Shown here: positions 1 through 64,000 of the stretch, one piece after another
Numbering within the stretch: the stretch's first letter is position 1
Layout: every line of letters starts with the position of its first letter
From: Syncephalis fuscata S228
Lineage: Eukaryota > Fungi > Zoopagomycota
Length of the DNA: 64,000 bases
Assembly (NCBI GenBank): GCA_025786725.1
Contig: JAHLTZ010000023.1
Span: 310,001-374,000 of the forward strand
Direction of reading: 5' to 3'
Notes under the pieces: model-generated
Seen by the model: only the letters and a program-made list of their open reading frames with translations
What the model was told of the DNA's origin: nothing
Databases searched by the model: none
Translations under genes and position numbers: made by a program

Positions 1-1110
1 GACCAGTTGGTAAGATGGCCGGTATCAATAAGCGTTGTTGACGAGATGCATGAGCCTGGAAAGGAATGCGCGACTGTAGATACGTGTATGGACTTGTATA
101 TGAAGTAATTGATGAATCGGGTTCATCTAAATTGTCGATAGAAGCATTAGCTATACCACGATTTTGTTGCTGTTGTTGCTGTTGCTGTTGCCGTGCCATA
201 TTGGCATGGAACGCTTGAGCAGTATCAGCAATCTTAGCAGCTGCTGGTGGTATTTTATCAGCTTCAGTACCAGCCAGTGCAGCAATAGCGCCGGGTACTT
301 CAGTGTTATTTAAGTTAAAAATCATCTTTTGTAAGTGATCCGGTACCGGCATATTTTTGGAAATAAGCTTAAAAGCGTATATTTGATTGCGTAATGCTGA
401 CAGTTGTGTCTGTGAAAATGGCACCATATCATTGCCTGTAGAATTGGCACCATTGGTCGCTGGTTTGTTATTACTAACTGTTGCATTACCGCCAGATGTT
501 GGTGGCCCAGAAGTACCAGCAGATGATATACCTGTCATTGGTATCGATTGACCTGCTGATAGATTACGACCCTGTAATGATGTTGACATAGCAGCACGTT
601 GTGCCATTTGTTGTTGTTGTTGCTGCTGCTGCTGCTGCTGCTGTTGTTGTTGTTGTTGTAAAACTGCTTGTTGAGCAGATAGTCCAATTTGATCTAAAGT
701 GTATCAATTTAGTAAATAAATAAACAAATAATAGTTACGACAACTTACTTGTTGCTGGTTGAGCAGATAGTCCCAATTGACCTATCAAATTATATTAGTT
801 AATATTTTGATAAATAAACAAATAACACTAACCTGTCGTTTGTTGATTACGATGGACTACTTGTAGAACACCAATCAATCGAGCATACTCCGCGCTATTT
901 TGCTCGTTGGCACCTTGTAATGCTAGTGCATGGACCGACTATATCACAATAATAGCCATGGTATTAGCGATCTACACGTCTTACTATTTTTTTATCGCAA
1001 CCTACCGAGATCATGTTCCGAATCCTTTCAGCGGTTAGCGGCGCTGCCAACCCACTAGTGGATGATCCTCCAATATTAGGCAGCGAGGCTGCGGGCGGTG
1101 GCTGACTCAT
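1..1110 (-). CDS. 5' part of a QLQ-domain protein, probably SNF2/Sth1-type SWI/SNF-RSC chromatin-remodelling ATPase; continues past the left edge
   Basis: Spliced translation from ATG 1110 (MSQPPPAAS...), a polyQ tract, then the QLQ motif PFSQTQLSALRNQIYAFKLISKNMPVPDHLQKMIF at about 422-320. The ATPase domain is not in the window. Confidence 0.8.
608..659 (-). repeat. CAG/CAA trinucleotide tract encoding polyQ
   Basis: (ttg)n(ctg)n(ttg)n on the plus strand within the QLQ gene. Confidence 0.95.
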
Positions 1111-2202
1111 GATGGCCTGTACACCAAACGGCCACTGTGTCCCTGATTCGTTTAAACGTGTCAATCAAGAACAAAAGTGCAGACTAACAATAGGAGTATC
1201 GCTTTGTATTTATAGATTCGACTAGTCGTATTGGTCAGTGTCGTGTGGGTGGTAGAATGGTGGTGGGTGGTTGTGTCAAACACGCACTACTCGTTTGTCC
1301 TCACACTCGCACACTCGTACAAATATAGTTTAATGGGTGAGTGTGTGTTGTTGTGTAGTGTGTGTGTATCGTGTGTTTTTATCGGATGTAGCGTGGTGTT
1401 GTTATGAGAGAAGGAGAAGACAGAAAGTGAGAGAACGAGTAAGAATGTGACGATATGATGAGTGGGAATAGAGATAAGTAGAGAGGAGGCTAGTAAATGA
1501 GTGTATGAAAGAGGGATTTGGTGTGAAAAGGAGATGGAAATTTGACAGTTTATAATTTGATAGTTTGATTACAATACACACTATTGGATAATATTGATAA
1601 TTATTAACATCTATATTAATATTGGTATTAGCGTTAATGTTGTTGTTAGTATTATGCTGTTGGTATTAGTATGCAATATATATATATTAACTAATAAATA
1701 TCAATGCTATTAGAGTTAATAATTTAATTTTTATTAATTGATTAATTAATTAGTTAAATAAATAGGCTATTTATTATCAAATACTGTTTATAAATACTAT
1801 ATCATATTAATTATACTTTATTACTATTAAGATAAGTAACAGTATAGAGCAGTACAGGATAAAGTTGTTGTCTATTATACTAATAAATATTGATTGAAGC
1901 AGTCATAAAATAATAGTGTCGGATTTAGCCGAATTTTTATTTTTTTATTTTTTATTTTAATCACCGTAATTTGTGTGTGTGTGTGTGTGTGTGTGCGGAG
2001 TAAGAGACACGAGAAACGGTGAATATACAACCGTTGTACTTCTTTGAATCTATTCAATCTTTGTTAGTCCATGCATTGGTGTTGTTGTTACTGCTGTTCC
2101 TTTTTATACCGTTAAGTCATATTTGGTACGGGATTTGACTTGGCTGTGTATACGTGCAGGTCTACACATATCTACCAGTAAGAACATTCTTGGTAGACCA
2201 TA

Positions 2203-5200
2203 ATGCTTTCCCAATGGCTTTATCGCCGATCTAATCGGCTTTCAAAGAGTCTGGTCAATACGACCACGGCTATGACAGGCCGAGTCGCATATCATACATC
2301 TATTAACGTTAGAAATGGACACGGTATTACACATACTAGCTGTAGTATGTCATTACAGCCACGGTCTATAGTATTAAAACGCGACCAATCCACTGCTGCT
2401 GTCACGTCTCTAGCACAAACGCAAACATCGTCACCACCACTACCACCACCAGTATCATCAACAACGGAAACGAATCCAGCTACGATTAATAACACTACAC
2501 CATTGCTTCAGCTACATCCAAACTAGCTAATAACAGTTTGGCACTTGCAACTCCACTGGTTATTCCTTCAGATACCATCTTTCTAGGTGGTAAAGGACCA
2601 GATATGGAGGAACAAATATCAATTATGCTTATTTGTTTGAAGAGTGGCCATATCGATCGTGCTCATACAATTCTAAAAACACTTGCCAAGAACAAACCAA
2701 TTCGACAGTCGCGATTCTTTGATGTCAATTTGCATAACTCGTTTATTGAGGCATATATATCAAAACCGGGCCGACCTGATACACGTCAAGCACTCTACTG
2801 GTTCGATGAGATGAAGAAATCAGGTGCCAAACCCAATACAACAACTTATGCCATTTTAATTAAAGGGCTTATTCGGTAAGTAGTAATTAGGATGAACTGG
2901 CCCAGAATGGTTTATTAATGGCCATAATTAGTGAAGGAACTGCAAATACAGCAAAGATTGTAATCAAAGAAATGATTAAAGAAGGACACGACATTAATAC
3001 ACTCATTGCTAATCGACATCTTTCCGACGATGATTTAAAGGCGCTAAATGTATGTAGGAGTACAAATATAACCAATTATTTATTAATCGTTAAATATAAT
3101 TAGCTGTTTCGGCAAAGAGCATCACCACAACCAAAAACGGATATTACGGTAGAAATGCTTGATACTATTAAGCCATCAGCCCCTTCATCGTTTAAAAATA
3201 ACGAATTAGCAACAAATACTGAATCTAATTTGGTCAATGAACTACCCAAGGCGCGTGCCACTAACGTAAGTAATTAGTAAGAGCAACACTCATTACAGTA
3301 AACACTAATCATTTTGCTATAGGTACTGGGACTTAAACTATTAAAGAAATCGTTAAATCCTATTAACGCCAAAGATTTGGACCAATATGAACGTCAATTG
3401 CAACTTGAAGAACAAGCAATGGTGGCATCACTTGAACGTTTAAAATCGTCTAGTGATGAACAATTTATTGGTATGAAATTAAGCTCATCTCCACTGCGTC
3501 GATTGATGTGGAAATGGCATCAAAAACTGACACCACTTATTGAACAAGAACAAGAAAGTGCCCGTATCCATATTGGCAGTAAGTGATAACATATAATGGA
3601 GTGACTATTCCATTGTACTTACGATTGCTTCTACTATTATAGAAAGGAAAGAGTCAACCCGTAATGCATGTGCTCCATTCGTTGGCCTACTCGATGCTGA
3701 GCGTCTATCTGTATTAACAATTCAACAAATGCTACGACTACATAGTACAGGTGGTATTGTTGGTGGTATGAAGACGGCTCGTGCAGTGTCTGAAATTGGA
3801 CGAGTTATTGAACAAGAATACTGTGCCGAACAAAGACGAGCAAATCATAATAGCTTTCTTGTAAGTACTTATTATTATTATTATTATTAAACGTTTAATT
3901 TACCTATACATACACTATTAGAAAGAGAAACGTAAAAATTTACAAGAACTTTATTCGTCGGGTCAATTATTTGATGTTGAAGAACGGAAAAAACAGGCCA
4001 AGTTACTTAAGGACAGTCCCAGTGAAGATTGGATGCCACAATGGCCGACTTCTGTTCGCATTAAGGTATATAACTTATTATTTAATATATTGATAATAGT
4101 TAATTAATTGACATTTATTCAGTTGGGATCATTACTTTCATCTTTATTAATGAGTATAGCCAAGATTACAGTACCTCAAATTGACCCAATAACTAAAGAA
4201 AAGACGTGAGTTATTAATATATTATTTACTAATTATTGGTATTAATTTATATTTAATTAGTGAAATTGAAGCTGATGCCTTCTTCCATACTTATATGTTC
4301 GCACAAGGACATCGAACGGGAGCAATTCGTATGCACTCCAAGTTATCTGAACTGTTTTCGCGTGACTCTATTAATGAAGCATTGGATCCACGTATGTTGC
4401 CAATGCTTGTATTACCACGACCATGGGTTCGATATGATAGTGGCGGCTATCTATCACGACAAGGTACTTTTTTTACTCCTAGTACTGTTAATTAGATTGT
4501 TAATATTTAATACTATAGGCATTTGTATGCGAATTAAGGATTCGCCGGAACAATTCAGATATCTTAAAGAAGCATCAAATCAAGAAAGAATCTCATCAGT
4601 ACTTAATGGCCTTGATGTTCTTGGTAGTACGCCGTGGAAGATTAATGAAAAGGTGCTTAGTGTAGCACTCTATGCCTGGAATTCTGGTAAGCTATTAATA
4701 ATATTAGTATTAACATGGCTTGCTATTCTACTACATATTTATGCTAATGTGATGTTAATAGGCAAGGATTATCCATGTATTCCTTCTTTAATGGAAAATA
4801 TGAATTTACCACCAAAACCTGAAAATATACCAGAGAATTATCAAGAATTACGTAAATGGCATTTAGATGCTAAAAGACTCGAAAATGAATTCCGTAATCA
4901 TCATTCACAACGTTGTGATGTCAATTACAAAATAGAAATTGCTCGAGCTGTAAGTATTTAATACAACAGTTTTATATTTAATATTAATATTTTATAGTTT
5001 GCTGGTGAAACTATTTATTTTCCACATAATCTTGATTTTAGAGGACGTGCCTACCCTATTCCACCTCTATTTAACCATCTTGGTAATGATATCTGTCGTG
5101 GTCTTTTACTATTTGCCGAAGGAAAGCCATTGGGTAAACGAGGCATGGAATGGTTAAAGATTCAAATAGCTAGTTTAGCCGGCTATGACAAGTAAGTGAA

Positions 5201-7182
5201 TAGTAGTAATTATATGTATTTATAGTGATTAACAATAATATGTATTTATCAATAATAGACATTCATTTAAAGAGCGTATTGAATTTGTTGATCAGCATTT
5301 AGATGATATATTCGACTCGGCTGACAATCCTATTGATGTAAGTTAATTGGTATAAGTAATAAGATATTACTAAATCATACTAATATTATTGACATTTAGG
5401 GACGTCAATGGTGGCTTAAAGCAGAGGATGCTTGGCAGATATTGGCTGCGTGTATTGAATTAACTGAAGCATTACGATCTCCAGATCCATTAAAATATAA
5501 AAGCCATATTCCTATCCATCAGGTATAATTATAAAGAATATGATAATATACTAGTTAACTAATTATTGTTATTGTTATTGTTATTATTAGGATGGTACTT
5601 GTAATGGTCTACAACATTATGCTGCCTTAGGTGGCGATGTACAAGGTGCAACTCAAGTCAATTTATTGCCATCAGACTTTCCACAAGATGTTTACACAGG
5701 TGTTTGTAATTTGGTCAATCGATCAATTGATGAAGAAGCAAAACAAGGTGTTAAAGAAGCAGTAGCACTTCAAGGCAAAGTGAATCGTAAAGTAAGTTAT
5801 ATATATATATATATATATTTAAAGCGCCTTTATTTATTTAACTGATATATGTACGTAGATTGTTAAGCAAACGGTTATGACCAATGTCTACGGTGTTACA
5901 TTTGTTGGTGCTCGTGATCAAATTGCTAATCGCCTTAAAGAATTGGACGATTTACCTCAAGAGCATATATGGCAATATTCAACCTATCTGACCCATCAAG
6001 TATTTAATTCACTTGGTGAGATGTTTGAAGGTGCTCGTGCCCTTCAAGATTGGTTAAGTGAATCGGCTCGACGTATTGCTAAAAGTCTACCCGCTGAAGT
6101 ACTCGAAACAAAGCCTAGTAATAAGAAATCAACTAAGCTGAATAAGTCAAAGAAGAATGGCAGCAACGCAGGCCGGCGACAACAACTAATGACCAATGTT
6201 ATATGGACTACACCATTGGGTCTACCTATTGTACAGCCATACCGTAGAAATACTCGTAAATTGGTTAGTATTTATTATAATAGTAGCTATAATGATTAAT
6301 TCATATTTTATTTATTTATTTAGATACGAACAGTGTTGCAGTCCATTACTGTATCTGATCCGACTTTAGAGACACCAGTGAATGCTCAAAAACAAAGAAC
6401 GGCTTTTCCACCCAACTTTGTTCATTCGCTTGATGCCACACATATGCTATTGTCGGCTATTGCTTGTCAGCAGCATAAGCTTACATTTGCTGCAGTTCAC
6501 GATAGTTACTGGACACATGCCACGGATATCGATAAGATGAACGTATTGTTACGTGAACAGTTTATTGCTCTTCATAGTCAACCATTGATGGAGAATCTAC
6601 GTAATGAGTTTATTGAACGATATGCCAGTTACAAAATGCCCGCCACTGTTCTTAATAAACCGGCTGTAGGACTAATCAATAGATCGACAAAAACATTAAA
6701 GAAAGAAGAGATGCAACAGCATAACACATTAATTGTAGAACAAGAACTGTCAAATACGGCAATACCGCAGTGATCACTGAACTACAAATGATACGGCAAT
6801 ACCGATGGATGCAGACACACGAGCTGCCATGACTGTTGATGCCACCATTAATGAGACTGAGCGTATCATTGATCCAATGGCACCGGCAGATGAACATTTA
6901 GACGATACAGAAGAAGGTGATATTGTTGAAGAGTGTGATAGTGATGGCCGGTCTACTGGTAAGACGACCACCACTGATCAGTATACTCGACACGATGTGT
7001 CATCTAGTATTACGGGAAAAGAGTCTGAAATGACCAATACAAACGGTGATACAACTTCATTAGAACAAGAAGAATCAGTAGCGGCAAAAACAACATGGAT
7101 AGATTTAGAATTCCCGCCATTACCACCTCGTGGTAAATTTGACATTGCATCTGTAAGTCAAAGTAACTATTTCTTCCATTAA
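2203..7182 (+). CDS. RPO41: Mitochondrial (T7-like) DNA-directed RNA polymerase with N-terminal PPR repeats, multi-exon
   Basis: Motifs [77 protein letters not shown] and C-terminal YFFH. PPR-like [22 protein letters not shown]. Basic N-terminal presequence. Frame breaks near 2500 and 6775. Confidence 0.96.
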
Positions 7183-7451
7183 TTACAATAATAGTAATAG
7201 TAATAATACTTTACATTATGGTATTATTAGCGTTAACAATGCCATTTAACATATAAACCATATAAATACGCACTACTTGCCTGCATGTATGATAGAACAT
7301 AATCATTAGGCGCGTCAATTTTTATTCACTCGTTTTATTATTAGTATAAAAGTAAAAAAAATAAACAGATGAAATTCGCCTTTCATATTTATATACTAGT
7401 CATGTTATATATATATATAGGAAGAGAGAGAATGTGTGTATATGTTATTAG

Positions 7452-10400
7452 TTAACCGAAATACAAACGAATGATTTGAGTAATTGCTCGTCGACAAACA
7501 CAACAGTGTTCATTTAACGTAAGGGCACACTTTTCACAAGTGACAGCGTGTCCGCATGGAATAATAACATGTGAAATGGGCTGTTCATAACAAATACGAC
7601 AACGCCATTCAGTGGGTACAGAAGGTGTTTCCGATTCAGTTTCTTGACCGGCTGCTTCAAGTCGTACTTGTTGCTCGCAGGCCATTTTTGATAATTCTGC
7701 TTGCATACTTTCAAGTTGTTCATTAACTTGGTGTAAATAAATATTTTCTTGAAGTAAACGTCGGTTGGTGCGCTGGATTTCAAATAATTCCTCTTGTAAA
7801 CGTCGGAAAGCATCCCTTTGTGCCTCAATATTGAGCGGTAATGAATCATCATGGTCGGGTGGCACTATAGCCGGTGACGGTGATGACGGCGATGATGATG
7901 ATGATGTTGATACGGTTGGATTAACCGTAACTACTGGTTCTGGTAATGGTGGTGGCAAAGGCGCACGTCCACGTGGTACTGTACGTAACGGCATAGTTGG
8001 TGTTGAAGATGGTAATGTTGTTGATGTAGATGCTACTGCTGCTGATGTGGATACTGATGTTACTACTACTGATGTTGCTGTTGTGGTGGTGGTGGTGGTT
8101 GCTGCTATTGTACTTGTACCAATTGATGTGGTGGATGGCAATCCTCTATCGTGGTTGTTATTTGATGACTCTAATCGTCGTGAATAATGTTGATTTCTAC
8201 GCGATCCTTCCTCTGTAAAATGACTATTACCAATGTTAGTATCACGTTCATCAAATGATACATTTCGATGACCATTGTAAGAATGGTGACGTGATGATCG
8301 TGAATCCGAGCCATTAGTATCATAATTATTATAATCAATATTAGTATTGGCATTATTAATGCTATTACTATTACTATTGCCGTCATTTAATGAGGATCGT
8401 TGATTACGTTGATTTCGATGTCGTATACCTTCATCCACTCTATTATTGGTCTGCGTCTCATGGTGTAAATCTGCCGGTTCTAATGGCGGCGGTAATATAA
8501 CATTAACCCGACCATAGTTTGATAGACCAGTCGATTGACTACTGCCTCGTGAACGTCCAAATGATGAAGCAGATGTTGAAGTATTCGTATTGTTGCCATT
8601 ATTAGTCCTCGGTTCATTTATATAGTTCGATGAGGTAGACTGATTCGTTATAGCGTTGTTATGTTGTGTTGCAGACTCGTTTGATGTAAATCGAGTACTG
8701 CCACTTGCCGAATTACCATTAGTAGTTTCATGATGTCGAGGTGTCTTTTTCTTGTTATTATCACGTGTTTTTGCACCTTGTGTTGGACCTGGGCTGTTAT
8801 CTAAATTATAATGTCGATGGCTGTGTTGGCTAAATGTCGTAGGATCATTGGCGGTGGAAGAGCGATAGTTTGATGAAGTAGAAGTTGCGGGTCGTTCCAA
8901 GCTTGCAGATCTTGAATTAGTTGTTTGGGTACCAATAGATAAATAATGAGCTTGTCTACTTGATTCACGTAATTCGGTCGATTCATTTGCCGTAGAAGTT
9001 GTTGATGAACTTTCTGTACCCAATGCTAAATCGCGTTTATTTCGTAATGTCTTTTTCTTCTTCTTATTAGACGACTTTTTACCAGTTTCATTAGTATTTA
9101 ATAATTCCGTTTCTAATAGAAATAAATCTGCGTCATTTTCGTTTATACAAGACTGCGGCTGTTTTGATGTAGATGCCGTAGCATTACCAATATCAGTCAT
9201 AACAGATGGACGCGTGTGTCGACCTGTTTCAGTAGATGTCGGTGCTATTGGCAAATCTGACGACTTGTCCAACGATGCGACATTATTGGTATTATGCCGA
9301 GCGTGATTAGAAGTTACAGTTAAGCTAGATGTCGTATTTTTTGTTGTTATCGTCGAATGGACATTATTCTGCTCAGCCATATTAAATACCCAGATTGGAC
9401 CATCTTCGCTGTCAATGGCAGTCGATCCATTGCATGATTGAGAAGTAGATGGTTGTGGCTGTTGGTCACGACTTGAATGTTTGTTTCTATGCTTATTTTT
9501 AATTTTACAGAGGAATGTTGAATTGGGGTATTGCTGTTGTTATTTTCATTGAGTGGTGGTGGTGGTGTACAAGTAGACGTCTCCAGTGCTGCTACTGCAG
9601 TTGTTGTTGCTGTTGCTGTTAAAGTTGTTGAAGTTGAAGTTGTGGCTATTGTAGATACATTTGGGTCTGATGGGTTTGTCTGTATACTTGCCACACCATC
9701 GGTATTCTAAATAAACTATTGTTAGTGCTGATTAATTAATAATTATTAGATTAGTACTAACCAGCTGTGTTAAAGAGCGTCGTCGATTAAGAATTTGTGC
9801 ATTATTAGAACTTGAATCAACAGAACATGTTGGATGTCGTAAATGCAATGGCTGTTCGAATGGAACATGCTCTGCCCATAGCACCCAAGCACATCGATTT
9901 GGCTGACCATCTTTGGCATGGCGGCAAATAAACCGATATCGTCGACCAGATGGCGATCCTGGTATTTCCCTCTCATCTACTACAGGATCGCCGCAATAAC
10001 ACTTTGGTGTTTGCATAAATTGATAAGGACCTTGGTTAAAAGAACGAAATGCTATTCGAAATGTAGTATTAAACCATGGGCACATCATTAGCTCTAGATT
10101 CTCGTAGGCGGGCCGTGGATAGATTTCAGAGGGCCGGACAGGTGGTGGCTCATTAGAATTACCCGGTCGTTGCATACGGCTTGTATACTCAAACCAGGCA
10201 TTTTCCTGTGCACATATTTCTTGCCACGCATCTTCGTGAACGTGAAAACAGCATATAGGCGGATCAATAGTCTTTTCCCAATGCTGTTTTAGTGCATATA
10301 ACATGGCACGCCAATGAATATCCGGCATCAATGCCGATTTACGATCTGGATGCGATAGCCAATTGAACTGCAATTTAGTCAATGGATCTTTGCCGTTAAT

Positions 10401-10826
10401 CTCTGGCACTATCTGACCAAGCTCTATGTTATCATCGCCACTACCGCTATCGCCTAGGATAGCCTTCGCCGTCTCTGCCTCTCGCACACGCCGATTCGCT
10501 TGAATGCCTTTTTGTAGCTTTGTTCCTACAGCAGTTGGAGACGGCCTACTACTCGGTGAAGTTAGTCGATTCATATGGTGACAGTCATAAACGCCTCCAA
10601 TATCAGGTGACTCGGTCCGCGAGGCAGGCAGGCCGCAGAAGCAAAGTACGGTCTTGGATTTGAGCATAATGACATCGGGCGGTGCCTTTTGTTTGGAGGG
10701 TGCGCCATTGTTATGATTGTCGGACGATCGCAGCGCTGGACGCTTTCCAAACGACGTTCGGCGATTGTCGTGTTGTTGTTGACGGTGGTGGGCGCTAGAA
10801 TGTCCAGCATACTTATGCTGTTGCAT
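7452..10826 (-). CDS. Protein with two GRF-like zinc fingers, long low-complexity linker, coiled coil and C-terminal C3HC4 RING (putative E3 ligase)
   Basis: CFCGLPA...YDCH and PKCYCGDP...GRRYRFICRH...RCAWVLW in ORF 9732-10877. CRICYEQPISHVIIPCGHAVTCEKCA...CCVCRRAI at the end of ORF 7452-9380. Joining them needs an intron at about 9750-9708 and one frame break near 9500-9540; they could be two genes. Confidence 0.65.
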
Positions 10827-12603
10827 GACGAAAGGATACAGAATGTTGCTATTGTTATAAAAGGGAAAAACGAACAAATCTGAACAAAGAACAAATACGT
10901 AACGCTATTTTCAGCACCAAATACATAAGTAAATAGACTTGTCAGTGAGTGTGCGTGTGTGTGCGTTTGTGTATGGATGGTAAACGTGCTTATGAAATAT
11001 ATTGATTTCCATTACTTATTTCTTTTTTTAAAATTGCAAATGATGGCTCATAGAATATCATCTCAATGAAAGTGTGACGTGATTCGACGGCTATTCCTCT
11101 TATTGACGGTGCAACATCGTCATTATACTTGTTTAGTCCTCGCCAATCATTTTAACAATACAACATTAAGCTTTTCTGTATAGTAATAATAAATTGCTGG
11201 TATAAAGTGATTAGTAGTATTACCTATTGCTATTAATACTATAATTATAACTATCATTCTTATTATAATTATTTTATCTTAATTAATAAAATGATTTATA
11301 GATATCGATACTATTTTCTCTTTATTCATAAACTTGGTAGGCATTGCTAAAAAACATAAAGCTGTTGTTTACACATTGTACCATTGTGCCGTTTGGTTAT
11401 TGTTATTATTTAAATATGAATGTTCAATAAACGTCAACTTAACATAACAACAAACTTGTCAAGGCAGTTGTATAGAAACAAGTTAAATAGTGTCAACCTA
11501 TTTTCTATATCCCATATGATTTACAAGAATAGTACAATGGTTGTGAAAAATTGAATGCACTACTTGCCATACAGATTTCTTGGCATCTTGCCTTTATTTT
11601 TTAAATAGAATATAGCTAGGCTGATCTATTATAGCTATTATTAGAGCATAATGCGCAGTTTAAAAAGCAACATTTAATATACCTTTTTACCTATTTTCCT
11701 TATGGCCATTACCATTTTAATAAAGCAGCATGTATAGTTAAAATAGCAATACTGTTGTTTTATTAACCAAATCGCTGTAGATCAAAAATAGCTGAAAAAG
11801 CTGCAGTTACATGTACATGCTACAGTTACAATTCCGCTTATCGCTATATTGTTTGAGCTGCCGCAGAATCTTTATCGTAAACGGCAATAGCTCCCTTATT
11901 GTTTCAGATAGCACGTGGCCGTTTTGATCATCTACAGTAATATATGGCGTTATTGTCATATTTAGTGTGTAGCATTTTAAGCCATTTTGCTATTTCAGCA
12001 AATAATAAAAAAGCTTCGGAGTGTTCAATATAACTTTGCGGAGTGTTTTACATTTAATTTGCATATGGAAATGCACAAATCAAATAAGGTTGCTGTCAAT
12101 TTACATTTGCTATTTCGAACATTCCTTATGTTCGGAGGTAGAAACATTCCGGTAGTTTTTTTATTCCTTTGACAGCATAAATAAACGATATTTGCGGATG
12201 TATCTGCTATTCGCTACCTTTACGCAACGAACTCCTATGATTAAGACAATTTTTGCCGTTATCAAAATTTTGAACGATTTTCAGCTGTCTTGAGAAATTC
12301 TAAACAGCCTTTTTGCACCACTTATCCAGCAACATTTAGATCGACACTTTTCCCAAGTGTTACAACTACTCTGCTAAACGAAGCAACTATTGAAGAGCCG
12401 CCAATATTTAAATTCGCATCATTGCCACATTTGCTGCTGCTTATTCTATCTTCTCACCTTCCAAAGTGCTACCTCTTCTACTTCTACTCTATTCCCTTCT
12501 TTCAGTCCACCCTCCTCTTCTTGCTACCACCTTCATCGACTGATAAATAGCGCCCTGGTGGCGTTTGCATTTTTACACATCAAAAAGTTTTATATATATC
12601 ATC

Positions 12604-14949
12604 ATGCATTTGCCAAATAGCCTTGCTATAGCGGCCAAGTACTGCTTTTAATTAGTGCTGCTGTTGCATTACCCAATGGTGCCCCTGCGTGTGTGATTCG
12701 TCCGCAAAACATTGCAAAGATGGGCGGTCAAAGTCAGGATTTAGGTTATAGGTAAGTAATTGTGTAATATGTGTGCAACAAGTAATATTACTAACACTTA
12801 TGTAACAATAGACTTGTTCCAGAATCAATGACTTTTCAAGTTGGCCAACCATTGAAAATTCAAATAAAAAACCCGGCCTCCTACCGAGGTCTTTTGATGT
12901 ACGTACAAGGCGCCAATGATGAAAAAATCCGCAATGGCAACTTTGAAATCCCAGCTGGATTTAAATCTAACCGTCCAAACTGCGATGCCGATTTAACTGT
13001 TGGACCCAATGGTGTTATTACGCACTCATCAGCCGATCCTAAGCCAGGTGATGCAATCTTTACTTGGACTCCTGATCGTTGTGAAGATTCAGTGGTTCGT
13101 GCCGTAGTTGTGGGTGGTGCCAAGGATTTCTGGCAGGTTTTACCAGATGTTAAAATTACCTGTGCAAGTACCAGTTCCCCGGCAACTGATGTATATGAAA
13201 CAAATACCTATGGCGGTGCTGATGCTGAAAGTCAAACTCCATGCAATTGCACTACATCATCTGGCACTGATACTTACAGTAATACTGATTATGCTACTCC
13301 TGTTCCGGCTCCAGCTCCAACTGTTGCCGATACTACATACAATGATTCTGTACCATCAGGTGCCGAAACTTATGATGCCACTGCTTCAGTACCTGCTCCA
13401 GGGGTTATCCCTGCTCCAGCCCCAGTTGCAACTCAAACTCCATGCAATGACACTGTACCAGCAGGTGCCGAAACTTATGATGCTACTGCTCCAACCCCTG
13501 CTCCAGTCCCAGCTGCAACTCAAACTCCATGTAATGATACTGTACCATCAGGTGCCGAAACCTACAGTACCACCACTATGTTGCTCCAGTCCCAGCTCCA
13601 GTCCCAGCTGCGACTGAGACTCCATGTAATGATACTGTACCATCAGGTGCCGAAACCTACAGTACCACCGACTATGTTGCTCCAGTCCCAGCTCCAGTAA
13701 CTACTGAAGCACCATGCACTAGTTGCTATCAAGATACTATACCATCAGGTGCCGAAACCTACGATGCTACCAACTATGTTGCTCCAGTCCCAGCTGCGAC
13801 TGAGACTCCATGTAATGATACTGTACCATCAGGTGCCGAAACCTACAGTACCACCAACTATGTTGCTCCAGTCCCAGCTCCAGTCCCAGCTGCGACTGAA
13901 ACTCCATGTAATGATACTGTACCATCAGGTGCCAAACCTACAGTACCACCAACTATGTTGCTCCAGTCCCAGCTCCAGTCCCAGCTGCGACTGAAACTCC
14001 ATGTAATGATACTGTACCATCAGGTGCCGAAACCTACAGTACCACCAACTATGTTGCTCCAGTTCCAGCACCAGTAACTACTGAACACCTGCACAGTTGC
14101 TATCAAGATACTATACCATCAGGTGCCGAAACCTACGATGCTACCAACTATGTTGCTCCAGTCCCAGCACCAGTAACTACTGAAGCACCATGCACTAGTT
14201 GCTATCAAGATACTGTACCATCAGGTGCCGAAACCTACGATGCTACCAACTATGCTGCTCCAGCCCCTTACGTTCCGGCCCCAGTAACTCCATGTAATGA
14301 TACTGCGTCATCAGGTGCCGATACTTATGATGATACTGTTTCACTTCCAACTCCAGTTCCTGCTGATGCTGAAAGTGTTAGTGATACTAAGGAACCATGT
14401 GATTGCGAACAGTCAGCTCCTGTTACTAAAACAGCTATTATTGTGGTCCAATATACTGTGCCAGGCACTGGTGGCGAGCCATGTAACGACACTGCATCTT
14501 CGGACTCATCAGACATTGACACCTATGGTGATGACACTCCTTCCTTGCCCATGGTGCCAATAATCCCATCTGGACCATCGCATGGTGTTGATGTTTATGG
14601 CGATGAAGGCGAATCACCATGTGAGGACACCGATGTTAACTCACCGCAGCCCGTATCCGTTGAGTACGCTACACCGTATACACCTGGCATTGAAAGCGAC
14701 AGCTACGGCTCAGATGAATCCAACTATCCAAATCCTACTGTACTACCAGCCAATGATGCATATTCCTCTAACGAATATGCCTACGCGCCGGTTGGACAGC
14801 AAGGATCAACTAACATTTATCAAACCGTGCCAGCATCGCCGGCTGCAGTAGCTGCTGCGACAACGGCATCAGCACCAGTAGCTTCAACTGATTCATACCC
14901 TGCCTCGACTAATCCAAGTGCTGACTACAGCGTTAATGCAGGCTATTAA
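12604..14949 (+). CDS. Secreted Reeler-domain protein with long Pro/Thr/Ala/Cys tandem-repeat stalk
   Basis: Signal peptide MHLPNSLAIAA/VLLLISAAVA-LPNGAPAC (frame break at about 12637), intron 12752-12811, Reeler-like YRGLLMYVQ...GVITHSSADPK...FTWTP...VVRAVVV...FWQ, then repeats TPCNDTVPSGAETY. Confidence 0.75.
13340..14335 (+). repeat. Coding imperfect tandem repeats (core ccatgtaatgatactgtaccatcaggtgccgaaacctac, about 12 copies)
   Basis: Repeated core visible at 13527, 13622, 13808, 13904, 13999 etc., with a variant TTEAPCTSCYQDTIPSGAETY. Confidence 0.92.
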
Positions 14950-16272
14950 GCGCTGCTGTTCAGTATGTTTTTCGTTGTAGACGTATGCTTCCATTACTTT
15001 AACCAACTATACGCATATGCCTTTTATCTAATGCGCGACGCGATACATATGAATATTAAAACTTTTCCTTTCTCATTTATATACTATAGTCTGTGCGCAA
15101 CTATAAATATTTTTATTAACATGTAAATTATCCTCTCATTTTCTATAATGCGATGAAATTGGCATGTGCTATGATAATGAGTGTTTTTTGGGTGTAAATA
15201 ACTTTTTATTATATTTTAATACACTCGCTATTATACTGAATATATGTTCTATGATAATGAGTAGTTTTGGTGGTAAAATGACTTTTATTCTCAATGCATT
15301 TATTCATTTACTATCAATCTGTTCTATAATGCACCGACATGTTGGGTAGATTGACTTTTATTATTTACACTCCGCTTGTTAATCAATTAAACTTTTTTGT
15401 TTATAAATATTGACTGACAGGCTCACATCTCACAATCTACGTCATCACATTTTCTTTCTCTTTCTTTACACTTGATAGCATATATTCACTACATATACTT
15501 GTGCACTTCATATATACCATCTAAATAGTGTCAGTAGTTATTTGACTACTAGTTAGATACAAACACTATTTACACTATGGACTTGCATTGCTCTTTTGTA
15601 ATCTGACCTTCATTATTCCGATCATTGGTATTGGCAGTTTTATTGACATAATGAGTGCATTACTGGCTTGTTTATGTTAGGTTGAGCATATGCTGTGAAA
15701 TCTGTCTGTATGCTTTGTTTTTGCTATAGATTCCTGTTGCAAAGCTATTGTCAGCACGATCTGTAATGGCAATCTATAGTAAAGCAAACGCGCAAAATAA
15801 ATTTAGCTATATTCACCGCTACCTTTCTACCGAGTGCCATTTTTTGGTCTTTTCTACCAATTGGACAATCTTACTCAATAGTACTACTTTTTAATTATCA
15901 GTATTTTTACAACTTTATTAACATTTTCATTCTTGCACCTTTCTTGATCCGGTGCTATAGCTGGCACCAATGTCTATGATGCATTATTGCAAAATGTTCT
16001 TTTTGCTATATACTCTATTCATTTATACGTGGGACGCGCCATTTTGAGTTTTCAAATAAATATAGCAATATTTTATTTAATAAACTATGTTTTATGAATC
16101 ACTAATGACTAGTGTTATTAATGCACTAAACAGCATTAAATAATTTATTATTGCCAATAAGTCAATTATTAATTTAATTGTATGCATTATTCTCGAGTAT
16201 TGGCCGTGCATATGGGTCGGTGTTGGATGATATGAGTGCGCCAGTATAAGTTGTATATTCATTATATGTGCA

Positions 16273-17697
16273 TTATACCAAGGTTGTGGCAATATTTTGG
16301 TCATACACTCCAGTTATCGCTCCATCTTCGCACCGACTATCAGATTTTTCACGTAAAACAATAACGAAAAGAAGTGCAATAATGCGCACAACATATGATA
16401 ATTTAACAAGAATTACACGAGCAACCTCTGCCTTAACCTCGTAAATCGAATCTTCTACAACTTCCACTATATTTGAAGTAAATATCAGCAGAAACCCAAT
16501 GAGAATATTGCACACAATTTTGTTACCTAGTATGCTGGTGGTAAATATCACTGCTCTTTTCTATTTTGCTTACTGGTGTAGTTTTTATACTTACTAATAC
16601 CAATGCATCTTTTGCAGCGCTATTCACCAATAAATTGTCTTGTTTTAACCAGAATATTATGCCTAGACACAGGCAGTTTAGTACTATAGTATTTAAAACC
16701 GAATCCATAGTATTACCGTAATAAATAAATACACTTATAATAATGCCTTGGGTCGGTGATGCAAAATAACTAATAATCATTGTTGATGCGTATCGTATCC
16801 CAGGTGCCGAAATGAACTCGGAAATAAGATAAAATACTTGCGTAATAATTGTCATTACAAATGCGATAATAATACCATAGCGAAGTAGCAGTAATTGTCG
16901 TCCATTTTGGACAACGACTGCAATTGAATACCTATTAATTGCTATTATTAGCAGCGGTTTTTATATAATCTGTGATATTTTTGTTATATTAGGTAGCATA
17001 CCATAGTAGTAACAATGTATAAAATCCAACGTATATAAATACTCCTTGAAAAGTGTCAATATACTTATAAGCTAGGCTGTTTAGCTTAAGTGCAAATCCT
17101 GACACACATACTACCATATATAATCAACTGGTTAGCATTCTATTAATGTTAGCAATAGTGCTTTATCTTACATATTGCAGCGCACAACGCAGAAACATAT
17201 ATTATAATTTGTTGCCTGGTGATGGTTTTTTTTGTTTTGAGTAAGCGATGCAAAATTACAAAACTATACATTATAGCAATTATAAATACAAACAGTGTGC
17301 CATATATAAACGCTCGATAGGCAGTTGATAAAAAAATATCATTCCAAGGTCCTGATTCTATATGAACATCAACTTATATATTAGCTAGCGCGCAAAATAT
17401 AATAGCCAATATAAAAGTAAACCAATTACCTTCTTCAACTGTTACAATGACCGATGTACCCGATTTAGCGCTTGCGTTTGAAATAGTCTGATAATTATCT
17501 CGCGGTAGCAATGCAATGTTAACTGGTGAAGCGCCTTCGTAAAAACTGAATCCAAATGTTGTATAAGGCAAAGTGTGATATGCACCAAATCCAGTGCTTG
17601 AGTTTGTATATGGTATGTAAAGTGCCGCACCAATCGAAATGCCGCTTATAGCCTTTAAATCCTGGCTAAACTTAGAGACTGCAAATCCCGCCTAGCC

Positions 17698-17729
<32 letters not shown>

Positions 17730-18088
17730 TAGAACATACTATCACAATACTGGTACTGATGACTTACATGAGCAATTGTTGTACAGCCGTTTATTTTTGC
17801 CCATATTTCATCAATAGCAATAATTGCATTTTGGATGCTATTGATGTTTATGCTGCTCAGTGTAGATAGAGCTGCTAAAAAAGAAAATGACGATATCTCG
17901 CATGTTTTATTCGCAATAAACATAGCATCTATTAAAACACCACGGGCTGTATACGGCGCAACCTCGGCCTCAAACAAATTTTGTGTGTGGTATTGAAATA
18001 TTCGGTTGTTCACACGAAATGTGGCCATGCCAAATACGGACGCGACAAAGCATAGTAATATTATAAGCGTTCCTATACTATTCAGCAT
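16273..18088 (-). CDS. Hypothetical multi-pass membrane protein: signal peptide, about 200-aa ectodomain, about 7 hydrophobic segments
   Basis: MLNSIGTLIILLCFVASVFG signal. Spliced ORF fragments 17729-18088, 17374-17571, 16523-16855 and 16273-16551 carry successive TM-like stretches. Frame break at about 16555. Confidence 0.65.
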
Positions 18089-19512
18089 TATATAAAATTA
18101 TGCGGCACAAAGCGAATTAGACAAAAATATTAGAATAAATGAGCAGAGACTATGAAAGCTATATACAAGTCTGGCCGTTGCCATGCTAAAATTAATGTAA
18201 GTGTGCCTTGTTCCTTGTAAATGTAAAAAACTTGTTTTGTCACCCATATATAATGCACATGATAAGGGTAATGGTAGTACGAATGAAAACGAAATATTGA
18301 ATGTAGCAATGTAACATGTGGTGGTAGTCAATTGTGTTGTATGGTGCTTATTTTGTAGAATAATGATAAATTTATTAAATAACAATAATCAACTCTAATA
18401 CAAACCGGAAAAGCATTATTTTACACGAAAAGCAATGTCTGTATTGACGTAAATTTAAAACGATTGTTGAAATAACATTTTCATTTTTATTTCCTGCAAT
18501 TGTGTTCATTATTAGGATTTGAGCTCTAATAGCTTATACTTTATTGATACCTACCTTATTATTATCCGTAATAAGCAGATGATCAATAGTTTTATAAATA
18601 CATTATTTTTTTATGTACCGGTCATTTCTATGTTTTTGATGTTAGGATGTAAAATTTGTTACATGAATCTAACCAAAATAATTTCGGTCATGAAATGAAG
18701 TCGGTATACAAAATTGCATTGTTTGCGAATATATCGGTCAATGTAAATGGTGGATGTGCTACAATTTTATATGCATTTTGACACGGCTGTTTTCGCTATT
18801 CATGTAGCATGTTTGGTATTCAACCCATACTATCGGTCTTAGCATCTTTGTCTTGTAATGTCGGTGCAGTAGAAAACAAAGAAATAGCTAATCTATTGTA
18901 CTTGGCCGTGTATGACTTTCTTTTTTTTTACCAATTGTAATTATAAAATAATGTAAACGACTCAATTGAGCTGTGTTTAATGCTGAATATTAAAGTATAA
19001 TATATTTGATGTTGCATATCGAGTATCTACATACAATTTATCATTATCGCCATCGCTAAATACAAGCGTATTTTTATTTCTTTGTTGTTCTCTATTAATT
19101 CGTTTAGGCGAGCTAGATGGCGTTAAACAACGACATTAGATTATCATTCTATCCATTCATGGCTGTTTTATATGTATAGCTTTATTTCCAATTTGCTTCT
19201 AATAATAGCAGTTTGATTTTATATAATGCGTAGTTTTGTAAACAATTACTAGAATTAAAGCAAGAAAAAGGCACATGTTCATTCAAGTACTGGATGATGA
19301 ATGGTCCAAGATGTAGAAAGTAGTAGGTAAATCATCATTTGTCTCAGTTTTGGATCTATTATCAAATGATTCATTCATTTCTGGTCCGAGCCTGACTTTA
19401 GATTATTTATTTGTTCCAGTTCCTGTTTTCACTTTAATCGATGACAACAATAATAAACAACCAAATGTAGTATTACAAATAGTATATTGTTCAATTTACG
19501 TTTTGTTCTTAT

Positions 19513-19958
19513 TTAGTGCTGTTTCTTCACTAAATAAACATGTTGTGCGTCCAAAGTCGTTTGCAATTCAGTATCTCCCAAGTTAACTAAATAAATCATT
19601 TGTTAATATCACAAGCTGTCTAGCAACAGACTAACTTACTTGTCAGCCGATTGAGCGTCTTATCTATTCCATTACTTTTGGCCAATAGACCATTAACATC
19701 GCGTAGCAGTTCCAATAACAAGCGTGTGCTCTCCTTGCCATCCAGTCTCCAGTGCTCTTAAATAGTCAGCACCGTTAGTTACATTCTACTGCTAAATGTT
19801 ACGCTTATTACCGAGATGATGTTACCTTCACGCGTAGTTACCAATGTGCCAACCACATTGGGCAATTCCGCTAAACTAGCCGATATGTTGTTTGATGTCT
19901 TCCGGCAGTTTTATTATTAATCTAAGCTCCATCGTGCTATCGTCCAAACACCTACCAT
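19513..19958 (-). CDS. LAMTOR4: LAMTOR4-like (Ragulator roadblock subunit), 4 exons, not in ORF track
   Basis: Spliced: M|TSNNISASLAELPNVVGTLVTTREGNIIS|STGD(L)DGKESTRLLLELLRDVNGLLAKSNGIDKTLNRLT|INLGDTELQTTLDAQHVYLVKKQH*. Matches the LAMTOR4 pattern (L..IP...G.LV...G.V.ASSGDL...RLSV..G.......VFVVKRQ). One missing base near 19746. Confidence 0.8.
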
Positions 19959-20319
19959 AGTTGCTTGAATGTAACAATAGTTGAAAAAGATGTGTATCCA
20001 AACAGATCCGCCTAGACTGATCCTAGTTAAAAACTGTACAGTTTCCCAATGAAATCTTTAATATGCGATGAGTATATTTTCTAAAATAATTTTAACGAAT
20101 AATTATGACAATAGCAACAATAACAACGGCTATTACACCACCACCACACAGTTACTACTGTTACTACTACTACTACTAATCCAGTAGAGGTAACTATTAC
20201 AGTCTTCACCTGTTGCTGATCACTTTTGCTCTTCCGCTTCCATCTTCTGTGCACTGGTTCTCTTGCCTTTCTGCGGTGATCCTCGATACGTCGTTTATAC
20301 AGCTGACACATAATACAAG

Positions 20320-22235
20320 ATGACTGACGCTGCCATCGCGATTGATCCATCCACGTTAAATCCATTGTCGCCAGAGGTTATCTGTCGCCAGGCCACTATC
20401 AATATTGGTAAGCAGCAGCAGCAGTAGCGATGCAGCCATCAATGATCCACGCGGCAGCCACTGACCACTGCGTGTTTTGTCGCGAATAGGTACAATTGGA
20501 CACGTAGCCCATGGTAAATCTACGGTTGTAAAAGCCATTTCTGGCGTACAGGTAAATAAGCAACAAAGGCTTGCTTAAAGTCAATCGTATACTGATATTT
20601 ATGTGGAAATACTATTGCTTTATTAGACGGTTCGTTTTAAGAACGAGTTAGAGCGTAATATTACTATCAAGCTGGGTTATGCCAATGCTAAGGTAGATTT
20701 ATTTATTAGTTAATTAAGTTATAATTTAGTAATTATTATATAATATAGATCTACAAATGTGATAGCGATGACTGCCCTCGCCCAGGCTGCTACAAATCCT
20801 ATCGTAGTGACAAAGAAGACAACCCACCCTGTGAACGTCCTGGCTGTACTGGCACTATGAGATTGCTTCGGTGAGTGTAAATTATCTAATGTATTTAATT
20901 ACATATTATTAACACATGCTTCTTCAAGTCATGTATCTTTTGTTGATTGTCCGGGTCACGATATTCTTATGGCTACGATGTTGAACGGTGCAGCTGTGAT
21001 GGATGCTGCTCTACTCTTGATTGCCGGTAACGAACCTTGTCCTCAACCACAAACCAGTGAACATTTGGCAGCTATTGAGATTATGAAGCTGCGTCACATT
21101 ATCATTTTGCAAAACAAAGTTGATTTGATGAAGCAACAAGCTGCTGAAGAACAGTATAAAACCATTTTGGAATTTATTAAGGGAACAGTTGCTGATGGCG
21201 CACCTATTGTACCAATCTCTGCTCAGCTTAAATACAACATTGATGCAGTCAACGAGTATATTGTCAAGCGCATTCCTATTCCTGTACGCGATTTCACCTC
21301 CTCGCCTCGTCTTATTGTTATTCGTAGTTTTGATGTTAACAAGCCAGGTGCAGAGGTCGATGATCTCAAGGGTGGTGTAGCTGGTGGCAGTATTCTTACC
21401 GGTGTGCTTAAGGTAAGTGTATAGCAGTAAAGCTGACGGTCAATATAGACTTACACTCATTTGGCGATGTTACCAGTTGGGTGACGAGATTGAAGTACGT
21501 CCAGGTATCGTCAGTAAAGATGCTGAGGGCCATATCCGATGCCGTCCTATCTTCTCGCGTATTATTTCACTCTTGGCCGAAAACAACCAATTGCAATTTG
21601 CCGTACCCGGTGGTCTTATTGGTAAGTTATAGCAACGATACAATATAATACACTATAATATATATATACTAAATGAAATGATAATTAGGTGTCGGTACCA
21701 TGATTGATCCAACACTATGCCGTGCTGATCGATTGGTCGGTCAAGTATTGGGCGCTGTAGGCAAGCTACCTGATATCTACACGGATCTCGAAGTGAACTT
21801 TTTCTTGCTTCGTCGTCTATTGGGTGTCAAAACAGAGGATAAGAAACAGGCCAAGGTAACCGTTGGACTATTATATCTATTATAATAGCAATAACCGCCT
21901 ATTAACCAATAACTGACTATTTATTATATATGGTATATTAGGTGCAAAAATTGGCCAAGAATGAAGTGCTTATGGTTAACATTGGCAGTACCTCCACCGG
22001 TGGTCGTGTCATGAGCGTTAAAGGTGATATGGCCAAGATTCAATTGACAGCACCTGCCTGTACGGAAATCGGTGAAAAGATTGCGCTTAGTCGTCGTATC
22101 GATAAGCACTGGCGGTAAGCTATTAATAATGATATGCATTGAATAGATAGACTAACAAATGCATATAAATATAAATATAGATTGATCGGATGGGGTCAAA
22201 TTACGCGCGGTGTGTCTATTGGTGTTGATGCTTAA
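20320..22235 (+). CDS. GCD11: Translation initiation factor eIF2 gamma subunit
   Basis: [94 protein letters not shown]. Confidence 0.98.
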
Positions 22236-22378
22236 TTCGTAATGGTCACTTTTGATTTAAAAGCCTTCTTGAGTAAGAAAGAAGAACTTCTACTTGAAAT
22301 AAAGTTGTTTTCTCAAAACTATAGATTTATTATTATAATAATTATATGGCTATTGTTGTTGACAACATTGGATGTGAA

Positions 22379-23063
22379 TTAGACTGGTCGATGTTGTAAT
22401 CCAGATAACTGATTTAATGGTTCGAGGTTCAGTTTATTTAACGGCACCGTATTATTCACCTTTGATTCAATAAGATCTCCCATACTAATTATTAATATTA
22501 ATTAAGCGGTATTGTTAGTCTATCGATTTACTTACACTGTAATATCTTGTAAATAATCTCTACATTGCATTTCCAATTGCTCTTGCAATTCTACTATCTC
22601 TTGTTTAGCTTCATTTAGCGTTTGTATTGCTTCAGCCCGTGTCTGGCGTTTCATTCCCTAATCATTTATAGGATAATAGTATAGTTAGTATCTATATTTA
22701 ACAACGTAATTTATTGTTAAATATACTAATAAACGCCTACTTACTTTAATATAACCCATAGATAATGGATGTATTACAGCTGCATTCTCCAAACCATTTC
22801 TATTACACTCGCCAGCTATATTACTCTTTATTGCTGCTATCATGTCTTGCCGCCATTGAAGATACTGTCGATAAAGTGTATCCACTTGTGAATACCGTCT
22901 AGATAACAAACAGTATATAGTTGGTTGTTTGTCATTGCTATTTAACCACTAGTCCCTACCGGTGATTAGAAGGAAAGTATTCAGTAAATTGTTTAAGGGT
23001 TAATTTCCCTTGCAATTCCAATTCCTCAAAATACTCGTCAAGTAACTTTTGTTCTGTCGACAT
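22379..23063 (-). CDS. Cnl2/Nkp2-family inner kinetochore protein, 4 exons
   Basis: Spliced MSTEQKLLDEYFEELELQGKLTLKQFTEYFPSNHR|RYSQVDTLYRQYLQWRQDMIAAIKSNI..., resembling the Cnl2/NKP2 pattern I(S/T)LxQFxxxFP...xxLYxxLQxxRxxxxxxVxxNI, followed by a coiled coil. Confidence 0.65.
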
Positions 23064-23207
23064 AATAACAACAGTAGCAGTAGTAGCAGTAGCAGTAGTA
23101 GTTAAAGAAGAGATAAATAAAAAAAGTAATAATACACATCATAGAGTTAAACGTGTTTTAATTTCCATTAGACACTAAATAGTTATTAATTTGAACAAAT
23201 AGTCAAT

Positions 23208-25066
23208 TTATGATATTAAACTGGGTGAAATAAGTCCTTCATCCAACGCTAGTGTGGTAAGTGAAAGTAGTTGTTCTCGAATGGCGGCCACTTCATCTTT
23301 TAGTGTATTGGACATTGTGATGGGTGGTGTTTTACTACAACAATTGTCAGGTGTATTAACGCCACAGCCATTAGCCAAGGTGCATAATTTAACCTGTGAA
23401 CTGGCAGATAGTAAACCGGATAAACCTTGGACCATGGCTAGAGGTATTAGCGTGGTCAATATGGCTTGTTCCTCATCTTCACTACTTGTATCGACCAGTT
23501 GTGCAGAAGAAGTAGAACTTGGCAAAGCAGTATGCTGTTGTGCATATATATTTTTAACGGCTTCATATATAGCCGTTTGTTGTTGAATATCTATTAATAG
23601 TTGACGATAGCCTGCCTCGTCACTGTCATGGCTATTATTAATATTGTTGTTGTTGTTACTGGCACTATTTCGGTTATCGTCATCGTTAGAGGGCATCGTG
23701 CTTATCTCAATGAGTGAGCCATTTGGTGTAGCAGTTGATGCATCACTACTAGTATCGATTAGTACTGGTTCTGCTGGATCAAGTTGCAGTGGTAGTGTAC
23801 GACGATGTACAACATGTTTTGGAAATGCATTAATGAGCGCTTTTAATACAGTATGCAATGATGGTGCTGTATCACTACTGCTTGTATTTTCTGTCGAGTC
23901 ATCTCGTAGTGTTAACAAGGCTTTAGACCATGTGTATTTATTGAGTCCAACTTGTACCCAATACGGATCAGTGCGACTTGATAATCGACGGCTTAGAATT
24001 GAATAGCCTCGAGAGCGACCGGTATCTGGATCAATTGGCTTTAATGAAGCCCACAGTAACTCTATTGGAACCCAATAAGCTGGATACTAATATTTAAACA
24101 ATTTTAGATTAAGTATATGAGGCTATTATTACAATGGTCCAATTACTTACTTTAAAACGAGCCACATCTAATACAAGTGCCATACGTTGAGTAGCACAAT
24201 AAGCGCCCACAGGTGAGAAATGACCACTTCCTGTTTGTTCTAAAACAGCTCGTGAATATGAAATGGCCAATACTTGGTGTTTATCGGCACAAACTCTATT
24301 ATTAAACATATTAGTATTACTGATCAATATTAAATAGTTTAATTTGAATTATTTACCGTTGAAGATCAGCTTCAAATTGTTCTAAAGTACTATATATGAT
24401 ATGATACGATATAAATACATAAATACATAAATAAAATAGTATCTATTACTTACGCATGCTCATCGGCAAATATCGTCTTTTCTTCAAGTCCATTACATCT
24501 AGCAATACATGCAAACTCGCTTAGTGTAATGCCTTTTTGACGTACATCTTCCAAGCTAGTTTGGATTAATAAGATGTTATTATTGATTATTAATATCTAA
24601 CTACCTTCTACAGCAATCCAACATATCATCAGAGAACCTAATATTAATAACAGCCAAACAATTGGTATATTATAGGATGTAATACGTCATAGCACTTACC
24701 ATCGCCATGCACCTTTCCATACACGCAACGGATCGACTTCAAGAGCGTTTAAAGCAATCGATAACGTGGATAGTCCACAAACTACATGTAATAGCGATAA
24801 TAACCATTTGTTACTTAAATATAATCAATCTATAGATCGCTACAAACATGCTGGATCATCCTGTGTGGCAAAACAGCCGGCAAGTGTAAAATAGGCTTCG
24901 GCATTGCCTTCTTCAAGTGCTTCGCGGAATAGTTGACGTCCTTTGTCCGAAGTAAATGACGCCAAACACACAGGCAATTGCCTCTATATACCCATTACTG
25001 CATATTCTACCACACTTATTGGCGACTTACTTTGAAGAATGACCGCTTTGGCGTGGCAGGTGGCAT
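23208..25066 (-). CDS. PCS1: Phytochelatin synthase (glutathione gamma-glutamylcysteinyltransferase), multi-exon
   Basis: Spliced [79 protein letters not shown]. Catalytic Cys, His and Asp are present. Confidence 0.95.
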
Positions 25067-26358
25067 GGCAATAAATGTGGCACTTTAAAATAGTAAATGA
25101 AAATGAATGTCGCACACTACACGTCAAATTTCATATGAAATACATTTTACTAATCAATCCAATTTAATAATGGTAATAACGTGTATATTCTTTAACAATT
25201 TAGTATAAATTATTCGTTTGTATTTATCTATACTTTAACGGCAGTAAATAGACTAAGTATTCAAAAGTGTTGTTCGAGGTATAGTGTAATCAATCATGTG
25301 GCAAATACCATTACTAAACTAATAAAATCGACAAACAATACGGTATTAACAATGGCCCATACGATAGCGCTTTAATGATGACGATGCCATCTAGGGCTGT
25401 GTAAATCGTATTCTACATCGAAAGCCTTCTGCAGTTCGTATCCATGCCTCCGGTTATCTATACAATATTGCCGGCTATCCGCACCTATCATCAGCACTGA
25501 ATTATGACGTCAAAGCATTGGATTGGCTTTTTGTTCAAGGTAAACCGGTTTGCTTACAGAACCGATGTTTTCCATTTAATTCTTAGCTGTTTCATCCGCT
25601 CGTTCACCGTTAGCCCTGCAGGCAAGACACGCGGTCGTGCCTCCATTAAGCCAGCTTCATGCTGCTGTCGTCCATCGACATGACTCCTTGGCAATGGCGG
25701 TGTGCTGTGGGGGCACGAGGGCATTACCTCTACCTAATAGGCATGAATGGATAAAGGAGGAAATGAATTAATTATCGTCCATACGATCGAGCCGGTTAGT
25801 CGCATTATGACTGTGTAACTCAAACCACAGCATGTTATTTTTGATGCATGCTGTTGTGTTCCTCCTACACACTCAGTCTATCTCGTGTTGTGGGGTTTAG
25901 TTAAGGCCTGTTTAGTCAAGAAAATGAGTGCCAGTCTGAAAAGCACTCATTATGAAGCGCCACCACCAACCAAGTTACAAAGGCTAAACGTAAGATTTCA
26001 GCTATAAAATAGTGCAACCATCCCTTGCCGGAAGGTGCACTGAACCACATTACCGTTGAAGTTGCTGTATTCTTTCTTGTACCGTCTTATGGTCCGACAT
26101 ATATGATTCAATTTAATTTTAATTAATATCGCTAGTTGACATCACTACACTATCATTATTACCGCTATTACCACACTATATATCATCTTCATCGCCATCA
26201 TCGTCATCGCCACTATTATATACAAGGCAAAGTAATATTCCTTGATCTATTTCGTGCAGGCACGTCCTTTATTTGTGTGTAGCGTATTTGTTTGCCATTG
26301 TTATACAGCAATCAATACACACTCTACTTGTACTCATTGGTTCTTTATTGAGATTACA

Positions 26359-26765
26359 ATGATGCGCTTCCATCAATTCTCTCTGTCGGTGATTGCTTCC
26401 ATTGCTACCTCGGATGCATCATCGCCCACGACAAGCAATGAGACGGTTTCGGCCACTACACCGCCGCCCTCGCCCATCTCGCCTCTATCGCCTACCTCAC
26501 AGAGTACACTCGGTAAGTACAGAGCCGTTGTTGCTGATGGTTAAACCAACACAATACTAATAGAGTATATACGACATTAATAGACAAACTTCGTCGACAG
26601 ATTGAAGAAGACGCCCTAAGTCAAACACCACAATTAAAAGACTACGGTTACGCGGATAATCCCAAACTACAGCCCGTATCACCACGCCAACCTTTCCACT
26701 ATACAACACAACTACGATCCAAATTATTTGCCACTGTCTCCTTTAGTCGGACCGCGCAAGTCTGA
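26359..26765 (+). CDS. Small two-exon Ser/Pro-rich hypothetical protein
   Basis: MMRFHQFSLSVIASIATSDASSP...STL|DKLRRQIEEDALSQ..., canonical gtaagt...tag intron 26513-26583. No recognisable domain; 3' end uncertain. Confidence 0.45.
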
Positions 26766-27185
26766 ACCTGACTACAATTTGATGGTAATGCCCTTTTTGG
26801 CCTTTCATCTATATTCTAGTGTGTATATACAACTTTTCATTTAATTGTCCCTTGTTCATGTCGCGTTCACTTTATTGAGCACGTTTATTATTGCGTACAC
26901 ACTATATTATTTTATTTGTCTCTCGTTTTCGTTACTTATTGCCGCCATCCATCCTACAGTTAAAACTACCCTCAATCCACCATTTATTATGACTATTACA
27001 CTATTTACATTGCGAATAAATGTACTTCATTACGCTATGTAAATAGATTAGAATTTAATGTATTACTATTATCAATAATATAACAATATATTACTACTAC
27101 ATCAAATATGAGTGTTGTTATAAGTGAGCAAATAAAACGACAAACACGGTGTTAAAAACGCGCCTTTCTTTTTCTTTTAACTATA

Positions 27186-28396
27186 ATGGCAGTATTTAAC
27201 AATACACACCGTGCATTTCTACAATCATGTATTGCTACCCAGCTAGTATCTGAACAAGATATATTTGAACTGTATCGTCGTGTATGTGAGGCTACTCAAG
27301 GTAAAGAATTAACATAGACTACTATTATTCAACTATTGTTTTACTAATGTAACAGTTGCAGCCACTTACAATGAAAGTCAACTGCCTGATTTCATTGCAG
27401 AAGTCAATAGAGGCATAGATAAATACGATCTTGAGTTTCGTAAAGCGGCTAATGAAGATACAGGTGTAATTTATTGGGCACTGGTAAGCTTGGTTAACTA
27501 TAGATGACTACAACAGCGTAATATATACATATATATATATTTACGTATTTATAGGTTAATACAAATGGTGATAAAATTGCTCAATATGCCACTGGATATT
27601 CTTCACAAGAATTACAGTATTTCAAGAGAATAGTAGGTAGATATTGAATCAATTCCATTATATACTCATTTATATTAGTTAGATAAGATTATTAAGCCAG
27701 ATGATGAAGTATTTGCTGTATCTAGTATTCACGCACTTAATGATGCGCCAGCCACTATGACGCGTGTCAATACAGAAGCATTACTTAATCGATTTATTGC
27801 TGATGGATGGCTATCTCATTCCAGGTACGGCAATAGAGTCTATTTTATTTAACTAGCCATTAAATATATGGTAAATATTATAGCAATGGATACTATGCAT
27901 TAGGTATTCGGTGTCTACTTGAACTACAAACATCATTGAAGGATGAATATATGATTTTAAAAGAATGTACTCTTTGTATGGATATTATTAGTAAAGTAAA
28001 TACAGCACCTCTATTCTATGATATATATACCATAACCATAACTATTATTGATTAGGGAGAACGATGTGACGATGAACGATGTGATGCTCGATTACACTAT
28101 CACTGTGCTCAAAGATACTTCCGACCAGATGTACCGCATAAATGTTTGATATGTCAAAAGCCATGGACACACACAACACATGTAGGCCACGGGCTGCCGA
28201 GTCTATTAAGAATAGAACTTTTACCATTCATCAATATAATTCTCCAAATATGCAATCATCACGACCAGAAACGATAGAAACAGAAGTAGAAGAGGAAGTG
28301 GAAGAAATGGAAGAAATGGAAGAAGAAGTAGAAGAAGTAGAAGAGGAAGTAGTTTATGTCAAATCTGAACGATCTGCTAAACGCCATCGCCATTAA
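27186..28396 (+). CDS. NSE1: SMC5/6 complex non-SMC element 1 with C-terminal RING-like domain
   Basis: HRAFLQS, DLEFRK...YWALVNTNGDKIAQYATGYSSQELQYFK, LLNRFIADGWL, CTLCMDII..GERC...CDARLHYHC...CLICQKPW. Confidence 0.92.
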
Positions 28397-28434
28397 CTAT
28401 AATTTTTTATTTTAATAAATCAAATGTGTTTCTA

Positions 28435-28976
28435 TTAATTACGCCATAATTGACACTTTTTAATTGCTTCTTGTAAAATACTACGACGTGTTGGCTGTGT
28501 GGCAATACACGTTAATATATTCTCTGGTTGTTCAACCCAGCGATAATGTTGAATTTGTAATGCCGTTAACTTTTCACATACCGTCTCCAATGTAGCTAAT
28601 GATTTCGTCTAATTTAATGAATTAATTACCAATTAAATTAAATTAAATTATAACTTACTTCAAGAACTACTTTATGCATATTAACCAAATCATCAGTATA
28701 TGCTATGGTTTCTGGTAAATGGCGTGTTTCCCATAGTGCAGCAGTAGCAGCATGACATGCTTGCGTCATAACACTAGTAATAGTAGTAACAATATTCATA
28801 CCATTAATTAGACTGAGTAACAACTACTTAAACTACTTACGCACCAATCGGCCATTCTAGATTCTATTTCTACTATTTAGATTCCAGTTATATGTAAATA
28901 TACGACAACTAGCTACCTTGACCAGATCTTTACGGACGATAACAAACATAGTCAACGGTTCCAACTTGGTGGCCAT
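28435..28976 (-). CDS. PTRHD1: PTRHD1-like peptidyl-tRNA hydrolase (PTH2 fold), 4 exons
   Basis: Spliced MFVIVRKDLVK|NLEWPIGA|VMTQACHAATAAL...MHKVVLE|...HYRWVEQPENILTCIATQP...KKCQLWRN*. Confidence 0.9.
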
Positions 28977-29451
28977 TATCCTTAGTAACAACAATAGTTT
29001 GTTGTCGTGTGTAATTCGTTGTTTAGAAACCGGTAACCTTTTTAGTGAACACTATTAAGGCTAGTTATTATTGTAAAATATGAGTGTTAAGAAAAGAAAA
29101 AGGAAAACAAATATGTGGCTTATTTTATATACCATGTTATTAAATGCAATGATGATCATCATCATCCACAGTCACCTTTCATTTACATGATTATACTCAC
29201 CCATTTACTCATATTTACACACACACACAAAGAGAGAAAGTGGCACGCTTCTTGTTAATTGCCTTTCTTCTTTCTTTTCATACGGTAGGGTCATCGTTTA
29301 TAATATACAAGCTATTTCTATAGCAAGTCTTTGAAGAGTGAGCTAGCGTGTATATATACATATACATATACCTATATCTATCTATCTATCTATCTATCTA
29401 TATACCTATATACCTATAGATACACTATAGCCATAACTACTGCTTGGCATA

Positions 29452-32400
29452 ATGCTGGTCTATCAAGCCGAGACCGGTAGAGAGATTATTTCTCCAGTAT
29501 TTACTAGTGTAAAGCAATTAGTGGAATTCCAACAAGCCGTTGAAGAATTAACGGGTGTACCAGCCAGTGACCAAATTCTTATGACGGGTGATGGCGATCA
29601 GTTACGTGAAGAACACTTGGTAACCTCCTATGCACAAACACCCGAGTTGGGCGAAGCATGGTCGTCGTCACCAACTACGGCCATGGTGTCACCGTCTAAT
29701 TCACCAAAGCTGCCCTTCTCTTCACCGGAACAGCTTATGGTGTTTGTTTATGACCGTCAACTATTTATTGGCCAGAATGGTGCTGATGGTCTAGTAGAGG
29801 CACCAGAACTTGAACAGACTCATCATCAAGGTAAGTGTACATTTAAGGGATCTTAACCACCATTTCTGTTATAATAACAATAATTTATAATAGAGGATGT
29901 CTCTGAACAACAATTAATTGATTATCGACAACGTGCTAAACGGGGATCAGTAAGAGAACGATGTGATGCTTATGGTGAATTGTTTTGGCATCATCATAGA
30001 CAAGGACAGGCATATGCAGGGGCAGCCATTATTAATGCAGCCTATTGTGATCAATTTGTAGCTGAACAGCGTATACAAGCAATGTCATTAGGTGTAGCCC
30101 TTAAAAATCTACAAATACATGCTGGGTAAATATGAATGATTTAAACGATTAAATAGTTGCTTATATAATGACTATTGATTTGTTAATATACTAATTAGTG
30201 CGGTAGTACAAACATTTGATCAATCTCGTAGTATGGCACAGAAAGAGTTGACTAAACGGGATAATCTACTACGCAGGTAACAGAATAGATAGATGGATAG
30301 TTAAGTAGAATAAGTAATATTAATATTATAGATAGCTTTCAAGCAGATATGAAAACACTAGCCTCTATTACTATTCATAAAGCATTATCTACAGCCAGAA
30401 TGGTATATTGGCACGAGATGTTACAAGGGCTGTTCATTTAATTGATTATATTGTGGAAGAGTCAATTAGAGATAATGCACGGATTTGTCTTGATCATCAT
30501 GGTAGGTGAATAGTATTAATTAATAGAATGGTATTATTTAAAGTATTATTATTATAATAATAGAATCGGTAATGGATCAAATGAAATTAGTTACAGATAC
30601 TATTCGGGATATACAAGAAAATAATACTGCTGAACAAAGACGTCCATTAGGTGTTGAGTAAGTTATATACATATAGACATATAGACATATATAGACATAG
30701 TAAATTATAAATAGTTTATATACTAATATTACTTAGTTTTGCCTCGTTAGATATTGCATTGAATGAGACAGAAATATGTGTACAACAACTTGAACAACAT
30801 GCCCAGTTATTTGAACGAGGTAATTATATATAATATATAATATATAGTATATAATATATAGTATATAATATACAGAAATATATAGATATAGATATAAATA
30901 TAGATTGTCTAATGCCATATATTATTTAGATTATCATCGTAGTAAAAGTATGATGAATGACTTGTTATCGGGACCGCCTTCATTAGCTGGTGAAAAATTG
31001 ACAGCTTTAGACCATTTAATTGATATTCATACACAGGATTATCTTTCAAGTAAGCCAATTGTTAATAGTAATTTTAAATAACTTATAATATTCTATTAAT
31101 AGTATGTGAAAGAAGTGATCGATATATTCGTAATACAGTTGATAAATTCGTACAAGTCAAGGTAACTTTTATAACTATTGACTGATTAGTATTAATGCTG
31201 GTTATTAATTGAAATAGCGTCAGTTAACTATTGAATTACTAAGTCGACTACAGCATGTATCACGTATTCAATCGAGTATTGCCTCTATTTCTCCTCATTT
31301 AAATGAGTTAAATGCACTTATGACAGAACAATCAGACAATTATAATCAATTGTTACGTACACATCGTATGCCTATAGCTTATGTAAGTAGAATTGAAATA
31401 TAATATATGATATATAGTATAGAATATATAGTATAGAATATAAATAAGATAGCTTACAATAAGTTAGGGTGCTTGTTTAGTGGAGATTGCTCGACGTAAT
31501 GAATATACTGATGTAAGTGGAGATAGATACAATAGAATGCATAATCTAATAGATTAAATGAAATAATAGGTCATGGTTAGAGTAGCCGGTGAATTGGCCG
31601 AGGCTATGGCCAAACTAAGATCACAGGAATTAAAGAGACGAGAGAATTTTGCCTTGGAAGTAAAACAATATATTCCATTCTCAATTCCTGGTAAGTAGCA
31701 ATAGATAATAGATAGATAATGCTTATTAGTATTAACTAATTGATATTGATATCAATAAATACTATTGATTTAATTAGGTATTGATGAAACACCACCTCAA
31801 TGTGATATATCAACAAATTTGACCAATACTCAATTATTACCCAAGATAACTAAACAAGATATCAATGGTAGTTATTAAATATAGATTCCATTAATATGAG
31901 TATTAATATTACTACTCTAATATTCATTAGTATTTGAACGGGAACTTATTCATATTAAAGGCTTAATGACTCCTGAAACGGGTGGTGCTAACGACTCGCC
32001 ACTTCTTAGTATCAATAAATTACATGCCACTATGTTAAAAATGATGCATCAAGTGGATCATATCCCGTAGATTTTGATCGAGTTATTTATAAAACCACTG
32101 GTAAGTTAGTAATAACAATTATAATAGTAATAGTAAAATAAATATTAATTAATTTAAATTTATAGGTTTAGATAAATGTTGGTGGAAAGGCTTACTATTA
32201 ACATTGTTGTAAACTAATCTATCTTTATTGAATATTATTATTATTATTATTATTATAGCGGAGAATATAGTAAAACCAAATGTATTTGGATCTCAATTGG
32301 GTGTACCACGACATCGATCAACAACACCACAATTAACAGTACGAGGTGGTGGCAACAATACTCCAGTACGTAGTCACAATACAAGTCATAGTAGTGGACA

Positions 32401-35204
32401 TGCATCTCCTGTAGAAGAGATGATGCATCCATTGACAGAAAAAGTAAAGGTAGCTAATTAATCAAATGCCTAAATAATATACTAATATGGATGCCATGAA
32501 TAGACATATGAAGCACGGATACGCTCATTAGAACATTTATTGCAACAGAATTATCGTTCTAGTCAAATACTACATAGTTCATTCCATTCGGATCCAACAC
32601 CTAATCCACAGCCATCACGTAGTCAAAGTCCTGCTTTGTCATCAGGATCAACCCATTTATCGGTGGAAACCTTAAGAAAAGAACTGGAAGAACAGAAGCA
32701 ACGCTATGATACACTACAGCAACAGCACACTGAACTGAATAAGCAATTAAGTGTTGCTCAATCAGCAGTAAGTAGATTTGTAATCTTTAATACAGCTAAT
32801 TAATTATAAATAGTATAATGATCGGGAAGCTCTAAAACAGGCAGAAATTGAACAATTAATTATAGAAAATAAACAGGTAAGTAATTATTATTATAACTAA
32901 AATGGCTTATTAAATGAATATAATTAGTTAAAACACCAATTAGCTAGTCAAGAAGAAGAAAGAAACAAGTAGTAAAACAGGTGGGTTAATTTATTAATAT
33001 AATACATTACACTAATATCTAAATAGTTATCTGAGCAATGTTGTAGATTAGAACAATCAGCATTAACCATACAAATGGCATTCGATGAACAAGCAGTGCA
33101 AGAATATAAGGTATGTATTATTACTATTATTTAAGTAATATCTAATTAATAGTTAATTTAATTAGATGGTGAACAGCATAAACACAAATATACAACAATG
33201 GTCTGAATTGATTGTTGATCAACTTAAGGTTTGTAATTAGTCATTGTTTAATTAAGATAGCTAATTAATTATTGATCATTAGATGAATTCAATAACTAAA
33301 GTGATAGATCAGTTAAATCCTACTAATATTCAAGTATCAATTGAACAATTTTCTCATTTACTTGATACGTTAATTGCATCAAGTAATAGTAATAGTAATG
33401 TGGTAAGTAAATTGGACTATAATAGGTATATCTATATAATTTACACTCATATGTATATATGTGTGTATATATATGTATTCTATTAGATTTTATCGTTAGA
33501 GTCAGCTCTTAAAGAAGCCAATGATCAGTTAGAAGAATGGGAAATGTTATGTCGAATGAGTTGTGAACAGCTACAAATTCATTATAGGGTAATGATTAAA
33601 TGATTAAATAAGCCGTTAATAATATATTTATTAATAATATGGACATTGATAGAGTATTAAAGATATGGTAAATCTTTCCGAATTAAAAAATTTACCATCT
33701 GCATCGGCTCTTCCTCCAAGCATTAATATTGATGACGATTCACCACTGGCTACACCAAATAGAATAACCACGACAGCATTACCATGGTTTAATGAAACGG
33801 CCGAAGAAGCTTCAATGATGTCATCATCGATAGAGGTATTAGTGGGCCGTATCCCATTACAATTACCAAAATCACCTTTATTTTCACCGTCCTCCTCTTC
33901 TTCCCTAGTAGCATCTAGCCTAGTTGGTACAGATGGAGAATTCACGATGACTCGGGTCCTAACTCGTTCGCGTGAAGCACTTCTTAATTTATATCGTGAA
34001 ATGACGCGAACATCTTCTGTAACAACAACTGCGGCATTAACCGATCTTGTTCCACGACTTCATCGTTGGTTTGAAACACTATCAATGGAAACACGTCGTT
34101 TACGTGAAGAAAAGGCTCGTCTTTATGGTAAATACCATCTTTATTATAGCAACTAGTATTAACGAGTAACAACTATTAAATAGAGGAAAAGATTGGATTA
34201 CATGGCAAATTAGCTGATAGTATTGCTTTCCGCAAGTAAGTTACCCTTGATCATTATTAGTTATTATATTTAATACTTTTATATTTTATTTAATTAGTTT
34301 CAAGATTGATGATTTAGTGCTCTTTCTACCCACACGTAATCCAAAAGCATGGGCTGCTTTTAACATTGATGCACCACATTACTTTTTACAAATTACTGAA
34401 CGATTTGAACATTATACACGGTAATGATTAACGATAATAATAAATAGTCAACTAACGTTAATGTTTTTTTAGAAAAAGAGATTGGATTGTAGCAAAGATT
34501 CTAACTATTAAACGCTATCAAGTTAATACAGAGGTAATTAATTAATTAATATTCATCTATTGACTAACCATAATAATAATAATAATAATAATTAGATACC
34601 ATCATCAAATCCATTTGATCTAGCTCATAATGCTTTCTACTATTTAATAGAAGCAAAATATTATAGAAGTCGATCAGAAACGGCAGCTCAACATCAACGA
34701 CGCCGTACTCGTAGTGTAAAACTATCACAAGATATGATGTCGGCCCTTACCGTGACCATTCCCGATACTAGTAATAACAATAGTAATACAACTAGTAACA
34801 GTGCATCTATGTCACCTACTACCGCCATTACAGTTACTAGACCTAAAGTAACTACTGTACCACTTTCTACACGTTCTCTTTCCTGTTCTTCTGCCGCTTC
34901 TTCTCCTACTTCGCCTAGACCGCCACGTACTTCATCGATGCCACCCACTCGACTTATCGACTCACAACCACAGCTATCACGACCACGTCCTATGTCGATG
35001 ATATCTCCCTCGTCTTCTACAACATCCACTTCGCCACCCACTAATTCATTTTCCTCTTCCTTTACTACAGCCGGTAGTCTACGTCGTCTACTTAGTCGTC
35101 GGTCTCAACCAGTGCCATTACCAGCAGTACCAATAGCTGAGACGGAGACAGAAACAGAAACAACATCGCCATTTATTCAAGATTCTGATCATACCATTAT
35201 TTAA
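29452..35204 (+). CDS. ATG11: Autophagy scaffold Atg11/FIP200, over 20 exons
   Basis: N-terminal ubiquitin-like MLVYQAETG...[15 protein letters not shown], Atg17-like [16 protein letters not shown], coiled coils, and claw region [35 protein letters not shown]...DWIVAKI...NPFDL. Confidence 0.92.
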
Positions 35205-35305
35205 AATATACTTTATTATTGCTTCTTCATATGTGTGTATATATTGTGTATGTGTATATCGTGTGTATATCTATAGAGATCTAAATCTAGATCAAAATAA
35301 ACACA

Positions 35306-38300
35306 TTAGCTTTGCCAGTAAGGCTGGGATGGACCATGCGGCATACGGGTCGGCGTTACGTGACTTGTATGACCTGTGGTGTTCGATACAGAACCGCTGT
35401 TGCCTGTATTTGTATTTGTGGTGTTAGAAGTATTTGAGGATGGAAAACCCGGTGGGATGTTACCTCCGCCATGTGTGTTATAAGAAGCAGCAGACGTATA
35501 CATGGTTTGCGACTGCTGCTGTTGTGTCGATGATGCTTGAGATCCTTGAGAGGACTGGTAGTAGTTGGATGTATGAGCCGGTCCACTATTACTGCCTGCA
35601 TTGCTATAGCCTTTATAAATGGTATCAGATGATCCCTTTATATAGTTGGACGAGGCATTTTGTGATGGTGAATTTTGTGACTGAGAAGATAGGAAATGAT
35701 GCATGCCATGTGTATTGCTTGTATTGGCAGATGGTTGCTGTTGTAACGATCTATAATCCATCGTCATATTTAATTCGTCATAGCCATAAGATTGGTAACT
35801 AGGTGTCGTGAATGAATGATGCTGTTGTTGTTGTTGTTGTTGTGGCTGTTGCTGATGATGATGTTGCGGTGGCTGATGATGATGATGCGAGTGTTGCTGT
35901 GGTGGCAATGTTTGATGTTGACCATAGCTGCTATTGGCATTAGTAGCGGTAGCATTGCTAGCACCACCTAGTGTAGACGACTTGCCCGAATGAGTGGCAT
36001 GAATTGAAGGCAGTGTGTTGGATGTAGTGACAGGTGAGGCCATGTTGTTACCAGTGGTGGCAGTAGTAGTGGCAACCGAGGGACCTGTTGGATACATAGA
36101 AGGTGGTATATGATGTGGCACTGGGTGGCTGCCACCAAACATATTTGTATTTGGATACATCGATTTGTTCAAATACTGTGATTGAGGTGGTGGTGGTGGT
36201 GGTGCCTGTTGATAGTTGGGCGTGGTAAATTGATGTGGATGGTGTGGATGTGGATGGTTAGGCATGTAATAGTAAGGATAGTAAGGGATATTGCTGCCAG
36301 TACTGGTAGTGCCACTGTTAGCACCAGTCATAGTTGCAGATAATGCATCTGGTAAAGCATTGGTGACAGAAGGTGTGGCAGTATGAGTTGCTGAAGTAGT
36401 AGCAGCTGTTGTAGGCGTATGCATCAAATTACCTTGAGGATATTTAGAATGATACAATGGATGTTGTTGTTGTTGCTGTTGCTGTTGTTGAAGTGGATTA
36501 TTCAATGATCCATAGCCTGTATTGGCACCAATATTTGCTGTTAATGGATTAGTTGCAGAATTTACAGGATTGGTAATATCAGGCAGATTCATTGGATTGC
36601 CACCATTGGCTGCGTAAAAGTTCTAATTCATATTGGTTACTAATGCTATTACAAGTATTAAATAAGTATTACCATCATAATCGCTCGTTGAGCTTCAGTG
36701 TAAAGATCGGCCGTTGGTAATTGGTTCATGTTGAATGCGTTATTGCCCACCATAGCCGATAGAGATGGATGTAGTCCGGCACCTAGTCCGTTGGCGGCTA
36801 AAGTGGCCAATAGCTGTGGTGGAATTTGTGATGCAGGTAGTTGACCATACAAATGAGCCATTGAAGCCATTAATGGATTGATAGCATTAATATTGGCGGC
36901 GGCGGCAGCGGCAGCGGCAGCAGCAGCAGCAGGTGTTGGTGCTGGTGTTGTAGATGCTGTTGCTTCTGCCGTCGAAGAAGGCGTGGCAGTAACATTGTTT
37001 AATATAGGTGGTGTAGAAGCAGCTGCTTGTGTAGCAGGTTGCTGTTGTGGAATATTTGGTGATGCAGCAGCTGGAGAAGCTGTAGCAGATGGCACTTTTT
37101 GTGTTGGTGCTGCTGTGGCTGTGGCTGTCGTGGCAGCCGTTGCAGTAGACGTGGATGGTGCAGGTGTAATCGTTGAGGCAGTAGTGGATTGGCCAATATA
37201 GCCGGGCGTTACCGATGCATCATTTGATAGATATGAAGGGCTTGTCGATGTTGACAAGGGCAGTTTGGATGTCGACGATGCAGTCGCACTATAATTATAT
37301 TAATATTTATTGCTTAACACAATAATTACTTACCTTTCTTGTGCCGCCGACTTGACATCGCCAATCTGGTTTGTGCCAGTAGCTGTAGTATCGGCAATGG
37401 ATTCTGACAAAGTTAGACTGCCAAATTGCATACCAAGTCTTTCGAATGGCGATTGTCCACTAGGCATTACAACAGCGGCGTCTTGTTTCAATCGACGTGC
37501 TGCCGGTGTTGTTGCCGGTGTTGTGACAGTGATGATGCTGATGCTGTGGCATTAGTTGCAGTTGCATTAGTTGTAGTAGCCGATTTTGGCTTCACTGATT
37601 CTACAGATGGTGAAGAAATGGGTGTCGAAGCTGTTTGTACAATAGATGTAGATTCAGTGATGGTGGCTGCAACAGTATCTTCAGTAGTTACAACCTGGCA
37701 GCTGTAGATACAGACGTTTTTGTTTTTGCTGTTGTTGTTGCTGATGTCTCTTCTACATTCACTTCTGTATCTACTATCTCAGTCACTGTGGTAGAGGCTG
37801 TTGTTGTGTCTACTGCCGTTAAACCTTCACTCTTTTCTGCTGTTGCTGTTGCTGCTGCTGCTGCTGCTGCCTTTGCCTTTTTCTTCTTCTCTGTCTTATT
37901 GCTAGTACCACCTTCACTGGTAGATGGCATTGATGGTGCTTTTGATGCTGCTATATTTGCTGTAGTATCTGCATTATTATTAGATACTGATATAGAGCAG
38001 ATTTATCACTAGCAGGTATCGATTTCTCTCCAGTGGGTGTTGCTGGTTTAACAGGTGGTGACGCTTTTACTACCGGTCTATGCGCATATAGCGTTATTTC
38101 GTTGTTCTAAATGCATTCGTCTTAATAAATACCTAGCAATCTGAGCCCATGAAGGCTTAGAAGGTGTGGCTGGTGCTTGTTTGGGTGGATTAACTGGTTT
38201 AGGTACATCGGATGGCAGTGCAGCATCAGAAGGATCGACGGAAATGTCGGATGTATGCGATTGGTTCCAGTTTGACGTATCATTTGTATCTATTGTAGTA

Positions 38301-39115
38301 TTGATGTTAATAAGATAGTACATATAGCATACGCTAAATCTACATACCATGAGATTTGTAAGAAGCGTTAGAGTTTCCGTGAGATTGTCGTGTGCCTCGT
38401 CCGTTAAATCCTAATCAATAGCCTTATTATTGGCCAACCATTATTCAATAACTAAATAACTTACCGCCTCGCCCACGTCCTGATGCTGAGCCACCACGCT
38501 GTGAATGATGATTAGATGCTGAATAGTTAGATCCTCCACTACCACTGTAACGTGCTCCATAGGCATTATTTGTCGATGTAGAACCGCCTGCACCTGTAGT
38601 GGCAGCACCACCATTGTTATATGTATGCGAAGATGTAGTACTAGGTGTGGATGTTTGTTGATGTGCCGTGGCTGCTGCTAATGATGCTTGGAAACCACTA
38701 CTTAATTGATTACTAGCTGTACTTCCCCGAGGACCTGATGTAGAATAGCTGTGACTTGCCGATGATCGTTGATATTCATCCTTTTTCGACTTCTTCGACT
38801 TTACCTGGCCCCACTGTGACGCTTGACCTAGCATGCCAATAAAAGTACAATACAATTAATGAGCAAAAGATCAATTTATTAAAACCTTTCTGTATATTAC
38901 CAGTGCTAATACGCATTGCTGCCGTGTCCAACTGTCCATCTGTTTCTTGTAGTACTTGTAGTAGATCTTCATCCGTCCAGTCTGTAAACATTTCACGTAG
39001 TGTGCCTAGTTCTCGACCATAGAGTCGACGCAATGAACGTATGTTATCTGGTTCTTCTTGACGTGTGCTGCCGCCACCTGTTCGATGACGTTGAGGCTGC
39101 TTTGCCATAGCTGAC

Positions 39116-39117
<2 letters not shown>
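35306..39117 (-). CDS. DEF1: Def1/UBAP2-like CUE-domain protein with Q/H/P-rich prion-like C-terminus
   Basis: LGTLREMFTDWTDEDLLQVLQETDGQLDTAAMRISTG|QASQWGQVKSKK, PSWAQIAR, RRLKQDAAVVMP...LGMQFGSL, PYYPYYYMP. Confidence 0.82.

Positions 39118-39146
<29 letters not shown>
39118..39146. repeat. (TG)n microsatellite directly abutting the DEF1-like start codon
   Basis: About 14 tg units immediately 5' of ATG 39117 on the minus strand. Confidence 0.95.
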
Positions 39147-39150
<4 letters not shown>

Positions 39151-39964
39151 AAATAATAGTCTGACCACGTAAAATAGTGGTATAAGACGCTAGTGTAGAT
39201 ATAAAGAATAAAGAAAAGATAAAAGGATCGTTAGTATGCGGAATATATGCATACAGCATGGGTTGGGTTAGATGCTTGAATAGTAGAACAGCCAGTATTA
39301 CTCCCCGATCATCTTTGCAGATCTACTTGACCACCACCACTATTGATTGGTAGCAACGATGATTGCTTGGCATCAATAACAACAACACCAATCTATCAAT
39401 GCTCGCTTGATCACACCCCATAACTAATTACATATAAACTTACTATTGAACGAGCAAACAGACAAACTGTGAATAAACGAATCAGATCTCAAGTAATCCT
39501 CGCCTAGTGTGTAGAAAACGATTCAAAATATAGCGTTTTAAGCAAGTAATAGCAACGGTAGTAGCAGTAGTAAAAGTGGTATAGATTGTTTGTTCCAATC
39601 AAATACAAAGTATAGCAGACTGTTGACGCGTGTCAAATAAGTAGTAAATGAACGTGTGCGCGCGCGCAATAATGTTGCTTTAGTAAGAGAAAAGCGTACG
39701 ATGGTGTTAAAGAAAGAAAGCGTGTGTGTGTGGGCGTGGACTATTTGAAAATGTGAACTTGAATTTTGTGTGTGTGTGTGTGTGTGTATTATCATGGAAG
39801 GTTTCACCGGATGACTTCGGAAGTGGTCAGTTACAATTATAATTACGATTACTGTAATTGTGATTAAAAGGTAAATTGTATTTACATTGATTACATTGAT
39901 ACATATTAATTAACTATTTGTATTTATTATTACGAATGAGATGATATTGATACAAGTAAATTAT

Positions 39965-42900
39965 TTATGATGTTTCCATGGGTGTAAATATAGTATTTGT
40001 ATCTTCTTCCTTAACTGCTAGCTCAATAGTTGGAGAAGAAGGATCAATTGGTATTAGTGCGTCTGTAGATATATGATCTTCTTCGATTAAATCACCATCT
40101 TTTACCAATGGTAACTCTGCTGTAGACGCCAGTTCTGTCATCGATGGTAGCGTCGTTGATGCTTGAGATAAATCATCAAGTTTGGTTGTAGACTGTTGAC
40201 TATCGTAAAATGGCTGTGACCGTGCTGCAGTTGATGCAGTTGATAAATTACGTAAGAAATCTTCAACTCGTTCTAGATCCAATGCATCACCATCACTTTC
40301 TACAGCTGTAGTTAGTGTATCTAATTGTTGATCAACTAGCGTTAATGGAACACGTGAACATGCAGCAATTAGTCGACGGTAGCGCGCTTCTTTTTCCATA
40401 TCACGGCCCCGAGTTGACCATTGTTCTATTTGTTCCTTTAAAGCAGTATCCCTTGTCTCATACACGGCTAATTGTAACCGTAATTGTGCTAATGATAATG
40501 GCTGTGTAGGATTTAATAAAAGCTCTTCCTCCTCCTCCTCTTCTTCTTCATGGTCAGCAGTGTTATCTTTATTATATTCATTGCTCTTTTCTTTCTTTTC
40601 TAATCGCTCGTTTAACTGTACAGTTAACGTTTTAATACGTAATTCAAGCTGTGATAAATATCGACCACGAGCCCGTGATTGTTGTGCTTTTCCTCGAAGA
40701 TCAGCCAATTCATGGGTGGCCTCTCTTAATCGTTGTTGTGCTTCTAGAAGCTGTTCCTTTTTAAGCCGTAGTGCAGTATCAAAATCATTGTCCATATCAG
40801 TTACAAGCCGCTCCACCACTATTGTTACAATAAAGAGTAAGTAGATTGTTTGGTTTTAGATTAGGCTAATAGTTACCGGCCAATAGCTCTCGACTTCGAG
40901 CATCTCCGGCCGTTGTACGTGTACGTGTATCGGGTCGTTGTCGTTTACCGTAATCTTCACCGTCAATCTCCTTTCGTGACATCATGTTATACTATACATC
41001 AATAAACTAATAAATAAGCTGTCCATCATGTACAATAATATTACATACCAAATTGTTCATAACACCAAAATCATCGGGTCCTAGATCGTATCTATTGTGT
41101 AGATCACGTCGTGCTCCTGCTTCAATAAGCTGTTCCATCATCATGCGGCAACCGACACGGGCAGCTACACATAATGCTGTATCGCCATTGGTATCCTGGG
41201 CATTAAGCAATGTCGCTAGACCGCCCTCTCCTCCTACAACACTCTCTTCCTCTTCAATAAGATAGCTCAATAAACATGACATATAATAACGTGCGGCCAT
41301 GACGCGTCCTTTTATGCCAGCATGTAAGGCAATATGATGAAAGACAGTACGGTCACGCCCATCACGTAATAGAACCGATGGTCCTAGCAGTCGTAGTAGC
41401 TGAGGAAATATGTCACGTTCATAGTTATTGGTTACTAATACAGCCCGAATAAGAGCAGATTCGCCGGCATAGTTAACACGCATGACATCGGCACCACGAG
41501 CCAGTAATAAGCGCACAACTTGAAGACGAGCCAATGAAGCAGCCCAATGCAGTGCAGAATGTCCCTGATCATCAATAACAATATTGACATCGAGTACATC
41601 AAGTGAATCGTCATTCAATAAAACATCTGGCATATAATTCGGGTCGTCATTAAGAAATATCGACATAAGAGCGCTGCGTTGCTCGTCTTTACTGGCCATC
41701 GATGTTGTTACACGGCTGTGCATCAAGTTAGCCGATGTATTATTGTCATTGTCATCATCAATATGTTCATTATCTAGTTGATATATAATTAGTAGATATA
41801 GCATTGTTGGTAATATTTATTTACCAATAGCCGTGTGTGAACCAGTCAGTGCAGAGGCGGTTGTATCAAGTGTCGTAATGGCCGGTGTAAATGGCACAGG
41901 TGACAGTGGAGGGAAAGAGGGTCGAATAGGACGTGGTGATGAAAATGGAGACTGTAATTGTGCTTCATCGTCTAAATGATCAGACCGCTTTACTCTCTTC
42001 GCATTAGTTCCGTAGTAATAGCGATTTGTATTCAACTCAGTAGATTTAGATGATGTCATCGTATCACTAGATGAAAAGGCAAAAACTTCTTCATTTGTAC
42101 GTTTATATGACATTGCTGAACTATTAGGCTCGCGATCATTAATATTTTTAGTTAAACTTTCACTTTCTTCATCGTCGACCATTGTATCTTCGTATCTTCT
42201 CGTACGATAACCTGTTGAATCGATAGAGCGACTAAATAAAGAAGAAGAAGGATAATTATGTACATTGTTATTAAATGATGACGATGGTGACGATGACGAT
42301 AATGACAATTGATCTTGTAGTTGCATTTGATCTTTGTTAATTATATTTGAATATGTAGCTGTAGATCGTTGTTGTTGTGTCGGTAAATTACGTGGTGTAA
42401 AAGGCATAGATCTGCTACTTGTATTTATTTGTGTGGAAGTAGTAGGTGTGGAAGGTACCATAGTGGATGAATAGTGCGATGAACGAAGGATGGAAGAAGG
42501 CGGTGAAGATCGACGTGTCCTAGATGAATGTTGTTGATAGTCGGTACCATCAATAGAAGCACTAATAGACGAAAGTAAATTGGTATTACTATGACGGGTA
42601 GGTGTAGTAGCCGTGGTATTATCGGTATTAGTCATATGGTGCGTATTACGTGTTATGACTGATAGACCCGTCGATGGCGTATAATGCTGTGGTGTTGCCG
42701 ATTTATTTCGATGAAAAGCTGACATTGCTTGTTCTTTGGTCGGTGTTCTATCAACACTGCCCTCCTCTTGCGTTGGCTGATAGTCAAATAGTGGTCGTAG
42801 ATAGGATCAACGCCATATTGTTGGGCCAATTCAATGCCGCGATGGAATGGGACCCAAGTGCCCTGGTATTTGCCATAGCCTCCTTGAACCTTTTCATGCT

Positions 42901-43075
42901 CACCGGTCAGTACTTCGCGTTCAAGTATCTTTGTACGTCGACCTTTCTCAACGCCGGCTACTTTAAGTATCTGTGTAGCATTGAGGCAATGGTCCGATCG
43001 CCGTTTCATAACAGCGATTCCTCGGCACATCATCTCATACACCGGAATGCTCGAGTAAACTGCCGTATAAATCAT
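39965..43075 (-). CDS. APSES/KilA-N plus ankyrin G1/S transcription factor (Mbp1/Swi4/Res1/Res2 family)
   Basis: IYTAVYSSIPVYEM...LNATQILKVAG...HEKVQGGYGKYQGTWVP, DDQGHSALHWAASLA, AGESALIRAV, LLNAQDTNGDTAL, C-terminal YRRLIAACS. Frame break at about 42800. Confidence 0.95.
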
Positions 43076-43399
43076 GCTGTACTATATACGCCGTGCTTAT
43101 AAAATAAAAGTAACACGATGGTTTGGCTGAAAGCGTAGCATAGAGAGGTAGAGATGGATGTGGTGTGTGTATATATACGTAGTGAATCACAAGAAAGAGT
43201 TTAAAGATAATCACATGGACGCATGATTTTGGTCCAATATAAATTATGTAGATTATTACGGAATTGAGTATTCGTATTATTAATGTTACTATATTATGTA
43301 TGATCTAAAGTATTGTATTTATTGTTTAATAATTGTATTATAATGATCGTAGTAATAGTATCAAGTAAATGGAGTAAAGAAGCTGTATGGTTTTGGTTT

Positions 43400-43494
43400 T
43401 ACTTTGACTCTTACATTTGGAGTCCTCAAAGCAAATTTCGTTCCAATTAAAGTCATGCTGTTATGCATAACAAAACACAAGTATAGTGTTTTCA
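43400..43494 (-). ncRNA. Putative omegaRNA scaffold remnant (three hairpins) at the 3' end of the Fanzor remnant
   Basis: Minus strand reads aaaacac-tatactt-gtgtttt, gttatgc-ataaca-gcatgac, cttt-gag-gactc-caaatgtaa-gagtc-aaag. The position matches where Fanzor/TnpB omegaRNAs lie. Confidence 0.45.
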
Positions 43495-43975
43495 TTTGAT
43501 TACTTGAAATTCACGAGGCCGATCATTATTGTTGTTAGTCATGCGTAGAAAGATTGATTGAATATTAATAAAAGTCATTGATTGCGATTCCATATCGTTC
43601 CGCAGTTGTTGTTATTGTTACTACGTACAGTGTAATTTCTTTGCGTCTGAATGGTTTCTTCTATTTTTCAATCTTCTACTGTTGCATTTTGGGCGTATTT
43701 GCAATGTAAAATACTCGTCTATGGTGACAAAGAAGGTAGGACAACTAGCGTTTTTAATGTTCGCTATTCTCTTGAGCATTCTTGGTATCAACTTGGTAGG
43801 CGCAGATTATTTGCTGGCCATTGAAGAAACAAATGGCCTCCACCATATGCAATAGTGATAGGTTAAGTGTCTTCACCAAGAAGATCTTGTGGTGACATTT
43901 GTAACCAGAATATACGACATGTCATTGAGGTTGCTTGAACAGGTGTTGATGTATAACAAGAGAAATAAAGACTAG
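43492..43975 (-). pseudogene. Degenerate Fanzor (eukaryotic TnpB-like RNA-guided nuclease) C-terminal RuvC/Zn-ribbon remnant
   Basis: Frame-corrected: PITIAYGG/FVSSMASK*SAPTKLIPRMLKRIANIKNASCPTFFVTIDEYFTLQIRPKCNSRRLKN...NNCGTIWNRN/MTFINIQSIFLRMTNNNNDRPREFQVIK*, versus Fanzor1 consensus IAYG..F..SM....AP.K, VDEY.TSQ.C..C, C...WNRD..AA.NI, RP..F. Contains a stop and frameshifts. Confidence 0.8.
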
Positions 43976-44633
43976 AAATTAAATAATGTTTTATATTGAT
44001 GTTCAAATACGCATGCTATTTATATTGCTATATTTGATATTATCATATAATATATTAATGAATAAAACAACTAAAAAGAAGATAAACAATAAGATAGCAA
44101 TAAGAAAAAGACGGTGAAATGAGTAAATAAAAGATGTGGGTCAAAGTACAGTGGCTCCAGCTGAATAATACAAAATATACTCTACTAAAATATCTGGGGT
44201 TCCTTATATGTGCATAGAATGCTTTAGTGGTGCATTTCTAAAACAGCACCAATTATACTCGTTTGTTTTAAATTACAGGAAAAATATGGAAATCAGCTGG
44301 ATAATCATGGTGGCGGTGACAACGATGCTGATGATGATGATGATGATGCAAAGGGTGGCCATAATATGTTTCTTCCTTCCTTCCTTCCCTCCTTACCTCC
44401 GATAACGAAGACTTTCTTGATTTAGATCTAATCAAGATGAGATGGATTCAAATAAAGCAGCAAACACCCATTAGGGGTTTTTGTTTCGCCTATAAGTAAA
44501 TAGAACTAAACCGTTTAGTTTTACTTTTCTTGTTCTCGGCTTTTCTTCTTTGCTACCACTGCTACTATATGACCATAGCTGTTGTTGCTATTGCTGACTC
44601 GTTTATTGAACAACTACATTTTCTATTGACACG

Positions 44634-46133
<1,500 letters not shown>

Positions 46134-46697
46134 TGCTACTGACTTTTTTGCGTAAATCCGCTTTGTTCATTATGCGTGGAACGATCCAACAAAAAAGATA
46201 TATTCTGCTTTCGGCCTTTTCTTTCTTTCAACAATATACTATTACTATTCTATTTTATATAGAATAATAAATAAATTTTAATTTCAATAGTTTTAAATTC
46301 ATCTTCTTAAATATATAATGACTTGAGATTAATGTAACTATAGCAACAATTTTTATTTACCTTTGTTCGATATTAGTATGTAATAAATATTTTATTAATT
46401 AGAAATTTGCTTTAATTTAATTAGTTATTTATTTTGAGTTAAGCTCATATTGTCATGATAATGTGCCTAAAAATACAATATGCGATCGTATTCTCTGTTA
46501 ATATCGCATGCAAATAGTCACAAAGGCAATGTATTAAATAGCAACACCTAATTACTTTATAATTGCATTTTAATACTGCTACATGCTGTCATAGCATTTA
46601 CGTGATAATTTTACATTTAAATTTGTGAATTCATATTTTGTCGGCATTTTAATGCACATAAAAAATCGTACTTTTTGATGAGACCATGGCTATTAGA

Positions 46698-47749
46698 AAT
46701 ATAAATATTACATTTTTACGATGGTCGTATTACTACAGTTCCAATATTATAATCATATTGCTATAAATATGTAATTAAAAAATATACTGCGTGATTAATT
46801 AAATCTAATAAAACTATATGTAAACAGACAGTAATAATACCTGTATTGAATACCAATGTTAAACAATAACAACAAACAACTATTAAAAATATATAACCCG
46901 TAAACACGTTAACAGTAAGCATATGAATAACTATGCTAATTAATGCGCTGTATTGCTGCTAAAATACTACAAATAATTTATACAATATTATATATATATA
47001 ATATAAAATGATAGCTTTATTCTACATCATCAAAGCTAATTATCAGTTTTTAGTTTTTTTTATTTCTACTTAGTGCCAAACAAATTATTTAGTTTATTAT
47101 AGCTGAACTACTACTATTGTCCTAATAATTAGAAATGGCAACCGGTTGACTAAGCAACACATAGTATTGAATTTGTATTTAAGCGTTATATTAGTTCTGC
47201 AGTAATTTTTTACACTAGATACATACCCATGTATCTGTTTAATAACTTATAGCTCAGCCAAATAGAGATGATAAAACATTAGAATAGCTCACATTTAGTT
47301 GTTTCAACATATTTGTACAGTCCATTGCTTTAATAAACTAGAACAAAAGCTTAAATACAACTAGTAACTAAAGTAATAAACAATAACAATTATTGCAATG
47401 ATAATGATAATAGCTTTATTTTATAGTAAATGATGCTGTAATGATAGAGAATTATTAAGGGAAAACCTGGATATTATTTCCTTTACTATGTATTATAGGC
47501 TTTTTACTCGTGTAACAATATCGTATGGTTAATTATATTGACAGCTTTTTGGCAAGGATATTGAATTGTTATTAAGTGGCTGATACTATTTAAAAGTAGG
47601 CTGAGACATGTATTATTTGCTTGCTGGTTGCAGGTAAATAGTTTACGCGTATAAGTGTCACATTGTTATATACACACAATAACTAATTATAATCACTAAA
47701 TATGGAACAATGCATAATTAGAATGTTTATTTAATATACGCTAAATTAA
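46698..47749 (+). repeat. Left arm of 1052-bp inverted repeat
   Basis: Reverse complement of 51562-52613. Paired coordinates sum to 99311 at both ends (no net indel); one substitution seen near 47673. Confidence 0.97.
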
Positions 47750-48100
47750 TACTATAATTTTGTAACAATTAGTATACACAAGCCATTATTTAATTTAATT
47801 TTGCACTTAAGTTAACCAAGCACATTACTTATAATTAAACAATATTATGATTATCAACATTAAAAAGCAACTAACATTATAGACGCTGCCAAAATTACAA
47901 ATTGTTTGGTATTATTATTATTATATTTAATTAGAATAATAACAATATATAGTTGTTGAAATTCGCTAAACATCCGATTGTTTGTTTTGCTCCGAATATT
48001 TTAGATGTGTGCAAAAAACAGCCACGCGTTAAAGAATTACAACTAATAATAAAATTAGAAATCGGGAAACAGCTTGATTCACATACTAATAGTGATTAAT

Positions 48101-51041
48101 CTAGTCGTCGGTGCTTTCAGAATCGTCGCTGTAGTCATCTTTATCTTGACGATTGCCCTTATAATAGCTAGTTGCCGCCTTCTTGGCGCCTGAGCGTGGG
48201 TGCTTGGTGGCTTTGTTGCTGCTATAATAATTGCTACCACTAGTTAAATTGCCCTCGCCCTCATCCTTGTCGCCGTTATAGTCTTTGCCGTATTTGTTAC
48301 CATCATGGGATTTGCCACCATGTTTACCGTGATGGGCTGGTGCGTGATGTGGTCTGAAGTCTTTGTGGGCCATGTCACCAGAAAAATGACTGCCTAAAAC
48401 GCCAGAGCCGTACGATGGTCTGTAGGGAGCGTAAGGTTTGTGTCCAAACTTTTCAGATTCGAAATGTGGACCACCATGACCGTAAGGGCCAGGTCCAAAC
48501 TTTTCAGATTCGAAATGTGGACGGCCATGTTGGAAATTGCCATAATGGAAATCATTTTCATGAGGATAGTTCATTCCTTCGTGGTATGAGAGTACGCCGG
48601 AGTGATGATGGTTATTGGGGAAGTCGTGATGGTTCCAGATTTGATGAGGCGGATAGATTGGCGAACGTCCATCGCTAAAAACATCATTATGTGTATTTGG
48701 TACTATAGGCACGTTATTAGTTTGAGGAACATTAGTATTAGTCTCTGAAACTGGGAGCGCATCGGAATTTGTTAGCCTTGTACCCTCTACTGAAGGTAGT
48801 ACAACTGCAGCTGGCTTTGTTGCGACTCGAGTAGGTGCTACAACAGCTGGTTGAACCTTAGTGGGTACCACAATCACAGGTGTAGGCTTTGTAGCATCTG
48901 GTCCTGCTATATTAGTCGATACAGCAATTGGAGTTGGCGATTCAATCACTGGAGTAGCAGTCTCGACGGCAACGGCTGGATTTGGTGTTGACGTATTTTC
49001 GGGAATTTTTTGTATAGGAGTAGCGACAACTTCTTTTGGACGATTATCTAAAGTATCTTCAGGCTTTGTTGCGGCCGGTTCTGGAGTCATGAGTGGGTCT
49101 TCTGCTAAAATTGGATTTCTTGCAGGAGTCGACTCAGATGCGGGTATGGACTGTGGCATAATTGGAGTTACCATCGGATCAGTTGGAGTAGGTTGCTTTT
49201 GTGATTGAAATGGTGGAGTCATTGGCTGTTGAGGAACTTCTTCAGGCTGTTGCTGAACAGGTGGAGTCATTGGCTGCTGAGAAACTTCTTCAGGCTGTGG
49301 CCGAAATGGTGGAGTCATCGGCTGTTGAGGAACTTCTTCAGGCTGTTGCTGAACAGGTGGAGTCATTGGCTGCTGAGGAACTTCTTCAGGCTGTGGCCGA
49401 AATGGTGGAGTCATTGGCTGTTGAGGAACTTCTTCAGGCTGTTGCTGAACAGGTGGAGCCATTGGCTGTTGAGGAACTTCTTCAGGCTTTGGCCGAAATG
49501 GTGGAGTCATCGGCTGTTGAGGAACTTCTTCAGGCTGTTGCTGAACAGGTGGAGTCATTGGCTGCTGAGGAACTTCTTCAGGCTGTGGCCGAAATGGTGG
49601 AGTCATCGGCTGTTGAGGAACTTCTTCAGGCTGTTGCTGAACAGGTGGAGCCATTGGCTGTTGAGGAACTTCTTCAGGCTGTGGCCGAAATGGTGGAGTC
49701 ATCGGCTGCTGAGGAACTTCTTCAGGCTGTTGCTGAACAGGTGGAGTCATTGGCTGTTGAGGAACTTCTTCAGGCTGTGGCCGAAATGGTGGAGTCATTG
49801 GCTGCTGAGGAACTTCTTCAGGCTGTTGCTGAACAGGTGGCGTCGTTTGTTCTGAAGGAGTTTCCACATTACTTGGTTGATCAGGCGTTGAAATTAATTC
49901 AACTGGTGGACTTGAAGTGACAGCCGATGATGGCCCATTATTCACTTTGAGTGGAGCAGTTGTCTCGGGTACCACTGGTGTTGCCTCAGGTGCCGATGGT
50001 GTTGCCTCAGGTACCACTGGTGTTGCCTCAGGTACCACTGGTGTCGCTTCAGGCGCCGATGGTGTTGCCTCAGGAGCGGGAGTAGTCATTGGAGCTTCGG
50101 TTTCTGGGAATGGAGTTTCGTCGATAGTTTCTTCACCTAGTACACCTGACTTGCGCGGATACGTGGATGAGCCATAGTCGTCGTAGCTACGATAGTAACC
50201 TTTGGAGTAATAGTCGTGCTTATGTGGCTTCTGCTCGTATCCTGAATCGACATCATCATATGGCAAATCGTTGTTTTCTTCGGGCAATGGCCTAAGCAAA
50301 ATGCAATTAACAAAACCTACAAATATTTAATTATGATATACATACTGTGTATCTGTTTGGGTTTTTGATGAAGCGGTAGGTGCCTTTGCTTTTTTGACTA
50401 AGTTTTGTCAGTACATGTCAAGTGTATTCTAATTATGCTTACTTACTTTTAAGTAATATAGGTTCTTGCGACAGATCACGAGCTGGTCTATAATAGAAAT
50501 TAGATGCTTGATACAAAAATTAAACAATTACTTGCCGATCATCTTTATTGTTACTCATCGGCTCTGAACTTTGAACATCAACTGGATTGTCACTTTGTTC
50601 AGATGGAGCATTGTTTTGTTTAGATGGAGTATTGTTTTGTTCAGATGGGACATCGTTTTGATTAAATGACTGGTCTTGAACATTTTGTGGTTCATCATCT
50701 GGCTGTTGTTGGAAGACATCATGTATATTTCTGTCTATTCCTCCTTCAGTAAGCAACGGATCTGTCAAACGCTCAAGGCCAAGGGACTTAACAAGGTCAG
50801 GAACTAGACCATCTTCCCGCTTGTTTTCAGTTACAGTGCGAGTAAATGTAAATGGTCTGTTAGGCTTGTTCGAAAGAGCCTGGATCTTGATTGGCCAGTT
50901 TCTAGTCTCTTTATTGGTCCTAATGATGCCATCTCGCAAAGGAGAGCCCATTGCGCCTGGCATCGTAGTAACTGCAATCGATGCTAGTCCAGCTATAGCT
51001 AGCAAAGCGGCCGAAAAGGTCACCATATTGTGAGCGACCAT
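48101..51041 (-). CDS. Secreted Pro/Gln/Glu-rich tandem-repeat protein with His/Gly/Tyr-rich tail (probable cell-wall, spore-wall or adhesin type), 4 exons
   Basis: Signal peptide MVAHNMVTFSAALLAIAGLASIA from 51041, two micro-exons at about 50488-50447 and 50397-50346, long last exon about 50291-48101. Confidence 0.85.
49203..49850 (-). repeat. 45-bp coding tandem repeat, about 14 units, alternating two variants (90-bp higher-order unit)
   Basis: PPVQQQPEEVPQQPMT and PPFRPQPEEVPQQPMT strictly alternate. Confidence 0.97.
49965..50080 (-). repeat. 21-bp coding repeat (PEATPSA / PEATPVV) about x5
   Basis: ggtgttgcctcagg recurs every 21 bp. Confidence 0.9.
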
Positions 51042-51561
51042 GCTGTATATCGGTGTAGCTGTCTTTTTTTGTTCACTGCTATTGCATACAATAAAAGCGT
51101 GGCTAATATTAAATTCAACTGTGTTTAACGAGCTTGAAAATATAATAGTCAGATAGTTTGTTTGGATGAAGGGCACAGAAGTGAAGCACAATAACGCGCA
51201 ATTATTAAAAACTTTATTACCATGCCTTTATTTCTTTTATTTTTTGCATGCCGCACGACATGGCAGAGAAAGGCTGAAGGAGAAAGTAAAATGGTCATGT
51301 TAAGGAGGTAAGGAGCAAGGGGTTTTGTGTATCCTGGTTAATTAATACCTGACTAGATCGCCCCTGACGTACATGCAAATATGCTTTCCCCTTACATAAT
51401 CTAAGGAAATTAGCCCCTTGTGATTGCATTAAATTTTATGAATCAATTAACTGCTTTTAAATTATTTTTAATTAATTATTGCAGTTTTGGATTGTTATTT
51501 TAAACTCTATGAATAAATCAATATTATTTTTAATTCATTATTATTGAAATATTTAATTTAT

Positions 51562-52613
51562 TTAATTTAGCGTATATTAAATAAACATTCTAATTATGCA
51601 TTGTTCCATATTTAGTGATTATAATTAGTTATTGTGTATATATAACAATGTGACACTTATACGCGTAAACTATTTACCTGCAACCAGCAAGCAAATAATA
51701 CATGTCTCAGCCTACTTTTAAATAGTATCAGCCACTTAATAACAATTCAATATCCTTGCCAAAAAGCTGTCAATATAATTAACCATACGATATTGTTACA
51801 CGAGTAAAAAGCCTATAATACATAGTAAAGGAAATAATATCCAGGTTTTCCCTTAATAATTCTCTATCATTACAGCATCATTTACTATAAAATAAAGCTA
51901 TTATCATTATCATTGCAATAATTGTTATTGTTTATTACTTTAGTTACTAGTTGTATTTAAGCTTTTGTTCTAGTTTATTAAAGCAATGGACTGTACAAAT
52001 ATGTTGAAACAACTAAATGTGAGCTATTCTAATGTTTTATCATCTCTATTTGGCTGAGCTATAAGTTATTAAACAGATACATGGGTATGTATCTAGTGTA
52101 AAAAATTACTGCAGAACTAATATAACGCTTAAATACAAATTCAATACTATGTGTTGCTTAGTCAACCGGTTGCCATTTCTAATTATTAGGACAATAGTAG
52201 TAGTTCAGCTATAATAAACTAAATAATTTGTTTGGCACTAAGTAGAAATAAAAAAAACTAAAAACTGATAATTAGCTTTGATGATGTAGAATAAAGCTAT
52301 CATTTTATATTATATATATATAATATTGTATAAATTATTTGTAGTATTTTAGCAGCAATACAGCGCATTAATTAGCATAGTTATTCATATGCTTACTGTT
52401 AACGTGTTTACGGGTTATATATTTTTAATAGTTGTTTGTTGTTATTGTTTAACATTGGTATTCAATACAGGTATTATTACTGTCTGTTTACATATAGTTT
52501 TATTAGATTTAATTAATCACGCAGTATATTTTTTAATTACATATTTATAGCAATATGATTATAATATTGGAACTGTAGTAATACGACCATCGTAAAAATG
52601 TAATATTTATATT
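51562..52613 (-). repeat. Right arm of 1052-bp inverted repeat
   Basis: Reverse complement of 46698-47749. Confidence 0.97.
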
Positions 52614-53781
52614 ACATTTCTACAATGATCTTATGTATTCAGAATAACAAATAATTTCATTTTGCAATATTCATAAATATTTTGCATCAATGATAAAATC
52701 TTATGCATTATAAACTCAACACTACTAATTGTACACTTTCTACTTTATATTTGTTCTATTCTGTATAATTTATCTTGCAGTAGTCGTGTACTATCCATAA
52801 CTATTGCTCGTTTGTCTCTAATTCAATTACCAATAAACTTTGATCAACTTTGTTATTGGGCATATATACGGATAAAACAAGTGATATGGGTATGCATAAA
52901 CTTATTACTTTATTAAAAAGCGTACTGAGCTAGTTATTTATGACTAATGATTGCTGGACTAGTTAATGCCAAATAAGTTGGTATGGAGCTGTAGAAAGTT
53001 TAAAAAATAAAAGAATGTAAGAATTAATATTGCAACACTGTGAGAATGTAACAGCATGGTGATATTGAAATTAAATATATTTATACAGAAGAAGAAGAAT
53101 AAATTATATAATAAATTTGATGACCAATATAGCTTATCACTTGTCCCATGTTCAATAAATAGAATGTTATTAATTTAGTCATTTACACTCAAATTACATT
53201 ATGCTTTAATTATTTAATGCTAATTACCACTTGGACACATGTTTAATAGTTTTTTTTAATGTATTGCTAGGCTAATAATAAAAGTATTATCATTAAATAC
53301 TATATTTATTGGGGCAAAATTTATATAACAATTTATTTTAATAATAGATCTTAATGCCATAAGGCTAAAAAGCAATGTTTAATTGCTATAAAGTGTAGCG
53401 AAACAAATTGTAATTTAATGCAAACAAATAATATTTCAATAATATGCTCAGTCAATTTTTAAACATTCCGTAATATTGTGATCGTATTGACTAGTAAATA
53501 AATTGTTGGTATTTCACAAAGTTGAAATGAAAATGAAATGTGAAAATATAAAAACAAATGCTTAGTATAGCATTTAGAAATAGTTAAAAGACCCACAGTG
53601 GTTTAAAGAGTCGTACTAAAGGAACGACGTGTAATGGGTTGTTGTATGGTGCTAAAATAAAGTGTGTAGGTTGAATACACGGTATAAAAATCAAACTGAA
53701 AGAAACGTTGTATGTACAAATGATTACATCGTTTACCGGCTTCGTGACAAATTGCCTATCGTTTTAGTTGATTAGAGCCGA

Positions 53782-55626
53782 TTAGGCAATCACACGAGTG
53801 GCAACGAGACCGGTTGCCGTTGTGGGACTGGCCAGTGTGATGGGCAGTACAGGTCCTGATGGCGATGACATGCCGTTGTAGTCGCATTTAATTTCAGTTG
53901 TATTTGAAAATGTAAAGTCATTGCTATTTATATTGCCGTGCGAATGTTCTGAAATGGTGAATGTATCAAAAGAGCGCGGTAATTCGACATAGGCCAATGA
54001 ATCTGCTGCAAGTGAAATACGTTTGGTCATTATATCATTGGAGAATAGCTTTTCTCCACGCGATAATGCCTTTTGTCGTCGACGCTCAGCGCGACGTTCA
54101 TGCGTACGTTCATGCTGGGCTAAATTATCTCGACGTGCAAAGCGTCGTGCACAACCAGCCCATGAGCACGAATAAGGACGTTCCTGTGTATGTACACGCT
54201 GGTGACGTCGTACGTGTTCGGCACGATTAAAGCGACGCTGACAGATTGGACAGACATGAGCTGAGGACGGAGAAATACCACCAGCAATGCTGGCACGATA
54301 CATAGGAGCTCCTGAAATTGCTGCCACGGTTGAGTTACGACGAACGACATTGGTAGACGATAAATTGGCCGCTAACGATAGTGCAGGCGATGAAGCATGT
54401 CGCGCTAGTGCACGTATTGTACTAGGCGGCGATGACGATGACGATGGCGATGATTGAGGTACTTCATGCGATGCTACTATGCTAGACGGACTGGTCAAAG
54501 CGTATCCTTCGGCAAAAAGAGATGCGTTGGCATTATGCGCGTGTAATCCTATCGAAGGATCAACTGCACTGGTGAATGAAGTGTATGTCTGTGACGTTAC
54601 CGAGCTAGCTGAGAAATCGGAGCCAGGACTACTTGGCGACCATGTAGAGTCAGCGTGATGTTCTCTGTTTAATAAATACTTTATGCTTGGTAGACGTGAT
54701 GCAGATTCTGAAGGCGTTAGTGGTGGAGTGCCATCAAATAGCTGGCTATGCGCAATATGACTGCCATTGAACGACGTCGTTGACTCGTCTAGTCCTCCAT
54801 TGTTTTCAGATCCAAACTCACTATTTGGCGTCTCATCGCATGTCTCTAGCAGCGAAGAGAGACGCATTCGTTGGTACTGGCCAAGTGCCGGTGCACTGCC
54901 ACGACGAGCACCTGTCCAGCCGCGTGGTGGAAATGTATTCCATCCGGCTGATGGAGCCAGTCCTGCAGACTGTGGACTAGATCCCACTGCGTCCAATGTG
55001 TCTACATCGGTATTTGCAGACGATTGCAATTCATCAATCGTCGATGTAGACTCCATCAAACTTGGCTGTTGCATAGAAAGAAACGATGAATCGACAAAGG
55101 CAAAGTGGGGTCCTGGATGAGCCTCTGGTGAGCTAGCAGGTGTGGTATTGGTGTTAGTAATAACATTTGTGGCCGATGATACCATCAACGACGTATTACT
55201 ATGAAGGGATAGATTGGCTCTTGAGTTCAAATAAGGCATTGAATGGGAACGCGATAAATTCTGTGTTTCTGGGATATTACTAAGGCCAGTAATGCTATTA
55301 TTATTGCTGCTATTGCTACTGCCGATGCTGCTATTCACGCTAGGCAGCCAAGCAAGCCCCTTTAATTGCGAAACCGAAGGAGGGGAAGGCAGTGACCCTG
55401 CGTCGTATTGAACAAACGGATCCTGTCCAAATGAAGAGCCAGACACCCTACGTTGACGTAGAAGTGTATCAGCCGAGGTCAGCAGTGTGCTGCCTGCATC
55501 TGCAGTAAAGCATTCTTTAAGCGATGGTAGTCGTTGGTCACCTGTGAAACAAAAAAAGGCGCATAATAGACACTGCTGGTTAATGCCCGTTCAAAACTTC
55601 ACGCCCAGTACGCCTTGTTCAAACAT
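53782..55626 (-). CDS. Two-finger C2H2 transcription factor (Nrg1/Msn2/Usv1-like); 5' exon uncertain
   Basis: HVCPICQRRFNRAEHVRRHQRVHTQERPYSCSWAGCARRFARRDNLAQHERTH; LPSLKE and LPSIKYLL motifs; RRGS/RRNS PKA-type sites. Frame is open to the acceptor at 55541. ATG 55626 would need a GC-AG intron. Confidence 0.85.
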
Positions 55627-57359
55627 CTTTAGCCTATAACTTGTTTTTGCGATGGAGCGTGCGTATTCCAGCATCGATTACACACTGTCATAGCCTTAAT
55701 ATCAAAAAATAACCACTGAGACAGCCAAAAAACGGTCATGAGGTACTTGTATGTGTGCAAGGGGTGTTTCAAAGCTATAGTTCGCTTTGCCTATATTCCT
55801 ATTGCTCTCCTTGGAACAAGCACGCTGTGTCATCAGAACATGTAAGTTCTGTGGGTGTGTGGGTGAATAACATAATTCAAACTCCGACACCGACTACATA
55901 TGTTTTACTGCCCCATTTTGACTGTGGCCATTTGACCATACTAAATTTTGATTGGCAACAAAGGTCGTCCAATCATTAAATCATCATGAGTCCATATGGT
56001 TACTCTTTTACTACACAATGGCCATTGTGTGTTTGTTATTATTTATAATAGCATCAATATCACCATTAATAAAATATAAATAATAATACTAATAATGACC
56101 ATACTAGTTATTGTTAAAATGACACAACACAATTGGGACAGCTTTTTTAAAAGCTGGCTCCTTCAAACTAAGGGCATGACTGCACGCGTAGACTCATACC
56201 ATGCAACCACCACCTGATATAACTCTGTACATGATACTGCAAAGCCGTATAGTCTATTCTATCAATGGGAATAGCAACTTACCAGACATGGCGTGTATAG
56301 TTTATGGTTATGGTGCACAAGCGGAAGTTACGTGTACTATTTAGTATTAATAGCCGGCGTGTGCTGTACGTTGAATCCTGGGATAAATATGATAGTACAA
56401 GTGGATGTTTACTGCGGATAATAACAAACAACAAGTCAGTACTGAAACAAATGACGAGAAACAACAAAATCAAAGAATACTAAAGAGTAATACAAGCTGA
56501 CCATAAACAGGTGCAAGAAACGAGGCGGTGGAACCGATAGAAAGAAAATGAAGCAAGCAATAGTATAGATAGATATAGCGCACGCGTGCTATGTGCAATT
56601 TAGTAGCGCTGACAAAACCACTTGCAAAACCAAAAGAGTAGTTGCTGTTAATATATTCAATATTGTATACTAAACTTGCTAACGTCTAGACGAGAGCAAG
56701 ACTAAAGTACCGAAGGAATATCAGCAAAAGTAGAGGCAACAACAGTAGCAATAGTAGTTACAACAACGGCGACCACGACGACGACGACGACAACAAACGT
56801 AAAAGTGTAGACGACGTAATACGTGAATGTGCAACGAAATGAAAGAACAACAAAAGCAAACAGCTTCAAAGTACCAGCCTATGCGAATGACAAGCAATGA
56901 AGGACAACAGCTATTGTAATAAAAAAGAGCTTTAAAATGAATATTCACGCAAACGACTGAAGCGAGTGGTGAAAGTGAATAGAGGAAAGAAAACGCGCTG
57001 ATTCGAAAAATGGCTACGTGGATGTGTGGTTTATTATTATTATGTTTAAACAGCAACGGTATATCGCACTTTAAGGAGAGAGAATAGCAGATGGATTGGA
57101 GATAGGTGACAAGGGGGAGGAAGGAGGAAGCACAGCAGTAGCATCAACATCAGCATCAGCAGCAGCAGCAGCAGCAGAGGAAAAAAGAATAGGAGAGTGA
57201 GGAGAGGAGAGGAAGGCTATAACAAACCTGTACTCTTTTTCTTGCGTGCACGCGTGCTTGTACTCAATCAATTTCTTTGAATGGTTTATTGACTTTTTCT
57301 GCGTCGTAATGGATGCTCATCTGAGTAAGTGTACAAAAGGAGTACTACGTATTTCGTAT

Positions 57360-57390
<31 letters not shown>

Positions 57391-59548
57391 TTAAAAGGGA
57401 GAAGTACAGATATAGTAAAATTGCAAGTACAAGAGAAATAGCTTAGGTGCTATAAAAAAGGGGACAGAACGTGGTGCGGGGAATCTTTGTCAGGCAATAT
57501 TACCATGAAATAGCTGCAGTTGTCATGAATTAGCGAAAAGGGAGGATGCAGATATGTCACATTCAAGGTCCTAAGTAGTATTGCCGAGCGGGAATAATAA
57601 CAATAAATGATGCTATTTGATAAAGACTAGGATCAACATAAGTCTTTATTATTCTTTCCGAGTCGTGATAGATTTAGCAGAGTTTTAGCCAACCGATACC
57701 GACAATCTATGCCTAAGAAGGAGATACAAGGATGGCGGTTAGAAACAAAACAGCGTTGAATAGGCTAGAACCGAAAAATGTCGTCGGAGAGATGGTTGCG
57801 CATGTAAGTATCGACATGGATCGACAAGCATCGATAAATACACAAGGAGGCTGTGTAAAAAAGACCCTGATATAATTCATAGATAAAATTGCACTGTATA
57901 ACACTGTTATCTCTATTCGTCATTCATTCATCAAACGGTAATGGTCAATTAATTACTGCAAGCCTACTCTCAGCTGACCAGGTTGGAGTGACACGAAGCT
58001 GCCCTATATTGGAGGCAATGCTTCATGATCAATTAATTAATGTCTTGATTGGCTATGACATTGCCCCATCGATAAAACAGCAATGCTGTAATAGCAATGA
58101 ACGCAGTAATCCATGGCCGCAATGGCCATAACAAGGCGATAAGAAACATGGCTAGACATCAGGTGACGGAGGACTCATTTCCTTTTCTCTGACGTAGAAA
58201 CATGTGTGTTTTAGGAGTAAAACCACGTAGAAAACGCCGTTTGTTATTTCAAAATATAAACTGTTCTTACTGTACTAATACAAAGTTATTTAATATTACA
58301 GCAATGGCTTTTAACAGCTCATTTATATATTTAATAACACATCATTTAATAAAATTATAATTTAATAGCTTTAAAATGAACATTATTATTCTGATCACGC
58401 TAATCATGTTTATTGTTTTGATTATACCTCATCGAGTTATGATAAGAAAATCTTGAAACGGCCATGCGCACATGCGTATACAGCTGCAAGTGATGGCCAG
58501 CCAAAGCAGTGAAGATTGAAATGCAGCTACAGTTAGAATGCACTGCTGCCATATAATAGCCACTTCTTTGTACTACAAACTGATAATTATGACGTTTTTA
58601 CATCATTTAATAGCATCCCTTGTATTCTTCCTATCAATCGTCGATTTTTTAAATCTACCATCATTGTTTAGTATTGATAACAACAATGAATGGACTAATG
58701 TTCATTGTGCAGATAAACGCCAAGAAAAAGCAGTATTTTTGAAAAAGAAAGGGGACCCATACAATGACATGCATGCCGATATAGGTGATGTACGCATGGA
58801 TGGGCGTTTAAAACAGCGCAAGAGAAAGCGCGGCAATAAACATGTTCTATACCGCGATAAACGGTGCTGTTGCAAAGGCAAGAGCTGCAAGTAAACGCAT
58901 TGCACGCTTTATATGGAATGCAACTCTTATTATGGCAGTCGAAATCAAGTAGCCACCCATTATATTACTATTGTTACTACTATTATTGTAACTATTGTTG
59001 GAATCTAGACAACGGCTCAACCGCGACCAAGGTGGGGCTTAATTAAACATTAATCTGCAGTGCAATAATAGATTGCATACCAAGCCTTTGTACAATAATG
59101 GTAAAAAGATTAGCCGAATGCCTATTTTGATTGTCATAGCTACATTTTATTCATTATTTATCTGTAAAGCACCACCAATAACGGCCACAACAATACAGGG
59201 TTAGTAATGATAGATGATAAGTATCCATGCCACGGCTGCGGCAGTCACCCACGTGATACAGCCATGGCTTTACTTGGGTCTGTATGGTTGTATATTTATG
59301 TGTAACACGGACTGGCTTAAAACGGTAATTCCTTGAATGCACAGACAGTAAAAGGCCGATGGCTACACAAAATGGCAAAGAACTTTTGGTGGCAACATTT
59401 ACTGATTTTAACTATTCTATTGCCATTTCTTTTATTGTTAACTAATTTTATTATTATTAAAATAATTATTTTTATTGCTGATTTTATAATTACTATTGTT
59501 ACTAATAGTTAACATGAATAAAATACACTAACAATAGACCAATATCAT

Positions 59549-62500
59549 TTAAATAAAATGCCCTCGATTTTCACGTCGAGGTGCAGTCACAGTTGTAGAC
59601 GAGCGTTTAAGTACTTCCTCGCTAATGGTGATAACAAGATTGACAGCACCTTCGCGCGACATGTCACCTTGAATCATTAGATCGAGGCCAGCACCCGTTC
59701 CCTCCATTGACGCTTTGCCGTCAATCGTTAAACTATTGGCGGCTTCAGTCTTACCGACTGTCCACCGCTGTAACGACATACGACCGGCTGTCGTCATACC
59801 GACCATGTTGATTAGTTCAAATAGCTGTTGCGTAGATGACTTGTCATTCGGACATGACAAACGATCTGATTTGCGCAAACTACCATCATTACCGTCGAGT
59901 AATTTCTCATTACCCACTAAAGCAAATGAGTCATCTACACCGTGTGATCTATCAACAAAACGTGCAAAGAATTCACGTTCTTCTTTAGCCCCTTCAGCTC
60001 GCCATGCCACCAGCAAATGTGGCTGACAAGCAAGCATTTGGCCATCCGGCCAGGCCAGCGCGTAAAGTAATAAACCAACACTGGCAGCCGGTGCCGATAC
60101 TGATGCTGCAGTAAATGAAAAATTGGCACTAGCTCGGCCACCATTACCGCGGATCATTGCTGTAGGCTGTGTTGTACAGCTACCAACGATAGTTGTACAC
60201 TCAATTCGCTTTAATAAAAGATAAGGATGGCGATTTTCAATCATTACATAGACAGGATCGGGTAGTGCATCTAATAAAACAGCAATTATAGTTATTAGTC
60301 TTAATTGGTTATTTATAATTATATATAACCTACCATTAATAATCTCACTAAATGGTAATGGAAATTGTAATTCATCAACTCGCTATTAAAACAATATTAA
60401 AACAATACGAATATTAATATAAATATTTTGTTAGATCACTTATATAACGTTATAAATAAGCTTACTTCGTCAAGTAATAATTCTTTAAGTGCTATACGTA
60501 GTTTAGCATTGGAGCCTGAGGTTAAACTGGCTTGTATCTCAATTTGTCGATTATCGTCAATGGCAATTTCCATATCGACTGCACCATAACAAGAGAAACG
60601 ACTCATGGCTTCAAGTCCAGAAAGTATATCATTCCACAAACGATAATCGGTATCGCTAGGCATTTGTCGTTCGGAATTTAATGCAACAATCTCCAGCAAC
60701 AAACGACTAGGCGCATTCTTTGACATCTGCCAACCGACAAGCAAAAGGATCGGTGATGACATAGGCGTGCCATCTGTATAACTAAGCCGATAAGCAAGAA
60801 TACCCTCAAGTCGAGTATTAGCTTCGGCAGTAGTGGCATCGTAGATTCGAGTGGCCGATGAGAATATGCCCCAGTCTTCGTTGGTATTGTGTTGGTCAAG
60901 TTGTTCACTCGGTGAATGTGAACAAATACCTTCAATAGCCCGACAGCCTACCAATTGTAGTGTAATATTAGATAGATTGTTTTTAATAGCAAATATTAAA
61001 TTCAATTGTTCTTTAATATCGGTCGGTATAGCTTCGCTTGACTGATTTGGGCTGCTATTTCCATCATCTACTACAGCTGGCGACGTATTGCCCCGTTCTA
61101 CAGTTGGCCGTACAACTGCTGAATTAAATGATAGGTTGGCAATTTTATTATAAACCGTAGGTGAAATAATCTCGGAAGTTGTACGGTTTGGCGGTTCAGG
61201 TAATGGACGTGAAGTTTGCCGGCTATACTTCATATTGGGCGATAGTGTCTGTCGTTTTAATTTTGGTGACTGATGTGTACCATTGCTAGTATTGCTACTG
61301 CCGCTGCTACCAGCATTACTGCTGTTGCTAGCATTGCTACTATTGCTGGCTGTGCTAGTCACCAAGGCCGACAGTGAGTTTCTTATACATGGTAATGATG
61401 ATTCGGAATTGTTGTTTGATAGTGGCAATATACGACTACTTGGTGCCTGAGCTCGTAACGAAGGATTTTGTTCGAAATAAATACTTTTTTCCTCAATTGG
61501 AGAAATAATACGATGTGGATCTATTGAGTGATTTGAAAAGTCATTGACTGGCTCCTGTGTGATATTCATTGTCATATTGGCTGATGTTGTCGATTCAGGT
61601 CGTGGTCGTTGTATAATTGGATCTTCAGGATCAATAAGCTTCATACTCAAATATGGTGGACCTGGCTCTTCCTCGCGCGATAATCGATTAACCAATGCAA
61701 CACGTAGATTAGTCACTTTAAGTCGCTGACGAACATGGCCACCAGGGCCAATAAGACGTGCATCGGCTAAACGACAAAAGAACTTTTCACGTCCAGCTTG
61801 TGTAGCAAATCGCTCGTGCATATCGAATGTCACTTGAACAGCATTGGCAAAGTAAGAACGACCACCAGTCAACGATACACGCCAACCAATGGTCAAATAT
61901 GTGTTGGTGGCAACCTGCCGCTCTCTATTTTCAACTGCTGACATAATAAATCCTGATGCCACACCATTGCTGGCGACGGATGAGGTAAATTCACAGATTA
62001 ATTGGCCACCAAGATCAAGACTATCTTTAGGTACTGTTATAGGTTCGCCTTGTACAATATAGGCATGTGGATAAAGTAGACGAATACCTGGATGCAAGTT
62101 ATGCATATCAACTACAATACTTGCAATAGTCGGCGATCGTACGGTTCGTGGTACTTGTTTGTTCACCGGTAATGAAGTGGATCGAGGTGGATGCCAATAA
62201 ATTGGATTAGGCGCAGTTATAGGCACATCAGGTACAGGCGGTGGTGTAGTTGATGTTGGCACATGATCAAATTCATCATCAGGCGCTAATAAATTAATAT
62301 TAATAAATAAACAACTTTAAATAGCAAAGTAGTTACCAAGTGACGGATCTACCGTCTCACCACTAGCCGTACTCATATTGTCTTTGGCATGTCGACCACC
62401 CTATGATTATTATAACAGTTATTATTACTATTGCAATAGTATTCGGTATTTAATGTCTATTTACCTGAACTTCATTTGAAAAGCATACCATTGCATTCAT

Positions 62501-64000
62501 TAGATTATTTGCTTTATCAATATTAATGTCAAGCGTGACCGAGTAGACCGAGCGATTCTTCCATCGACCTAGAAAGCCAGTACGCTCCTCTTCAACGGCA
62601 TATACACCTTGAGGGCCTGGCTCTCCCGCCCGCATCAACACATTATAAAGATTAGGCAATAGATTCATAGCATCGCCCGCTGGATCCTTTTCGCCAAATT
62701 CAACATCTTGCAATACATCAGTAACAAATCGTATTTCTTCGCAGCCATTTTCAAGTGCCATACGCCAAGCAATAATAAGATGTGGCGAATTATCGACTGG
62801 TTTGCCATCAAGATCGACAATTTGATACATAATTACACCGGCTGATGAAGTGGCCGATGGATCAGCCGAAAATGAACCGGCTGCCCGACCTGATGGCAAT
62901 AGTGCACGATCAAATTCATCACATAAATAACTACGCACCGAGTAGAAACGACCCGATTGTAATCTTAATGATGGATGTGAGTTTTTAAGCGTAAATTGTA
63001 CCTGTGAAGGCATACGCCCAAGTGTAGCACCACCAAATGTTGAACGTCGTTGTATAGCGGCTGTCGTATCAGTTACTGGTGCAAAGTTGACCGATAATAC
63101 AGGACTATCCTCAAGACTTAAATAGCCTTCAGCTATTAAAGAACGTACGTCGCCTTTAAATGATGTCATACGTGTAATACGATGTCCACGATAACTACGG
63201 CTTAGTGCAGCCAGAACAAAGAAAAGAAACCGTGTTGCTGAACTGCTTGTTAATTGTTCATCATCATAGGCAGAAAAGAACTCAACACCATAACGTATTT
63301 GAGTAATGGTGGGTGCTGTCCAACTAACCAGTATGTAAAGTCGCTGATTACCATTACCTTTACCGCCTATACTTGTGGCCGATAATCGTTCACCAAGTGA
63401 ATTTGATGATGATGATGATGATGGTGGTGGCAATATAAGATTCTCGGTTGCTTGATAAACAACATGTCCCATAAGCGATCTCTCCGATTCACCTACAAAT
63501 GCCGATAGAATATCATGGGCACCTGAACGCAATACACCAGCACTGCCATCCTCACGAACAGCACCTTTTGAGCGAGCATCAATCGAACAAAGACACAATG
63601 ACATTGATGGATGTGCATTCTCTACTAGAACATACATGGAAAATGACCCAGTATAGCCTAGTGTATTTCGCTGGTTGGCTGCAGTGGCAGCAAGTAATTT
63701 TTTTACTTGAGCGGCTGCATGATTTGTACGACATCTAATAGTGGTGATTATATTGTATTAATTTACCATTTTGCCATTTTACCTATTTTCATTTATCGTT
63801 GTCAACTTACGTAAAAAATGTATGAGCAGGTAACCAAACCGGTAATAGCATACTACGATCCTCATGTTCATGGCTAAGATTGACTGTAAATCGCGCAGTA
63901 CTACCGCCCGACACATGCGTAGTTAATGTAAATCGAATACCAGGCATAAGTTCACCCGTCCAAAGACGCTGACCACTGCCACGTACCATCATTTCCCTCC
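59549..64000 (-). CDS. Large multi-exon protein of tandem 170-200 aa actinoporin/aegerolysin-like beta-sandwich units; 5' end beyond window
   Basis: ORFs 63807-63992, 62450-63637, 60436-62262 and 59549-60244 are joined by short GT-AG introns. The recurring pattern hxhxNxHPxhxL...G...F...GxhxY...LxhxW occurs five times. Confidence 0.7.

Follow-up and report, generated by a model that had tools for sequence, protein, structure and literature searches.

A one-gene segment between near-perfect 1-kb inverted repeats in Syncephalis fuscata, assembled in both orientations

A single intact gene in the 64-kb window analysed here (the whole stretch of 64,000 nucleotides from Syncephalis fuscata S228) lies between two 1052-nt arms that are almost perfectly reverse-complementary, and the assembly contains this cassette again on a second contig, where its core is inverted. 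With moderate confidence, we favour a passive, repeat-driven inversion polymorphism of this single-gene segment, in which the arms recombine and which is most likely neutral for expression; it would thus probably be an ordinary inversion polymorphism and not a genetic switch. The main parts of the locus are as follows.

46698-47749, plus strand: left arm, 1052 nt, non-coding, reverse-complementary to 51562-52613
47673, no strand: sole arm-to-arm difference, C in the left arm and the T-equivalent in the right arm
46782-47109, no strand: old dispersed short-repeat fragment in the left arm (arm positions 85-412), mirrored at 52202-52529
47750-51561, no strand: core, unique, 3812 bp, flipped relative to the right flank in the second contig
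51562-52613, minus strand: right arm, identical to the full arm of the second contig at its positions 4478-5529

A repeat search of the window returned one inverted pair (46698-47749 and 51562-52613, 1052 nt per arm with 3812 nt between them), the sole long inverted repeat of the 64 kb. When the two arms were aligned base by base, a single mismatch (47673) and no indel were found, as the preliminary description had noticed. The C at 47673 is confined to the left arm, the other base being present in the right arm and in both arms of the second contig. Homology between the arms ends sharply at all four borders, and local alignments of the outer and inner flanks revealed no inverted similarity past the borders that was significant against shuffled sequences. 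A by-eye match of 14 of 17 positions at the right outer border was considered as a decayed extension of the repeat and rejected, the alignments falling within the shuffled range. The arms are AT-rich (25.5% G+C) and non-coding, as first described: no ORF of at least 30 aa overlaps the right-arm part 51562-52297, and a scan for Rfam and tRNA matches, which covered the arms outside 46976-47013 and 52298-52613, gave none. In the scanned parts of the left arm, internal sub-repeats were limited to chance-level repeats of 15-16 nt.

The proposed check of arm copy number was carried out on the 29 Mb genome. The full-length arm was found only at the locus itself and on the second contig. The part of it that is dispersed amounts to about 330 bp, which has 36 partial matches elsewhere in the genome at 69-83% identity; members of this old family have about 400-590 bp in common at 89-95% identity. 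As part of the explanation favoured above, and with the same moderate confidence, the arms are best seen as AT-rich intergenic DNA of an ordinary kind, duplicated in inverse orientation and essentially without differences.

The core holds exactly one gene, on the minus strand. Its ATG (51041) and stop codon (48101-48103) lie 520 bp from the right arm and 351 bp from the left arm, respectively, in agreement with the distances of about 520 and 350 bp given at the outset. This intron-containing gene of about 2.9 kb encodes a secreted Pro/Gln-repeat protein and is organised as follows.

50532-51041, minus strand: exon 1, signal peptide and an N-terminal module conserved in one metagenome protein (P0002)
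50292-50531, minus strand: short introns and small exons, 2 or 3 introns, junctions ambiguous from sequence alone
48101-50291, minus strand: large last exon, 729 codons and stop
49062-49985, minus strand: tandem array within the last exon, 48-bp period, higher-order unit of 96 bp (32 aa), the copy on the second contig being 96 bp longer

A database model (P0001) is 100% identical to the exon-1 product over residues 1-169, and P0002, which is encoded on a 915-bp contig, shows 53% identity over residues 58-115. A metagenome scan based on the exon-1 alignment gave no hits, and the database had no record of contigs encoding the exon-1 ORF or P0001. Between 50531 and 50292 many frame-keeping GT-AG paths exist, one of them with introns of 49, 49 and 50 nt. 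P0001 takes another frame across this stretch, which, on our reading of its residues, the model appears to enter with a GC-AG intron. In the product of the last exon, PEATP 7-aa repeats and a Pro/Gln array with 16/32-aa repeats are accompanied by a Thr/Pro/Val-rich region, and the tail is rich in His and Gly. No relatives of this exon were found by word search, and the atlas was blank. No Pfam family, transposase and recombinase families included, matched exon 1 or the large last exon, and no other credible ORF was found in the core, so that the initial statement that the cassette lacks a transposase or recombinase holds. A core filled by this intact gene of about 2.9 kb does not fit a centromere with inverted repeats around a gene-free core.

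Sharp-ended, long terminal inverted repeats around a single cargo gene are also what a foldback or Pack-type DNA transposon with a captured host gene would present, one of the readings first put forward. We consider this origin very unlikely on three counts: target-site duplication, copy number and the structure of the arms. The sequences at the outer ends (...GGCTATTAGA and ACATTTCTAC...) share no direct repeat of 2-9 bp, in line with the absence of an obvious target-site duplication noted initially and excluding any usual length. Furthermore, the 29 Mb contain no other copy of the whole arm, the arms lack sub-terminal tandem repeats, and no donor copy of the cargo gene was found elsewhere in the genome. 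The locus thus has long inverted termini around a cargo in common with these elements but differs from them in being single-copy and in having neither target-site duplication, arm sub-repeats nor gene donor.

The flipped copy of the cassette is new to this analysis. It lies on a contig of 13.9 kb (called here C155), whereas the window belongs to a main contig of the 1.4-Mb class (C146). Positions 1-5529 of C155 correspond to the reverse complement of window positions 46698-52130, and positions 4478-13921 to 51562-61016 on the plus strand, so that the core is inverted relative to the C2H2 flank and the flip is located exactly at the arm borders. C155 starts inside the far arm, and the join between the flipped core and the homocitrate-synthase flank is outside its reach. 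Outside the tandem array, the two copies differ by 16 substitutions, 14 of them transitions. To these are added a 3-bp microsatellite indel and the gain of a 96-bp repeat unit in C155; single-base homopolymer deletions are found in its last 1.5 kb only. The core gene is intact in both copies, its open frame measuring 741 aa on C146 and 773 aa on C155. Such differences are in keeping with a distinct sequence variant whose contig was assembled from multiple long reads, and not with a copy of the same molecules. It should be noted that no second copy of the left flank or of the sequence beyond 61016 was found in the assembly; a structural difference is therefore the simplest cause of the double assembly of this stretch. 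These observations suggest that the segment is probably present in both orientations in the sequenced material. As part of the favoured explanation, held with moderate confidence as a whole, C155 may stand for another haplotype or nuclear type, or else for a paralogous copy of very recent origin.

Alternatively, the locus could be a static inverted duplication present in one orientation only, C155 resulting from a spurious join within an arm or from in vitro template switching. C155 begins inside an arm and contains nothing that is absent from C146. The assembly is moreover rich in leftover contigs of about read length (13-27 kb), and another of these, C156, joins sequences differently across a 4.2-kb repeat that is 100% identical. 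Because such contigs are numerous and C156 is of this kind, leftover contigs such as C155 could be paralogous copies or graph artefacts. C155 itself could also be an amplification chimera formed at the inverted repeats. By contrast, the flip falls exactly at the arm borders, and C155 is clean across the whole arm and several kb on either side. The transition-biased substitutions and the 96-bp unit difference proper to C155 indicate that it was not built from the consensus molecules. Finally, assembly would normally merge a colinear 8.4 kb of 99.9% identity into the main contig, unless something structural separated the reads. An artefactual origin is a possibility that we regard as doubtful.

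The near-identity of the arms had been taken to imply either a very recent duplication or ongoing homogenisation by recombination. The arms differ at 0-1 positions per 1052 nt, whereas the two assembled copies differ from each other at about 1.3 positions per kb. As the identity of the arms is no tighter than the divergence between these copies, homogenisation is not required, and a duplication about as old as the divergence of C146 from C155 explains the identity equally well.

Taken together, these data are consistent with a scheme in which a 1052-bp inverted duplication came to bound a chromosomal single-gene segment and homologous recombination between its arms has recently turned the 3.8-kb core round, one or more times. 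The sequenced material would thus carry both orientations, one represented by C146 and the other by C155. Such an inversion would simply follow from the presence of the repeat and would most likely leave expression unaffected, since the arms keep the surroundings of the gene identical for about 1.5 kb on each side.

The chromosomal context bears on this last point. Pfam domain matches bear out the earlier naming of both flanking genes.

45525-46133, plus strand: left neighbour, last exon of homocitrate synthase (HCS_D2, 3.4e-40; HMGL-like, 2.7e-25), 3' end toward the cassette
53782-55446, minus strand: right neighbour, C2H2 zinc-finger gene (zf-C2H2, 1.4e-09), 3' end toward the cassette

In either orientation, the core gene is preceded by 520 + 1052 bp and followed by 351 + 1052 bp of the same sequence, that is, about 1.5 kb on each side. 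Because the inverted arms keep these surroundings unchanged and the flanking genes both face the cassette with their 3' ends, turning the core makes almost no difference in cis, and an orientation-dependent expression switch is therefore unlikely.

The preliminary description had proposed an invertible cassette that could be an undescribed phase-variation system for a surface protein. The repeat is real and unique to the locus, and a flipped core exists in C155; the proposed function is the part that is not supported. A programmed cassette would have to switch at a useful rate, and position effects arising outside the arms would have to alter how the secreted protein is expressed. Both orientations are indeed present in the assembly, and the gene carried encodes a fast-evolving secreted protein with repeats, in a mycoparasitic fungus. 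Nevertheless, no recombinase or known recombination site was found among the core ORFs and Pfam matches, flipping the core leaves the cis context unchanged over about 1.5 kb on each side, and the flanks are equivalent, since each consists of the 3' end of a housekeeping-type gene that converges on the cassette. Each orientation is furthermore tied to its own substitutions, which two stable haplotypes fit better than rapid switching does. We therefore give a programmed switch little credence. A broader version, in which the orientations would interconvert among the nuclei of one coenocytic mycelium and the locus would be one of many such cassettes across the genome, all giving recombinational isomers, appears improbable as well; at this locus, such a system would vary how a secreted host-interaction protein is expressed or how its repeats evolve.

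Among known systems, the closest is the flip/flop region of Saccharomyces chromosome XIV, a 24-kb segment of 15 genes between 4-kb inverted repeats of sporulation genes (Salzberg et al. 2022, PMC9731477). The polymorphism of this region is known from PCR and assemblies covering different strains and species (PMC9731477). A unique chromosomal segment and almost identical inverted repeats are common to both cases, and the likeness would probably extend to the existence of two orientations and to homologous recombination between the arms, with no dedicated recombinase and no demonstrated expression switch. The present locus differs in its 1-kb non-coding arms, its single gene and its evidence, which consists of two contigs of one assembly. 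By analogy, passive homologous recombination between the arms, as in this yeast region, would be the best reading of the Syncephalis cassette. The mating-type flip-flop of Ogataea polymorpha and Komagataella phaffii also inverts a fungal chromosome segment by recombination between inverted repeats, here of about 2 kb; this inversion is inducible and changes which of two different MAT loci lies in a silencing region by a centromere or telomere, so that orientation has an effect (PMC6692504; bioRxiv 10.1101/2025.09.09.675088). By contrast, the segment described here has one central gene, symmetric surroundings and no sign of a silencing neighbourhood. Orientation isomers have also been described in Babesia mitochondrial genomes (PMC3546061). 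These isomers, like animal polymorphic inversions and those of plastids, concern different genomes and scales. In animal polymorphic inversions and plastid genomes, long identical inverted repeats recombine and give rise to orientation isomers without specific function, and organelle isomers are equimolar within cells.

A new regulatory mechanism is not indicated at present. If C155 represents real molecules, the locus would offer a small-scale example of inversion driven by repeats in an early-diverging and poorly studied fungus, with arms of 1 kb, a single gene and both orientations within one culture. The nuclei or haplotypes of the sequenced strain would then differ structurally, and annotators should bear in mind that small leftover contigs of this genome may encode alternative isomers and not contamination.

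A repeat search of the window recovered the inverted repeat as it had been described, with arms of 1052 nt at 46698-47749 and 51562-52613 lying 3812 nt apart, and base-by-base comparison of the two arms found a single mismatch, at position 47673, and zero indels. Arm homology stops sharply at all four borders, and outer- and inner-flank alignments gave no similarity above shuffled controls past them. As the preliminary description had noticed, no target-site duplication was seen at the cassette ends. The arms, which form the sole long inverted repeat within the 64-kb window, have a G+C content of 25.5%, similar to that of the remaining intergenic DNA. No ORF of at least 30 aa overlapped the right arm within 51562-52297, no Rfam or tRNA match was found in the scanned arm parts (scans of 46100-46975, 47014-52297 and 51562-52297), and no tandem or internal sub-repeat was detected in the scanned left-arm parts.

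Across the 29.4-Mb assembly, the full-length arm was found only in C146, the contig that holds the window (two arms), and in C155, a second, smaller contig with the same cassette (one and a half arms), counted as four occurrences. This whole-assembly search disposes of the concern that the arm might be a high-copy dispersed element, as the full-length arm is confined to these two places. Positions 85-412 of the arm have 36 partial matches elsewhere in the genome at 69-83% identity. These partial copies are members of a short dispersed repeat family, within which about 400-590 bp is common at 89-95% identity. The arm thus carries an old fragment of this repeat without being an element in its own right. 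Another dispersed repeat of about 750 bp lies at 43389-44160 and has at least 594 candidate genome copies at 79-86% identity. A foldback or Pack-type transposon was rejected given the missing target-site duplication, the copy number and the structure of the arms, and a centromere with inverted repeats was rejected as a gene occupies the core.

As claimed, the core encloses exactly one gene, on the minus strand, composed as follows.

Features of the core gene
51041-50532, minus strand: exon 1, beginning with a typical signal peptide
50531-50292, minus strand: short-intron stretch with two or three introns; many frame-keeping paths, one with introns of 49, 49 and 50 nt
50291-48104, minus strand: last exon, 20% proline, with the stop at 48101-48103

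The last exon encodes 7-aa PEATP repeats and a 16/32-aa Pro/Gln array, whose DNA at 49062-49985 repeats with a 48-bp period, together with a stretch rich in Thr, Pro and Val and a tail rich in His and Gly. Searched one by one, the exons matched no Pfam family; no relatives of the large last exon were returned by word search, and the atlas was likewise blank. An exhaustive search with exon 1 returned three proteins, one of which matched through low-complexity sequence only. The database protein P0001 (204 aa) is 100% identical to exon 1 over residues 1-169 and is a model of the same core gene, which on our reading uses a GC-AG first intron and ends before the 2.2-kb last exon. This public model is probably truncated, since exon 1 would be connected to the large exon without a frame break by a GT-AG path (introns of 49, 49 and 50 nt; 50292-50535, minus strand). 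The other protein, P0002 (JGI metagenome 3300047677), is a predicted secreted protein of 163 aa with a similar signal peptide and 53% identity over residues 58-115; the common module of about 58 aa reads FxFTRTV...DGLVP...GL...DP.LT.GG.D...DVFQQQ. The N-terminal module thus has at least one relative, carried by a contig of 915 bp that offers no view of the gene surroundings. No relatives beyond P0002 were found in the metagenome scan, and no paralogue of the core gene in its own genome.

Evidence for inversion comes from C155 (13,921 bp). Its positions 4478-13921 match window 51562-61016 in the forward direction (right arm and C2H2 zinc-finger flank), whereas positions 1-5529 match window 46698-52130 on the opposite strand. 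Seen from the right flank, the core thus lies the other way round, and the change of direction occurs exactly at the arm. C155 begins at position 484 of the far arm, and the sequence past that arm lies outside it. Apart from the tandem array, C155 and the window are distinguished by 16 substitutions (14 transitions) and a 3-bp AGA indel. Within the 48-bp array (window 49062-49985 against L011 2287-3021), the C155 copy has an additional 96 bp, equal to one higher-order unit of 32 aa, which makes the array a polymorphic coding minisatellite. Both assembled copies keep the gene open, with a last-exon frame of 741 aa in C146 and 773 aa in C155. Of four coding substitutions, two are non-synonymous: T8A, which falls in the signal peptide, and V154A. 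The variant at 47673 is private to the C146 left arm, the other base being present in the right arm and in both C155 arms. Eight single-base homopolymer deletions all fall within the final 1.5 kb of C155, which suggests a long-read assembly with incompletely polished contig ends. Overall, the pattern looks as expected for a distinct sequence variant assembled from long reads, with coverage thinning at one end.

C155 may represent a second haplotype or nuclear type, or a very recent paralogous duplication, either of which implies a real inversion between the arms. The assembly contains no second copy of the left flank (41000-46697) or of the sequence beyond 61016. C155 may also be an assembly or library artefact. 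The assembly is rich in contigs of 13-27 kb (C14, C53-C61, C106, C143-C160 and C294 are listed), and two of the three contigs adjoining C155 in the contig list, which is ordered by length read as text, are transposon-rich. In the third, C156, an alternative join runs through a 4.2-kb repeat that several contigs share at about 100% identity; contigs of this kind are thus found beyond the cassette locus. This repeat forms an inverted repeat in C319 (5-4174 and 25402-29694, with a 21-kb spacer), also occurs in C156, C249, C326, C343 and C265, with different neighbours in several small contigs, and is a candidate either for further recombinational isomers or for a very recent segmental duplication. 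Against an artefact, the flip falls exactly at the arm borders, the C155 consensus is clean over the whole arm and kilobases on either side, and a colinear stretch of 8.4 kb that is 99.9% identical would ordinarily be collapsed unless a structural difference separated the reads. On this sequence evidence, we consider the flipped arrangement probably real.

The arms had been thought to reflect very recent duplication or ongoing homogenisation. Outside the arms, divergence between the C146 and C155 copies is about 1.3 substitutions per kb, and the arms differ from each other at 1 position per 1052 in C146 and 0 per 569 in C155 (the portion of the far arm present). Arm identity is thus no tighter than expected from a duplication of roughly the same age as the divergence of the copies, which would suffice; homogenisation is possible and is not required. 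Since the arm borders are common to both copies, the duplication is older than that split, and at least one inversion has occurred since then if C155 is real.

An ORF and Pfam scan agreed that the cassette holds no transposase or recombinase, nor was a known recombination site found, so that homologous recombination between the arms would be the plain mechanism of inversion. With arms that are inverted copies of one another, the gene has the same surroundings in both orientations: upstream 520 + 1052 bp, downstream 351 + 1052 bp. Both neighbours, homocitrate synthase (plus strand) and the C2H2 gene (minus strand), present their 3' ends to the cassette. In cis, therefore, the two orientations are almost alike, and this speaks against an on/off switch. 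Moreover, the orientations are linked to different substitutions, and two stable forms seem to fit better than rapid switching.

Taken together, the inverted repeat and the flipped contig make an invertible segment plausible at the level of the assembly, whereas the proposed phase-variation system is unlikely, given the absent recombinase, the near-equivalent surroundings and the substitutions linked to orientation. The mating-type flip-flop of Ogataea and Komagataella proceeds by the recombination proposed here but also requires that two different loci be silenced asymmetrically, and the cassette lacks that asymmetry. The closest documented case is on Saccharomyces chromosome XIV, where a 24-kb flip/flop region, bounded by inverted repeats of 4 kb, is found in either orientation and has been re-created by recurrent recombination, without known switch function (PMC9731477). 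By analogy with known flip/flop regions, the cassette would undergo passive recombination between its arms, and the locus would add another example of such regions.
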